Below are positions 1 to 64,000 of a stretch of 64,000 nucleotides of DNA, piece after piece. This DNA is from a virus. The notes under the pieces are model-generated. The model was not told where the DNA came from. It was given only the letters and a program-made list of their open reading frames with translations, and searched no databases. Position 1 is the first letter of the stretch; every line of letters starts with the position of its first letter. The translations under genes and the position numbers were made by a program. The DNA lies in the IMG/VR virus record IMGVR_UViG_3300046007_012472, positions 12,437 to 76,436 of that record. The stretch is one strand, 5' to 3'.

Positions 1-408
1 TAAACAAGTATAGTTAGCGTCCGGATCTCCAATAAATTGTGCCGGACTACCAACACAAAAAGGACAAATTCTTTCTCCATTATCATTAAAACAATTAGAA
101 CCACATGCTTCAGGTGGATTTTCTGGATTACAGCAAAAATAATTTCCAGGACAGCATTCCGGGCCTTCTGGAGCAGGCCAATATGGTCTTTCGTATTCAA
201 ATATCAAAGCTTCGTTTTTTGACGGACAACAACCATCACTTTGAGTTACAATATGTCCCTGCATGCATCCTTTACATTCAAGTTTATCACATTGACAACA
301 TTTACATTTTGTTAAATCTAAAGTGGGGTCTGCTTGTAATTGTCGAGCCCCTTTTCTAAACATCTTATCAAATATTCTATTAGGCTGTTGATTATAAAAA
401 TTTCTCAT
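1..408 (-). CDS. Cys-rich hypothetical protein, 5' part only (runs off window start)
   Basis: Not in ORF track. Hand-translated from ATG at 408, open to base 1: MRNFYNQQ...TKCKCCQCDKLECKGC...GCCPS...ECCPGNYFCCNP...; 17 Cys in 136 codons. Confidence 0.75.
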   Translation of the reverse strand, partial: MRNFYNQQPNRIFDKMFRKGARQLQADPTLDLTKCKCCQCDKLECKGCMQGHIVTQSDGCCPSKNEALIFEYERPYWPAPEGPECCPGNYFCCNPENPPEACGSNCFNDNGERICPFCVGSPAQFIGDPDANYTCL

Positions 409-445
409 GATTCATCCTATAGGTTTGAACTTAATATGTATGTCC

Positions 446-473
446 TTGACATCTAGTTTTTTTGTGGTATACT
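446..473 (+). promoter_or_regulatory. sigma70-type promoter for tRNA cluster
   Basis: TTGACA-N16-TATACT with TG extended -10, 13 nt before tRNA-Arg. Confidence 0.75.
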
Positions 474-486
474 TGTGGTAGATCAT

Positions 487-560
487 ATTCCCGTAGCTCA
501 ATCGGATAGAGCAACGGTTTTCTAAACCGTTGGTTACAGGTTCGAGTCCTGTCGGGAATG
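487..560 (+). tRNA. trnR: tRNA-Arg(TCT)
   Basis: Acceptor ATTCCCG/CGGGAAT, anticodon arm ACGGT-TTTCTAA-ACCGT, T-loop TTCGAGT; no CCA. Confidence 0.93.
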
Positions 561-563
561 TTC

Positions 564-636
564 GCGGGCGTAACTCAGTTGGTAGAGTGATAGCCTTCCA
601 AGCTATATGTCGAGGGTTCAAATCCCTTCGCCCGCT
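564..636 (+). tRNA. trnG: tRNA-Gly(TCC)
   Basis: Acceptor GCGGGCG/CGCCCGC, anticodon arm ATAGC-CTTCCAA-GCTAT, T-loop TTCAAAT. Confidence 0.95.
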
Positions 637-696
637 TTCCTAAATACTGTGTCGGAGATTGAAATGAAAATTAAACTTTTACCATGGAGGTACAAA

Positions 697-951
697 ATGC
701 TTGGACTTGGTTTTAGAACTACATCGTATGCGTTTGCGGCTGCTGCTGGTTTTCTCGTTCTTGCTGGACAGGAATATCACAAGTTTGCTTTTGCAAGTCT
801 TGTGTGTGCATTGATTCTTGCTTATTTGAAGATCAGTGAAGAATTTGCTGATCGTCGTAACGACTGGAACAATCGTCGCGTAGATGATCTTGATGATATG
901 ATGCATCGTCATATTTCAGAACTTCAAGAGAAGAAGGCTGATCGCCAGTGA
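697..951 (+). CDS. small membrane protein with two predicted TM helices, inside the tRNA cluster
   Basis: GGAGG SD before ATG 697; hydrophobic stretches YAFAAAAGFLVLAG and FAFASLVCALILAYL; charged C-terminus; CTAAATA late-promoter-like site at 640-646. Confidence 0.7.
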   Translation: MLGLGFRTTSYAFAAAAGFLVLAGQEYHKFAFASLVCALILAYLKISEEFADRRNDWNNRRVDDLDDMMHRHISELQEKKADRQ

Positions 952-957
952 TTCAAA

Positions 958-973
958 GCCGGGGAAACCCGGC
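958..973 (+). other. GC-rich GAAA-tetraloop hairpin just before tRNA-Glu
   Basis: GCCGGG-GAAA-CCCGGC with no U-tract; processing or stabilising stem more likely than terminator. Confidence 0.5.
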
Positions 974-976
974 AAC

Positions 977-1050
977 GCTCCCATAGATTAACCGGCTAAA
1001 TCCCCGCCCTTTCAAGGCGGTGACTCGGGGTTCGAGCCCCCGTGGGAGTA
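977..1050 (+). tRNA. trnE: tRNA-Glu(TTC)
   Basis: Acceptor GCTCCCA/TGGGAGT, anticodon arm CCGCC-CTTTCAA-GGCGG, T arm CGGGG-TTCGAGC-CCCCG. Confidence 0.92.
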
Positions 1051-1054
1051 TTTT

Positions 1055-1127
1055 TCCTTCATAGCTCAGCAGGCAGAGCGTCGAGCTGTTAACTCGAATG
1101 TCGTTGGTTCGAGCCCAACTGAAGGAG
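1055..1127 (+). tRNA. trnN: tRNA-Asn(GTT)
   Basis: Acceptor TCCTTCA/TGAAGGA, anticodon arm TCGAG-CTGTTAA-CTCGA, T arm GTTGG-TTCGAGC-CCAAC. Confidence 0.94.
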
Positions 1128-1135
1128 CTAAAAAA

Positions 1136-1143
1136 TATAAATA
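1136..1143 (+). promoter_or_regulatory. T4-type late promoter
   Basis: Exact TATAAATA. Confidence 0.6.
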
Positions 1144-1169
1144 ATTATGCCGCTTAGGACCGTCAGGGT

Positions 1170-1203
1170 GCGAGACTCCTCATTCCGGGGAGTCTCGCCT
1201 TTT
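1170..1203 (+). terminator. intrinsic terminator
   Basis: 12-bp stem GCGAGACTCCTC/GGGGAGTCTCGC, loop ATTCC, then CTTTT; between convergent units. Confidence 0.75.
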
Positions 1204-2218
1204 AGAGATTTATTGAATTCCCTGAGCCAAAATATCCCAATCCAGCAAGAGAAGAATAAGGATTTGTTACCGCTGAAGGACCAACAAATCGTGTGGTTCT
1301 AGGAATTTCTATTGATGATGGTAATTTATCACATGATGTGTTCTCAAACCATCTCATAGAAGAATTATCAAATAATGTCATTCTAACTTGACATTGACCA
1401 AAGGTTTGATTTTCATAACACGCAACTTTATTGTTATTTTGGTATATGCCACAAGCACCAATAACAGCCGGTCCTGTTGCTGTTGTTATTGAATCAGTTC
1501 CTTTTCTTTCTTGCAATAATTCTACTCCAACCCTAAGTCCAAATGTTGCTTCTTGAGTGACTGGTTCTTCTACCGAAAGGTATTCACTTCCATCTTTGTT
1601 TGTGAAAACATCATTTACCGTATAAGTTTTATTGTTTAATTGTGTTCCAGTTATTTTTATTTTATCTTTTGGATAAATTCCAAATTTAGTGAAAGATGAA
1701 GTTTTGTCTTTAGCCAATGCATTGATAATGATGTATTCTGGTTCGTCCTTTTGTGGAGAAAGAGACAACCCAAACTGTGGCGGATTTGTGAAATAATTTG
1801 ATTCATATCTGAGAATTCTTTTGTTCAGATTGTTGATTGTTACTGGGGAAGCAATAATAACATTTCCGACAAAATCCTCAAATTCATATGTTCCCCCCAA
1901 ATTCGCATTTGATTCGGAACCATCCAAAGAATAAATTGCAGTGTTAATCGTGAATGTAAATCCAGCGGTTAAACCTGAAAAAAGTCCGTTTAACAATGAA
2001 ATATCGGTATTATTCTGTGAATTCGAATAATCGATCAATACTTTTGTATAATCGGAAGAAAAAGAAAATGCAGGTATTGTGGAAAGATACTTATTCGTGT
2101 TCAATTCTTGAGTCAAATTTATAGTAAAATCCAATCCCAAAAAAATACCCACTCTTGTCGCCACGATGTTTGGCGATGATGTTGAATTTTGAAGATAATA
2201 TTTTTGAGTATAAAACAT
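1202..2218 (-). CDS. hypothetical protein, probably virion structural
   Basis: 338-aa ORF, beta-rich, C-terminal Cys cluster (GACG...ACYENQTFGQC...TSC); start abuts stop of upstream gene. Confidence 0.7.
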   Translation of the reverse strand: MFYTQKYYLQNSTSSPNIVATRVGIFLGLDFTINLTQELNTNKYLSTIPAFSFSSDYTKVLIDYSNSQNNTDISLLNGLFSGLTAGFTFTINTAIYSLDGSESNANLGGTYEFEDFVGNVIIASPVTINNLNKRILRYESNYFTNPPQFGLSLSPQKDEPEYIIINALAKDKTSSFTKFGIYPKDKIKITGTQLNNKTYTVNDVFTNKDGSEYLSVEEPVTQEATFGLRVGVELLQERKGTDSITTATGPAVIGACGIYQNNNKVACYENQTFGQCQVRMTLFDNSSMRWFENTSCDKLPSSIEIPRTTRFVGPSAVTNPYSSLAGLGYFGSGNSINL

Positions 2219-3657
2219 TAAACAAGAGTTATATTTAATATTGCTGCTGATGTTGTTGTCAATGTGGTAGTTATAAATGCTCTATCAAATAGCGTGGGCA
2301 ATAAAGCTGATGTTCCCGGTTCCAGAACATAACAACCGTGTAAGAGTGCGGTCACATCTGCCGAAGCTGATGATATCCTGACATCAATTGTATCGCTTGT
2401 TGTTCCGGTTCTGCAACCAGTTCCTGATGTGACACAGGAAGAACCGAGAACATTTGATATATGACTTGTCGATGTCAGATAAATTATTTCAGTTGATTTG
2501 TTCTGATACAAATAACCATTTGTGGCAAGTGAAGTTGCCAAAACATCAGTCCCGTATAGATTTTGCTTTAGAAGATTGAATATTGTATATGTTGAGTTTG
2601 TTCCTGTTATTGAATATACAAATACTTTGGGATTTGATGTCAAATTTGTTGATGACTTTGTTTTGACCGTATTTGTTCCATCGCCTATATTTTTGATCTG
2701 TTGAAGTAAAGTATTCGCTCCAGTGGCTCCACCCAGAATATCATAGACATATCGAAGCCATGTCGCAACAGTATGATACTTGGATGTTCCTGTTTCGGGA
2801 GCAACAAAGACTTTTTCAAAACTGTTAAGTAAAGATTCGTCTTGACTTTCTTTTCCATAAATTATCAATGATTCTGGTGGAATTACATTTACGGGAGATT
2901 CATCATCAATCAACACTTCAGTATTTGCCGAGAGGGAAACTGTTCCTGATACCGGAATTGGTTCACCATTTGCGGTTCCTTGAATTCTCAACACAGTTCC
3001 TGTCACATTTTGTACAGAGACATTTGACGACACATTCACTGTTGCGCTTATTCCAGCACCGACAACATTTACATTCAATGCATCACCAGAAGCACCGATT
3101 GGTGTTCCACTTGGACCCATGATTCTTGCAAAAACATGGGTGGAACCTGCAGGACCATAAACTTGTATGCTATCTGTTAGGTTGCTTAGATTCCATGATT
3201 TACCAAGAGATCCGGTAACTTGAACTCTGTCTACATCCCAATTTAGTACCTTTCCTCCGGTAACAGTGACAGTTCCGGTAATTCCTACGCTTGATCCCAG
3301 AATAACACTTCCGGTGACGGCAACGGCAGGTGCCCCAGTGACACCATACACAAAGGTTCTTATGCCGCCGGTGACATGAACTGGAGAACCGGCAGTGTTA
3401 GCCACATTGAATGAGCCTAAGCCATATACAGAACCAGTAATAGTAACGGTTGAAAGGCTACCAGTCAATCCATACACTTGCACTGGCATTGGAGATGTAC
3501 TGGTAACTCTATTTACAGTTAGTTCATTTCCCCAAGCAACTTTCATCACTTGAGCATGGGCTGTAACTCCAGAGTTTGAAAAAATATCAGTTCCGATTAT
3601 TGCTTGGTTTCCGTCATCTACTGCTACTGGTAAATTATTATCGTTATCGACTGCCAT
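2218..3657 (-). CDS. V/T/G-rich putative virion or fibre protein
   Basis: GGAG SD before ATG 3657; repeated VxVTG/GxTG beta-strand motifs. Confidence 0.7.
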   Translation of the reverse strand: MAVDNDNNLPVAVDDGNQAIIGTDIFSNSGVTAHAQVMKVAWGNELTVNRVTSTSPMPVQVYGLTGSLSTVTITGSVYGLGSFNVANTAGSPVHVTGGIRTFVYGVTGAPAVAVTGSVILGSSVGITGTVTVTGGKVLNWDVDRVQVTGSLGKSWNLSNLTDSIQVYGPAGSTHVFARIMGPSGTPIGASGDALNVNVVGAGISATVNVSSNVSVQNVTGTVLRIQGTANGEPIPVSGTVSLSANTEVLIDDESPVNVIPPESLIIYGKESQDESLLNSFEKVFVAPETGTSKYHTVATWLRYVYDILGGATGANTLLQQIKNIGDGTNTVKTKSSTNLTSNPKVFVYSITGTNSTYTIFNLLKQNLYGTDVLATSLATNGYLYQNKSTEIIYLTSTSHISNVLGSSCVTSGTGCRTGTTSDTIDVRISSASADVTALLHGCYVLEPGTSALLPTLFDRAFITTTLTTTSAAILNITLV

Positions 3658-3708
3658 TAGTTTCTCCAAAAAAATTGGGAATCATACCTATATATTCCAG
3701 TAAGTTTA

Positions 3709-3717
3709 TGGTATAAT
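3709..3717 (+). promoter_or_regulatory. extended -10 promoter for gp33 (probably leaderless)
   Basis: TGGTATAAT 7 nt before ATG 3725; no SD. Confidence 0.5.
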
Positions 3718-3724
3718 GATGGCT

Positions 3725-3946
3725 ATGATATTAGACTTAAAGAACAAATTTTCTCGTAGCGTAGAGCTTTATGTCGAAAAATGGAATGTGTCCTATATGG
3801 ACGCAGTAATAACATTATGCGAACAGTATAATGTCGAACCAGAAGCGGTAGTAAAGCATCTTTCGAAGCCAATATTGGAAAAAATAAAAGTAGAAGGTCA
3901 AACTCTTAATTTCTTGCCAAAAACAAAAATTAAGTTGCCCTTTTGA
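3725..3946 (+). CDS. 33: late transcription coactivator gp33
   Basis: FSRSVE...SYMDAV...LSKPILEKIKVEGQTLNFLPK pattern of T4-like gp33; next to gp32. Confidence 0.85.
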   Translation: MILDLKNKFSRSVELYVEKWNVSYMDAVITLCEQYNVEPEAVVKHLSKPILEKIKVEGQTLNFLPKTKIKLPF

Positions 3947-3947
3947 C

Positions 3948-3975
3948 TTGCATTCCACTTCCAGTGTGGTACAAT
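3948..3975 (+). promoter_or_regulatory. sigma70-type promoter for gp32
   Basis: TTGCAT-N16-TACAAT with TG extended -10. Confidence 0.6.
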
Positions 3976-4020
3976 ACAACCAACAAAAGGCCCGGGTAGT
4001 TCCCGGGGAAAGGAACCATT

Positions 4021-4917
4021 ATGTCATTTAGCGATTTTAAGAAGCGTAGCAAGTCTAGCATCGACACCCTTGCCAAGAAGCTCCAAGAGGATCTTGGAAC
4101 CAAGAAGGATTACAAGGATGATCGTTTCTGGCGACCGGAACTGGACAAGACAGGTAGCGGATATGCAGTTATTCGCTTCCTGCCAGCCGGAAACAATGAG
4201 GACATTCCGTGGGCTAAAACCTACACCCATGCATTCAAGGGTAAGGGTGGTTGGTACATCGAGAATTGTCCTACGGCAATTGGTCAGAAGTGTCCGATCT
4301 GTGAGATGAACAACGAGCTTTGGAATTCTGGCATCGAGAGCGACAAGAACATCGCCCGCGACCGTAAGCGTAAGCTTTCGTACATTTCAAACATTGTTGT
4401 TATTTCAGATCCGGCAAATCCTCAGAACGACGGCAAAGTTTTCCTGTTCAAGTATGGAAAGAAGATCTTTGACAAGATCCAAGAGGCAATGGTTCCCGAT
4501 TTCAAGGATGAAAAGGCTGTAAATCCATTTGATCCTTGGGGGGGTTCTAACTTCCGTATGAAGATTCGTAATGTTGCTGGATATACTAATTACGACAAGT
4601 CCGAGTTTGATTCGGCATCTGCTCTCTTCGAAGGTGATGACAAAAAGCTTGAGGCTGTTTGGAACAAGCTTTATTCTCTCAAGGAGTTCACTGATCCCTC
4701 AAACTTCAAGGCTTATGAGGTTCTTTCCAAGAAGGCTAAGGATGTCATTGGAAGCGATATCCGCGAGACTTCGACGGATGACCGTACTGTGGAGGACGAG
4801 GAGCTTGAGCAGGCTCCACGGGCCTCTGGGGGCCCCAAGAAGAAGGCTGATAAGACTCCCGAGCCGGAGGAGGAGATGGATTCCATGTCTTACTTCGAGA
4901 AGTTGGCTAACGAATAA
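4021..4917 (+). CDS. 32: single-stranded DNA-binding protein gp32
   Basis: DDRFWRPELDK.G.GYAVIRFLP, HAF...WYIENCP...CPICE Zn site, FKYGKKIFDKI, acidic tail SYFEKLANE. Confidence 0.97.
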   Translation: MSFSDFKKRSKSSIDTLAKKLQEDLGTKKDYKDDRFWRPELDKTGSGYAVIRFLPAGNNEDIPWAKTYTHAFKGKGGWYIENCPTAIGQKCPICEMNNELWNSGIESDKNIARDRKRKLSYISNIVVISDPANPQNDGKVFLFKYGKKIFDKIQEAMVPDFKDEKAVNPFDPWGGSNFRMKIRNVAGYTNYDKSEFDSASALFEGDDKKLEAVWNKLYSLKEFTDPSNFKAYEVLSKKAKDVIGSDIRETSTDDRTVEDEELEQAPRASGGPKKKADKTPEPEEEMDSMSYFEKLANE

Positions 4918-6243
4918 TTAGCCAACAAATCCCTGTCTCCAAATAGGCAACATGACCGCCGCCATGATCGTTTGATCAATGGTGGCCATGTTGTTTATAA
5001 CGACAGAACTTCCACCACCATATGAAGATGATTTTCCAGAATTTGCTGCTTGGGACTGTACTTGCATGGGTGGCGGCTCTTTTAATTTTTCTTGGGTCGG
5101 CAATGATTTGAATGTGGAGATATAGATGTTATCTCTCATTTTTTCAATTGATCTGGAGTTTTCTTTGTTTTCATTCAATGGACTGGGTAACATCTGCAAC
5201 AAAGGATAATTTGGAGTTGATATGGGTTCAGAATTTGCTTTTAATTGACTGAAATTAGTAAAACTTTGTGGTTTTATCGTATCTGAAAATAAATTTGCAC
5301 TTGAAACTCTGGGAATATCCAGTTTGGGAGAAAATGATTGATTTAACTCTTCTGTTGAATTGTTTGATGTTGGTGATATATTAAATTGTGTTTGTTCTTT
5401 ATTGTTTGTTTTATTTTCAAAATTCTGGCGAAGATCCGAAAAATATTGATTTGTTTCTTGATTTTTTTGTGGATTCTTTATACTTAAAGAAGAATTGTAA
5501 TTTTCAACTTTATTTTGTTTTATATTTGGTATATTTGATTTTGGTGTTATTTCTCTTGTTATTTCATTATTTTTAGAGAAATCTGTTTTTGTTGAATCAT
5601 ATACTTTAGATAACTTAAAACTTAATTTTTCATCAGAGACATTATCTACGGTGGAATTTGGTTTAAGATTGCCTTGACTCGTCAATTCTTTTATGGAAGT
5701 ATTTGGTTTTGAATTGATCTGTGCCGTCGATTCCTTTATCGAAGTATTTGGTTTTGCGTTGATCTGGGTTGGCAATTCTTTTATGGAAGTATTTGGTTTT
5801 GAATTGACTGGACTAGTCAATTCTTTTATGGAAGTATTTGGTTTTGAATTGGTCTGAGTTGGCAATTCTTTGATCATCGATTCATTTGGTTTTGGAAATA
5901 TTGTGGATTTATTTGGTGTATTTTCATACGCATATTTTTTTGCGTATGAAAATTGTTTTGCTTCTCTGACTTTTTGTTTTACAATTTCATTTGGTTTTGG
6001 TGCAGTCAGATTTATTGGAGCAATAGGATTTTTCGTAAATTTCTCTGTTTCATTGTAATAATTTTTCCAAAATTCACTTATCATCTGAGAGTTTGAATTT
6101 CCATCTATTGCAGGCATTGCCTTTTTATCATTTTTATTGTTACTTTTTATGATATTTGGGTTTTTCCCCATTTTTGGGGGGAATTTAGACTTTGATGGTT
6201 TTATTTCCTTTGTAGTGAAGGAATATTGTATTTTTTCTGGCAT
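4918..6243 (-). CDS. low-complexity N/K/S/P protein in the tape-measure (gp29-like) position
   Basis: 441 aa directly after gp26/gp51-like genes; C-terminal GGGSSVVINN; internal 15-aa repeats. Confidence 0.55.
   Translation of the reverse strand: MPEKIQYSFTTKEIKPSKSKFPPKMGKNPNIIKSNNKNDKKAMPAIDGNSNSQMISEFWKNYYNETEKFTKNPIAPINLTAPKPNEIVKQKVREAKQFSYAKKYAYENTPNKSTIFPKPNESMIKELPTQTNSKPNTSIKELTSPVNSKPNTSIKELPTQINAKPNTSIKESTAQINSKPNTSIKELTSQGNLKPNSTVDNVSDEKLSFKLSKVYDSTKTDFSKNNEITREITPKSNIPNIKQNKVENYNSSLSIKNPQKNQETNQYFSDLRQNFENKTNNKEQTQFNISPTSNNSTEELNQSFSPKLDIPRVSSANLFSDTIKPQSFTNFSQLKANSEPISTPNYPLLQMLPSPLNENKENSRSIEKMRDNIYISTFKSLPTQEKLKEPPPMQVQSQAANSGKSSSYGGGSSVVINNMATIDQTIMAAVMLPIWRQGFVG
5656..5892 (-). 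repeat. ~5 copies of a 45-bp coding tandem repeat (KPNTSIKELxxxxNx)
   Basis: Unit core caattcttttatggaagtatttggttttg recurs at 45-nt spacing. Confidence 0.9.
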
Positions 6244-6246
6244 TTT

Positions 6247-6429
6247 TTATCTCTCATTCTTCTTTTTTTCTTCTTCCAAATGTTGCCTCAGTTGCACGAC
6301 ATATACTTCTCTTTCCCAAGGGATCATGCTTTCTATATCAGCCAACGACCAGTTGTAGATTTGAACCAATAAAAAGTTCAATTTGTAAAAATCACTAACA
6401 CTTATGTGGCTGAGGCAAATGCGAAAAAA
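6247..6429 (-). CDS. gp51-like baseplate hub assembly ORF with no initiating ATG; probable -1 frameshift extension of gp26
   Basis: Hand translation FFRICLSHISVSDFYKLNFLLVQIYNWSLADIESMIPWEREVYVVQLRQHLEEEKKKNER*; MIPWERExY is typical of these small ORFs. Confidence 0.75.
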   Translation of the reverse strand, partial: FFRICLSHISVSDFYKLNFLLVQIYNWSLADIESMIPWEREVYVVQLRQHLEEEKKKNER

Positions 6430-7112
6430 CTGTCTATTCCATATATTTCCAATTGTCTTTCCAGACCATCTTTAGTTTTGTATGTTATCGTTTTTCTGAG
6501 TCTTGGGGTGGTTTGAAGATAATCTAAAAATTTATTGAGCTGTAGTGATGTCATGTTATCATAAAAATCACTCAATTCCTCATCAGTCAATTCGTTCTTT
6601 TTTACACTGTTATCTTTTGTTTGCAATTCGGCAAAACAAAGTTTAAACTGCTTCTTTGCTTCATCATCTTCCTCTTCCTCACACAGATATTTGAGTGTTG
6701 GATATTTCATGACCAAAACCATATCATCCGATAGTTTTATTTTTATTTCCGAATTGTCTTGTTTCGGTAAATCAAAACTTTCAAGGTTTATTTTTGAGGT
6801 CACTGTTTCTTGTGTTTCTGGACAACGAATATAGAATGTTGCATTTTCACCTATAGACTTTGCTCTTACAGCAAGAAAAGCCCGCTCTGCGTCTGCTATC
6901 GGCAAATTTTCCGGGTTTGGAATGTCATAAAAGCAGTTTTTTATGATCGTGACCAATGCATATCCCATTTCCTTTATAGATCCTGTTTGTTGGGCAATAA
7001 GAAGAATTTTTTCTTCCCTGACTGTCATTGGTCTAAATTTGTGTTTTTTCTTTGTTATCGGCAAGAATACATCATAAGTCGGAAGAGCATTTTTCAATAA
7101 ATCAGAAATCAT
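6402..7112 (-). CDS. 26: baseplate hub subunit gp26-like
   Basis: LPTYDVFLP...FRPMTVREEKILLIA, RAKSIGE, MKYP, C-terminal GIDSFF. Confidence 0.85.
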   Translation of the reverse strand: MISDLLKNALPTYDVFLPITKKKHKFRPMTVREEKILLIAQQTGSIKEMGYALVTIIKNCFYDIPNPENLPIADAERAFLAVRAKSIGENATFYIRCPETQETVTSKINLESFDLPKQDNSEIKIKLSDDMVLVMKYPTLKYLCEEEEDDEAKKQFKLCFAELQTKDNSVKKNELTDEELSDFYDNMTSLQLNKFLDYLQTTPRLRKTITYKTKDGLERQLEIYGIDSFFAFASAT

Positions 7113-7133
7113 ATATTACCTTTCATTTTAAGT

Positions 7134-7697
7134 TTAATTTGAGTCATTTCCCATTGAAGATACCACAAACGACATTGTTAATGTTTGTGGATCTGGTTTT
7201 CCAGATTCGAATCTCAGGGGAAGAATTTTTTCTAGAAAACAATTGTTATAATTGTAAGTTCTAACAGGATCATCATTCACTCTGTTATACGCTGTAATTC
7301 GGATTCTAACCCCAGGAGCATTTCCTGTTCTTATGGCAGAAAAACTGCCTGCGTCAGCCGGAATCGTGCCGCCATAAAAAAACGAACCACCGTTATTCAT
7401 AAAAAAGAAAGCTCTTGTGTATTCATTGATAAATTTAAACAATTCACCATCAATTTTTTCCGGAACAAGTAGTTGAATAACAATACTTTCTCTGAATTTT
7501 ACGCCAATCGGCATTTTGAAAAACGGGTTCCCTTGCCAATAATTTATGTCCAAAAATTCATAACTTGGACCAGGCAAATCAACAGCAATTACATTTTCGT
7601 CGAACACATAATTTCCTATTGCAACGGTATATCTTGAGCTGTCTTGGACACCTTCTGTGGCTATAAAAGTTTTTAACATGTCTATGGATTGGCTCAT
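7134..7697 (-). CDS. tail-tube initiator gp54/gp19-like
   Basis: SRYTV...VDLPG...YNYNNCFLEKILPL; between gp4 and gp26; ATGA overlap with gp4 stop. Confidence 0.6.
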   Translation of the reverse strand: MSQSIDMLKTFIATEGVQDSSRYTVAIGNYVFDENVIAVDLPGPSYEFLDINYWQGNPFFKMPIGVKFRESIVIQLLVPEKIDGELFKFINEYTRAFFFMNNGGSFFYGGTIPADAGSFSAIRTGNAPGVRIRITAYNRVNDDPVRTYNYNNCFLEKILPLRFESGKPDPQTLTMSFVVSSMGNDSN

Positions 7698-8122
7698 TTT
7701 ATGTGTAGATCCTCTTCCGTGAGAATTTTGAATTGCCACCCATTTTTATCGCATAATATTCTTGCGGATTCCCACTTAGAATTATTTATCAAATAAGTAG
7801 CCATCTCAGAAACAAAGCTTTTCTTTTTTTTGTTTTCTGGGGGTTTAGTTTGTTTTTTTGGTTTTATCTCCACAACATAAGTCTTTATTTCACCGTTTTC
7901 ATTGGCTTCAAAAAGAAAATCGGGGTAATACATACAGGGTTTCTTTTTTACGGGGCAATAATATGGAACCCTCAACTCTTCGCTGCACCATCTTATAATT
8001 GAGTCGTTTTCGTCCAGGTATTTGCAAAATTTTCTTTCCCATAATGATCTGCATATTATCTTTAGGTAATCGCCTACATATTTTGATGGATTTTTTGGTA
8101 AAAAAGAAGTTTTGTAGGGCAT
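7694..8122 (-). CDS. 4: head completion nuclease gp4 (TnsA-like)
   Basis: PKNPSKYVGD, RSLWERKFC, WCSEEL, YYPDF, VEIKPKKQT, KW. Confidence 0.93.
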   Translation of the reverse strand: MPYKTSFLPKNPSKYVGDYLKIICRSLWERKFCKYLDENDSIIRWCSEELRVPYYCPVKKKPCMYYPDFLFEANENGEIKTYVVEIKPKKQTKPPENKKKKSFVSEMATYLINNSKWESARILCDKNGWQFKILTEEDLHIK

Positions 8123-8132
8123 AGGAGTTAAA

Positions 8133-8924
8133 ATGGGACAAGTATTTAGAATTCCAGGATCTTTAGGAAAATTATCTACGACTGCAACTCCATTGTATTT
8201 GCAATTATTTAGGAAAGAAACATCTGTATTGAAAAAATGGAGAAATATAACAAATGCTGATGTTATAGATGGCGATTCTTACATACTTCCGCCACCAAAG
8301 ATAGGAATGGGACTCGGAACGCACAGTGAAAACATGGATGAAGTTCAGTTTTGGCAGGTTTCTTCGGTAGGTGACAAAGCAAGAATGATTCTTGGTGATA
8401 CTGTTTTTTATGGTGTTAGTAGGGTTATAGAGGGGTTTCAGCAAAGTGCAAGCGGTTTGGCAAATTACGAATATTTGATTGGAAAATCAAGTATACCGAA
8501 AGACTTGACAGCGTTGCAATTCAAAGGAACAAGAAAAAGAGCATATAACTTCTCTTTTGAATTGTTTGCGGCGCAACAAACAGATTACTTTGACATAGCA
8601 CAATGGGTAAGAACTATGCACATAGCCTCCATGATAAAATCGGAAGGTGGTGGGGATAGTTTAACATTATACACACCATCGGTATTTACATTTTCAATAC
8701 ATGCCGGAAGTGAAAATGGGAATGTCGGAGGCGATGTCACAAATAATTGGTTTTTTTCACCAAAACCATGCATGATGATTGGTTTCAACTCATCGGCTGT
8801 CGATTATCAAGCAATAGATGGAACCTATTCAACTCCTGCTAGAGTGGCTGTAAATATGATTTTAGCTGAGATTGAGCCGGTGGTGTTTAGTAGTGGTGTT
8901 AAATCTGTTTTTGAGGTAACATAA
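8133..8924 (+). CDS. 48: baseplate tail-tube cap gp48-like
   Basis: FKGTRKRAYNFSFEL, PSVFTF, KPCMM, EIEP; position before gp53. Confidence 0.65.
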   Translation: MGQVFRIPGSLGKLSTTATPLYLQLFRKETSVLKKWRNITNADVIDGDSYILPPPKIGMGLGTHSENMDEVQFWQVSSVGDKARMILGDTVFYGVSRVIEGFQQSASGLANYEYLIGKSSIPKDLTALQFKGTRKRAYNFSFELFAAQQTDYFDIAQWVRTMHIASMIKSEGGGDSLTLYTPSVFTFSIHAGSENGNVGGDVTNNWFFSPKPCMMIGFNSSAVDYQAIDGTYSTPARVAVNMILAEIEPVVFSSGVKSVFEVT

Positions 8925-8927
8925 AAG

Positions 8928-9818
8928 ATGAAATATTTCACTTCATTTCCTTCCACCAAATATCTGGCCCCGAATAAACAAACCGTTGAAATGGTAAATA
9001 TTTTTGATCGTCCAGAAATAAAAACAAGTGATCTTGAAAGTTATAATGCAGATAGCGATCAATATTTTGTGCAAGACACAAAAACCCCAGAAGAAATGAG
9101 CAATGAAATATATGGAGACAGGAACTATTTTTGGGTTATTCTGGTTTCAAATAAAATAATTGACTTTTATAGGGAATGGCCTGTTTCCAGTTATGAACTG
9201 TCAAGAGAACTTTATGAAACAAATGCGACTTATACATTTTATACTTTATACAACATGGAAATAAAAAAGAATGATATAATTGTCAAAGCAAATAATACAT
9301 CATCAATGTTTGATGATGGAAACTATGGAGTTGTTTTGGATTCAAATAAATTTTTGAGATCTTTTGATGTTCAGATGATTGCCGGGGACTTGAAAGAAGG
9401 CGATGAATATTATGTTCTGAGACCAATAGGTAAGAAATATTCTATAATATCAACTTCCACTGAAAATGAAACTCAAATTCTGAAAAAACGATCATTAAAA
9501 TTAGAATCTGGAGTTGAATTTTTGAAAGCAGATGACAACACAAGAGAAAACATATTTGTCTCTCCATATCAGTCACTGGAAGATTCGTCATTGATATCAG
9601 ATCAAATATCAAATTTAAACAGTGAATCTGGGATAAAAACCATACTGTATAACTATATTAACAACACCCTGTCTCCATCCGTAACTGTCGTTACATTCAT
9701 GGAACAAAAACAAAGACAGTGGGTTTCTTCCAGGGTGATAAAGGCTGTTCCGAATAATCTACTGGGACAATTTACCAATGCTTACAATTCATCCGTAGAA
9801 AGGCTAGTGAATCAATAA
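8928..9818 (+). CDS. 53: baseplate wedge gp53
   Basis: MKYFTSFP, TPEEMSNEIYGDRNYFWVILVSNKIIDFYREWP LysM-like motif. Confidence 0.85.
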   Translation: MKYFTSFPSTKYLAPNKQTVEMVNIFDRPEIKTSDLESYNADSDQYFVQDTKTPEEMSNEIYGDRNYFWVILVSNKIIDFYREWPVSSYELSRELYETNATYTFYTLYNMEIKKNDIIVKANNTSSMFDDGNYGVVLDSNKFLRSFDVQMIAGDLKEGDEYYVLRPIGKKYSIISTSTENETQILKKRSLKLESGVEFLKADDNTRENIFVSPYQSLEDSSLISDQISNLNSESGIKTILYNYINNTLSPSVTVVTFMEQKQRQWVSSRVIKAVPNNLLGQFTNAYNSSVERLVNQ

Positions 9819-9819
9819 A

Positions 9820-12800
9820 ATGAGTGAAGTCAATAAGTTTAGATTAAAAGATGCAAGAATTCTCAGCACTCTTGATAAGAATCTCGCACCATTTCTATTA
9901 AACACAGCAGGATTTAGAGATCCTGACACAAAGACAGCTGGCGTTATGTCTCTTGAAGTAGAAGAGAGCATGTTTGAGCCAACCATAAAAGGAAAGGCAT
10001 TGATAAGAGATTATAGCGGATTGGGTAATAATTTCGGTCAAGTTGTATTTCCGTATTTAGGAATCGGTGGTTATGATATTCTAGAGTTGACTTTTGAAAC
10101 CGAAAAAGTAACAAATGGTTTACCAATCCCTGATGGTAGTGAAGCTAGTTACAAATTTCAATTTTTAATATACGCATTCTCGCAAGAATCTGGTGAGGCA
10201 AATTCTTTGTATGCAAATAGTACAGTACCAAGAATAATCACATTAAAACTTGCTTCACCGGAATTCGCATTGATGAATTATTTGTTTTTTGATTATTTTG
10301 GAGAACAAGATGAAAACCTAGAACTGAAAGAGGATTTGATAATACCGATTTCAAAGACAGAAAATAAAAAAGAGGAAAATAAAAAAGAGGAAGAGGAACA
10401 ACAAGAGGGAGTTCCATATACAGGAGAAGGGCTGGTTCAGTTTTTAGTTAATGGTCTTAATGGTCAATTAAAAAACAACGGCTTAAATGAAGTCCCTTTA
10501 AAATACGAAGAAGCTTTGAATTGGATTTGGTTAAAAAGAAATTATAATTTTTATCCGTGGGGAAAAATGGCAAGTCCCCCAAGAATGAATCAATTGGTGC
10601 AGATGCTAGCCGAAAATGCTGTACACAAGGATTGGAAAACAAATAATACAAAAGCAGCAAATTTTTTCTTTTGGAGAACACTTGATTCTTGGAATTTTTT
10701 CTCACTTGAAAAATTGGTAAAACTCCCCCCAACAAGAAATTATGTTCTTTCTGGTTACATGAATTATGCGGAATCCATTCAGAATTTAAAATCCAATAAC
10801 ATATCCGAAGGATTGTTGAGAACATCCGACGAAATGGACAATTTGGCGTTGTTGAATTCTTATGCATATGGTTCAAATTATGTGTTTGTGGAACCAAAAT
10901 ATACCGACGATCCTTATTCAAGGTATCTTGATTCGGCAAAAGCTCATATAATCCAAGAAATAAAATATGATTACATTGAAGACGGCAAATATTGGTCAAG
11001 ATTGGAACAACCGGAACAGGTCCAATTTTCTTTGTCAAGGCAATTAGCCTTCGTTCCAGGTTCACCAGCAATACAAAAATTTTCAAAAGCAATTTCAAAA
11101 AATCGCATAATCGACAAAAATTATGGTTATTTTTCTCCTGGGTTTTTTAATCGGCAGAATAATGTTCCATGGGAGTATTATGGTTATGATTACTCTACAA
11201 GACAAGAAGAAACTTTATGGCAAACTCAATTTGATATAACAGATCTTGAGGGAGATAGAGTACGCTGGCTTTACAAGGAAATCAAACAAAAACTAAAACA
11301 AAATCAAGAACTTTATGCAAAGCTGAAAAATCTAAAAGAAAAATGGAAAGTTTATAAATGTTCCATTTGTTGTGCAGGTGATATACCAGGAGCCACCCTG
11401 CCAGCAGGAACTCCAGGAGAAATTGCAAATATTCCTGGAAGCACTTTTGAGTTTAAATCGGAAAAATTTGAAAAGTCATTCAATCTGAGAGATAAAAATT
11501 TATCACAGTATGAAATAGTTGCTGCTGGCTCGTTCAGTGATGTATTGAATTACGACTCTTCTAAAGTGGGAGTTGGGATAACTTTTGAAAATGAAGAAGG
11601 GGAAATCGAAACATTTCAAAATGAATGGACCAAGAGTGGATTGACCTTGAGTTATAATTTGAACGAAAGTCCATATAATTTGAGCCTTGGGGAATTTTTT
11701 AGTCTAGAAAAAGAGCCGGATAATTTTGTAAAATACAGATTTGATCTTGAAATAAAAAGACACGAAAAATTAAAACAAATCCTAGAAAAAAATAAAATAG
11801 CAAGACAAATAAGAAAAGACAAATATATCAAAGGAGCTTCTGGATATACTGCTGCATATAAATCAAAAAATGAAGTATGTCTTCAACAGGGATGTACCGG
11901 AACCTGTTTGTGTCCAACTGAATATCCAGAAACAGTACAAAATAAAGTCAATTTGGTTGTAGGTGCACATGAAGAACTTTCTTTGCATGAAGATAAAATA
12001 TATGCACAAATAGATCCAATAATTGCTAAACTTCAACATCTAAAAAATGAATTTAAGGATCTTTATTCCAAGTATTGGTCAAGAAAAGCATTTTTCTTTT
12101 CTAGAAATATAGATTTTTCTACTTTTCTTACTTCCGGAAATAATTTATTCAACATAAAAAGCATAAAAAGAACACCCATTCGTGGAAGCAAATATGAGCC
12201 ATTTGCTCTTAGAAAACCTTTAGCTGGAAATATGGTTCCAGGTGTCACGGGAGCTCTGGATTATTATGGTAAACCGGTAGCAAGCCCTGTAGCAAATCCA
12301 TTGTGGTCAGGAACGACATCAACATGCATGTATCCATATGAAGTTCCCCCATATGTGGATGATTTGGGGTATATGAATTCTGTAGATTCGATAAACACAT
12401 ATAATGGAAACGATGTTTGTGGTGTCACTGCAGTAAATGTTTACTATAATAGAGGATATGACAGCGGAGCTTTAGGTGTTGGTGGGGGGAATGCAGATTT
12501 TTGGTCTTCGTTTGAAAATCCATATTCTGCGTTTCCATACAGCGAAGCCAGTGAAGAGCGACCGAAAGGTCCTATTTGGTATAGAAACTGGTTGGTTTCA
12601 TACAGAATAACAATATTAAAACCACCATGTCTGAACAGACAACCTCCATGTTTTGAGGGAGATTGCAGTTGTGATGAAATAAATCTGGATCTTCATATGC
12701 ATTTTGAGGCATTTGCAAATTATAAAAATGCTGAGATTTTACAGGGAACTCCAGGAACATCTGGTTCGGTTCAAATAATAAATTATTCCCACGCACAACT

Positions 12801-15054
12801 TTCAAAAAATTGCGATGGATGTAAAATAAGAATATTGAATGTTGAACCTGCTTCTAGTGTTAAACTTTATCACCCGTGGGCAGCTGATGAATTGCCGGGG
12901 TTATGTGGTCCGGCTGGATCATTTAGTTTAGATGATTATAATAATTACAAAAGATCAGCCAGTCTATTTAAAAGAAACCCAGGAATAACAGGAACAAATG
13001 ACTTTGATGACGGTGATCTTCCTCCTCATCTTGTCCTCGAAGGACTTGAAAGTTTCGTCAGAGTAGAATTTACTCAGCCTATAGGAGCTGAAACATTACA
13101 GGATTTTCCTGAAGGGTTTGTCGATACTCATGGAAGTGAATATTTCTTGCCATATATCGTACTGGCAACGGCAGGACCATTTGGTGCACAATCGGCAAGG
13201 ACAAACATAGCAGTTATCGGGCAAGATCCTTTTGGGTTCGATTTAGCTGTAAAGAAAATAAAGAATAGAGATGATTTTGCAAATATGAATTTGATGTTTA
13301 CAGATGATATTAAAGCAAAATTTGTCCCAGACGCTATAGAAAATGATCTAAATAAAAAACCGTATCCTGATCTAAGAACTCCATTTGGAACATCTTCTTC
13401 TTGGATGAAAACAAATCAAAATTCACTTTTTTATAAACCAAAAGACGGTGTTGCAGATCTTTTCGTTCCCAATGGAGTACAGGATATATTCAGGGCATCT
13501 GCTTTAGAGAGAAGTTACCCAGCTAAGACATGGTGGGATATGTGGGTATCTTTGCCTCCCATGGCTGTATCTACATTTTACAATAGACATGATGTTACTG
13601 GAATAAGTAGAGCAGCAAGTGAAACAAGTCCAGGAATATCATATGGCGGTCCTGGAGTGGGATTCTATATTGAAAATGCATTAGTAGCAGAACCTTTCCT
13701 GTATACAGGAGGATGTTCCGGTCAGAGTGGGGATTCTTGTTCTCCTACAGATAAACCATGGCCACTGTTCTTACACCCAGACACCGAACAATTTATTTCC
13801 GGTGCATTTGCATCTGATGCCGCTGTTATTCCGTTCTCGGAACTTTTCCAAACAGCAGAATTTGCAACAGGACCGGCAGGCACCACAACATTTATTCCTG
13901 GGAAAACTGCATCTGTATTGTCCAATGATCCATCAAACTATGTTTATAGAATTGCAAATTTCCCACACATTCGAGATCTTGCAGGACTTTCTGCATTGGA
14001 CAGGATACCGTATGATACCATATCATATCCAGTTGGAACTTTAATATGGGGATCTGGACTAAATTCCACATACACCTATCCGGGGGGTGTGCTTTACGAT
14101 CATCAACTTGTTCATTATTTTGATATTTCCAGAAAAACTCAATACGGTCTAGTCCAATTGAATTCGGACTCAATGCCGTCTTTGTTATCTTTAATAGGAG
14201 GAGTGGGCGGGGAGATAGAAAAAATTCAAGAGTACCAAAAATGGGTATCTAATAAACTCATAGACTGGTATCAAAATACCATTTTTGACAACAATTTTTC
14301 GGCTCAATTTGTTGTTATGTCTAAAGTTGATGGCGGATGTAAGGGATACCAGTGTATGAATCCGGACGGATTTACCGGAATAGCCGGATGCCCACCAACC
14401 GATCCCCTGTGCAACTGCCCCTGCCAAGGAAAAGGTCAGAACAAAGGAAAACTACTATCAACATATGTTGAACCTAGTAGTGAAATGCCAGATGAAATAG
14501 TTTTGAGACCAGACTTGATGGACATGTACGAAGATAAATTTGTAGGAATCACAAAATCTCCTCAATATTATTGGGGACAAGAACCATCATCTCTCCAATT
14601 GAAACAATTGGAAAAAACTCTTTCTGAATGCAATTTGGTAAAAAATCACCCTCAATTCGGAGAATCTTGGTTGGGTTGTGTTTGGGATGACCCAGACAGC
14701 AAATATAATTGCATATGTCCGATCATAAATAAAAATTTCCCCCTATACATGAAGTATAACAGGACAAATGCCACTTTCTGGGAAACACCATTAGAGGCAC
14801 CATTATACAGAACAGCACAAATGGCACTGTTCAATTCAAATAAAATAACTATAGATGTGCCTGGAGATTTTTATCTTGTTACGGGAGATGTCGTAACTGT
14901 TGACGCTAAAAAACTTGGAACTGGCATGTATTCAAGATTTTCTGGTAAGTGGATTGTATCGACAATAAAACATCTTTTTACGGGTGATGGTCACATGATG
15001 AGACTTGTTTTGTCTAGAGAATTGCCGCATCCAAGCGATGGAGAGGGGGATTAA
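9820..15054 (+). CDS. giant gp27-like baseplate hub protein with ~1200-aa Cys-rich insertion
   Basis: N-terminal ESMFEPTIKG...IRD, FFFWRT..WNFFSLEKL; C-terminal ITIDVPGDF..GDVV..SGKWIVSTIKHLF; between gp53 and gp25. Confidence 0.7.
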   Translation: MSEVNKFRLKDARILSTLDKNLAPFLLNTAGFRDPDTKTAGVMSLEVEESMFEPTIKGKALIRDYSGLGNNFGQVVFPYLGIGGYDILELTFETEKVTNGLPIPDGSEASYKFQFLIYAFSQESGEANSLYANSTVPRIITLKLASPEFALMNYLFFDYFGEQDENLELKEDLIIPISKTENKKEENKKEEEEQQEGVPYTGEGLVQFLVNGLNGQLKNNGLNEVPLKYEEALNWIWLKRNYNFYPWGKMASPPRMNQLVQMLAENAVHKDWKTNNTKAANFFFWRTLDSWNFFSLEKLVKLPPTRNYVLSGYMNYAESIQNLKSNNISEGLLRTSDEMDNLALLNSYAYGSNYVFVEPKYTDDPYSRYLDSAKAHIIQEIKYDYIEDGKYWSRLEQPEQVQFSLSRQLAFVPGSPAIQKFSKAISKNRIIDKNYGYFSPGFFNRQNNVPWEYYGYDYSTRQEETLWQTQFDITDLEGDRVRWLYKEIKQKLKQNQELYAKLKNLKEKWKVYKCSICCAGDIPGATLPAGTPGEIANIPGSTFEFKSEKFEKSFNLRDKNLSQYEIVAAGSFSDVLNYDSSKVGVGITFENEEGEIETFQNEWTKSGLTLSYNLNESPYNLSLGEFFSLEKEPDNFVKYRFDLEIKRHEKLKQILEKNKIARQIRKDKYIKGASGYTAAYKSKNEVCLQQGCTGTCLCPTEYPETVQNKVNLVVGAHEELSLHEDKIYAQIDPIIAKLQHLKNEFKDLYSKYWSRKAFFFSRNIDFSTFLTSGNNLFNIKSIKRTPIRGSKYEPFALRKPLAGNMVPGVTGALDYYGKPVASPVANPLWSGTTSTCMYPYEVPPYVDDLGYMNSVDSINTYNGNDVCGVTAVNVYYNRGYDSGALGVGGGNADFWSSFENPYSAFPYSEASEERPKGPIWYRNWLVSYRITILKPPCLNRQPPCFEGDCSCDEINLDLHMHFEAFANYKNAEILQGTPGTSGSVQIINYSHAQLSKNCDGCKIRILNVEPASSVKLYHPWAADELPGLCGPAGSFSLDDYNNYKRSASLFKRNPGITGTNDFDDGDLPPHLVLEGLESFVRVEFTQPIGAETLQDFPEGFVDTHGSEYFLPYIVLATAGPFGAQSARTNIAVIGQDPFGFDLAVKKIKNRDDFANMNLMFTDDIKAKFVPDAIENDLNKKPYPDLRTPFGTSSSWMKTNQNSLFYKPKDGVADLFVPNGVQDIFRASALERSYPAKTWWDMWVSLPPMAVSTFYNRHDVTGISRAASETSPGISYGGPGVGFYIENALVAEPFLYTGGCSGQSGDSCSPTDKPWPLFLHPDTEQFISGAFASDAAVIPFSELFQTAEFATGPAGTTTFIPGKTASVLSNDPSNYVYRIANFPHIRDLAGLSALDRIPYDTISYPVGTLIWGSGLNSTYTYPGGVLYDHQLVHYFDISRKTQYGLVQLNSDSMPSLLSLIGGVGGEIEKIQEYQKWVSNKLIDWYQNTIFDNNFSAQFVVMSKVDGGCKGYQCMNPDGFTGIAGCPPTDPLCNCPCQGKGQNKGKLLSTYVEPSSEMPDEIVLRPDLMDMYEDKFVGITKSPQYYWGQEPSSLQLKQLEKTLSECNLVKNHPQFGESWLGCVWDDPDSKYNCICPIINKNFPLYMKYNRTNATFWETPLEAPLYRTAQMALFNSNKITIDVPGDFYLVTGDVVTVDAKKLGTGMYSRFSGKWIVSTIKHLFTGDGHMMRLVLSRELPHPSDGEGD

Positions 15055-15057
15055 TAT

Positions 15058-15459
15058 ATGTCATCTTTTAAACCAAACCTAGAAAGTTATAAAGATTTTG
15101 ATTTTGATTTCTTTTCAAATGATGTTAGCAAAGATGTGAAAACCAGAACCGGAATGTCATCAATATCACAATCCATAAAAAATATAATCTTGACCTCTCC
15201 CGGAGAAAGACCCTTTTCAGACATAGGTTCGGATCTTTACAGTTATTTGTTCGAAAACCCAAAAGGAGACGAATTAGTTTACATAACAAGTCTAATAGTG
15301 GCTGCCATAGGAAAACATGAGCCCAGAGTTGTCGTGGAATATAATGATGTCACGGTGACAAACGAGGGAAATGGCAAACTAACAATAAATATTAAATATA
15401 GAATGGCAAACAATTTAGAATCCAACTTGGTTCAAACATTAAATTTAACTTTGGAATAG
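15058..15459 (+). CDS. 25: baseplate wedge gp25
   Basis: YKDFD, ISQSIKNIILTSPGERPF, HEPRV. Confidence 0.92.
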   Translation: MSSFKPNLESYKDFDFDFFSNDVSKDVKTRTGMSSISQSIKNIILTSPGERPFSDIGSDLYSYLFENPKGDELVYITSLIVAAIGKHEPRVVVEYNDVTVTNEGNGKLTINIKYRMANNLESNLVQTLNLTLE

Positions 15460-15466
15460 AGGAACA

Positions 15467-17227
15467 ATGGCGGCGAATGATATTACAATCTCAGATTTAA
15501 CTTTTGAAGGCATCAGAGACTCACTGATTGAGTATTTGAAAAAACAAAACACATTCAAAGATTATAATTTTGAAGGTTCTGCCATTCGAACTTTAATTGA
15601 CCTATTGGCATACAATACTTTTTATTATGGTTACTATTCGAATATGATGGCAAACGAGATGTTTTTGGATACGGCTAAAATGGAAAATTCCATGATATCC
15701 CTAACCAAACCATTAGGTTATGTTGTTTACAATTCCTTGTCTGCAAAATCAACACTTAAGCTAACCGATGTAAATCCATCATATTCTTCCTTATCTGCAT
15801 TTTCCACATTTAAAGGAACAAATCCGGCGGGTAGACCTTATTATTTCTACAACATAAGATCTATAGCAATAAAGGAAAGTGATGTTATAAATGGTTTATA
15901 TGAAACACCTTCTTTTGAGGTGTATGAAGGAAGGGGTCTTATCAGAAGACAATTGGTTCAGGTCGATCTAACAACTCAAAGTTTTTCTTTACCTAATGTG
16001 GAGATAGATCCAAGAACAATAACCATTGAAGTCGGGGATGCGAATAGCGAAAATCTTTCATTGTGGACGAATTACTATTTGTCTCCCGATACCATTGTCG
16101 GATCAAATACCGAAGTGTTTTTTATCGAGAGAACAAAAGTTGGATATAATGTGAATTTTGGAAAAATATCTTTTGATGACGATGGTGGGTCCAGCAATGG
16201 AAAACAAATAACAGATCAAAATACGGTATATGTCTCATATCTGGTGTCATCGGGTTCAAATGCAAACGGAATATCAAACATAAAATTTGTATCTGACCCT
16301 GTTAATTCTTTGATTGCAAAACAAACAACTTTAGTAGAAATGTTGATAAATTCCAGAAACGGAACATCTTCTCCCGATTTGGATGAAATACGATTCTTCG
16401 CTCCCAAGTCATTTGCAAGCCAGGGAAGAGTCGTTACAAAAAATGATTACTATGCTGTATTGAACGAATTGGGATATGGTGCAGGAACATCCCCTGAATT
16501 TGGATATAAAGTTTTTGGAGGAGAAGAAGCGACTCCGCCCGTTTACGGTAGAGTCTTTGTGAGCATAATAGATTTGAATCCTACAGATGAAAGTGATTAT
16601 ACGCAACAAAGCGAAATAAACAGGATTCTATCCACACTGAAAAATAAATCTGTAGTTAGTATTTTGCCAGAATACCTAGCACCATTCACGGTCAAAATTG
16701 CTTTAACATTATCGTTGACCAACAAAGCTTCAAAATCTCCCGGAGTTGCTGGTCAAATAAGAACCTCTGTCAGAAACGCTCTTGAAGCCGAATATGGAGC
16801 GAAGAAATATGACAGGAGTTTTATAGAAATCGACATTAAAAATATAGCCAGAAATGCTTATTTGGGAACCGATGTTCCGAATGTTTTTATGGATATAATT
16901 ATATCAAGTCCAAAAGTGCCAGATGCTCAGGCAAGAAAAATAAATTTGAAAAATCAAATAAGTTCGGTAAAAATAACAGGATTTGACGATCCAAATTATT
17001 ACGCACAAGACAACGGCAAACACATATATTTGTATCAAAAAACGACTCTTATATCCAAAGATCCTATAGGTGAAGTTGATTTGACTAATGGAATAATAAG
17101 CATATATCCGAATGTCACCTCAAATGAATTGGTATTTTCAGTTAAAGTACCTGATAATAATTTTACGGCAAAAGACGAGATTGTATCATACTTAGACACC
17201 ACAAACGATTTAAAGATTAACATCTAA
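15467..17227 (+). CDS. 6: baseplate wedge gp6
   Basis: FKDYNFEGSA...LLAYNT...NEMFLDTA, IRFFAPK..QGRVVTKNDY, GGEEATPPVYGRVF. Confidence 0.93.
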   Translation: MAANDITISDLTFEGIRDSLIEYLKKQNTFKDYNFEGSAIRTLIDLLAYNTFYYGYYSNMMANEMFLDTAKMENSMISLTKPLGYVVYNSLSAKSTLKLTDVNPSYSSLSAFSTFKGTNPAGRPYYFYNIRSIAIKESDVINGLYETPSFEVYEGRGLIRRQLVQVDLTTQSFSLPNVEIDPRTITIEVGDANSENLSLWTNYYLSPDTIVGSNTEVFFIERTKVGYNVNFGKISFDDDGGSSNGKQITDQNTVYVSYLVSSGSNANGISNIKFVSDPVNSLIAKQTTLVEMLINSRNGTSSPDLDEIRFFAPKSFASQGRVVTKNDYYAVLNELGYGAGTSPEFGYKVFGGEEATPPVYGRVFVSIIDLNPTDESDYTQQSEINRILSTLKNKSVVSILPEYLAPFTVKIALTLSLTNKASKSPGVAGQIRTSVRNALEAEYGAKKYDRSFIEIDIKNIARNAYLGTDVPNVFMDIIISSPKVPDAQARKINLKNQISSVKITGFDDPNYYAQDNGKHIYLYQKTTLISKDPIGEVDLTNGIISIYPNVTSNELVFSVKVPDNNFTAKDEIVSYLDTTNDLKINI

Positions 17228-18402
17228 TGCTACTTTTTTTCAGAGGCGCAACATTCCCCACACCCACCGGCATCTTTCAAAAGATGCAGGCAAATTCTGC
17301 TTCAGCACTTGATATTAAGAAGCAAAATTTCAATCCGGTACAAGTAAAAAACCAAATACCTTTTTGGTTAACAAAAGAATCTTCTAATTTCACAAGATTT
17401 TTACAACTGTATTATGATTGGCTAGCTAATTCTTTTGGTTATTCGGGTGCAAATGTGATGGACATCGCCAAATTATTCGATGTCGATGAGACACCAGAAT
17501 TTCTATTGCCGAATTTCGTGAAAAATTATGCTCCTGATATACAGGGAATTTATAATATTGATCCGGAAAACAGGCCAACACCGGAACAGATAAGAAGAAC
17601 AATTAAAAACATCAAGACTGAATTGTATCAAAGAAAGTCAAACGAAGATGCATTCAGGACATTGATGTCATCTCTTTTTGGAATTACTGCAGATACGATC
17701 AGAATCAGTTATCCAAAAAGAAAATTGATGAGATTGAACGGTGGTAGATTAGATTGGATGATAAACACCGATTATTATGGTGTGACGGGAGAATATTCAC
17801 AAGACAGATATACCATGGTTGGAAGCCACTTGAATCAAGGAGTATTGCCGGATTCAAACATGTGGCAGGATTTTTCATATGTTTTGAGTTCTGAAATAGA
17901 CGATTCAAATCCATATTACGAAGCGGTTGTGAAGGAAACATTACATCCTGCTGGAATCCTTGGTCTATATGAAAAGATAGAACGATATTCGGAGGGTGAT
18001 TATGAACCCGGTCCAATAGAAAATTATGAGATTCCTAAAGTGGCTAATTATTATCCTTACAATTTACAGTCAACAGCAACATTACCCAGATGCACTGGTT
18101 GCACAGGAGAATTAAGTTTTAATGGCTGGAAATATCCAACCTTTGAATATCCATCTTGGGATCTTGAAATATCAAGCAAAACTCCTGTAGATTTTGGAGA
18201 TATAACATTGAATGATTTTTTTACACTGTCTCCGGTTGAAGGACAAGTTTGGCCAAATGATGAGATAGGAACATCTTGTGTTATTTCTTGTGGAGAAAGT
18301 GGTGATATAGAATTTAAATACTCTATAAACAATGATTTGACAGTTTCTGAACAAAGTGAAATAGACAGCAACAATGTGTTCTTTGAAAAGGCACAGGAGT
18401 AA
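17227..18402 (+). CDS. baseplate wedge gp7-like
   Basis: FLQLYYDW, IKNIK..YQRK, WQDFSYV, VKETLHPAG; follows gp6. Confidence 0.7.
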   Translation: MLLFFRGATFPTPTGIFQKMQANSASALDIKKQNFNPVQVKNQIPFWLTKESSNFTRFLQLYYDWLANSFGYSGANVMDIAKLFDVDETPEFLLPNFVKNYAPDIQGIYNIDPENRPTPEQIRRTIKNIKTELYQRKSNEDAFRTLMSSLFGITADTIRISYPKRKLMRLNGGRLDWMINTDYYGVTGEYSQDRYTMVGSHLNQGVLPDSNMWQDFSYVLSSEIDDSNPYYEAVVKETLHPAGILGLYEKIERYSEGDYEPGPIENYEIPKVANYYPYNLQSTATLPRCTGCTGELSFNGWKYPTFEYPSWDLEISSKTPVDFGDITLNDFFTLSPVEGQVWPNDEIGTSCVISCGESGDIEFKYSINNDLTVSEQSEIDSNNVFFEKAQE

Positions 18403-18406
18403 TCAA

Positions 18407-20803
18407 ATGGCATTTTTAGAAGGTTTAACTTTAGCAGAAGTAAATAAAGCAATACTTATTGAAAATACAAGCTCGACAAGATTCAAACAGTATTTTTTGA
18501 TTACTTATGATATTACCACTGGACAAATAGAAGCAGAAAAAACATTATCTAATGATTTTCCTCAGGGGGCTAGTTTAATATTTGCATATTCAGATCCAGG
18601 AAAAAAAGTGATAATACTCACTGGTGAAAGAGTAGTCAATGGAATCTTCGAGTCCGAATCAGTTTCAGCAACATTTGATGTTGGGTTCCAGCCAAATCAA
18701 TATCTTTCATACACAAAATATCCAGATCAGTCGTCTTCATATTCTGATAATTATGTGATAAGAGGAACTACATTCTCTTTTGATGTTATTGAAGAAAATT
18801 CGGCAACAGAACCAAAAACATATATTTGGAATTATGGAGAAGGAATAACATTTTCAGGAAGAACTGCAAATACTCAAATAATTAGATTTGACAGAGTTGG
18901 ACCGAAAACAGTTGGACTTACCATTTCAAATATTTTTGGAGAAAATCAATCTAGCATAACATTTTTCCCAATATCCACTCCGATATTTTCAATTTCAGCT
19001 AATCCTACATTTGGTGATGTCAGAATAACCAGACAAATAGGTCTGACTGCAAGTATTGTTGGATTGAATGGTCATTTATATGGTGATATTAACTTTACTT
19101 GGCAAATAGATGGTCAAACATATTCTGGAAATGCAATAAATCATATTTTTGGTTCTACTGGAACCAAAGGTGTAACTTTGATTTATGGTAGTAAAATATT
19201 GACAGGATTAAGCGGTTCGACATATGGTCAATATGTTGTTCTTCAAGAAGAGTTTCCGTTGTATTATGAACCCGATTTGATGGTTGCATTTTATAAAAAT
19301 GAACCAGAGTATGCCTATTACGCAAACGAAATGAAAAAATATGGCTCAGCGTACAAATATCTAAGTCCCAGGGCTACTGGTGGGTATGCGACATGCACAT
19401 ACAACGCAACCATCGCCACTTTTGAATATTTTTCTGATGAAGAAAAAGCCATGCCTATAATGATAAATGCGGAATATCCTTGGCTGGAGATACTTTACAG
19501 AAAAAATAGTTCTGAACTGGATTCCAAATGGATTACCGATCCTACAGTTGTTCAAGAAGCTCAAAGACAAGGTGTGACATTAACCGGTTTGACTTTGGCT
19601 GGGTACAAGGAAATAGCAGTGAGATGTTGGACAGATATTGTTGAGAGAATGCGAAACAGAGGCTGTCCAAAAATGATTCACTATGCCTCAACTGCCCAAG
19701 CATTTTCCGACTATACGGGAGTTCCTGTCGGAATGCTGGAATATGGTCCTTTACCCGGTGTTACTGAAACTCATTATTGGTATCAAGCCAATTCGGTATA
19801 CAATCCAACAATGAGAGAAAACTTCAATACCAAGATAAATGAAAATTCATATGGTGCTATGGCAAGAGCACAATCAAATGCAGATGCACATGGAGCGGCT
19901 GCTTATTGTTTTGTTCCTAATTCAGCAAGAGGAATTTGTGGTATTTCTTCTTGGTCTTCAACGGACATAGTGTTGAGAGGTTACAGTGGTGGAACCAGCT
20001 TTACTAATGCTACAGATTTTACCCAAGCTGTATTGGAAGACGCAGTAAAGGTGACATCAGCTAAGATGTGGCTTGAATATTACAGAGCATGTAATGAAAG
20101 TGTTTCTTTAGGTTTTATGGCTAGAAGAGATATGCCACAAAAAATAGCACCTATTGTAATATACAGTATAGAATCTATTTTCTTGTTTGCAAATCCCGGT
20201 GGGGGATGGAGAAGTCGTTATAAATGGCATGGATCTCAGAACAAAGATCCAGAAAAAACAGCTGAAAATGAAATTGCTGCAATATTCAGAACTAACAGTA
20301 GAATAGATTATACAACTTACGATGAAATAAAATTACCGGATGAGATATGGATATGGGACGCAAGAAGATATTATAATTTAAATATACCATCACAATTCTT
20401 TGATAACCCAAGTGTTGTGACCAAAGACAAAGTGGAATGCTGGATGATGAGAAATGCACTCGAACGAGAATTTTTTGGAAGACCGCAATTGAGTTCAGGA
20501 AATACTTTATGGTATACCGCAAGCACTGGGGACAACATTACATATTACAGAGATAATTCTTTGTCCAATTATTTCTGGAACAATATATCTAGTGTATGGT
20601 GGGGGTTTAGTGGGGGAACATTCACGAATATGTTGCCCTCACCTTGTAAACTAGATCAAACTTCATCTCTGGCACCTTGGTTGAATTTTAATCAAACAAT
20701 TTTCAGAAATGATGTATTCAAAGCAATAAACCATAAGTTGAGTACAGATTCATTGAATTATATCATAAAGGCTAGGGAAAAGCTAAACGAAATATTCCGG
20801 TAA
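18407..20803 (+). CDS. PKD-like domain virion protein
   Basis: AGGAG SD; YIWNYGEG...VGLTISN and FTWQIDG...HIF...VTL PKD-like repeats; C-terminal region unassigned. Confidence 0.6.
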   Translation: MAFLEGLTLAEVNKAILIENTSSTRFKQYFLITYDITTGQIEAEKTLSNDFPQGASLIFAYSDPGKKVIILTGERVVNGIFESESVSATFDVGFQPNQYLSYTKYPDQSSSYSDNYVIRGTTFSFDVIEENSATEPKTYIWNYGEGITFSGRTANTQIIRFDRVGPKTVGLTISNIFGENQSSITFFPISTPIFSISANPTFGDVRITRQIGLTASIVGLNGHLYGDINFTWQIDGQTYSGNAINHIFGSTGTKGVTLIYGSKILTGLSGSTYGQYVVLQEEFPLYYEPDLMVAFYKNEPEYAYYANEMKKYGSAYKYLSPRATGGYATCTYNATIATFEYFSDEEKAMPIMINAEYPWLEILYRKNSSELDSKWITDPTVVQEAQRQGVTLTGLTLAGYKEIAVRCWTDIVERMRNRGCPKMIHYASTAQAFSDYTGVPVGMLEYGPLPGVTETHYWYQANSVYNPTMRENFNTKINENSYGAMARAQSNADAHGAAAYCFVPNSARGICGISSWSSTDIVLRGYSGGTSFTNATDFTQAVLEDAVKVTSAKMWLEYYRACNESVSLGFMARRDMPQKIAPIVIYSIESIFLFANPGGGWRSRYKWHGSQNKDPEKTAENEIAAIFRTNSRIDYTTYDEIKLPDEIWIWDARRYYNLNIPSQFFDNPSVVTKDKVECWMMRNALEREFFGRPQLSSGNTLWYTASTGDNITYYRDNSLSNYFWNNISSVWWGFSGGTFTNMLPSPCKLDQTSSLAPWLNFNQTIFRNDVFKAINHKLSTDSLNYIIKAREKLNEIFR

Positions 20804-20806
20804 AAG

Positions 20807-20837
20807 AAAAACCCCGCCGAAAGGCGGGGTTTTTTTA
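20807..20837. terminator. bidirectional intrinsic terminator
   Basis: AAAAACCCCGCC-GAAA-GGCGGGGTTTTTTT between convergent genes. Confidence 0.92.
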
Positions 20838-20852
20838 CTTCCCAAGCTGAAC

Positions 20853-20978
20853 TTACTTATTCCAAGGGAATTTTGCACTTACCCATTTCCAGAGTGCTGG
20901 ACCGATGGCTGCTCCGGCAACAAAAACAAGTGCGGTGTAAAAAACTTTTCCGAGTGTGTCTGCGAAGAAGAATTCCAT
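20853..20978 (-). CDS. 41-aa single-TM membrane peptide
   Basis: Below ORF-track cutoff; AAGGAG SD; MEFFFADTLGKVFYTALVFVAGAAIGPALWKWVSAKFPWNK*. Confidence 0.75.
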   Translation of the reverse strand: MEFFFADTLGKVFYTALVFVAGAAIGPALWKWVSAKFPWNK

Positions 20979-20992
20979 TTTTTGCTCCTTTG

Positions 20993-21841
20993 TTATGATC
21001 TGTCGTATTTCAGTGTTCTTGTAATTCTGTTGTATTTTCTTTCAGCACCAGCCGGACGAACATTTTGCTGAACGGTTGTGAAAGTATAACCACCTGCAGT
21101 TTTACCCATTGCATTTATAAATCCAGATTTGATCTGGCCATTAATAACTGCTTGGCTCTTTGTAGCTTGTGCGGTGAAAATAACAGAATCAATGTTTGAA
21201 GGGGTGTTTATTTCTACCTTATCAACACCTAATCCAACATTTGTGCTAGTTCCAAAATAAGTTCTATCAGTTCTGGCTGGCTGAATTCCATCCACTAAAA
21301 TTATTTCTGCAGTCAATCCTGTAGTAATCAATGAACCTCTTTCGACTAATACTTCATCCCATTGACCAGAAGTGTAGAAAGTTGCGGTTTGTCCATCCAT
21401 GTGTGCAAATTGGATTGATCCAGATGGAAGATTATTGATTGATATTTCTGCATTATTTGCGGTTAGTCCAATGTAAAGTCTGTCCACAATTAGATTTATT
21501 GGGCCTGTAATACTACCGAAAGAATAGCCTAGATTGGGGGCACTCAAGAATCTTTCACCATATCTTGGTTCTATTGTAATTGTGATTCCTTCAGCCCAGT
21601 TTTTTGCAGCACCTTCTCCTGTATATCCCGGCCAATATTTGAAACCAGAGGAAATACCTATTAAGCAAGCAGAACGAGCAGTTGCACCAAAAATGACCGT
21701 ATCGCCACCGAAAGGCCAAGTTGTAGCTAGTGCTCCTGATACCGTGTTTGTTAAGAAATGACCGAAAGTGTGACCCCATTCATTAGCGGTTGGACCAACT
21801 CCACCAACTTGTGTGACACCTGCCCAGTAGTATGTCGCCAT
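20993..21841 (-). CDS. G/T-rich late, probably structural protein
   Basis: AAGGAG SD and tandem late-promoter-like sites upstream; MATYYWAG start. Confidence 0.7.
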   Translation of the reverse strand: MATYYWAGVTQVGGVGPTANEWGHTFGHFLTNTVSGALATTWPFGGDTVIFGATARSACLIGISSGFKYWPGYTGEGAAKNWAEGITITIEPRYGERFLSAPNLGYSFGSITGPINLIVDRLYIGLTANNAEISINNLPSGSIQFAHMDGQTATFYTSGQWDEVLVERGSLITTGLTAEIILVDGIQPARTDRTYFGTSTNVGLGVDKVEINTPSNIDSVIFTAQATKSQAVINGQIKSGFINAMGKTAGGYTFTTVQQNVRPAGAERKYNRITRTLKYDRS

Positions 21842-21866
21842 TTAATGACTCCTTGTTAGATATGAC

Positions 21867-21884
21867 TATTTATGTATATTTATG
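21867..21884 (-). promoter_or_regulatory. tandem late-promoter-like CATAAATA x2
   Basis: TATTTATG at 21867-21874 and 21877-21884 on the + strand. Confidence 0.55.
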
Positions 21885-23802
21885 TATTTGTCAGATCTAC
21901 AAGCTCACACTTATCTCCTGTACAGGCAAAGGTCTGAGTTCCTTTCGTAGAATCCTGCTTTTCATAGCTAGAAAGCATACTCCAATCGATATTTTGTGGC
22001 ATTTTAGCCAGCAAAGCCTCATATTCCTCTTTAGAGCAGTCCTGATATGGTGCTTGACGGTAACTGTGGTCTGAGTGTGGTAGGAATGAAATTCCGCTGA
22101 TTTCATCAAAATGTTCATATACCCAAGCACCTACCTCCATCCATTCGTGCTCTTTGACAGTCACTGTGATCGATGGCTTATGCTCACACCAATGGCGTTG
22201 ATAAGTTAACCAAAGTTCTAGCTGTTCGATCGCATCCATGTCGTTTCGTGTCACAGATCCAACCGCCTTCATCGGGAATGAGAACACCATGACGCTATCG
22301 GGCTTCATGACACATGGCTCATGGGGGAAACCAAGATCAATCATCATCTTGCAGAGAGGATCCTTTTGGTCTGCACGCACGGTACGAATATAGTATTCGT
22401 TGTGACGGGCGTGAATACCGGAAGCCGCGTCTACAAGTTGAGAAACGGTTCCGCTAGGCTTCACACAAGTAATAGCCGCAGCTTGATTAATTTTGATTTT
22501 CTTAGCCCATTCTTTGTTCGCATCTATAGCAATCTGACGCAAACTACCAAGGAATTTCTCAAGATGTTCATTTCCACCATACATCATAGGATTGTCCATT
22601 ATCCCAGTCAAAGAAACACCAAGCAAAGCCTCCTCTTCACAGTTTCTCTTCCACTCTGAAGAGAGGTATGGAAAATGAGTCAATGAAGCCTGAAAAGTTC
22701 CGAGAATAGTTGCAAGACGAACCTTTCTCTGAAGGCTCTCTGCGGTATCCTCCGGGCGAACCACGACTTCGGTGAGATTGCAGAACTCACGATCGCGCAG
22801 GATTATCTCTGAGCAAGGGTTGGTCCCAAACTCGTATGAGGCATCGCGGCGTTCCCCAAGGCGTTCTACGGTCTTACGGGTAGCCTCACGGTTGAAGATA
22901 CCACGCTCGCCGCTCTTGCTCTTGTAGAGGGACAGCCACTCTTCCATGAATGTTCCGATCTCAGGCTTTTCCTTATATGCTACAGAGTTATTTGCAAGGG
23001 CGCGTTGCGGGTTCGCTTCCCACCATGCACCACTCTTAGCTTCCCGCATTCTTTCGTCGGTAAGGTTAGATAGAGAGATAAGAGCGGACCTACGCACTCC
23101 TCCGACCACGACAATCTCTGCAACTTTACAAACGATATCATGGCATTCGATTGAGGTAAGTTTACGACCTGCGGCTCGCTTAAAAGTATCGCAGGTGAAC
23201 TTAAAAAGGTCCTCCAGTGGTCTTGGTCCTGAAGCCCTACCACCAAAGGTTTTGAGTCTGGAACCAGCAGGGCGAACTTTAGACATGTCCCATCGTGGAA
23301 TTTGACCTCCAACGAGAAGGGATACAAGTTCCTTGAAAGCCTTAGCCCAACCAGCCTTAGAGTCTTCCACAGCGATTGTTGTATCGCTCTGGCTGAAATG
23401 TTCAGCGATTGTAGGAAGCTTCTCGACATATTGGCGTTCCACGGAGAAACCGACCCCGGTTCCACACATGAGGATATATAGAATTTCATCAAAAGCACGA
23501 AGACGATTCATTGCAACATAAGAACAATTATACCCAGCAGTGTTGTCGCGACGAAGTGCTTCTCCTGCGGTCATCAATGCACGCATTGAAGGCATGATCT
23601 CAAGGTTAAGAACAGCATCCTCTAATTCCTTGCGAAGAGCCTTAGTCAGATGATAACCTTGATTCTCCTGTAGATGGTTCTCGAAGAAGTCAAAATATCT
23701 GCCAACCGTCTCTTTCCAAGTTTCGCGTCTATTTTCTTTTTCGAGCCATCTTGAGTATCTTGAAAGATGGATAAAATCTTGGTACAAAGTTGGTAATGAC
23801 AT
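21880..23802 (-). CDS. nrdJ: class II (adenosylcobalamin-dependent) ribonucleotide reductase
   Basis: YNCSY, VVVGGVRRSA, GTNPCSEI, VKPSGTVSQL, C-terminal ACTGDKCE; no nrdB nearby. Confidence 0.93.
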   Translation of the reverse strand: MSLPTLYQDFIHLSRYSRWLEKENRRETWKETVGRYFDFFENHLQENQGYHLTKALRKELEDAVLNLEIMPSMRALMTAGEALRRDNTAGYNCSYVAMNRLRAFDEILYILMCGTGVGFSVERQYVEKLPTIAEHFSQSDTTIAVEDSKAGWAKAFKELVSLLVGGQIPRWDMSKVRPAGSRLKTFGGRASGPRPLEDLFKFTCDTFKRAAGRKLTSIECHDIVCKVAEIVVVGGVRRSALISLSNLTDERMREAKSGAWWEANPQRALANNSVAYKEKPEIGTFMEEWLSLYKSKSGERGIFNREATRKTVERLGERRDASYEFGTNPCSEIILRDREFCNLTEVVVRPEDTAESLQRKVRLATILGTFQASLTHFPYLSSEWKRNCEEEALLGVSLTGIMDNPMMYGGNEHLEKFLGSLRQIAIDANKEWAKKIKINQAAAITCVKPSGTVSQLVDAASGIHARHNEYYIRTVRADQKDPLCKMMIDLGFPHEPCVMKPDSVMVFSFPMKAVGSVTRNDMDAIEQLELWLTYQRHWCEHKPSITVTVKEHEWMEVGAWVYEHFDEISGISFLPHSDHSYRQAPYQDCSKEEYEALLAKMPQNIDWSMLSSYEKQDSTKGTQTFACTGDKCELVDLTNT

Positions 23803-23838
23803 ATATTCAATCTCCTTTATGATTAAGACAAGTTGTAT

Positions 23839-24591
23839 TTATTTTGCTGTTAGAACCTTCCACGACTCTGGGAAAAGTTCTGATATAATATCGGATATAG
23901 AGGTAGAATATTCACGGACTTCCCACTGTGCATGGGGGTCGGAACGCAGTTTACAGACTCTCGCATAGGCGGCTAGGGAGCCTGTCCAGAACCATTCCGT
24001 GTATGTACCCTGCGGAAGTACGAACCGAGCCTGCTCAGGTGCCACGCCCTTTGCCAGAAGGCTACGGTAGATCCCAAGAGCATGTTCAGTAGCAGAATCG
24101 TAACCCAGATTACAATAGTTGTAGTTGTCATTGTACTCCATGAAATCTTCTGAACCTTGCTTGGCTCCGTTGGTGGGCTTGTCCCTCCAGCGAGGGTTAT
24201 AGACTTCGGGTTCTTCCGTCACATAACGACGGGAAATTTCGTTCTCTACAAACCCAACCTTGTGCTTGAAAAGTTGGGTACGAATGGAAATTGGTGCTTT
24301 GATACGAAGGCAGATTTGAGGATGTGCAAAAGGTGTCCAGTGTTGATGCTTTGCAAGATAAGAAATAAGTTTCTTGTCCTTTTCCTTCAACCTGAAATTG
24401 TATCTGTGTTCGGTTATAGATCGACTATCAACATCAATCTCTTCCTTGATATCGTAGTCAAATTCTGATTCCTTGGCGAAAGACACGCGAGCCGCATTGA
24501 CCACCAAGAGATCTGATCCCATGTGATCAACATACTCTACATGTCCCTTGTCAAGTACCCGTATCTTCGTTTTCGTTAGATTCGTCGTCAT
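23839..24591 (-). CDS. thyX: FAD-dependent thymidylate synthase
   Basis: VVNAARVSF, HWTPF, KHKVGFVENEISRRY, APEQARFVLP, HAQWEVR. Confidence 0.95.
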   Translation of the reverse strand: MTTNLTKTKIRVLDKGHVEYVDHMGSDLLVVNAARVSFAKESEFDYDIKEEIDVDSRSITEHRYNFRLKEKDKKLISYLAKHQHWTPFAHPQICLRIKAPISIRTQLFKHKVGFVENEISRRYVTEEPEVYNPRWRDKPTNGAKQGSEDFMEYNDNYNYCNLGYDSATEHALGIYRSLLAKGVAPEQARFVLPQGTYTEWFWTGSLAAYARVCKLRSDPHAQWEVREYSTSISDIISELFPESWKVLTAK

Positions 24592-24781
24592 AGTATAAAA
24601 ATTTCACATTATCTGTTTCTGCAAAAGACTTTGCATAGTCAATTGCAAGTTTCCATAATTGAGGATCTCGTTCTTTCACATAACTCGAAAACAATGACAT
24701 AAAATCAAGAAGAGCATTTGCTAATTCATCACTTACTTCGTCATCTAATGGTTCTTCGTCTGGTCTTTCGTCTTTTTCCAT
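24551..24781 (-). CDS. small acidic hypothetical protein
   Basis: 76-aa ORF filling the gap between primase and thyX. Confidence 0.6.
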   Translation of the reverse strand: MEKDERPDEEPLDDEVSDELANALLDFMSLFSSYVKERDPQLWKLAIDYAKSFAETDNVKFLYYDDESNENEDTGT

Positions 24782-25776
24782 TGTGTCAACCTCAGTGTTG
24801 CTTCCATTCCGCTGAACGAGTATGTTTGAAGCATGTCAATTATACCAGAAACTTTCATGCCTGCCAAGACCATTTCATTGATATCCTTCTGTTTGATGCA
24901 GGTTGGAAGAATCGCAACTCTTCGTCCCTGATCGATCAATTTTTCCATCGCAGAAACAACATTCTTGTTTCTTGGTTCATTGTCCAGAACAAATATCAAT
25001 TCCTTGTCCTTCAGAGTAGAAGGTACTTTATCTATGGTGGACAGACCTGTTGACGCGACACAATTAGGCAAAAAAAGCGAGTCGATCGGACCTTCGACCA
25101 CGAATACAGGATTCTCCAGTTTTTGCCACAACCCATACCACTTGTCAGAATCTTCTTTCCCACGAATGGTAATATAGCGAATCTCGGCATCCTTTTGCAA
25201 CGATCTGCCTTGTACGGAAATAATGTTGCCTTCAGAATCATAAAAAGGAATTACAAGTCTAGATTCCTTCTTGAGATTAACTTCAGGATCTATGGTTTTT
25301 GCAAATTCTGCAAAGTCTTCTGCATAAAGAAGTTCATTCCATTTCTCGTCGGGTATCATTCGAGAAATTGCAAACTTGACGGCAGGATGTTCTTTAGGTA
25401 AATCTGGCAGTCTGGGAAGGACAGATTTCTCAGAATCTAGCCGTTTAGGAAGGACAGTTTTCGGTGGAATGACCACAGGTCCAGTACGACCCACATGAGC
25501 ATTCTTTTCTTTCCACTGCTCATAGGAGTATTCCTTGAACACAGAAGCATCCATGTCCTTCAGGAAGAACCCAAAGGACTTGGCTGCACCACAATTGTGG
25601 CAGAAGAAATACCACTCACCCTTCTTCAGAATGAAGAAGCCGCGTGCCTTAGTCTTCTTTTTGGAAGAATCTCCACACAATGGACAGGAACAGTTGTATA
25701 GTCCAGCTCTCTTTCTTTTGAAGTTCTTCAACCTGCATGAGATCATATTGATGTATTTTTCATCAATCCATGTCAT
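24745..25776 (-). CDS. 61: DNA primase gp61
   Basis: CPLCGDS...KARG...CHNC Zn finger, RLVIPF, QGR, TOPRIM VEGPIDS, DNEPRN, KDINEM. Confidence 0.95.
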   Translation of the reverse strand: MTWIDEKYINMISCRLKNFKRKRAGLYNCSCPLCGDSSKKKTKARGFFILKKGEWYFFCHNCGAAKSFGFFLKDMDASVFKEYSYEQWKEKNAHVGRTGPVVIPPKTVLPKRLDSEKSVLPRLPDLPKEHPAVKFAISRMIPDEKWNELLYAEDFAEFAKTIDPEVNLKKESRLVIPFYDSEGNIISVQGRSLQKDAEIRYITIRGKEDSDKWYGLWQKLENPVFVVEGPIDSLFLPNCVASTGLSTIDKVPSTLKDKELIFVLDNEPRNKNVVSAMEKLIDQGRRVAILPTCIKQKDINEMVLAGMKVSGIIDMLQTYSFSGMEATLRLTQWKKTKDQTKNH

Positions 25777-26659
25777 TAATGTAATCTCTCATCGAAATAG
25801 AATGATTCCAATTTAGTTTTGATTTAATTTTAATTGTGTTTGCGTTCGTTATTTTTGCTTCGCCTTTTCTTGGTGGAATATAAATTTTATTCCCCCCGAT
25901 CATATCTGCTATTTCATTTATTGAATATGAATTTCCAGTGCCTAAATTATAAACTTCCCCATTTTGTCTTTCATGTATCATCATTCCGCGAATTAGAGCA
26001 GAACATATATCATCTACATGAATAAAATCTCTTTTTTGTGTTCCATCTCCAACTATAGTTAAATCTTGTTTATTTTTTTTCTGTCTAAGGAATATTCCCA
26101 TGATTGGAGCATACTGTCCTTTTGTTGGCTGTCGAGGACCATAAATATTAAAACCTCTAAAACAAACGGTATCTAATCCATACAATGAAGAATATAATTT
26201 ACACAGTTGTTCCCCGAATAATTTAGAATATGAATAAGCATTTAAACAATCTGGAACATCTGTTTCTGTTTGGATTTCTTTGGATTGCAATCCATAAATT
26301 GCGGAAGTGCTCATAAAAACCATTCTGTTAATTTTATTTTTACTCGATAGTTCCAAAATATTTTGAGTTCCCATGACATTTGTTTTTATGCACAATGAAG
26401 GATCTTCGATACAATTTTGAATACGAGCTTCTGCCGCTAAATGAAAAACACCATCTAAATAATCGGTTTCAAATATAGTTGAACAAATAATATCATTTAT
26501 ATCACAATGATAATATTTTGCTTTGATGTTAAAGTAAAAATTTTCATGAGCATCTGAACTTAAATTGTCTATAACAATCACTTCATGATTGTGTGATATT
26601 AATTTGTCAACTAAATTAGATCCAATAAATCCGCATCCACCTGTTACTAGAAATTTCAT
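25763..26659 (-). CDS. NAD-dependent nucleotide-sugar epimerase/dehydratase
   Basis: VTGGCGFIGS, FHLAA, YSYSK, FNIYGPRQ, GDGTQKRDFIHVDD. Confidence 0.93.
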   Translation of the reverse strand: MKFLVTGGCGFIGSNLVDKLISHNHEVIVIDNLSSDAHENFYFNIKAKYYHCDINDIICSTIFETDYLDGVFHLAAEARIQNCIEDPSLCIKTNVMGTQNILELSSKNKINRMVFMSTSAIYGLQSKEIQTETDVPDCLNAYSYSKLFGEQLCKLYSSLYGLDTVCFRGFNIYGPRQPTKGQYAPIMGIFLRQKKNKQDLTIVGDGTQKRDFIHVDDICSALIRGMMIHERQNGEVYNLGTGNSYSINEIADMIGGNKIYIPPRKGEAKITNANTIKIKSKLNWNHSISMRDYINDMD

Positions 26660-26663
26660 AATA

Positions 26664-28064
26664 CTAAATTTTCCAATCATTTACATTATTTTTTTGATAT
26701 TTTGTTTCAATTTGAACATCAAATCCTTTACCTGGGATTGTTTTTTCGCTAATATTTGCATTTAATATCCCAGAATGGGCTGATTTTGGGGCATCCTTGA
26801 ACTTCATCATAGACCGATCCAACGATAGGATGAACTTGCGGTTCGACATACCGTCATTGTAGCGGTTCTTAAGTTGCTTCACAAGGATCTGCTTTACTTC
26901 TTCCAATTCTTCGGTGCTGATGAGGGCGAACATGAAATCCGCAGTCATAGGCAGACCAAAACTGTCTGAAGTCTCTGACATGTCGATGTCCTGATTCCCG
27001 AAGCCTTCTCGGTTGGTCTGTGTGGCAGTCCACAGGGGGAGACCGTATTCCACAGCCAAACCACGGAGTTCTTCCGCGATCGACTTGACATACATGTATG
27101 TGTTGACCCCACCACCCATCTTGAAACGAGAACTGGCGCAGATATTCAGGTAGTCCACGAAAAGCACATCTGGAACAAACTTCTTCTTCAGACGCAACTC
27201 CTCAAGCAGGGCACGGAAATGATTCACCGTTGCCGTGGCTGTCGGATATTCCTTGATGATGAGTTTACCCTTGACATTCTCTCGGATGGATTCCATCTTC
27301 TTGTCGTAAAGTTGCTTGGGAATCTGCTTGAGATTATCAAGAGAGATGTTCATCAAGTTAGCGTCAATGCGTTCTGCAATACGCTCCTCTGCCATCTCGC
27401 AGGTGATATAAAGGACATTCAGATTCTGGGTCAAGCAGTTTGCTGCATGGTGGCACAGGAACATCGACTTGCCCACGCCGGTAGGGGCAATCACGACATT
27501 CAGAGTCTTGGTTGGTGTCCCACCTGCGGTGATCGTATTCATCATTTCGAGATCAAAAGGAATACGCTTTTCCTTGGTATGGTAGAATTCAAATCGAGTC
27601 TCTGCATCATCGATATAATCGTGACCGATGTGGGTATCAAAGGAGACAGCAAGGGCGTTAGACAGAATCGTAGGGATAGCCCCCTTGGTCTGTGTCTTTG
27701 ACTTACCATCGATGATGTGAATAGATTCCAGTACGGCATTGTACAATGCACGATCCTTGCAGAACTTCTCTGTCTCGTCTACAAGCCATTTGTCATCCAA
27801 GCTTTCATGCGTACCAAAGACTGTTTCAGTCAAACTCAGGCAATTCTCCAAGACCCCATCATCAAGATCAGTCTTGTCACCAAGAATGATTTGGACTGCT
27901 GCCTTGGTGGGAAGAGAATTATACTTGTTGGTGTAATCTGAAAAGATAGAGAACAGAATCTTGTTCTCCTTGTCTGTGAAATAGTCCTCCTTTAGGAAGG
28001 GGAGGACTTTTCGCACATACTTCTCATTGTGAGAGAGCTGTTGTAGGATTGTATGTTCAATCAT
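26664..28064 (-). CDS. 41: replicative helicase gp41
   Basis: Walker A APTGVGKS, EMAEERIAERIDAN, KEYPT, DYLNI, ATQTNR, KQLKNRY. Confidence 0.97.
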   Translation of the reverse strand: MIEHTILQQLSHNEKYVRKVLPFLKEDYFTDKENKILFSIFSDYTNKYNSLPTKAAVQIILGDKTDLDDGVLENCLSLTETVFGTHESLDDKWLVDETEKFCKDRALYNAVLESIHIIDGKSKTQTKGAIPTILSNALAVSFDTHIGHDYIDDAETRFEFYHTKEKRIPFDLEMMNTITAGGTPTKTLNVVIAPTGVGKSMFLCHHAANCLTQNLNVLYITCEMAEERIAERIDANLMNISLDNLKQIPKQLYDKKMESIRENVKGKLIIKEYPTATATVNHFRALLEELRLKKKFVPDVLFVDYLNICASSRFKMGGGVNTYMYVKSIAEELRGLAVEYGLPLWTATQTNREGFGNQDIDMSETSDSFGLPMTADFMFALISTEELEEVKQILVKQLKNRYNDGMSNRKFILSLDRSMMKFKDAPKSAHSGILNANISEKTIPGKGFDVQIETKYQKNNVNDWKI

Positions 28065-28070
28065 TCTTTC

Positions 28071-28098
28071 ATTGTACCAAGAAGCATCAAAAAGTCAA
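28071..28098 (-). promoter_or_regulatory. sigma70-type promoter, probably leaderless gp41 transcript
   Basis: TTGACT-N16-TACAAT (TG extended), 6 nt before ATG. Confidence 0.75.
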
Positions 28099-28109
28099 CA
28101 CAATCGTTT

Positions 28110-29069
28110 TTAGTTTTTTAGGTACACTTCTTTGAATTTTTCCATCACTTTACTTGGCTCGTAGTCTCTGTATGCATTCCAATCTTTTCCATTTATGTCG
28201 GCGTGAGATATATTGGAAAGTATATTTGAAATATCTTCTTTGGTATTGTAATAAATGCCTTTTTCTTGGAGTATGTCGATATGGCTTCTTTCTCTGGAAC
28301 CGAACCAAGTTATAACTGGTTTATTTCTTATTGAAAACTCACCACAAGCCATCCCAAAAGATTCTCCTACAGTCCTTGCGTGCAGCATTGCATCGCATGT
28401 GTTTATGAACTTTACCTTGTAATTGGCATCTGTGGAGCCGGGAAGGAATATCACTCTATCATGATCTATGAATCTTTCTGTGTATTGAAACACAAACCAA
28501 ATGTCCGATCTTTTGTCTATGATTTCCTTGATCGCTTCTTTTACGAAAGGAATATCGAATGTCTCAAAACCCCCATTCCTACCGAACACAAAAGCATCAA
28601 CAGGTATATTCAATTCTTTTCTTAGATTTTCTTCCCCTGCTGGAAGGTGAACTATGTAAGGAACATAAGGTATTTTGTGATCAACCAAAGAAGAGAGCCA
28701 ACGAGAACCTGTAGCAAATACATCTCCATGGACATCATTCATGGAACAGATCGCAATAGCGTTTACAAGATTTTTGCAAACCGTTGATATTACACCATCC
28801 GGTCTTCCACCCTTTTCCATGAAAAAATAATCACAAGCATTGTCTAGAAGGATATTGTCTATTTGAGAGACATGATCATAATGAAACACATTTCCATTGA
28901 AAGTGTTTTTAAACTTTTCGATCACTGTTTCATTGTTTGCACTATGTCTGGAATTGTATAATATTATTGGCTCAATTTGCAATAATTCTCTTGCCCAATA
29001 TGCCCAATTATAAATGGCTACTGTAGTACCGAATAAAGACAAAGCATTATCATGAAATGCAATTTTCAT
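28110..29069 (-). CDS. GT-B (GT4-like) glycosyltransferase
   Basis: CDAMLHAR..GESFGMACGE, KPVIT. Confidence 0.75.
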   Translation of the reverse strand: MKIAFHDNALSLFGTTVAIYNWAYWARELLQIEPIILYNSRHSANNETVIEKFKNTFNGNVFHYDHVSQIDNILLDNACDYFFMEKGGRPDGVISTVCKNLVNAIAICSMNDVHGDVFATGSRWLSSLVDHKIPYVPYIVHLPAGEENLRKELNIPVDAFVFGRNGGFETFDIPFVKEAIKEIIDKRSDIWFVFQYTERFIDHDRVIFLPGSTDANYKVKFINTCDAMLHARTVGESFGMACGEFSIRNKPVITWFGSRERSHIDILQEKGIYYNTKEDISNILSNISHADINGKDWNAYRDYEPSKVMEKFKEVYLKN

Positions 29070-29706
29070 TATATTTTTCCAATTTTATGAACAATAAATC
29101 TTGCTGAATTAGTGTATTATTGGGAGTGATTTGATTTTCTATTACGCAATCTACAACAAATCCATTTTTGTCCATAAATTCGACTACATCTCTTTGTGAA
29201 GGACATCCTTCATTGTAATTTGAAATATCTGTTTCTGCCAACACTAGTTTTGCATTAGATAAGGTTTTTGGACAACTTTTTAAAATGTCCAATTCACTTC
29301 CTTGTGTGTCTAATTTTATAAAATCAAACAAAAAATTTGCAAAAGAAGATTTTTCTAAAATAGAATCTAGTGTATCGGTTTGTATTTCTTGAACAAGCAA
29401 ATTATCTCCCTCATAGCAGTGTGTATTTTCTTTATATAAAGAATGTCCTGTGCCCGTAGAGTCATTCTTCATTCTATAAAATTTTTTAATACTTTTGGAA
29501 TCTGATGGACAAGAAATAATATAATTTAATCCGAGCTGTCTTAAATATGGTTCACAATCGGTGTTTGGTTCAATGCAAAGGACAAACATTTCAGGAAAAA
29601 TAGACTTTATTTCTGTTGAAAATTGTCCAATATTTGCACCAATATCTAAGACTGTTTTTACATTGTGTTTTGCTATTTGTTGATATAGTTTTATTGTATT
29701 TTTCAT
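29050..29706 (-). CDS. FkbM-family methyltransferase
   Basis: LDIGANIGQF, IEPN, TLD, IKLDTQGSELDIL. Confidence 0.9.
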   Translation of the reverse strand: MKNTIKLYQQIAKHNVKTVLDIGANIGQFSTEIKSIFPEMFVLCIEPNTDCEPYLRQLGLNYIISCPSDSKSIKKFYRMKNDSTGTGHSLYKENTHCYEGDNLLVQEIQTDTLDSILEKSSFANFLFDFIKLDTQGSELDILKSCPKTLSNAKLVLAETDISNYNEGCPSQRDVVEFMDKNGFVVDCVIENQITPNNTLIQQDLLFIKLEKYNENCIS

Positions 29707-29717
29707 TTTTCTCCCTA

Positions 29718-30518
29718 TTATATGGCAAATCCAAGCCAGTTTGTGTTGTTTTTTGTAAAACCAAGACCAGTTCTTATAATTCCAAAATGATAATTAAATC
29801 TTTCTATGTTAAGTTTATAATCATCTGCAAATTTTTTGTGATTTGTTTCTATGTGCCAATGTCCTATTCTCATGTAGTTTTCTTTTAACCATTCATAATA
29901 TTGGCAGCATATATCTTTAATAGAATTCTTGTTACCGATTAAAATTTGATCTGTGAGACCCCCATGGTCACAATTTTCAAACCAAGGAATCATCACTTTC
30001 TCATCAGATTCTTTTACCTTGGATTTGAGATATTCTATGGGAAGAGGATCTGGAGTTTCGTGGTCTTGATACCAATTCCCGTAAGGATTTTCTGGAAATT
30101 TTCCCAAAAAAGTATCTACTCTAGTTTTAATCACTATATCATAATTTATTTCGGTTTTGTCTGCGTATTCTCTAAAAAGTTCATACACTCTTTTTGTTCC
30201 ATGAGCTATGGAAAAATTTGCTCCGATATAATTATTTTGCTTTGTTATTTCTCCAACTGGACTAGAATCATAATCCTGAACATCATAAGAAACCACATTC
30301 ATGTTTTCAATTAATTTTTCTATTTTATAAACATCAGATGTGAGTATTTTAACTTTATTTATATTTTCCCACGCTGTTTTATTTTCTCCATTCCATGTAT
30401 GACAAAACACATCAGTAATATTTGAATCGTAAAATTCTGGATGTTTTCGTTTCCAGTCTTTTATTGCCATATCCAAAGAACGCAGATGTCCAGAAAATAA
30501 AAGTGCTATTTTTCCCAT
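29718..30518 (-). CDS. hypothetical, possible glycosyltransferase (SGHLR...TRVD)
   Basis: KIALLFSGHLRS, DVFCHTW, YDIVIKTRVD; similar to next gene. Confidence 0.55.
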   Translation of the reverse strand: MGKIALLFSGHLRSLDMAIKDWKRKHPEFYDSNITDVFCHTWNGENKTAWENINKVKILTSDVYKIEKLIENMNVVSYDVQDYDSSPVGEITKQNNYIGANFSIAHGTKRVYELFREYADKTEINYDIVIKTRVDTFLGKFPENPYGNWYQDHETPDPLPIEYLKSKVKESDEKVMIPWFENCDHGGLTDQILIGNKNSIKDICCQYYEWLKENYMRIGHWHIETNHKKFADDYKLNIERFNYHFGIIRTGLGFTKNNTNWLGFAI

Positions 30519-31273
30519 TATAAATTCCTAAAAATTTCTATATCATTTCTTACAAATGAATGGTGCGATGCTCCATATTTATCTGGAGCAAACGGATGAT
30601 TCATGTCAAAATACATCATATGATCAATTAAGTCTAAATTTTTTATATTTGCTCCAAAAACAGAATGTCCATCTATATTACCACAAATATTGATTAGTTT
30701 ACTTATGTTCAAAATAATAGAAGAATGTTTTTCGATATTAGACCCTGAGCCTATAGTAAAAACAGGATTTTGAACTCTGAATCCATTTGACATGTATGTG
30801 CTTTTATTAAAATCTGATTGATATATTTTTGTATTATCCAATACAGAAAAATCTATTTTGACATTAAGTGCCACATCAAATCGTGTAGATATAACCCAAT
30901 CATATTCTATTTTATTTTCGAATTCATATTCTTTTCTTTTTAAATCCGAAAAATATAAACTATGATAATGAGAATAATTTGAATAAACATATTGATCTGG
31001 AGTTGATCCATCTTTGAACTTTTCCACTAAATTTTTATTTAAAGTTTCTTCAAAACTAAATGCTTTTGGGTGATATAAATCAATAATTTTTTGTTTGAAG
31101 TCACTCAGAGAGGAAGAATAATCCCATGTATGAAAAAACACATCAACATCGATGTCATTTCTATGAATAAGATTTTTATTTTGATATTCTATTGATAAAG
31201 GAGAGTATTCTGAAAAAAGACAAAGACCTCTAGCTTGGCCATGTAAACATAATGCAATTCTTTTTTTACTCAA
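30518..31273 (-). CDS. hypothetical, possible glycosyltransferase (HGQAR...TRFD)
   Basis: RIALCLHGQARG, DVFFHTW, YDWVISTRFD. Confidence 0.55.
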   Translation of the reverse strand: MSKKRIALCLHGQARGLCLFSEYSPLSIEYQNKNLIHRNDIDVDVFFHTWDYSSSLSDFKQKIIDLYHPKAFSFEETLNKNLVEKFKDGSTPDQYVYSNYSHYHSLYFSDLKRKEYEFENKIEYDWVISTRFDVALNVKIDFSVLDNTKIYQSDFNKSTYMSNGFRVQNPVFTIGSGSNIEKHSSIILNISKLINICGNIDGHSVFGANIKNLDLIDHMMYFDMNHPFAPDKYGASHHSFVRNDIEIFRNL

Positions 31274-32391
31274 ATTATACTCACATTTTCATTATGAATT
31301 TTTATTGATTCTATAATTTCATCTTTATATTGGGCAGTTCTTACTATAACAATAGGAGCTTTTTCTTGTTTTATACAAGATGGATTATATATCATCAAAT
31401 TACTCCCATAAAGAAATTTTCCTATTTTATTTTTATCGTTATCTAATACTCCTAATAAATTTTCTACATTTAATCCATATGCAATCAGCATTTGAGTAAA
31501 TATATGACCACCGAAGCAATAGACTTTTTTTCCCTTTATCTGAGAATTTATGTTAATTACATCTTCCACTAAATTTTTTACGAATGTTTCGTATACATTT
31601 TTAGCTATTAATTTATCATAAACTAATTCTTTGGGTTCATTTATTTTTTTAAGTTTGTAAAAACAATTGTGCCGAGAAAACTCATGGATATCTACAATTT
31701 CCAGTCCGGCTATTTTTGACATAAGGTTCATGTAAGCGTGACTGATATAATATGTGTGCTCAAAATTTAATGCATTTAAAAAACCATCCTTTAATTGCTG
31801 TTCAATATTGGGTACAGAAATAATTATAGCACCGTCATCTGTTAACATGTTTTTTATTTTTAACAGTATATCAACTGGATTATAAAAATGTTCTAAAGTA
31901 TGGGAAAGTATTGCTACATCATATTTTTTGTCTGTTTTAACATTTTCAACATAATCCTTAATTATTTTTATTTTTGAATTTGTTTTACCATCATACAACC
32001 CAGCAGACAAATCACAAACAGTATATGATATAATTGAAGAATTTTCGCAAACTGCATTTGCTATCTTCATATTTGCTCCGCCAATGTCTATAGCATTTTT
32101 TGGATTATTAAAAACGATATAATTTGACAACTCTTGATTATGCAATTCCCATGTTTTTCCTATTGCTGGGTTGTGTGGTTTTTTATAAAGAACTTTTGGA
32201 TCAATAAGATTACTTAATTGAACACATCCACAATTTGAACATGAGGAAAATTCCATGTTTTCATATAATTGAATTTCATCTTTATCTCTGATTCCCATAT
32301 AGACAGGAAAATCTTTTATTATATGAAAAAATTCTAAATTTTCTTTGCATAATGCACAATTTGTCCTTCTTATCATTTTAAATTCCTTCAC
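31270..32391 (-). CDS. SAM-dependent methyltransferase, NDP-sugar C-methyltransferase-like
   Basis: CALC...CSNCGCVQL Zn site, IDIGG, SHTLEH, SVPN, FEHTYY, C-terminal DNDKNKIGK. Confidence 0.75.
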   Translation of the reverse strand: MKEFKMIRRTNCALCKENLEFFHIIKDFPVYMGIRDKDEIQLYENMEFSSCSNCGCVQLSNLIDPKVLYKKPHNPAIGKTWELHNQELSNYIVFNNPKNAIDIGGANMKIANAVCENSSIISYTVCDLSAGLYDGKTNSKIKIIKDYVENVKTDKKYDVAILSHTLEHFYNPVDILLKIKNMLTDDGAIIISVPNIEQQLKDGFLNALNFEHTYYISHAYMNLMSKIAGLEIVDIHEFSRHNCFYKLKKINEPKELVYDKLIAKNVYETFVKNLVEDVININSQIKGKKVYCFGGHIFTQMLIAYGLNVENLLGVLDNDKNKIGKFLYGSNLMIYNPSCIKQEKAPIVIVRTAQYKDEIIESIKIHNENVSII

Positions 32392-33257
32392 ATACTAGAA
32401 AAATTATCATACAATTGATTTCCTAACGAATCCATTTGAGCAAAAAATTGCTTACTGAGTGTAATATTTTTTTCTGTGGTTTCTGGACAATAGTCCTGAT
32501 TTGGGGTTTCTGTCGAAACATACAAATTATTCCAATATGTTGGGAACTCTTCCCAAAGATCACCTTGCCCAATCAAATCCCACACCCGAGTTCCAATCGT
32601 TGGAACAGTTTTGTAATAAACCGAATCCTTTAGACCCTTAATAGTTCTCATGCTGCCGGTAATTATGGCTTGATGTTTTTTGAATTTTTGGTCAGAAAGG
32701 TATTTAAGATGTGAATTTGCATCAATTCCTGCTTCTTCCATTCTACCGGGAATGATGCTTGCATAACATACATTATCATAATTTAATGCTTTTATAATTG
32801 TTCCGCTGTCTGAAATTCCAGTAACATTCAAATACAAATTCTTAAATTCTCCAAATGGACCTTTATTCCAAAAAATAGGTCTATCTGTTTCTCTTAAGAT
32901 ATAACTGAAATGCGGTATTTTCAATGCTATTTTACTTTTACCGGTATCGAATTTTGAAATAAGATTTGCCCATTTAATTATATCAGAAGGACTCATAAAA
33001 GAATTTGGAACTTGAACATAGATTAACGAATTTCCACCACAGATTTCATCCATGGTATCGCTCATGGTCTTTACCAACTTCTCAAGCTCTGCCACTGTAT
33101 GACAGTTAACTTTGGCTAGGGCGTTTGGATTTGTTGTTATGCCCAAACAAGATTTAGACGATATTTTCTTGCCTAACTTGTCCCATATGCGTCTGATTGC
33201 TTCGGTATCTGCTGTGTCAAAGAAAAAGGCTGGAAGTGTAGTTTCTGTTGTATTCAT
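32388..33257 (-). CDS. divergent transaldolase / fructose-6-phosphate aldolase family protein
   Basis: FFDTAD, GITTNP, Schiff-base Lys in ALKIP, LNVT, GR. Confidence 0.75.
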   Translation of the reverse strand: MNTTETTLPAFFFDTADTEAIRRIWDKLGKKISSKSCLGITTNPNALAKVNCHTVAELEKLVKTMSDTMDEICGGNSLIYVQVPNSFMSPSDIIKWANLISKFDTGKSKIALKIPHFSYILRETDRPIFWNKGPFGEFKNLYLNVTGISDSGTIIKALNYDNVCYASIIPGRMEEAGIDANSHLKYLSDQKFKKHQAIITGSMRTIKGLKDSVYYKTVPTIGTRVWDLIGQGDLWEEFPTYWNNLYVSTETPNQDYCPETTEKNITLSKQFFAQMDSLGNQLYDNFSSM

Positions 33258-33259
33258 GT

Positions 33260-33640
33260 TTAAGGATTCTCCGCCGTTCTGTCTCCTTTTATGAGACGGT
33301 CTTTAATTGCTTGTATTGATGTTTTCCAATCGGTATGACGATGAACTGCATCATCGATAAAAAGATCTGCGTGTGGTTTACTCCACCAAATTTCATCATA
33401 TGGAATTTGATGTTTTTCTAACCAATCAAAAAGTATTTTTCCTTGTTTAGCAAGAACTTTTCCTTGATTTCCCCCACAAGTTCTCATGTGTCTTCCTGTA
33501 TGAAGAATGATTGTGTGTCCTTCAGATTTTAACCAACGAATAGTTTCTACTGCTTCTGGAAAAGGATTGACATCGAAATATGTCATGTTTCCTAATTTTC
33601 TTTCACATACTGTATTATCAAGATCAAAGGCAAAAATCAT
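33260..33640 (-). CDS. HAD phosphatase, EcbF/BcbF capsule-biosynthesis type
   Basis: FDLDNT, LHTGRHM, WLEKHQIPYDEI, KPHADLFIDD. Confidence 0.85.
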   Translation of the reverse strand: MIFAFDLDNTVCERKLGNMTYFDVNPFPEAVETIRWLKSEGHTIILHTGRHMRTCGGNQGKVLAKQGKILFDWLEKHQIPYDEIWWSKPHADLFIDDAVHRHTDWKTSIQAIKDRLIKGDRTAENP

Positions 33641-34416
33641 TCTTTCCCTTTCATCATAAAAATATTAACATCTTCGGGGGTTCCAAGAGGAACTACAGAA
33701 TTAACCATATGAACATGCACAGGCTGACCTATTTTTGCATGATGTTTAGGTAACATACTCATGTAATATTCTTCTTTATTTTCTGGTCCTATTGGTGCTA
33801 GATTATCCATTATAAAATCTGCATAATTTTTAAATTGATCCACTCTTGAAAAATAGAATGTTCCAATGAGAGCAGGATAATTTATCCAATTATCGTCCTT
33901 TTCCCTCAATTCTATTGCTAGATTATTTTTTATTCTGGCATTACACCATTTATTTGGGAGTTTTTTGTTCTCGTCGTCAAAACAACAAATTGCCATGGTG
34001 CTCAAGTCGGATGGAAGCGAACTAAAAAAAGTATCCATTCCTGAATGATCGTATTTATTGTCAGAATCTAAAAATAAAATTGGGCTATTCGAAAACTTTA
34101 TTTTGTCACATGCTATTCTTGCAGTTTCCAAATTTCCCCTTGTCACCTGATCAAATGGTATTATTGTTATATTTTCTCCGTATATGGATTTTAAAAATTC
34201 TCCAACACCATCTTCTAGATGTTCTTTTAACACAGCAAAGCATAAATTAATGGTTTTGTCTTGCTCTTTCACATTATGTTTTATAAACGGGCATGATTCT
34301 GTTGTCCATTGCAATATTGTTTTACCGTTTACCATTACCATGGGTTTTGGTACACAATATCCCTTTTCGGTAAAACGATTTCCTTTCCCAGCCATCAATA
34401 TCATTATGTTTAGCAT
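33637..34416 (-). CDS. sugar-phosphate nucleotidyltransferase (GT-A fold)
   Basis: ILMAGKGNRF...PKPMV, TRG, LDSD, LGTPED. Confidence 0.85.
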   Translation of the reverse strand: MLNIMILMAGKGNRFTEKGYCVPKPMVMVNGKTILQWTTESCPFIKHNVKEQDKTINLCFAVLKEHLEDGVGEFLKSIYGENITIIPFDQVTRGNLETARIACDKIKFSNSPILFLDSDNKYDHSGMDTFFSSLPSDLSTMAICCFDDENKKLPNKWCNARIKNNLAIELREKDDNWINYPALIGTFYFSRVDQFKNYADFIMDNLAPIGPENKEEYYMSMLPKHHAKIGQPVHVHMVNSVVPLGTPEDVNIFMMKGKE

Positions 34417-35354
34417 AAATTTTTCATAGCCTCATTTAAATTTTTTATTCCAGTCAAATACATTATCATTTGACGCTTTTTACAATCATAATGTCTAGCA
34501 CACATTCCAACGAATATCAATCCTTCAACAAGACGAATCAAATCAATGTTTTTATCACTAAATATTTTTTTGTATGCATTAAAAGCATCTTGTTTGTTTT
34601 CATTTTCCAACAATTCAATATTATACACTCCTGTTGACTTTTTTTCAACTACAAAACTGTCATTTATGAATAATTCATATCCACCTTCAACTGAATGTAA
34701 TAATTTTGCGCAATCATACATGCTGTCACCATATATTCCTTTTGTTCCAAAGGAACCACGCATGTCTATAAATCTAGAACCTATTTTTGGATGATACAAT
34801 ATATTACTAAAACACATGTCTCCATGAATCATTGTTCTTTTATACAACAGAAGATTTTTTTCTATAAGTGCCTGTATTTTATCCCAAAGTTTTTCAAAAT
34901 TAACATATTCTTTATCATTGATTATTAATTTATCACCAGAAAATAACTCATGGTCGTAATAGGATTTTTTTAAGTTTTCGTATTCATTTTTTGTTTTAGT
35001 TATGTACATGGAAATTGCGTGGCTTTCTGCATCTTTATTTTCTTGAACATAATTGGACATCAATCCAATGGCTTCTTTAATGTTAGAAAAAACAGAAATC
35101 CAATCAAATTTTTCATCTGAAAGCATATATTCTCCGAGATTTTTATACGGATAATATTCAATTACAAGATGATATTTTTGATTTGCAACATAAGAATCTT
35201 TTTTTCTTGGAAAAAGATGTTTTACATTGGAAGGAATCGAGTCGTAATACGCGATTTCATCTAATAGCCTATCGGAAGCACTGCTTTTTTCGACTAGACC
35301 AAAAGGTAAAATTTGTATTGTGTTGTATGCTCTCGTATTAAATGTTTTTTCCAT
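34410..35354 (-). CDS. APH/choline-kinase-like sugar kinase (BcbE C-terminal type)
   Basis: TRAYN, EIAYY, IHGDMCFSNI, IDMRGSFG, GDSMYDCAKLLHS. Confidence 0.8.
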   Translation of the reverse strand: MEKTFNTRAYNTIQILPFGLVEKSSASDRLLDEIAYYDSIPSNVKHLFPRKKDSYVANQKYHLVIEYYPYKNLGEYMLSDEKFDWISVFSNIKEAIGLMSNYVQENKDAESHAISMYITKTKNEYENLKKSYYDHELFSGDKLIINDKEYVNFEKLWDKIQALIEKNLLLYKRTMIHGDMCFSNILYHPKIGSRFIDMRGSFGTKGIYGDSMYDCAKLLHSVEGGYELFINDSFVVEKKSTGVYNIELLENENKQDAFNAYKKIFSDKNIDLIRLVEGLIFVGMCARHYDCKKRQMIMYLTGIKNLNEAMKNLC

Positions 35355-35958
35355 ACTTATGCTCAATAATTTCATCGATGGAAATCATATTTAATTGAAA
35401 ACGCCTAGCCAATTCCTCTAGTTGCGGCAATCTTGCCATAGAACCGTCATCGTTCATTACTTCTATTATGATTGCTACCGGCTTGACTTGAGCCATCAAA
35501 CATAATTCAACACTAGATTCTGTATGACCCTGACGCTCCTTCAGAAGCCCTGGTCTAGCACGAAGAGGAAAAAGGTGTCCGGGCTGTGCAAAATCGCCAG
35601 GAACACTCTGTTCACTTATAAATTTTTTAATAGTCACCATTCGATCGTTCACACTTACTCCAGTGGAAATTCCTTCTGAAGCATCTATGCTATTTGCAAA
35701 TGGTGTTACAAACTTATCTAATTTGTTGCTTTGCATCATTGGAATAGATAATCGTTCCAATCTGTCAGCCATGCAAGGCAAGCACATTATTCCGCGTCCC
35801 CATTTTGCCATAAAAGCTAATGTTTCCGCAGAGGCCATTTCAGCCGCAAGCATCAAATCACCTTCGTTTTCTCTGTCATAACTATCAACTATAATTATAG
35901 GCTTGCCTGATTTTATATCACCCAAAACATTTTTAATATTGCATTCACTTGTATTCAT
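35338..35958 (-). CDS. ribB: 3,4-dihydroxy-2-butanone 4-phosphate synthase
   Basis: DRENEGD, CLP, STGVSVNDR, PGHLFPL, RQGHTES, EVMNDDGSMAR. Confidence 0.93.
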   Translation of the reverse strand: MNTSECNIKNVLGDIKSGKPIIIVDSYDRENEGDLMLAAEMASAETLAFMAKWGRGIMCLPCMADRLERLSIPMMQSNKLDKFVTPFANSIDASEGISTGVSVNDRMVTIKKFISEQSVPGDFAQPGHLFPLRARPGLLKERQGHTESSVELCLMAQVKPVAIIIEVMNDDGSMARLPQLEELARRFQLNMISIDEIIEHKYGKNI

Positions 35959-35995
35959 TTTGTTTGCTCCAATCTTATTTGTATATATTTTGCTT

Positions 35996-36709
35996 TTATT
36001 TGCAGTTTATTGTTTCTTTGTGAGATTCATGGTAATATTCAAACTGTTTCAAATTTCCAACTCTATCTTTTGCGTATATGTTCAACAAAGAGCCCAGCAC
36101 GGGAAGATCTCCCCACCTATTTTTATGTTGCAATTCACTGAAAGCTATTTGCTTCAGGATGGAACTTACAGGTGGTTCACGCCAAAATTGAACACTACTT
36201 ATGCAGACATTGGTGTATGGAAATTTGTGATCATAAAAGAGGCTTGCCGGAACATTTGTTATTGATTCTATAAACTGGGGTAGAGTGGCGTTTGTTGCCT
36301 CATGACTTTCACGGCAAGGCGCGCTAATCAAAAACACCTTGTCATCTATACAAGAAAATGGATCGATTTCAATCTTTGATATAAAGCAATCTTCATCAAC
36401 TCTTAATATAAAATCATATTCTTTCGTATAATTCCAGATGTCATACATGTTGAATTTACACATTCCTGCGTAACCACCCGTCCATATAGAGCTAACATCA
36501 ACGAATTGAATCGTCTTGTCTTGGCTATGTTCTAGTATGAAATCTTGATGCTCTTTGCTGATATTACCCTCATGAAAAATAATGGATTGGTAATGTTTAT
36601 TCATTTTTTCATTCAGATGATGATAAATCAAGTTATTCCTCTGAATAAGCATATAATAGTTATTTACATGGGAATATCCTCTTGTCAAACAAACTATGGC
36701 GTTTTTCAT
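35996..36709 (-). CDS. GT15/KRE2-like glycosyltransferase
   Basis: IIFHE, YAGMCKF, YDFILRVDEDC, YTN, RWGDLP. Confidence 0.7.
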   Translation of the reverse strand: MKNAIVCLTRGYSHVNNYYMLIQRNNLIYHHLNEKMNKHYQSIIFHEGNISKEHQDFILEHSQDKTIQFVDVSSIWTGGYAGMCKFNMYDIWNYTKEYDFILRVDEDCFISKIEIDPFSCIDDKVFLISAPCRESHEATNATLPQFIESITNVPASLFYDHKFPYTNVCISSVQFWREPPVSSILKQIAFSELQHKNRWGDLPVLGSLLNIYAKDRVGNLKQFEYYHESHKETINCK

Positions 36710-37557
36710 AATATTTTCCTCAATTGCTCTTTCAGAAGTTCAAGAGAAGGTTCTTTTCCTTCGAACAAATATTCAGATCGTATTTTCTCATAATCCTCAT
36801 CATTATTGTCCAGTTCTATTATTTTTTCAACAAAAGCATCCATGCTGGGGAAATCGTTTAAGTTTATAAACGATTTGGTGTTGAAATCGTGATTGCAGTG
36901 CTCGTCTGCCCAATATAGGGGAAGGCAACCGGCAACCTTTGCGTGAAGCAATTTTTCTGTGTAATATCCAGGATGAGTTCCATTTTCAAAACAAATGTTG
37001 AATTTATAATTTGATATGATATCATATTTTATATCTTCGCCATTTGAATGATTGCCGAAAGGTGCTCCGAAACATTCAATTGGTTTATATTTTGAAAGTT
37101 TTTGAAGTATTTCTATTCTATTTCTGATTGGATTGCTGAATACTATTGAACAAAACTTGGTTTTAGGACGAACTGAAAATCTACTATTTCTGAGTTCACC
37201 CTGTGGTATGACAAATTTTGGATTCCCGTAACCAATTTTATCGAACCAATCTATCTGAAGCATCCACAATGGAAGTCGGATGTTTCTTCCTTCATAATCG
37301 GAAAAATCAAAGGTTAGGCTATAATCACATTCTTCGTAATTTGGGCGTTTGTTTTCCCCAGTATAGAATATTTTTTTGACCTTTTTCCTGTCGGCAGCGT
37401 GGTGCTCAGACCCAAAACAAGAATAGATTAAAATGTCGGTATTGTCATTTGAGAAAGGTACAATCTCACAAGCAGGATACATGCTTTTTAATAAATCAGA
37501 AAAAAAGTTATTATAAGGGTCAACATCACCCCAAAAATCACAAAATGAAACTTTCAT
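36706..37557 (-). CDS. GT10 fucosyltransferase-like
   Basis: IFYTGEN, RLPLW, YKFNICFEN...GYYTEKL, PLYW. Confidence 0.88.
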   Translation of the reverse strand: MKVSFCDFWGDVDPYNNFFSDLLKSMYPACEIVPFSNDNTDILIYSCFGSEHHAADRKKVKKIFYTGENKRPNYEECDYSLTFDFSDYEGRNIRLPLWMLQIDWFDKIGYGNPKFVIPQGELRNSRFSVRPKTKFCSIVFSNPIRNRIEILQKLSKYKPIECFGAPFGNHSNGEDIKYDIISNYKFNICFENGTHPGYYTEKLLHAKVAGCLPLYWADEHCNHDFNTKSFINLNDFPSMDAFVEKIIELDNNDEDYEKIRSEYLFEGKEPSLELLKEQLRKIL

Positions 37558-38127
37558 TCAATTCTCCACAAATGCAACCAATACATCAGTTTTTCCACTA
37601 AAACCTTCTTCATACACTATTTTGTAGTTGGGATTAATCTCCATCAGTTTGTTTTCTATTCCTTTTACATCATAAAAATTTCTAATAGCCCAGTCAGTAC
37701 GAGCCTTAAAAATTCTAATATCATCGATCATAATCGTATTGTCATTACGGGTTGAAAAATTTTGAATAATATCAAGTTCGTGCATTAAAGGCGAATGCGT
37801 GTTGATATCGGGATGAATATGACTCAAATCCAAATGGGCATCCAACCAAAATGTTATTTTGTCGGTTATAGATGGTAGAATTTTTTGTAACACATCGGCA
37901 CTGTGTCCTAAATGTAGCTCGACATTTCCATTTTTTATTTCAGCTTCAAATCGTTCTGAACAATTTGTATAATATGGTTGCATTATTTCTATGCTTATTA
38001 CTTTTTTTGTTTTGCAATCAAGGGCCATTTGTATTCCATCGCCCATCCATGAACCTGTTTCTAAAAATAAATCGCTTTTGTATTTTTTGTACACAGATTC
38101 AAATAATGTAGTTTTTGTTTCAGACAT
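37558..38127 (-). CDS. class I SAM methyltransferase-like
   Basis: FLETGSWMGDG, SIE, FWLDAH, IMIDDIR. Confidence 0.7.
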   Translation of the reverse strand: MSETKTTLFESVYKKYKSDLFLETGSWMGDGIQMALDCKTKKVISIEIMQPYYTNCSERFEAEIKNGNVELHLGHSADVLQKILPSITDKITFWLDAHLDLSHIHPDINTHSPLMHELDIIQNFSTRNDNTIMIDDIRIFKARTDWAIRNFYDVKGIENKLMEINPNYKIVYEEGFSGKTDVLVAFVEN

Positions 38128-38144
38128 AATTTTTTTCCTTTATT

Positions 38145-38810
38145 TTAACCCATTTCCTTTGGATCCCATTTATGATTTGGGTCCTGATTTAGTGACGAAG
38201 AAAATTCCAAACTCTGGAACGCGAGAGGCGGTTGAAACCAATAATTGTTGATATCAAACTTCCTGACAATGTAGTTATAAAAGTGATCTGATGGTAAATT
38301 TACATTAGACATTTCTTTTACCGTTTTTTCAGCAAATTGTTGACTTATGCAAAATGCATGAGTACACCTAGACCCTCTATTCGTTCTATAAACATTTACC
38401 CCGGGTATTTGCGGCTCTTTTAAGTTGAAGCAGCTTCCTACCCAACCTATATCCCAATCGTTTGGAAGTTGGTTCATATATGCATCAAAATATTGTGGGA
38501 AGTTATCACATAAAACAGCATCATCTTCAAGCACAAGAGCAGAAGCATATTTTTTCTCATGCATGTCCTGAACAATCCAGGAATGTTTCAGTGCCAAAGA
38601 TTTTTCCCCTTCGGTCATTTTTGTTTCTGGATGATTTATTTTTGGGTATTTCTGATTGATTTCATTTACATCCCATGTGTCTTTGTCGAAATGTTCAACA
38701 AAAAAATAATTTGACATTTTGAATCTGTTCAATTGCTCAGATACTGCAGCTTTTCTTTCCGTCAATTTTTTATAATGACAGATGTAAATCTTATCTACAG
38801 CTATACTCAT
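38145..38810 (-). CDS. GT25-family glycosyltransferase
   Basis: SLALKH, LVLEDDA, LPNDWDI, CTHAF. Confidence 0.8.
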   Translation of the reverse strand: MSIAVDKIYICHYKKLTERKAAVSEQLNRFKMSNYFFVEHFDKDTWDVNEINQKYPKINHPETKMTEGEKSLALKHSWIVQDMHEKKYASALVLEDDAVLCDNFPQYFDAYMNQLPNDWDIGWVGSCFNLKEPQIPGVNVYRTNRGSRCTHAFCISQQFAEKTVKEMSNVNLPSDHFYNYIVRKFDINNYWFQPPLAFQSLEFSSSLNQDPNHKWDPKEMG

Positions 38811-39496
38811 ATTCTATCTCCAAATTGTTTATTTTCTTCTACTGTCCAATGGGGTTTATCCATATACAATTCATTTTTATTTGGATGTTGAAACTGCGCG
38901 TAACCTTGATAATCATATCCATGACATCTGACTTTTGTCTGTTCTTTTATGGAATTTATCTTTTGGTCTGTCGCATAATAAATATCGGTTCCAAAAAACG
39001 CATTTATTGCTCTTGTATAAACAACGGGTCCGGTCAATTCTAGAATTGATTTTATTTTATCTTGTTTGATATTTTCAACACAATAATCCAAGCAAATTTT
39101 CAATATCGGATGCTTGGGGGTAAACATCAAGCACCATTGAACAAATTTTCCTTGATTTTTTTCTCTGCTTATTATAGAGCAACCGTCATTCAATATTAAA
39201 CTATCTAGATTTGCAAATATTAGAGAATCCACATCGATGTAGATTCCGCCTCGCTCATAAAGAATCGAATATCTCCACAAATCAGCTTTGGCTGCTCCTA
39301 TGGTGAGTTTGTTGAAACAATCAAACACATCTGTTTCACAATTCTCTTCCATGTATTTCAACATGTCTTTATCATCAAATAATTGATATTCATAATTTTT
39401 GTTGATTTTCAACATATCATCAATCGTGCTCTTTATGGAGACCGGAAGATGTTTAGTCATCCAAGTTTGATATATTGTTTTGGGTAATTGAATCAT
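38807..39496 (-). CDS. GT32 (OCH1-like) glycosyltransferase
   Basis: LPKTIYQTW, KADLWRYSILYERGGIYIDVD, TGP. Confidence 0.88.
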   Translation of the reverse strand: MIQLPKTIYQTWMTKHLPVSIKSTIDDMLKINKNYEYQLFDDKDMLKYMEENCETDVFDCFNKLTIGAAKADLWRYSILYERGGIYIDVDSLIFANLDSLILNDGCSIISREKNQGKFVQWCLMFTPKHPILKICLDYCVENIKQDKIKSILELTGPVVYTRAINAFFGTDIYYATDQKINSIKEQTKVRCHGYDYQGYAQFQHPNKNELYMDKPHWTVEENKQFGDRI

Positions 39497-40329
39497 TTTA
39501 ATCTTTCAACTATTCTATCATAAAACCCATTCATTGTAAAATACTTTTTGTAAATTTGTTGAATTTTGTCTTTGATTATTGGCATTTCCGATTCTCGCTC
39601 TTTCAATATTGAAACGATATTTTTAATATCATTTTCCGAAATCAGGACGGAAAAGTCAGACCAATTCAGTTCGTCGGACCATGGCAAATATAAATCATCT
39701 GTGATGATCACGGGAATAGCCCCAAGTTGCATGCTTTCATACAATCTAAAACTGTTTAGACCATATCCTCTGGGACAAAGACAGAATTTGCTATGGGTGG
39801 TGACATCAAAGAAAAAAGAAAATTCATCATCATCCACTTTGGGTGTCCAGCCCTTTATTCGCATCAGGATGCCCTCCTCGTTCCTGCATGCCTCGAACAT
39901 CTTGGCACGAATCGGATGCGTCATTGAGCCTACAAACGAAGCCAGAATGGGTCTTTCTTCTTCCTGATATTCCCTTTCGATCGGTGAGCATACAAGAGGA
40001 ATTGGGATGATATTGTTTCCTTTTACATTTCCCCCAGCAGAAAAGCATATGGTATCTGGTGGCAATCTCTCGTAAGGTGCATCGTCGTGCTGGGATACGG
40101 TAAAATATTTTTTGTCTCTGGGAAGATCATCCAGAAATTTTTGGATTCTTGACCTATCGTTGTGGCAATATAGGGTTGTCCAACTTATAGCAATATACTC
40201 TCTTGAAACTGCGGGGGTCTCTTTCGCAAACTTATTATAGAAATAATCTTCTAGATAATCCCCCTTGTGGTAGGGGGGATAAACCGGATACATTGGATTG
40301 GGTCTAAGATCATCTCTTGTGTGAATCAT
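39493..40329 (-). CDS. exostosin-like (GT47) glycosyltransferase
   Basis: SFVGS, SKFCLCPRGYGLNSFRLYESMQLGAIPVII, LPW. Confidence 0.85.
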   Translation of the reverse strand: MIHTRDDLRPNPMYPVYPPYHKGDYLEDYFYNKFAKETPAVSREYIAISWTTLYCHNDRSRIQKFLDDLPRDKKYFTVSQHDDAPYERLPPDTICFSAGGNVKGNNIIPIPLVCSPIEREYQEEERPILASFVGSMTHPIRAKMFEACRNEEGILMRIKGWTPKVDDDEFSFFFDVTTHSKFCLCPRGYGLNSFRLYESMQLGAIPVIITDDLYLPWSDELNWSDFSVLISENDIKNIVSILKERESEMPIIKDKIQQIYKKYFTMNGFYDRIVERLK

Positions 40330-40988
40330 ACAAACCAGAGCCCTTCTTGCTTAAACCTGTTTGTCTTCTCTTCGATTCCCACCATGTGATTGTTGTGGAC
40401 AATCACTGCTTTATCTTTGTATCCCGCCTTGTAGTAAACATGTCCATTTGGAAAACGCACCTGATTCAACAAGGAAATATTTTCTCTGTATTTTGCAGAA
40501 AGATTGTTTATCAATATCTGGTCATCTTCTTCCACATTTTGTGAACATTCATTTATCAATTCTTTGCATTTTTCATGAGAATTGAACACCATGAATCCCG
40601 AGCAAATCATAGATCCAGGAAGGTCACATTGGAACAATATCCAATGATCATCGATGATGTACGGCATCGGATTTTCTTTAAATACTATATCCGTATCCAC
40701 CCAGCAGAGCGACTTGTGTTGTGAATAGATTTCAGATATCAATTTCCATTTATTTTTGACAATTTTTCTGAAATTGCTTTGAGCATCAAAAGTCCAATTT
40801 TGATACTCTGTCAATTCCATGTCATCATGCAAAAATGCTCCTTTATATGATTTCATGTTCTCATACGCATTTTTGTCCAGACATGCAATGATAAAATCGT
40901 CCAAATTTAGTCCGACTTTTTCTGCCGACTTGAGCATGTTCTTGCATATGTCTATGCAACCACTATTTAATTGAGTCAGAAATTTCAT
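40326..40988 (-). CDS. GT77-like nucleotide-diphospho-sugar transferase
   Basis: ACLD, WVDTDIVFKENP, CSGF, DDQ, FPNG, VHNN, K. Confidence 0.78.
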   Translation of the reverse strand: MKFLTQLNSGCIDICKNMLKSAEKVGLNLDDFIIACLDKNAYENMKSYKGAFLHDDMELTEYQNWTFDAQSNFRKIVKNKWKLISEIYSQHKSLCWVDTDIVFKENPMPYIIDDHWILFQCDLPGSMICSGFMVFNSHEKCKELINECSQNVEEDDQILINNLSAKYRENISLLNQVRFPNGHVYYKAGYKDKAVIVHNNHMVGIEEKTNRFKQEGLWFV

Positions 40989-41833
40989 TTGATGTACTCG
41001 TAAATCATTTCATCTGCCATTTTCAAGTTCATGGCAATTTCAAAGTTTTTCTTGATTGCATCCGTTCTATCCATATAATCCTTTTCTTCAAGATCAAGTA
41101 TCCAATCAATTTTGGTGGGATCATTTATTGTTATTATCCCATTAGGATCAAATATTTTTGATATATTCGGATCTCCCCAATATAAGGGAATTGTTCCTGT
41201 AACAAAACAATCTGTTATTTTTTCCGTGTAATATCCTGGATGATTATCGTTTTCTATTGTAATAGAAAACCTGTATTCTTGTAAAGCTTCTAATTTTGGT
41301 CTATGATGAGTTCCCCTGTCAACTCCTATCACTTTACTATTTGCCACGCCTCCATATAAATCAATTTTATCTTTTAAATTTGAAGCAATGCCCCATCTTA
41401 TTCTGTGGCCTTTTGTAAAATTTTTAGAAGACGATAACATCGATACATTTTTTGATTTCTTATAAATTTGGCATTCATCTCTATCACCCCAAGGCAAATT
41501 GCTTCCTGGAGCTATTTTAATGAATCTAGAATCTTCTTGAGTCAATTCGTCACTACAGGTAAAAATTCCTTTTATTTTTTCAAATAATTTTTCCTTGTTA
41601 TTTTTTATAAACAGTATAACATCAGGCACAACTTGAAATGATTCTACGATCCAACCATACAAAATTTTGTCTTCTACAGAAGAATGCAAAGACATAGGAA
41701 TTGCCCTGTCTGCCAAAATATAAATTGGAGAATCTGGATTTCCTGACCATCTAAAATTTTTAGGTTTTCTCGTTGAACAAGAAGAGCCATGATTTAACGA
41801 AAAAGGAGCACCTATTATTGTTAATTCATCCAT
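40985..41833 (-). CDS. GT10-like glycosyltransferase
   Basis: YRFSITIEN...YYTEKITDCFVTGTIPLYWG. Confidence 0.8.
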   Translation of the reverse strand: MDELTIIGAPFSLNHGSSCSTRKPKNFRWSGNPDSPIYILADRAIPMSLHSSVEDKILYGWIVESFQVVPDVILFIKNNKEKLFEKIKGIFTCSDELTQEDSRFIKIAPGSNLPWGDRDECQIYKKSKNVSMLSSSKNFTKGHRIRWGIASNLKDKIDLYGGVANSKVIGVDRGTHHRPKLEALQEYRFSITIENDNHPGYYTEKITDCFVTGTIPLYWGDPNISKIFDPNGIITINDPTKIDWILDLEEKDYMDRTDAIKKNFEIAMNLKMADEMIYEYIK

Positions 41834-42467
41834 ATAAAGGAACCCTTGTTAAATTTTCCCATTTGTTTGCACTATTTTTCTTGTCGGATTGATAAAAAAT
41901 CGGTTTATTCATCACATAAACATTAAAATTTGTTTGGTTAGTATATAGCCCCATGTCAAACGGCATATCTTTTGTCATAAGACAATCATCAATTTGTTCT
42001 ATTACATGTTTTTTATATTTTTCAGTGAGATATAAAATTGCATGTGTGGATAACATGTGATGAAGCTGACTTATTTCATCATTTAATTTTTCGTAAACAG
42101 GTCTTCCGGCGTGAGAAATTCCCAACCAAACTGCATCTGCGTTATCAGGAATTTCTAGAATAAAATTACAATTTTGTTCCATGTCCACATCATCTTCCAA
42201 AACAATTAATGGATTTGGATTTAAATTATCAACCAATGCTTTTTTATGGGCCAAAGCACATCCAAAATAATGTGATCTTTTACCTCCCCATCTGATCTCA
42301 TTTAACCATTTTTCATCATCCGATGTGATTCGTATTCCTGTTGTCCAGTTTATATTTTCAAACTTATTTTCTGATAAAAGAGATTCTGTGGATTTTGAAT
42401 TTATGCTATTTTTTTCCATGCTTATCCACAATGTTTGAATTTTTCTGATATCAATTTTCTGTGCCAT
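41826..42467 (-). CDS. GT25-like glycosyltransferase
   Basis: GCALAH, IVLEDD, PDNADAVWLG, MLSTHAILY. Confidence 0.7.
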   Translation of the reverse strand: MAQKIDIRKIQTLWISMEKNSINSKSTESLLSENKFENINWTTGIRITSDDEKWLNEIRWGGKRSHYFGCALAHKKALVDNLNPNPLIVLEDDVDMEQNCNFILEIPDNADAVWLGISHAGRPVYEKLNDEISQLHHMLSTHAILYLTEKYKKHVIEQIDDCLMTKDMPFDMGLYTNQTNFNVYVMNKPIFYQSDKKNSANKWENLTRVPLYG

Positions 42468-43470
42468 ATTTGAACTCCTTACCCACAGCTTCTTCTAGTT
42501 TTTCCATCACAGCAGCGGTAAAATACTTTTCTGGATTCTCGTTAATGTTCTTCTCGAACGCGGTGGTGCCATCAGGGAGTTCTATACGAGTCGATACCTT
42601 CTTGAACACACCATGCTTTAGTGCGATATCCACAAGACCATAGAAAGGATTCAGTCCAGTCTCAAAGTTCAATTGAACATCAACTTCTCGATTTTCCTTG
42701 GTGAAACGGCTCTTGTAGGTTTTGCAGTGAATGATGTTTCCGACTACTTCCCCCGTTGTGTCCTTGTCTTTTTTCTTGGAAAGGTAAATAATAGTGGAAG
42801 CGGAGTATTTGAGCCCTTCTCCTCCGGACATGTCGCGGGTGGGCACATATGCACCCACGACACTGTAGGTGTGGTTCGTAACCACAAGCGGTATGCCTGC
42901 CTTTCCCAACTTGACGGAAAGGACACGAAATGTCGAACGAATGCCTTGGGCTCTGGTCATGTCCCTGACATTCTTACCCTCTCCTGCATCCGTCACCTCC
43001 TTCTCCGTTGACAACATTCCTAGAGAATCGAGAACAAACATCATCGGAATGCGGTCCTCTTCCTTTTGTTCAAGTACCTGTTCCACAATCTTCAGGGATT
43101 GATGCTTGAACTTTTCGATGGTTGAAACCGGGAACACGGCAACTCGATTACCGTCGATCTTGCGACTTTCGAACATTTCGGTAGTGACTGCTTGCTCTGT
43201 GTCGAAATAGATCACAGCACCCTTTGGATTGTCTTTTAAAAACTGCTCAACCAGACTGAGAGCGAACCAAGTCTTTCCTGTACTCGATTCCCCCGCTAAT
43301 GCAGTGATTTTGTTGCCGGGAATGCCCCCGTAAAGAGAACCGGAAACAAGTGCATTGAATGCAAATGAACCGGTATTCAGAAACCCGGCGACATCTGCGT
43401 CAAGACCTGCTTCAACGATAGCCGCATCTTCATTGCCCGAATTTTTAATAATTTGTTTGAGAAAATCCAT
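42451..43470 (-). CDS. uvsX: RecA-like recombinase UvsX
   Basis: Walker A GESSTGKT, FDTE, DSLG, DMTRA, TNHTY, KSR; GGAG SD before ATG 43470. Confidence 0.95.
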   Translation of the reverse strand: MDFLKQIIKNSGNEDAAIVEAGLDADVAGFLNTGSFAFNALVSGSLYGGIPGNKITALAGESSTGKTWFALSLVEQFLKDNPKGAVIYFDTEQAVTTEMFESRKIDGNRVAVFPVSTIEKFKHQSLKIVEQVLEQKEEDRIPMMFVLDSLGMLSTEKEVTDAGEGKNVRDMTRAQGIRSTFRVLSVKLGKAGIPLVVTNHTYSVVGAYVPTRDMSGGEGLKYSASTIIYLSKKKDKDTTGEVVGNIIHCKTYKSRFTKENREVDVQLNFETGLNPFYGLVDIALKHGVFKKVSTRIELPDGTTAFEKNINENPEKYFTAAVMEKLEEAVGKEFKYGTEN

Positions 43471-43480
43471 GATGACTCCA

Positions 43481-45997
43481 TTATGCAAAGAAACTTTCAA
43501 GGCTAGCCTTCTTCTCAGCAGACCAGCCGATACAATTCACAATAGTATTTAGGGGCTCCAAAAAGCTTTTTTCAAATTGTGCCTTACGATCTACAAATCT
43601 GTGTAAATCAAGTTCCGGGGGCAGGCTAACAGGGAATGAGAACACATGATTGCCGATAGGATTCGGTGTCTTGAGATAGACAAACTTGATTTTTTCTCCC
43701 TCACGAATCAACGGGTATTTTCTGCCGAGCTTCTTGTCTTTCTTGATCTGTTCATTATAGAGCAAAGATCCCTTGACCGCGATCGGTGTTCCCTTGGCAT
43801 AAATCTTGGCGACATCTGTATATTTTTGCATTCCGTTGCAACTGCGAGGGAATGAAATATCCTCGACCGGAAGTTTATTGAACTTCTCCCGGAAGTCAGA
43901 AACAAATCTCTGAAGGGTCTTCTCATCTCCGTTCATGATGATGCGTATAGCCTCTTTAAGAGCCTCACGGACGACCTTCGGTGTGGAAGACCGGGTAGTC
44001 TCGATACCCATGATCTTTTGTTCTGGAGTCTCTAGGACGACCCCATCCTCACCCATGACCACATTCAGCATGTAACGCTTCTTGGCGGTCCAGATACCCG
44101 TATCTGCGATGCATTCCCTCTTCATCTGAAGGACATCTTCTACCCCACCTAGAGTATCGGTCAATTCCTCAAACTTCTTGTCAATGAATGGCTGAATGAT
44201 CTTATTGCACGCCTTATCCAAGAACACAAGAACTTCTTTATTCGAGGGTTCTTTCTGGAATGACCTCTTCACCAATTCATCAAGGCAAATGTACACAGAG
44301 TCTGTATCGCTTGCGAGTACATAGTCCATGCCCTCTGTCTTGAGGGTTTTATTGAGGAATTCATTCAGTGCCTTCTCGATCCACCGAATGACAAACTGTC
44401 CGGTGAGCGTGATAGCCTCTGCCAGACGCAGGTCATAGTGTCTGAAATACTCATTTCCAAGAGCACCGAAGCAGGAATTCAAAGTCACCTTGAATGCCTG
44501 TTGCTTCGTCTTGGCGATAGAGACCTCTGTGCGAAGCCTCTTCTTCTCCTGCTCATCGGTACAGGTCTTGAGTTTTGCAGAGGCTTCAAGCATTCTCTGC
44601 TTGTAGATTTTTCTCTCGTTGTACAACTTTTTCATCAACTGAGGAAGAAATCCCTCTATGTCTTTACGATAAGTCGTACCGTTTGCAGCAGTGCAGACCA
44701 ATCTAGACTTTCGTTCCTTGAGATCCTTGATATCCGTCCCTGCCAACAGCAAATCTGGATTGATTGAACCACGGACACCCTCATCAGTAATTGTATCCGG
44801 TCCAAGATTAAGGAGAATGATATTGCTTGGATATAGGGAATTGATGTCGAACGACACCACCCATTTGTGCTTGCCTACTTGGGGCTCTTTCACATACGCC
44901 CCGGTGAACTGAGCACTCTTCTCCCCCTCTTTCTTCTGGGGGATCACTATGTTCTTTTCTAGAAGAGCATTATAAGTCAAGACATCCCACAGCCTTACCT
45001 GTGAGAATACATCGTTCATGTTCGTCTTGGCAAGATACGCCATCGTCATGGCAAGCTCGATCAGCTTGAGCTTTTCTTCGAGCCTCACGACTAGATGAAC
45101 ATCCTTTGCGTTATATTCCATGAACTTCTGGAAGTTCTTGGTGTAGAAATCTTGAATGGTATCATACTCTGCGTATGAGACTTTCTTTTCTCCAAGCTCG
45201 ACTTCAGCGATGTGATCCAACTTGTAAGATTCGCGAGTAACGAAAGTGAATTTGCGATACAGATCGAAATAATCAAGAATCACACGACCAACAAGGTCAT
45301 ACACTGTGTTCATCTTGCCCATGACTTCGACTTTACGGTCACGGATGCTCTTCCATGGGGAAAGTTCGCGAGCGGTTTCCTCACCGAACACGACGGTGTA
45401 CCTGTTCACCAGATAAGGGATGTCGAAAAAGTTGACATTCCATCCAGTGATGACATCAAGATCAATTTCTTTCCAGAACTGAAGGAAATGCTCAAGCATG
45501 TCCTTTTCATTCTGGAATTTAACAGATTCATGATTTTCTTGGAAGATGTGGAAATTCCCGACCCCGAAAACATAAGTCTCATCACCGATTCTTACGGTGA
45601 TCGCAATGATTTCCTCATTCGCAAGTTCGACATTTGGGAACCCATGTTCACATTTGGTTTCAATATCAATGAATCCAACACGAATAAGCGTTGGATCAAA
45701 ATCAATTTCGCCCTTGTAATTCTTGGCGATGTATTGATATGTCGGGTCGATATCCCCGAAGATCTCGAAATTTGAGACTCCTTCGTAGCTCTGAATGAAC
45801 TCTCTGGTTTCCTGTAAGTTCCCGGGGTGGATCTCTTTGACATATGCACCATGGATGGTGCGATAGTCCGTAGGTTTGTCTGATGGAAGGAAAAGAGCAG
45901 GAAGGAAAGGTTCCATCCTGCTCACTCTCCTGCCGTTCTCAATGCCACGAAAGAGGATCTTTGATCCGCGGGTTGCTACATGCGTATAGAAATTCAT
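43481..45997 (-). CDS. 43: family B DNA polymerase gp43
   Basis: ExoI DIET, GWN..FDIPY, SFDINSLYP, KVTLNSCFG, SDTDS, KKRY. Confidence 0.97.
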   Translation of the reverse strand: MNFYTHVATRGSKILFRGIENGRRVSRMEPFLPALFLPSDKPTDYRTIHGAYVKEIHPGNLQETREFIQSYEGVSNFEIFGDIDPTYQYIAKNYKGEIDFDPTLIRVGFIDIETKCEHGFPNVELANEEIIAITVRIGDETYVFGVGNFHIFQENHESVKFQNEKDMLEHFLQFWKEIDLDVITGWNVNFFDIPYLVNRYTVVFGEETARELSPWKSIRDRKVEVMGKMNTVYDLVGRVILDYFDLYRKFTFVTRESYKLDHIAEVELGEKKVSYAEYDTIQDFYTKNFQKFMEYNAKDVHLVVRLEEKLKLIELAMTMAYLAKTNMNDVFSQVRLWDVLTYNALLEKNIVIPQKKEGEKSAQFTGAYVKEPQVGKHKWVVSFDINSLYPSNIILLNLGPDTITDEGVRGSINPDLLLAGTDIKDLKERKSRLVCTAANGTTYRKDIEGFLPQLMKKLYNERKIYKQRMLEASAKLKTCTDEQEKKRLRTEVSIAKTKQQAFKVTLNSCFGALGNEYFRHYDLRLAEAITLTGQFVIRWIEKALNEFLNKTLKTEGMDYVLASDTDSVYICLDELVKRSFQKEPSNKEVLVFLDKACNKIIQPFIDKKFEELTDTLGGVEDVLQMKRECIADTGIWTAKKRYMLNVVMGEDGVVLETPEQKIMGIETTRSSTPKVVREALKEAIRIIMNGDEKTLQRFVSDFREKFNKLPVEDISFPRSCNGMQKYTDVAKIYAKGTPIAVKGSLLYNEQIKKDKKLGRKYPLIREGEKIKFVYLKTPNPIGNHVFSFPVSLPPELDLHRFVDRKAQFEKSFLEPLNTIVNCIGWSAEKKASLESFFA

Positions 45998-46003
45998 GCA
46001 TCC

Positions 46004-46031
46004 ATTATATCACAACTCAGGACTGATTCAA
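46004..46031 (-). promoter_or_regulatory. sigma70-type promoter, probably leaderless gp43 transcript
   Basis: TTGAAT-N16-TATAAT (TG extended), 6 nt before ATG. Confidence 0.7.
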
Positions 46032-46358
46032 CTGGCTCTTACGCTTTTCTTTTGTCTTCACTATTCCGGAAAGCAGAATGCAATAATTGATGATGTCAAG
46101 AATTGCATCTTCATAGCTTTCGTTCTCCACCTTTAGTTTCCCACAATTTGCAAAGGTGCTGAGACGAGATACCTTATCGGTTACACGAACCAAAAGTCCG
46201 ACCTCAGTTGAGCATAGTCCCATAGCCTCGCATCTTTCAAAGTTTGCAAAAGGACTGTTCCCTTGATTTCCGGTATAGTCATGGTTCTTGTTTACCATGA
46301 TAGCTTTAGCCTTCTCACACAGTTCGGTGTGATGCCTCAAAAGTTCATCTCTATTCAT
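46017..46358 (-). CDS. DUF1599-like nucleotide-modification-associated helical protein
   Basis: KNHDY, PFANF, VRVTDKVSRL, ESYEDAILDIINY; AGGAG SD. Confidence 0.65.
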   Translation of the reverse strand: MNRDELLRHHTELCEKAKAIMVNKNHDYTGNQGNSPFANFERCEAMGLCSTEVGLLVRVTDKVSRLSTFANCGKLKVENESYEDAILDIINYCILLSGIVKTKEKRKSQLNQS

Positions 46359-46359
46359 A

Positions 46360-46854
46360 TTATACTCCTGTAGAGCCAAAACCGCCTTTGCGGTCTGTCA
46401 CATGCTGATTCACCAATTCTCTGGTCTTTACAAGTTGAACTTGAGGAGCCGGAACCAATTCGCATTGAGCAATTCGATCACCGTTCTTTATGGTGATCCA
46501 ACTGTTGGTTGCGTTTATTACCCCGATCATCAATTCAAGATTGTAATCGGAATCTATTATACCAACCGAATTCGCTAAACACAAGCCTTTCTTGATCGCA
46601 TTTCCTGATCTAGAATAAACTCTCATGGAGTAATTTTTCGGGATCTCGAATACAAGACCCGTTGGAATCAGACAACGGTCCCACGGATCAAGAGTAATTT
46701 CTTCACCATAAACCTGTCTTTCCTCTTCTCCCATGGAAGAAAAGACAGATGCTGATCTGTCTCGTTTCAGATATGCTCTTATATCAAAGCAAGCTGATCC
46801 TTTTGTCCCGTATGTGGGGTCCACTACATCATCAAACAATTTCAAATAATTCAT
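46360..46854 (-). CDS. dut: trimeric dUTPase
   Basis: SACFD, SRSG, GIIDSDY, GDRIAQ, RKGGFGSTG. Confidence 0.95.
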   Translation of the reverse strand: MNYLKLFDDVVDPTYGTKGSACFDIRAYLKRDRSASVFSSMGEEERQVYGEEITLDPWDRCLIPTGLVFEIPKNYSMRVYSRSGNAIKKGLCLANSVGIIDSDYNLELMIGVINATNSWITIKNGDRIAQCELVPAPQVQLVKTRELVNQHVTDRKGGFGSTGV

Positions 46855-46873
46855 ATCTCACCTCAAAAAATAA

Positions 46874-47347
46874 TTAAGTTGTTGGAAGATCCATTATTTC
46901 CGATCGTCTCTCATTAGTTATATATTCGGCGTAAACCAAGTAGTCCATAGCCTGTATTGTAACAGGATCATCGGAGATTACCTCCTGTGCAGCACCAAGA
47001 AGTTGACTGAAATCTGCAACCAATACATCATTTGCAGAAGCGGCTCTTAATATTGCTCTTTCTTCCTGTGTAAATCTCAATAAAAATTCATACGCAGTCC
47101 ACACTTTACGGAGTTCATCTGCGGTTTTGTTTCTGATAATATAAAGTCTTATAACTTTATCCGGTTGAATGAGGTAATCTATATCTATTGCTTGATTTTC
47201 ATTTATTTCTGGATAAACATCATTTTCTACAGGTCTATACACAGATGCCTTTGGATTGTTTGTAGAAACCCACATCTGATAAGTTTGATCACTTATTGAT
47301 AAAAATCTAGAAATGATATTACCTGAAATTTGTGCATATTCAGCCAT
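46874..47347 (-). CDS. fibre-associated small protein (paralog of 50074-50448)
   Basis: WTAYEFLLRFTQEERA...AQEVISDDPVT..AMDYLV. Confidence 0.7.
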   Translation of the reverse strand: MAEYAQISGNIISRFLSISDQTYQMWVSTNNPKASVYRPVENDVYPEINENQAIDIDYLIQPDKVIRLYIIRNKTADELRKVWTAYEFLLRFTQEERAILRAASANDVLVADFSQLLGAAQEVISDDPVTIQAMDYLVYAEYITNERRSEIMDLPTT

Positions 47348-48146
47348 TATCCATATCTCCTTGGATGTTTAAAATTCACAGGAACATAATAATTTCCAGC
47401 TCCAGCTGCACCTGCATCTAAATTTTGTCCTATAACTGTTGTATTGACCGATGTTCCAGTTAAACCATCATTACTTGTTCTGATTCCCGGAATATATTCA
47501 ACTAATGACTCTGGTCTAATTTTAGTGGGTTTTATTCCTTTTGCCAAAGAACGAATTTCTTCATTTGACAATCGGACATCCCACCATGCAGCTTCTGCTA
47601 CCGCTACCCCGTTTGGCACAATATTATTTATTGAATCTCTTCTTAATGCCATCATAGATATTCTATCCCATGGAGTTGCCCCTGTATTCATATCTACAGC
47701 AACGGTATTTGTAGAAAAAGTATCGCTGTAGCCGCTATATATTCTTGCTTCGTTTACCCAACATGCAGTGATTCCTCCTGTATTATCTAAAGAAGCGCAA
47801 ACATAATTCCATTGTCCATGTGGTGGAAAATGAGATGAGCCGCTCAAAAAAGGCACTAATCTACCACTACTACCATTCCAGTGGAGTGGCACATATCCCA
47901 TAATACCACCACTATTTCTCATCGCTAGACCGAATCCTCTATTTGTGGAATTTCTGGCAATACCTGCAAACACAGCGTTGGTGTTGCCACCTAATATAGG
48001 ATTGGGTACAGAGGGGTCAGGGTCAATATAAACCCAAGCCCCTATCGTCATTGGAGGACATGAGGGTAAATATTCTGTTCCGACTATTTTTGATAAAGTT
48101 CCAGCAGTTGAACCCGGTGTTATGGTAGAATCAGTGAAAATTGCCA

Positions 48147-48147
<1 letters not shown>
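47347..48147 (-). CDS. LamG / concanavalin-A-like lectin-fold protein
   Basis: MTIGAWV, GQWNYVC, VAEAAWWDVRLSNEEIRSLA. Confidence 0.65.
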
Positions 48148-50054
<1,907 letters not shown>

Positions 50055-50073
50055 TTATATTCTCCTGCTTTAT

Positions 50074-50448
50074 TTATTCAAGAATCTGAAGGATTTCCTT
50101 CTTTCTTTGTTCCGTAAAAACGCCTATTGCAACCATATAATCCATTCCCATGACAGTAACGGGGTCATTTGATATCACTTCTTGGGCAGATTGGCACAAC
50201 ATCAAGAAGTCAGCCACATTTGGATCGGTCTTTGCTCGTTCACGAATATCGGCTCTTTCTTGTTGTGTGAGACGGAGGAGGAATTGATATGCTGTCCATG
50301 TTGGAGGTTTATATTCATGTCCAACATAAATCCATCCCAATTGACAAGAAAGACCATTAGGAAGTTTTGCATAATTTTCTTCACTTCCATTCAAATTGTT
50401 TTTTATTTCTATAACTTGATTAGTAGAATTCAGTATTGCCCATCTCAT
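50074..50448 (-). CDS. fibre-associated small protein (paralog of 46874-47347)
   Basis: WTAYQFLLRLTQQERA...AQEVISNDPVT..GMDYMV. Confidence 0.7.
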   Translation of the reverse strand: MRWAILNSTNQVIEIKNNLNGSEENYAKLPNGLSCQLGWIYVGHEYKPPTWTAYQFLLRLTQQERADIRERAKTDPNVADFLMLCQSAQEVISNDPVTVMGMDYMVAIGVFTEQRKKEILQILE

Positions 50449-53126
50449 GGTGTATACTTCCTGTTAAGACCAATGTAATCCATATAATATCCAACTGATA
50501 GTGTACTGCCTGTTGCGGTCCTTCTAACACCTTCTGCTATAAAAAATGCTTCACTTCCTCTAGGAATCTCTTCTGTTATTGTTCCTACAAGAGAATCATT
50601 GATGTAAAAATTAGCTGAAGATGCACCTTGAACTACAATTTTAAAATCATACCATATTAAATTTGTCCAAGACACTCCAGAATCAATATATGTAAATCCA
50701 CCACCTAATCTTCGAGTTTCACATAAAAAATTCTCAGAAATTGTATGATCGTGTATAAAATATACACCATCTGTCGCAGTCCCAGATATTGAATCTATAA
50801 ATCCACTAAAAAACACAAATGGATTAGTGGCAGAAGGTAGTACCAATCTAGACGCTGTGTATAGTGAGCCATAATAAGTGTTTGTGTATTTATTATCTGT
50901 AGGAAAATTCAGAACATTTCCAGAAAGTTGAAATGCATGCCTTGTTGTTGCTGCTGTCGTTCCACTTTCTACATTTACAATTCCAAATCTTAAAGGAGCA
51001 TTTGCTTGTGTGTTTTGATTTGTGTTCCATGTTCCCACAGAAGTTGAAACAAATGGAAGATCGATGCTTGGACTTGCAAAATCATATAATTCAAATCTAT
51101 CGTAAATACTAAATTCTGATCTACTAGGCCCAGTGGGTCCTTGAATTCCTGGATCTCCAGTGGCTCCAGTGGGTCCAGTTGCACCTGTTGCTCCGATTCC
51201 GCCAGCAATGAAATCATTCACCCAATCAGTTCCGTCATAAAACAGAGCCTGTCCAGTCTGTGGTTCATTTATGTTTGTATCATTAATATCTTCCAGATTT
51301 ACTTGAGACAAAGTTCCAGACAGGTTTAGTGTCAATGTTTTCCCGCTGGTTGTGACCTTTATTCCGTTTGTTCCCACGACATCAATAATTCCAGTCAAGC
51401 CTCGAATTGACTGTACATAATTCGTGGGGATTTCTCCAGCAGGACCGGTGGGTCCCGTTGCACCCGTGTTTCCTTGAATTCCCGGATTTCCGGTATTCCC
51501 CGTATTTCCCGGTCCACCGATCAACGGTGTCACTGTAAATTTCAAGAATTCAACAGTTATTGTCAGATTGGTTTCATTTTTGTTCTGGACTATGAAAAAC
51601 ACTCTATCGTTTGTTTTTAGATCCAATACTGTTTGTATTGCGCCTGCCACATATGGATTTGATGCACTGCCGGAATTAACATATATTTCAGATTCTGATA
51701 TTCTATCACCATTTGCACTTAATCCAGAGTTAATATCTTTATTGTGTCCAATATAAAATCCACATGTTTTATTCGGTGCTTGTGATAAGAAACTGAATGT
51801 GGCAAGAACATGAAATCTTCCACCGACTCCTGTGTATTTCAGAGAGTTGGTTTCAGTGTCCTTGACAAAATTATAGAGAATGCCTGTTGTCATTCCGCCT
51901 TCAACAACGGCTCTTGTTCCTGCTACATTAACTACAGTTCCGGTGGCGTTGTTCTTCAAATACATCACACCGACATCACCGCTGCTTCCTGCGATCCCCC
52001 CACCTCCGCCCGTAGCGGTTGCAGTTATTGACATCTGCTTTGGTGTATTCAGGTCAATATTAAAACCATCTTTGAAGTTTATGGTTTCAATTTGATTGGA
52101 TATCAACACTCCATTATCATAAACCCGGAGAGCACCCCCACCGCCTTCTCCTCCATATCCCTTACCCACAGGAACGGTACGATCAATCGAATCTTGATAT
52201 TTTTTTGAAAGTTTTAAAGTCTTGTCTTTCAGCTCCAGAGGAAATTCGACCTTATCAATTTTTGTATCACCTTGCTCTCCTTTGTCTCCTTTTTCGCCTT
52301 TTGGTCCTACAGGACCTTGTGGACCGGGTTTTCCATCCTTGCTATCCTTGCCATTTTTTCCATCTTTGCCCTTCGGTCCTCTAGGTCCAATTTTGCCATT
52401 CTTTCCTGTAGGTCCTCTTTCTCCCTTTTCGCCCCGTTTTCCATCTTTACCATCTGCTCCGTCTTTTCCATTATTTCCGTCTTTTCCTGGTTTTCCATCA
52501 TCACCTTTATCTCCTTTTTCACCTTTTGGTCCTATTTCACCACGATCACCTTTATCTCCCTCGTCGCCCTTGTCTCCTTTATCGCCCTTTTCCCCCGAAT
52601 CGCCTTTATCTCCCTTTTCTCCAACATCACCCTTATCGCCTTTTTCTCCCTGATCGCCTTTATCGCCTTTGTCGCCCTTTTCTCCAATGGCACCCCCATC
52701 TCCACGGTCTCCCTTATCTCCCTTGAGACCGGGTGTACCGCGTTCACCTTGCATTCCAACGGGTCCCGGCTCAGGCATCTGGAATATAAATTCTTTTATT
52801 ACTTCTTTTTGGGGTTCTAGCTGCTTTTCTTCAGCAATAACCTGTTTTTCTCTTGGAATGTCAGAAAACATCTCTCTCATTTTTCTGAGAGATCCAAAAA
52901 GAGTAAATTTATTGCCAGATGAGTCCAATAAATTTACTTCATGAATACCAGATTCTATTTTTATTTTATTTGAACACTGTTCTGATATTATAGTATAAGT
53001 TTCATTTTCTTCTAGTTTATCATAAGATTGATTACATCTAACAATCTCACCTACTTTATTTTCTAAAATAAAGTTCGAAAGTTGTTTCTTTTCGGGAAAA
53101 TTAAAATCTTTAAATTTTGAAATCAT
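50445..53126 (-). CDS. collagen-like fibre protein (charged GEK/GDK tract plus GxT tracts, beta-rich C-terminus)
   Basis: Long (GEKGDK)n tract at ~52270-52770; later GNT/GPT repeats. Confidence 0.85.
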   Translation of the reverse strand: MISKFKDFNFPEKKQLSNFILENKVGEIVRCNQSYDKLEENETYTIISEQCSNKIKIESGIHEVNLLDSSGNKFTLFGSLRKMREMFSDIPREKQVIAEEKQLEPQKEVIKEFIFQMPEPGPVGMQGERGTPGLKGDKGDRGDGGAIGEKGDKGDKGDQGEKGDKGDVGEKGDKGDSGEKGDKGDKGDEGDKGDRGEIGPKGEKGDKGDDGKPGKDGNNGKDGADGKDGKRGEKGERGPTGKNGKIGPRGPKGKDGKNGKDSKDGKPGPQGPVGPKGEKGDKGEQGDTKIDKVEFPLELKDKTLKLSKKYQDSIDRTVPVGKGYGGEGGGGALRVYDNGVLISNQIETINFKDGFNIDLNTPKQMSITATATGGGGGIAGSSGDVGVMYLKNNATGTVVNVAGTRAVVEGGMTTGILYNFVKDTETNSLKYTGVGGRFHVLATFSFLSQAPNKTCGFYIGHNKDINSGLSANGDRISESEIYVNSGSASNPYVAGAIQTVLDLKTNDRVFFIVQNKNETNLTITVEFLKFTVTPLIGGPGNTGNTGNPGIQGNTGATGPTGPAGEIPTNYVQSIRGLTGIIDVVGTNGIKVTTSGKTLTLNLSGTLSQVNLEDINDTNINEPQTGQALFYDGTDWVNDFIAGGIGATGATGPTGATGDPGIQGPTGPSRSEFSIYDRFELYDFASPSIDLPFVSTSVGTWNTNQNTQANAPLRFGIVNVESGTTAATTRHAFQLSGNVLNFPTDNKYTNTYYGSLYTASRLVLPSATNPFVFFSGFIDSISGTATDGVYFIHDHTISENFLCETRRLGGGFTYIDSGVSWTNLIWYDFKIVVQGASSANFYINDSLVGTITEEIPRGSEAFFIAEGVRRTATGSTLSVGYYMDYIGLNRKYTP

Positions 53127-53248
53127 TTTCTTAGTATTTTATTTTTTGCTTCAGTTTTTATTTTTAAAGATATTACATTATAACCATTAATGGTTTTATT
53201 TGCAACAGATAAAATATTAAGTAATTTTTCTTTTATTTTAATCTTCAC
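53123..53248 (-). CDS. 41-aa basic peptide
   Basis: GAGG SD, GTG start overlapping upstream stop, ATGA overlap with fibre start; MKIKIKEKLLNILSVANKTINGYNVISLKIKTEAKNKILRK*. Confidence 0.4.
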   Translation of the reverse strand: MKIKIKEKLLNILSVANKTINGYNVISLKIKTEAKNKILRK

Positions 53249-55643
53249 TTTTTAATACCTCTGGTAATATGCCTAGTGAATAGCCCTGTATTTCTCCCCA
53301 TACTGTTATGGTGTTATCTTCATTTATGGCAGAAATTAATCCTTGTCCTTTTTCTACATGTTTAAATGTAAGACCAGCGGCAATATCCTCTGCACCTCCC
53401 GTTGGTGTTCCAAATATTTCATTTCTTGCAGGAGATATTGAATTATGACCCCAACCATAAATGACTCCAGAATTTGATATTGCAAAATGATATCTGGTGT
53501 TTTGATTTTGATCTGATAAATGTTTAATGTTACTTAAAGAGATACCAGATGTGTATCCTTGGCTGGTATAGAAATTACCCGCAAAGAAATTTACATATGT
53601 GGATCCGGGTTGATTTGATTCTGCTGCCCAAGAAGCCCCTGTAATTCCTATGATTGTTCCTCTGTCTGTAAGGACAAAGATTTCACTGAACCCGACAGAT
53701 ACTTTCTTCGCTCCTGTGATTCCTGCTGAATTTAATTTTGGCATCAAAATAGAATCTGAGAAAACAGTGGAGGAATTTATATAACCTCTAGTTTCTCCCC
53801 AGCCAACTATTGTTCCGTCATTTTTAATCACTCCGCTGAAATTTCTACCTGCCCAAACTGAAGCTACATTTGATAAATTTTGTGGAACATCGCATTGACC
53901 AAAAGAATTTCTTCCTATGCATCTTACTTGACCGTCTTTTCCGAGTAATATTGCGTGCTGATTTCCAATTTCTATTTGTTTTGTTAGTGTATATCCATTG
54001 TATGGAATAGAGATGAGATTTTCTTTATTGTTTCCCCACGGATAAATTGTGCCATTATTATCTAAAACTATTGCAGTGTTATCCAACCCAGTTGCTATCT
54101 TTTTTATAGAAGATACATTTGGTATGTGATCCATCTCCAAAACACCGTTTGGATAATCAGATGTATCATAATGAATAGAAATGTTTCCACCAGTTTTACC
54201 AACAACCGTCATGAAAGATGTAATTGCTACAAAGTTTCCGGTTAGTCCTGTACTAGGAATTCCATAAGTTTCACCTTCATTTGTGGTGAAAGCATTTATT
54301 GTATTTTCTGTTCTTGAATTTGTTCCAGTAGAATTTGCATCTTCAATCGTGACATAAAAATCATAACCGGCAAAAATATCTTTAAATTTTCTTGTGCTTA
54401 CTGGAATCGGGTGGCGGTCAGGTGGAATTATTGTCAATGTTCTACCGGAACTCAAAAGCAAATAATAATCATCACCTGCAGACAGTTTAGAATAAGTTGC
54501 TCCTTCTGGAAGTGGATATTCATTGCATATTCCGCTATTTCCTCCACCCCAACAAATAACAGTATTATCTGATTTTCGTGCAAGACTAAAATTAATACCC
54601 GCTGAAATTTCTACTACATCTGTCAAATCTTCAGGAACATTGGATTGTTCATATTCGTCATCTCCCCATGCCACCACTGTTCCATCATATTTTAATCCAA
54701 GTACATGGTTAGCACCCGCTGATAATTTTTCAAATGTAATTCCTATCGGAAAATCTGCTGGTGTGTTTTCATTTTCTGTCCTAGCCCAATTTAATCCCCA
54801 AACCACAACAGTTCCATCTTCTTGTAATGCTACACCATGTTTTTCTGTTAAAACTACATCTTTGATCTTTTTTAAATTTTCACTTCTTGGGATTATCATT
54901 CCTTCTGCACTTATACCTTGCCCGACATATATTCCATCATCCTGTGTTATAAATTTAAGATTTGTGTTTTCTCCTTCAGGCGTCTCTTCATTCAATATCA
55001 CAATAATTCCACTTGGAGTTATTCTGATATGATCCGCTGTTACATCGGGAATGATTCCCGTTCTATATGAATATAAATTATCTGCTACAATATTACCCCA
55101 ATAAATTATTGTATCATCTTCTTAGAATGCATATGCTCTAGAACTGGAGGATACGACAAACGGACGAATTGAAGGTTTAGGTCCTGTAGAACCAGTTGGT
55201 CCTATTATTGGCAAAATAGGTCCTGCAAAAACATTATCATTGCAATCTAATCTTCCGGAAAGTAATTCTACATTTCCGGTGGTAAAGCCTAAAACTAAAT
55301 TAAACAGATATCTTCCGTCTGCGACATAATGTGTTATTTGTTCTGGTATACTAATTAATATACTGCCTGTATTTCCAGAAACACCATATTCATTTGTGTT
55401 GAATTTTATTGCTTCTATTGCAGAAAATAAAGTATATCCATTATTATCATTCGCAATGAAGGTTGCAGTTATTCCCTGCTGAGTACAAATTAGCGTTCCG
55501 ACATTAGAGGAAGGATACCTTTTTACCGTAAAAACACCAGTGGTGTTTGATAAATCCACTGGTGTATTATCTTCATTTAAATAATTAAAATGAAGTTTAT
55601 ATCCTATACCTCTTTTTATTGATATATCGTAGTTATTAGACAT
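53238..55643 (-). CDS. RCC1-repeat beta-propeller virion protein with N-terminal beta-sandwich, interrupted by one in-frame TAA (55122-55124)
   Basis: ORFs 55122-55643 and 53238-55001 share a frame with 40 open codons between; RCC1 repeats SAGxxH..L..DGTV..WG. Confidence 0.7.
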
Positions 55644-55645
55644 TT

Positions 55646-55671
55646 ATATTCCTCTGATAGGAATATTTATC
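55646..55671 (-). promoter_or_regulatory. late promoter overlapping an SD-sequestering hairpin
   Basis: GATAAATA (55671-55664); stem ATATTCCT/AGGAATAT covers most of the GAGGA SD. Confidence 0.65.
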
Positions 55672-56884
55672 TACTTCGAGACAGCTTCTCTTTTGCTCTT
55701 CTCGCTTTTCTGTTTTCTAATTTTTGTTCGATTTTAGCTTCTTGTATTTTGGCTTGATATTGAGCTTGCATCATTTTTATTTGACTCATGGCAGCATCAT
55801 AGTGCTTCATATTGTTATTTACTCTTTCTTTATGCGCATCAGGAACTCTATTTTCAGAAATCAGTTTTTTACATGCGTCATATCCTTCTTGTACATACCC
55901 GGCATAAAATGCGGATGATCCAAGCTCGTCTAATGCAGAGAAAGTATAGATCTCATCTACAACGAATAATATATCTTCTTTCGGATAGGGTATATTAGCT
56001 GCCATTTTAGCAAAAATATATGCCAACCCGTGTTTACCATTCATTCTATAAATTCTTGCTATATGATACAGAGGTTCTGCTCTGTTTGGTCTGGAATTAT
56101 AACATTCAAGAAATGCCTGTTGAATTTCTTCCCACGGGCGATTTAACATTGCTTTTGCAACACCCACTCTTAGCAAGGAGTAAAAAATTTCTTCTGGCCA
56201 GCCACCCATTTGGGCTCGTTTTGTATAAGCTTCAATAGCCTTTTCCCATTGTTGAGAATCAAAATACGATTGACCCAAATAAAATTGATATCTAGTATTA
56301 TTTGGTTCGTTTTTCAATGCTTCTTCAAGGGTAATTGCATCTCTTGAATACTTTTCTATTGGATCGACACCAATATTTCTTCCACCTACTGTTCTTGCGA
56401 CGACATAATATTTACCCTCTATTTTTTGAATATTAGTTGGTTGTTTAGAGCATGTTGCATATTCATGCAAAACACCTTCATATTTCCAACCCATTCCTGA
56501 CTTGTATATTTGAGTTCTCCACCATGAAAATTCTGGTCTGCCCATACGGATTGCATAGCCATCCGCTTCCATATTCGCGGGATATTTAAAATCACCTTCT
56601 ACGAAGTCGTCGGCATCAATCATCCACATATAATCTGCTTTGCCATCAGACAGTGCCAATGCTTCAGATCTATTGTGACCAAAGTTTACCCAGGGTCTTT
56701 CGTGGAGTTCACCCGGGATTCCTTTTTCTGCAAAGAAATTTTTGATCATATCTTGGGTTCCATCTGTAGAACCCGTGTCTACGATAACCCAATAATCTAT
56801 GTGCTTATAGATTGAATTCAAGCATTCAAGAATGATATGTGTTTCATTCTTTACAATCATGGACAAAGCCACTGTTTTTTTCAT
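55667..56884 (-). CDS. GT2 glycosyltransferase with TPR repeats (SunS/SgtA-like)
   Basis: SMIVKNE, VDTGSTDGT, W.NFGHNR, IDADD, GVLHE, RYQFYLGQSY, PNRAEPLY. Confidence 0.88.
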   Translation of the reverse strand: MKKTVALSMIVKNETHIILECLNSIYKHIDYWVIVDTGSTDGTQDMIKNFFAEKGIPGELHERPWVNFGHNRSEALALSDGKADYMWMIDADDFVEGDFKYPANMEADGYAIRMGRPEFSWWRTQIYKSGMGWKYEGVLHEYATCSKQPTNIQKIEGKYYVVARTVGGRNIGVDPIEKYSRDAITLEEALKNEPNNTRYQFYLGQSYFDSQQWEKAIEAYTKRAQMGGWPEEIFYSLLRVGVAKAMLNRPWEEIQQAFLECYNSRPNRAEPLYHIARIYRMNGKHGLAYIFAKMAANIPYPKEDILFVVDEIYTFSALDELGSSAFYAGYVQEGYDACKKLISENRVPDAHKERVNNNMKHYDAAMSQIKMMQAQYQAKIQEAKIEQKLENRKARRAKEKLSRSR

Positions 56885-56899
56885 AATATACTCCAGAAT

Positions 56900-57313
56900 T
56901 TATTGATACTTTTTCTTTCCAACATGGTATTTAGGTATCAATTCCCACTGTCCCTTTTCTTTATGTGGAATTATTTTTAACTGTTTTATGCTTATTACAG
57001 GTTCTGACGCTTTTGATTTGTCTATTATATCCAATAATCCCCACTCTGCCAAGAGTGCAGTTATAACATTTCTTCTACCGATGTCGGTTTCATCAGCATC
57101 ACTTTCCAGCCCATCAAGAGCAAGAAGTTCCTTAAAATGTAATATTGCATATCTACCCCTCTTGTGTAGAATATGACACGATTGATATAGTTTATTTTGA
57201 TTCTTAGACGAGACTCCCATTCTTGTAAGAGTCTCTTTAATTTTTAGGAAGTTTTCTGGGTCGTTTAATTTTACTTCCACACCATAACCTTCAAAAATAT
57301 CTTCATTTTCCAT
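56900..57313 (-). CDS. regA: translational repressor RegA
   Basis: FLKIKETLTRMG, LYQSCHILHKRGRYAILHFKEL, RRN.I..LL.EWGL. Confidence 0.96.
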   Translation of the reverse strand: MENEDIFEGYGVEVKLNDPENFLKIKETLTRMGVSSKNQNKLYQSCHILHKRGRYAILHFKELLALDGLESDADETDIGRRNVITALLAEWGLLDIIDKSKASEPVISIKQLKIIPHKEKGQWELIPKYHVGKKKYQ

Positions 57314-57363
57314 TGTGCGCACCTTTATTCATATAGTACGCATTTATTTATAAATTTTATATG

Positions 57364-57738
57364 TTAGCCACCCCTATTTAGAGCCTCTAAAATGGCCTTT
57401 TTGTCGTTTTTTGTAAGGAGATGCTGTATCTCCAGTGCCTTTTGGGTGGAATATCCGAAATATTCCTTTATGGACTTTACTTCATCAGACATCTCGTTTT
57501 TCAGCCACTTACTGAATCGTTTACGCGATCTGACAGAAAGCCTTAAATAATCAAATTGAAGTTTCTTTGGGATTGTGATATTTGAGTTCATTGTGTTTGC
57601 ATAAAGCAAAGTATCTGGAAAATAAGAAAGGCATCTGTTCACCACAAAGGGAACATATGCCTTCTCAGCCTCTGGATGGTTGTCCATCAAAGGAGTTTTA
57701 TCATGATTTATGCTATTGAGATAATCTTTCAGTTCCAT
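57364..57738 (-). CDS. 62: clamp loader small subunit gp62
   Basis: YLNSIN, Y.PFVVNRCLSYFPDT, RKRFSKW, YFGYS. Confidence 0.92.
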   Translation of the reverse strand: MELKDYLNSINHDKTPLMDNHPEAEKAYVPFVVNRCLSYFPDTLLYANTMNSNITIPKKLQFDYLRLSVRSRKRFSKWLKNEMSDEVKSIKEYFGYSTQKALEIQHLLTKNDKKAILEALNRGG

Positions 57739-58673
57739 TATTTAAACTCACATGACATCATAAGTTCAACCATGCATGCAGCTGTATTGATCTCTTGATC
57801 CGCAACAAACGCTGCCTTGTATTGATACTCAGCAAGAATAAGAATTGCGTTTGGAATGCTCGTTGGAGAAAGGTGCTCGTATAGCCCATCATAAATTGCA
57901 CGGAACAAGTCTGTCTGTGAATTGTCCATATTTCCTGCAACCCACTTCCGAACGGTCAGAAAATCCTTCTCCTTCATTGCCTTGATTACATCATTTATTT
58001 TCTGTGAAGGTGTTGCAAGGATTCCGACATCAATAGTACCAGACACCGAGTATCTTTGGAGTTCATTCAGAATCTTTCGGAAATCAGGAAAATACTTCAG
58101 AATGAGTTCGGCAAGAACTTTCATGTCATATGTGATACCTTCTTCATCTAGAATCATTTCACAACGAGACATGAATTCCTTTGCCATCTTTGGTTTTTCT
58201 TTTGATGGAATACTGAATTCAATGGTTGTGCAACGGGAGTGAATTGGTTCGATGATACGATTCTTGTAATTACAAGTGAGAATAAAACGACAGTTCTTTG
58301 CGAATTCTTCAATAGCACCACGAAGTGCCGGTTGAATGCTGGATGCATTTGAATAATCAAATTCATCGAGAATAACAACCTTTCTCTTATCTGACAGGGA
58401 TACAGTGCTTGCGAAAGTACGAATCTTGGTGCGAAGTGTGTCGATGTTTCCATCTTCAGAACAATTGATCATGATCCAATCACAATCAAGATCATTGCAA
58501 AGTGCTTTTGCAACGCTTGTCTTTCCCGTTCCCGGCTTTCCAGAAAGAAGAAGATTTTGACACTCACCGGATTTCACAATCTCCCGGAAAGTTTTCTTTG
58601 TACTTTCCGGGAGAATACATTCCTCAATTGTCTTGGGACGATATTTTTCTACAAAGAGATTGATTTCACTCAT
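57738..58673 (-). CDS. 44: clamp loader large subunit gp44
   Basis: VEKYRP, GKPGTGKT, ILDEFD, Q.ALR, HSRC, FPDFR. Confidence 0.96.
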   Translation of the reverse strand: MSEINLFVEKYRPKTIEECILPESTKKTFREIVKSGECQNLLLSGKPGTGKTSVAKALCNDLDCDWIMINCSEDGNIDTLRTKIRTFASTVSLSDKRKVVILDEFDYSNASSIQPALRGAIEEFAKNCRFILTCNYKNRIIEPIHSRCTTIEFSIPSKEKPKMAKEFMSRCEMILDEEGITYDMKVLAELILKYFPDFRKILNELQRYSVSGTIDVGILATPSQKINDVIKAMKEKDFLTVRKWVAGNMDNSQTDLFRAIYDGLYEHLSPTSIPNAILILAEYQYKAAFVADQEINTAACMVELMMSCEFK

Positions 58674-58675
58674 AA

Positions 58676-59368
58676 TTAGCTCTTGACTGCGATCCAGTAG
58701 GTAAGATCGATCGAAAGATTCTTGAATTGCACAACAGGACCATGAGACACGGTAACTTCATAATCTCCGGGAAGAAGTCGAAGATGTTCCATATCGAATG
58801 TGACTTCAAATTCAGTGCTTGAATCACCAAGGCTTACTGTGTAATTATTCGAAGTTTCGTCATCTTCATCATGAAGTTTCGCAGAGAGACCGTTTTCATC
58901 ACTGATGAAAGTTATCTGCGGCAGCTGAAGCACAGAAGAAGCCTTCAACATTTGAGTAAAACTGTCTTGATACACAGAGAACACAGAAACGGTCTCAGGC
59001 ATCTTTACAGACTTTGTGGGGACTGTAAGAAGACTAGGCTCAGAGTAAAAATACTTTACTTTTGAGTCTGCTCCTTGAATATCCACATACTTTTCATTGA
59101 ATGTCATAGTTGGATCTGTAAAGAGAGAAACAACACCAAGGAACTTGTTGAGATCCCAAATTCCAAACTGTGTCTCAAAAGTCTCGTCAACAATTGCTTC
59201 TGCCATCATATTCTTTCCGGGTGCGATCGTGGAAATTTTGTTTCCCGGACGGACCAGAAGATTTGAATTGATGGTGGAAAAATTTTTGAGAATAGAAAGA
59301 GTGTTCTTGCTGATTCTCACTGAGTTACTGCTAGAACTGTTACTTCTCGATTTCATCGATGTAGTCAT
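58676..59368 (-). CDS. 45: sliding clamp gp45
   Basis: TLSILKNFSTINSN, FGIWDLNKFL, LLPGDY, YWIA. Confidence 0.93.
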   Translation of the reverse strand: MTTSMKSRSNSSSSNSVRISKNTLSILKNFSTINSNLLVRPGNKISTIAPGKNMMAEAIVDETFETQFGIWDLNKFLGVVSLFTDPTMTFNEKYVDIQGADSKVKYFYSEPSLLTVPTKSVKMPETVSVFSVYQDSFTQMLKASSVLQLPQITFISDENGLSAKLHDEDDETSNNYTVSLGDSSTEFEVTFDMEHLRLLPGDYEVTVSHGPVVQFKNLSIDLTYWIAVKS

Positions 59369-59513
59369 AATATTCATCTCCATTTGTAGTTTTCAACTCT
59401 CTCAGTATATCACGAACATGGTGTCTTTGTCCACGCCTTTTTTTCTTGTTTATGGATTTCTTTGACTTTCTTTTTTCTGGCTCTTCGTTATAGTCATTTG
59501 AAATTTTAGGCAT
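59340..59513 (-). CDS. 57-aa basic/acidic peptide
   Basis: Below cutoff; GGAG SD; MPKISNDYNEEPEKRKSKKSINKKKRRGQRHHVRDILRELKTTNGDEYYDYIDEIEK*. Confidence 0.6.
   Translation of the reverse strand: MPKISNDYNEEPEKRKSKKSINKKKRRGQRHHVRDILRELKTTNGDEYYDYIDEIEK
59404..59433 (-). promoter_or_regulatory. sigma70-type promoter for gp45-44-62-regA
   Basis: TGGACA-N18-TATACT with TG extended -10. Confidence 0.5.
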
Positions 59514-59526
59514 AGATTATCTCCAA

Positions 59527-62537
<3,011 letters not shown>

Positions 62538-62548
62538 CTATATTTATT

Positions 62549-64000
62549 TTAATTTAGAACCATTCGACTAAAGTTATTTTTTTTCTCAAATGATAAAATT
62601 GTGGAGAATTTATCCATTAATTGATCTGTTTTGTGACTAATAACAAATATATTTGAGTTTTTACCAAGAACTTGAAGCAATTTCATAAATTCTTCGGTTC
62701 CACCAGAATCTAGAGAAGAATCAAAAACTTCATCGAGAATCAATAAATTGCATGAAACACTGTTTTTCATCCGGGCAATTTCTCTCCAGCAAAGAAGAAG
62801 ACTGAGATCTATCCTCATTTTTTCCCCTTCGCTGAAGCTAGCGTATGAAAAATCATCGCGATGTCTACTCTTTATTGTCTCGTTGAATTCTTCATCCAAA
62901 TTAAATTTAACGAAAAAATCCATCGATGAAAGATATTTGTTGATTAATTTATTAATTATAGGTAAGTAATATTTTATAATCTTTGCCTTGATTCCAGAGT
63001 CTTTCAGTAGAGTACCCACAACATTCATATACTCCTCATCCTCTGTCATCTTGGTAAGGTCAGATTTTATCTTATTTTTATCTGATGTTATTTTATCAAG
63101 ATTTTTTCTTTCATTTTCTATATCAGTATTTGATGTTTTTGTGGGAATGTTTAATTTATTAATATCTTTTTGTATATTGGTAATTCTATCATCGATAGAT
63201 GATATCTTAAATTTTAATGAAGTTATTTTTTTATTTTGATCTTGCGCAACTTTTAATTCTTCATTGTATTTTTTCAATGATTGTTTTGCTTTTTCAATTC
63301 CAGATTGTATTTCTTTCAATTTTTCTGTTTTTTCTGAAATACATTTATTTTTTACATCGTCTGATATTATTTGTTTACAAGTTTCACAGACATGATTCGA
63401 TCCGTGGAATGAAATTTCGGAATTTACTTTTTCAAGATTTTCTTCCAGTCTACCTTGTATCGTATTAAAGGAGGTGATATTTTTTTGAATACTATTAATA
63501 TCTTTTACAATTTCCTCAAGATCGTTCAATTCCTTCTCATAGGGCAATCTTTCTGATTTAAGATCCTCGATATTCTTTTCATATTCTTTAATTTTTTCTT
63601 TGCGTTCATCATCGGTTTCTTTTTTCATTTTTTCAAGATTTGAAATGTACCCACGAATCACTCTTTCTTTTTCTACTAATATTTCAAGTTTATTTTCTAG
63701 AGTCTGCTGCTTGGTTTTCATTTGTGATACTTTTTCTTTTAATACCACATTCATTTCTGAAAATATTCCAATGTCAAGAATATCTTCAATGACGGCTCTA
63801 CGGTCAGCGGCAGTCAATTGCATAAATGGAATAAATGATGTACTTCCAAGTATCACCACTTGAGTAAATGATTTAAATGTCATCTTGAGGATATCCTCCT
63901 CAAGATAACGCTGATAATCTTTTGTTTTTGAAGTTTGATTCAATAAAACATTATCTTGAATTATTTCAAATATCTTGGGGTTCAATCCCCTGCGTATTCT
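62549..64000 (-). CDS. 46: recombination ATPase gp46 (SbcC/Rad50-like), 5' end outside window
   Basis: FTQVVILGS, CETC Zn hook, SFSEGEKMRIDL, LILDEVFD, VISH; frame open to window end. Confidence 0.95.
   Translation of the reverse strand, partial: RIRRGLNPKIFEIIQDNVLLNQTSKTKDYQRYLEEDILKMTFKSFTQVVILGSTSFIPFMQLTAADRRAVIEDILDIGIFSEMNVVLKEKVSQMKTKQQTLENKLEILVEKERVIRGYISNLEKMKKETDDERKEKIKEYEKNIEDLKSERLPYEKELNDLEEIVKDINSIQKNITSFNTIQGRLEENLEKVNSEISFHGSNHVCETCKQIISDDVKNKCISEKTEKLKEIQSGIEKAKQSLKKYNEELKVAQDQNKKITSLKFKISSIDDRITNIQKDINKLNIPTKTSNTDIENERKNLDKITSDKNKIKSDLTKMTEDEEYMNVVGTLLKDSGIKAKIIKYYLPIINKLINKYLSSMDFFVKFNLDEEFNETIKSRHRDDFSYASFSEGEKMRIDLSLLLCWREIARMKNSVSCNLLILDEVFDSSLDSGGTEEFMKLLQVLGKNSNIFVISHKTDQLMDKFSTILSFEKKNNFSRMVLN

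Follow-up and report, generated by a model that had tools for sequence, protein, structure and literature searches.

The make-up of a five-gene cassette carried by a T4-like marine myovirus points to a so far undescribed way of making an activated sugar, unusual and probably methyl-branched, for a glycan that the virus builds. On balance we favour the view that it encodes a virus-borne nucleotide-sugar pathway starting from ribulose 5-phosphate, in which L-3,4-dihydroxy-2-butanone 4-phosphate (DHBP) would be condensed to give a C-methyl-branched furanose phosphate and this then converted to an NDP-sugar. A literature search found no paper describing this cassette.

Cassette organization and genomic setting

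The cassette lies on the minus strand at positions 32388-35958 of the window, by which we mean the whole 64,000-nucleotide stretch of IMG/VR record IMGVR_UViG_3300046007_012472 that was analysed. An initial annotation had described five overlapping or abutting genes, and all five open reading frames are present (Table 1). The RibB and kinase genes overlap by 38 nt, or by 17 nt with Met8 as the kinase start, the choice made in the database gene call, and the remaining junctions are, in order, a 7-nt overlap, a 4-nt overlap and a 2-nt gap.

Table 1. Features of the glycan island (window coordinates)
Feature	Position	Strand	Basis
RibB, 3,4-dihydroxy-2-butanone 4-phosphate synthase, 206 aa, first cassette gene	35338..35958	-	PF00926, TIGR00506
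APH-fold sugar kinase, 321 aa (314 aa from Met8), homologue of the AfhE C-terminal kinase domain	34410..35375	-	profile match
Putative sugar-phosphate nucleotidyltransferase, 259 aa	33637..34416	-	weak family matches
Small HAD-type phosphatase, 126 aa, AfhF/BcbF-like	33260..33640	-	TIGR01689, PDB, RB69 profile
Divergent transaldolase/FSA-fold class I aldolase, 289 aa	32388..33257	-	AF2, Foldseek, hhalign
NDP-sugar C-methyltransferase-type enzyme, 373 aa	31270..32391	-	Methyltransf_23, _14, _13 matches
GT-A fold glycosyltransferase, 251 aa, virus-specific family	30518..31273	-	AF2 and Foldseek
GT-A fold transferase paralogue, 266 aa	29718..30518	-	alignment A3; profile cross-matches
Whole glycan island	28110..42467	-	Pfam scans; flanked by uvsX and gp41

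Around the cassette extends a 14-kb glycosyltransferase island, bounded by UvsX (42451-43500) on one side and by the gp41 helicase (26664-28064) on the other. Pfam scans of the island gave a GT25-like gene, two GT10 genes, Nucleotid_trans, GT47, GT32 and GT25 genes, the cassette, methyltransferases and a 319-aa protein whose GT-B-like call is based on an Atlas lead. There are at least eight glycosyltransferases, from families typical for oligosaccharide assembly (GT10, GT25, GT32, GT47), together with sugar methyltransferases. The capsule-locus setting with which the initial annotation compared these genes does not apply to this T4-like phage locus, which has no bacterial capsule context.

The 251-aa protein is a candidate transferase for the cassette sugar: its AF2 model (pLDDT 83) leads Foldseek to GT6-family enzymes (4ayj, E 3e-7, TM about 0.5), Gly12, Asp44, Tyr124, Arg131 and Asp133 are invariant, and nearly every locus has paralogues of it on the flanks of the cassette. 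One such paralogue is the 266-aa protein, which is 21% identical to it within alignment A3, and the profiles of the two (u251/u266) cross-match. The C-methyltransferase-type gene is a frequent neighbour that adjoins the cassette in many loci but is missing from several, so that its membership of the pathway, and with it a role on the cassette sugar, is uncertain.

Identical gene order is found in 39 IMG/VR viral contigs, in Synechococcus phage S-SKS1 and in one Planctomycetota MAG, whose copy is the sole cellular one and sits in a glycan locus. Across the 40 further loci aldolase identity falls as low as 36%, and the arrangement is far beyond chance. Of 41 loci, 39 have RibB inside the cluster, usually beside the kinase, over a range of 36-89% identity; the two loci without it are both cut by a contig or locus edge, and its linkage is near universal rather than sporadic. 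At least 15 viral loci, and S-SKS1, also have RibB fused to the nucleotidyltransferase, which forms the N-terminal part, and a RibB-nucleotidyltransferase-kinase triple fusion of 817 aa is found in L049 (Planctomycetota MAG copy). In the L031/L042 variant a nucleotidyltransferase was not detected near the cassette.

RibB and the fate of its product

For the first cassette enzyme TIGR00506 gives 202 bits (cut-off 177) and PF00926 232.9 bits, and RibB structures in the PDB are matched at 2e-48. The RENEGD motif, Cys59, TGVS, Asp105/Arg106, His128, Arg142, His145-Thr-Glu147 and Glu166 align without gaps; the motifs that had been judged intact from the sequence are indeed all kept at the active site when compared with the E. 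coli and Yersinia structures. Among 31 unique viral RibBs (44-89% identical), 15 of 17 checked positions are invariant and include all catalytic residues except Ser102 (30/31), with no clade-specific active-site change at any of the 17. The cassette enzyme resembles the RibB of riboflavin synthesis (E. coli 1G57/1IEZ, Yersinia 3H07, V. cholerae 4P8E) in its gapless alignment, its catalytic residues and a score above the equivalog cut-off; judged by eye from the alignments, identity is about 40-45%. It differs in being fused to sugar-activating enzymes, in its glycan-synthesis context and in being without lumazine synthase or GTP cyclohydrolase II as partners.

No ribA, ribD, ribE or ribH was seen among the island genes scanned, in line with what had been noted for the window. 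Family searches of the whole 76-kb record for GTP cyclohydrolase II and lumazine synthase found neither. The search for these partner genes covered five cassette-bearing phage records (the window's record, the S-SKS1 GenBank record, G001, G002 and G003), two of which are at least 90% complete (G001 being 100%), in addition to the S-SKS1 GenBank record. None of the five has a match to PF00885 (lumazine synthase) or PF00925 (GTP cyclohydrolase II), and there is therefore no viral riboflavin sink for DHBP. Together with the near-universal linkage and the fusions, this supports the proposal in the initial annotation that DHBP does not go to riboflavin but is used for a new activated sugar, either a ketose or a branched one. 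The same five records also lack a SIS isomerase, suggesting that RibB and the aldolase replace arabinose-5-P isomerase, and a ThyA-family pyrimidine hydroxylase/hydroxymethylase.

Sugar-activating enzymes

Pfam and NCBIfam matches are weak for the kinase, nucleotidyltransferase and phosphatase alike. The kinase gives weak APH/RIO matches, while tblastn finds RB69 ORF052c and relatives, and over model positions 28-312 its family profile matches RB69 ORF052, which holds the AfhE kinase domain (E 2.6e-20). In a set of 5.8 billion proteins, 180 relatives were found among the 886 word-sharing candidates scored, and none among the 120 matches listed carries the name of a capsule or other bacterial pathway. 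The third gene matches NTP_transferase, MurU, GlmU and RmlA over the N-terminal G-rich loop and beyond, and PDB 4evw at 0.004; at E about 0.005 these matches weakly suggest a nucleotidyltransferase. For the phosphatase, the profile matches RB69 ORF051 (AfhF) at E 1.6e-15, and PDB matches include 1xpj (6.8e-15) and 9iqw, a 'capsule biosynthesis protein' (1.9e-6).

The best NCBIfam match of the phosphatase is TIGR01689, the BcbF/EcbF family, at 66 bits against a cut-off of 162. The earlier assignment to BcbE/BcbF-type genes thus holds as a distant kinship of the phosphatase, but the closest characterised relatives are AfhE and AfhF. A literature search gave no confirmation of the link between BcbE/BcbF and ketofuranose branches suggested in the initial annotation. 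What the cassette would share with BcbF/EcbF and with HddA/GmhB/HddC is a small HAD phosphatase that acts together with a kinase and a nucleotidyltransferase, so that a sugar omega-phosphate ends up as an NDP-sugar; this logic is established for GDP-heptose.

The phage UDP-D-arabinofuranose pathway of HY126, RB69 and DLP3 uses an arabinose-5-P isomerase, AfhE (nucleotidyltransferase/kinase) and AfhF (HAD phosphatase), and in E. coli phage HY126 AfhE and AfhF are reported to convert furanose-5-P to the 1,5-bisP, the 1-P and then the UDP-sugar (PMC13326640). Like it, the cassette route would start at ribulose-5-P and apply kinase, phosphatase and nucleotidyltransferase logic to a furanose phosphate with a homologous APH-fold kinase and small HAD phosphatase, and the Afh genes too are carried by T4-like phages, close to the DNA polymerase gene. 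In the Planctomycetota copy a fusion joins nucleotidyltransferase and kinase, as in AfhE, and the proposed 2,6- (or 1,5-) bisphosphate furanose would have the same topology as the Afh substrate. The cassette nucleotidyltransferase is only remotely similar, and RibB with a transaldolase-fold aldolase forms the front end in place of a SIS isomerase, so that the carbon skeleton would be rebuilt, not isomerised. Unlike the Afh phages, the cassette phages have no ThyA-type 5-hydroxycytosine synthase, and the cassette sits in a multi-glycosyltransferase island, not beside DNA arabinosyltransferases.

A divergent transaldolase-fold aldolase

The aldolase itself has no Pfam match, although its relatives exceed the TAL_FSA cut-off, and for its AF2 model (pLDDT 82.6) the top Foldseek matches consist entirely of transaldolase/FSA structures (E about 1e-10, probability 1.0). 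Its family is isolated, with 179 matches among 1.84 billion representatives, and is always found with the RibB cassette; 17 residues are invariant in 35 unique members. Asp14, Asn43, Gln82 and Lys113 align with E. coli FSA in hhalign, and an E-INS-i alignment with TalC, TalB and FSA maps these four together with Thr146, Ser167, Ile169, Arg172, Ser202 and Arg204, the mapping being based on alignments at 15-20% identity and the AF2 model. As in TalB/TalC/FSA (PF00923), a TIM-barrel carries the Schiff-base lysine (Lys113), Asp14, Asn43, Thr146 and the phosphate-binding Arg172 and Ser202/Arg204, which implies Schiff-base chemistry on a phosphorylated partner. Unlike those enzymes, it is interrupted by an insertion at about residues 120-140 and runs on for about 55 further residues at the C terminus.

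The donor C1-OH pocket is polar and of transaldolase type (Asn144, Ser167), in contrast to the hydrophobic Leu107/Ala129 of FSA, which favours dihydroxyacetone as donor rather than a 1-deoxy compound such as DHBP. Where an aromatic residue (Phe178/Tyr131) normally packs against the carbonyl of the acceptor, there is an invariant, small Ile169. Neither of the known general acid/base residues is present, with Gln82 in place of the transaldolase Glu and Ile169 in place of the FSA Tyr, and the reaction may therefore be no standard aldol addition. S-SKS1 has a canonical talC (171 bits) besides, which sets the cassette aldolase apart from the usual pentose-phosphate auxiliary gene.

Proposed pathway and alternative explanations

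RibB would convert ribulose 5-phosphate to DHBP and formate, a step strongly supported by its sequence. Beyond DHBP the chemistry is what we infer: which sugar is made, what the aldolase takes as donor and as acceptor, and which nucleotide is attached. Lys113 of the aldolase would form a Schiff base with a dihydroxyacetone unit, drawn from fructose-6-P, sedoheptulose-7-P or free dihydroxyacetone, and join it to the ketone carbonyl of DHBP. DHBP would here stand in for glyceraldehyde-3-P, the normal acceptor, of which it is the methyl-ketone analogue. This would give a 4-C-methyl-hex-2-ulose 6-phosphate, an analogue of fructose-6-P that closes to a furanose, or, with glycolaldehyde as donor, a 3-C-methyl-pentofuranose 5-phosphate. 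By homology with AfhE/AfhF, the kinase would phosphorylate the anomeric hydroxyl, the HAD phosphatase would remove the terminal phosphate and the nucleotidyltransferase would make the NDP-sugar. The adjacent virus-specific GT-A fold transferases may then place the sugar on a glycan, borne by a virion protein or host envelope acceptor, that the island's many remaining glycosyltransferases would assemble. We know of no natural enzyme of the class I transaldolase family for which a ketone electrophile has been demonstrated, and of no C-methyl ketofuranose of this kind from any glycan.

The same logic could instead operate with DHBP as the aldol donor, forming the Schiff base on Lys113 so that its C3 attacks an aldehyde, to give a 1-deoxy-ketose with a 3-C-(phosphooxymethyl) branch for activation. 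Gln82 is an FSA hallmark, FSA-type enzymes naturally take hydroxyacetone-like 1-deoxy donors, DHBP is a substituted hydroxyacetone, and an aldehyde electrophile is the usual chemistry for this fold. We nevertheless consider it unlikely, as the polar donor pocket is not the Leu/Ala pocket that favours methyl ketones, the phosphate would lie two carbons from the Schiff base and not at the Arg172/Arg204 acceptor phosphate site, the product phosphate would be on a branch beside the anomeric carbon, unlike in Afh substrates, and a short free aldehyde acceptor has no clear cellular source. The RibB mechanism runs via a 2,3-diketone and a branched aldehyde, the latter a conventional aldolase acceptor, and a neofunctionalised viral RibB might release one of these as the true aldolase substrate; the conservation of its catalytic residues, including those for the final deformylation, the equivalog-level score and the uniform active site at the positions checked make this improbable.

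It is more doubtful still that RibB is an auxiliary metabolic gene for host riboflavin that merely co-travels with four genes activating an ordinary sugar phosphate, for example fructose-6-P. Single-step auxiliary genes are common in phages, a few unrelated phage records have a stand-alone ribB and the cassette RibB is canonical in sequence, but against this RibB stays within the cluster at this range of divergence, independent architectures join it in frame with the nucleotidyltransferase alone or with the kinase as well, the aldolase family occurs only with RibB, and the five phage records have no lumazine synthase or GTP cyclohydrolase II. We give equally little credence to the NDP-sugar being a donor for DNA hypermodification, as for the arabinosyl-5-hydroxycytosine of RB69/HY126, and not for a glycan. 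The homology of the kinase and phosphatase to AfhE/AfhF would fit such a role, as would the RB69 module, which also adjoins the DNA polymerase gene; against it are the lack of a ThyA-family enzyme in the five phage records, the oligosaccharide-type glycosyltransferases and sugar methyltransferases of the island, and the glycan locus that houses the one cellular copy.

Phage origin and setting of the cassette

The five genes had initially been compared with kinase, nucleotidyltransferase and phosphatase genes of the BcbE/BcbF type found in capsule loci, a setting that the surrounding genes do not bear out. The cassette interval sits inside a long minus-strand gene array, and phage replication and tail genes lie at its flanks; other genes of the window encode a T4-type baseplate wedge protein, a ribonucleotide reductase and three collagen-like tail fibres. 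The gp43 polymerase is approximately 50% identical to those of Synechococcus myoviruses, while the gp41-type helicase is 54-57% identical to the helicases of Methylophilales phage Melnitz and Pelagibacter phage HTVC008M. These flanks and relationships therefore identify the source as a marine T4-like myovirus, and a bacterial capsule locus was rejected. The parent IMG/VR virus record is 76 kb and estimated to be 35% complete.

Pfam scans showed that the 14-kb island between uvsX and gp41 contains, together with the cassette, genes for GT25-like, two GT10, Nucleotid_trans, GT47, GT32 and GT25 proteins and three methyltransferases. Atlas look-ups yielded virus-specific, unnamed clusters only, with a weak GT1 lead for a 319-aa island protein. 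Outside the main island a nucleotide-sugar epimerase/dehydratase gene lies between the gp41 helicase and primase genes and overlaps both. Upstream of the baseplate wedge gene is a gene for a 1744-aa tail protein, only the last ~90 residues of which match a known phage tail family.

Coordinates of the cassette, its surroundings and features of the compared loci
Feature	Sequence	Position	Strand	Remark
1744-aa tail protein	window	9820-15054		
ThyX	window	23839-24591		flank gene
Primase	window	24745-25776		flank gene
Nucleotide-sugar epimerase/dehydratase	window	25763-26680		
gp41-type helicase	window	26664-28064		island flank
266-aa protein	window	29718-30518		
251-aa protein	window	30518-31273		
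C-methyltransferase-type gene	window	31270-32391		Methyltransf_13/14/23
Five-gene cassette	window	32388-35958	minus	
Kinase	window	34410-35375	minus	
UvsX/RecA	window	42451-43500		island flank
Family B DNA polymerase gp43	window	43481-45997		flank gene
Collagen-like tail fibre	window	48147-50054	minus	
Collagen-like tail fibre	window	50445-53126	minus	
RCC1-repeat-like protein	window	53238-55001		
Glycosyltransferase	window	55667-56884		phrog_13126, 'beta-1,4-glycosyltransferase'
Collagen-like tail fibre	window	59961-62534	minus	
S-SKS1 gene 40 (SWZG_00040)	L001	9944-10300		
RB69p051	L002	4567-4953		
Variant locus	L025	1-7813		
RuBisCO-like protein	L031	2498-3691		397 aa
RuBisCO-like protein	L042	2515-3711		397 aa
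Fused RibB protein, 817 aa	L049	4239-6692		Planctomycetota MAG

RibB and the sugar-activating enzymes

All five ORFs are real, abutting or overlapping as first described: neighbours share 4-38 nt, apart from one pair separated by 2 nt. In the public gene call the kinase begins at Met8 and has 314 aa, so that it shares 17 nt with RibB instead of 38. The RibB motifs are likewise intact: the protein scores 202.2 bits against TIGR00506, above the equivalog cut-off of 177.45, and 232.9 bits against PF00926, and it aligns without gaps to 1IEZ and 3H07 with every active-site residue in place. The catalytic and Mg-binding residues of E. coli RibB (Glu38, Glu40, Cys67, Thr107, Asp113, His136, Arg150, His153 and Glu174) are all kept, and are invariant in 31 unique viral homologues.

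The kinase, nucleotidyltransferase and phosphatase each match Pfam and NCBIfam weakly, and their closest counterparts are in the phage Afh pathway. In phage HY126, AfhE (nucleotidyltransferase and arabinose-5-P 1-kinase) and AfhF (Mg-dependent HAD phosphatase) convert arabinofuranose-5-P through the 1,5-bisphosphate and the 1-phosphate to UDP-arabinofuranose (PMC13326640), and RB69 ORF052 and ORF051 are homologues of these proteins. The cassette APH-fold protein, a putative anomeric kinase, is homologous to the C-terminal domain of AfhE: tblastn matched RB69 ORF052c and its relatives in RB69-like phages, and the viral family profile matched ORF052 at E 2.6e-20. The small HAD phosphatase is homologous to AfhF, its family profile matching RB69 ORF051 at E 1.6e-15 and the protein itself matching PDB 1xpj (6.8e-15), a structure also reported as a match for the AfhF homologues (PMC13326640). 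For the nucleotidyltransferase, to be compared with the MurU/LicC-like N-terminal domain of AfhE, all matches are weak (NTP_transferase, 0.007; MurU, 4e-5; 4evw, 0.004; RB69 ORF053, 0.0015 in a five-sequence search). A BcbF-type phosphatase, as the initial annotation proposed, is not supported, the score against TIGR01689 (BcbF/EcbF) being 66.4 bits against a cut-off of 162.

GenBank labels gene 40 of Synechococcus phage S-SKS1 a 'phosphoheptose isomerase'. We rejected this name, since the protein is an AfhF-like small HAD phosphatase and S-SKS1 is without any SIS domain; RB69p051 carries the same label and is also an AfhF-like small HAD phosphatase.

Conservation of the cassette and linkage of RibB

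At the DNA level the cassette matched none of 50,697 phage records, and protein searches were therefore required. In IMG/VR the kinase search found four loci and the RibB search two, both on contigs also found with the kinase, while an aldolase profile found 39 viral loci; among prokaryotes, represented by one genome each of 185,579 species, the aldolase profile found a single locus. Profile annotation gave the constant order RibB-kinase-(nucleotidyltransferase)-phosphatase-aldolase in all loci, with identities falling to 36% for the aldolase and 44% for RibB. Complete RibB is missing only from L040, which is truncated, and L025, each cut by the contig or locus edge. RibB of L025 is at the edge of the locus, ~5 kb upstream, and the kinase-phosphatase-aldolase genes there are preceded by an insertion that encodes a second APH-family kinase (269 aa), an SDR and two unknown proteins. 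In a cassette variant at loci L031 and L042 a RuBisCO-like protein (RuBisCO_large, 6e-36) is encoded two genes upstream of ribB, and within 7 kb no nucleotidyltransferase was detected.

A single polypeptide of ~475 aa combines nucleotidyltransferase and RibB in S-SKS1 and in at least 15 uncultured loci, and in a Planctomycetota MAG one protein unites RibB with the kinase and a MobA-like nucleotidyltransferase domain. Independent fusion to two different pathway enzymes is strong evidence that RibB belongs to the pathway. Sporadic linkage of ribB, which would have refuted the first reading, is not what the loci show. A literature search found no description of the cassette.

The sole cellular genome with the cassette is this groundwater MAG (contig 186; loci L049 and L059). 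Neighbouring genes on the contig encode a tRNA synthetase, CotH, a B12/radical SAM enzyme, two glycosyltransferases of ~740 aa, an APH kinase, a split transketolase, a methyltransferase, a Zn-dehydrogenase and an RmlD-like reductase, and the setting is a glycan locus. A misbinned T4-like phage was rejected as its source on account of the tRNA synthetase, CotH, transketolase and large glycosyltransferases, and a search of the MAG with the T4-type baseplate wedge protein of the window gave no match.

Riboflavin, arabinose and DNA modification as alternative roles

We searched five cassette-bearing phage records for the other components of three known routes: the window's own record (G000), G001 (217 kb, terminal repeats, 100% complete), G002 (90%), G003 and S-SKS1. 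None of the five encodes lumazine synthase (PF00885) or GTP cyclohydrolase II (PF00925), although host enzymes may act in their place. DHBP, the RibB product, would therefore be made without a phage riboflavin pathway, and the riboflavin reading was rejected; other rib genes elsewhere in the genome would have refuted the first reading, and of these the two families searched are absent from the five phage records. The cassette phages differ from the Afh system in lacking its entry enzyme, the SIS-domain (PF01380) arabinose-5-P isomerase, in all five records, and so the cassette is not an arabinose pathway. They differ too in the DNA acceptor: no ThyA-family enzyme (PF00303), the family of the 5-hydroxy-/hydroxymethyl-pyrimidine synthase, was found in any of the five, so that the modified pyrimidines which accept sugars in known DNA-sugar systems are missing, and we rejected a DNA-sugar donor as the product.

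A transaldolase-fold enzyme with a divergent active site

The window aldolase has no Pfam match at E <= 0.01, although its homologues in S-SKS1, G001 and G002 score 46.7, 46.3 and 37.3 bits against TAL_FSA (PF00923; cut-off 27). phmmer against the PDB returned noise only and a five-sequence profile reached transaldolases at E ~0.3, the fold being settled only by fold search and larger alignments. The top Foldseek matches of its AF2 model (pLDDT 82.6) are all transaldolase/FSA structures (TalB, FSA and TalC; E ~1e-10, probability 1.0). The family is compact and isolated: of 958 word-sharing candidates scored from a set of 5.8 billion, 524 are members, and a set of 1.84 billion holds only 179 representatives at E <= 1e-3. 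In S-SKS1 a canonical talC (171 bits) is present besides the cassette aldolase, and the latter is therefore something other than the usual pentose-phosphate auxiliary gene.

The active site was mapped by aligning 35 unique members of the family with S-SKS1 TalC, E. coli TalB and E. coli FSA in E-INS-i mode; the result is consistent with hhalign to FSA and with the strands as placed by the AF2 model. A MAFFT alignment with FSA and TalB was rejected because it misplaced strand 5, putting Thr153 where Thr146 belongs, and an hhalign alignment to TalB was spurious and was superseded by the E-INS-i alignment.

Active-site residues of the cassette aldolase, all invariant in the family
Aldolase	TalB	FSA	Role or location
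Asp14	Asp17	Asp6	strand 1 Asp
Asn43	Asn35	Asn28	conserved Asn
Gln82	Glu96	Gln59	Tal general acid/base position
Lys113	Lys132	Lys85	Schiff base; strand 4
Asn144-x-Thr146	Asn154-x-Thr156	Leu107-x-Thr109	donor C1 pocket
Ser167	Ser176	Ala129	donor C1 pocket
Ile169	Phe178	Tyr131	FSA acid/base position, packs on acceptor
Arg172	Arg181	Arg134	phosphate binding
Ser202/Arg204	Ser226/Arg228	Ser166/Lys168	phosphate binding

Like transaldolase and FSA, the enzyme is a TIM barrel with a Schiff-base lysine on strand 4 and an aspartate on strand 1, and the conserved map therefore indicates that it keeps the predicted Schiff-base chemistry and the phosphate site. The pocket for the donor C1 hydroxyl is predicted to be polar and of the transaldolase type. 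Where the enzyme departs from both relatives is in the acid/base, having neither Glu96 of transaldolase nor Tyr131 of FSA but invariant Gln82 and Ile169 instead; the missing group could be supplied by Glu174 or Glu175, both invariant and a short way past Arg172. Lacking either catalytic solution of its family, the aldolase is a candidate for new C-C bond-forming chemistry, which could be of use in biocatalysis of tertiary carbinols and branched sugars.

A proposed route from DHBP to a nucleotide sugar

We consider it quite probable that the cassette converts the RibB product into an NDP-sugar; that this sugar is a C-methyl furanose is a much more tentative proposal. To our knowledge DHBP is known solely as the four-carbon precursor of riboflavin. 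DHBP (CH3-CO-CHOH-CH2OP) is glyceraldehyde-3-P (OHC-CHOH-CH2OP) with a methyl group in place of the aldehyde hydrogen, and the distance from carbonyl to phosphate is equal in the two. Beyond the first step, catalysed by RibB, the mechanism is one that we infer. As an acceptor DHBP would suit an aldolase whose donor pocket is of the DHA type, whose acceptor phosphate site is intact and in which the residue packing on the acceptor carbonyl is smaller. The product would be 4-C-methyl-hexulose-6-P or, with glycolaldehyde as donor, 3-C-methyl-pentose-5-P. Either could close to a furanose in which the CH2OP group and anomeric OH are related as in arabinofuranose-5-P, and such a furanose phosphate would suit an AfhE-type kinase, an AfhF-type phosphatase and the nucleotidyltransferase. 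Alternatively DHBP could be the aldol donor through C3, which would allow a conventional aldehyde electrophile but is a poorer fit to the polar donor pocket and to the topology of the Afh substrate.

With DHBP as acceptor, marine phages and at least one planctomycete would make a hitherto unknown C-methyl-branched furanose nucleotide sugar from ribulose-5-P, using a ketone acceptor and a new catalytic arrangement in a transaldolase-family enzyme, and the sugar would decorate a virus-encoded glycan; taken as a whole, this scheme is possible rather than likely. If the scheme is true, DHBP would have its first use other than in making riboflavin, and the aldolase would be the first natural member of the transaldolase family to take a ketone as aldol acceptor. 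Were DHBP channelled into sugar activation by this conserved, fused and widespread cassette, central metabolism would gain a new branch point, and the known monosaccharides probably a new member. The proposal lends itself to direct tests with the five enzymes, which are small and soluble, and with the cultured phage S-SKS1 on Synechococcus WH7803.

Transferases and the likely glycan target

The 251-aa and 266-aa proteins encoded downstream are paralogues; their family is specific to viruses, and its members sit beside the cassette in nearly every locus. Modelled with AF2 (pLDDT 83), the former shows a GT-A fold closest to GT6 enzymes, and the pair are the best candidates for the cognate transferases. 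An NDP-sugar C-methyltransferase-type gene overlaps the aldolase stop by 4 nt; as it adjoins the cassette in many loci and not all, a second methyl-branched sugar or an extra methylation is possible.

A virion or envelope glycan is a likelier target than DNA, because many other glycosyltransferases, and collagen-like fibre genes with a further glycosyltransferase, lie nearby. The cassette adds to the evidence that large marine phages make their own complex glycans, which could serve in virion decoration, receptor masking or superinfection exclusion. More speculatively, the collagen-like fibres could themselves be the glycan acceptor. The glycosyltransferase beside the fibre genes is accompanied by an RCC1-repeat-like protein.
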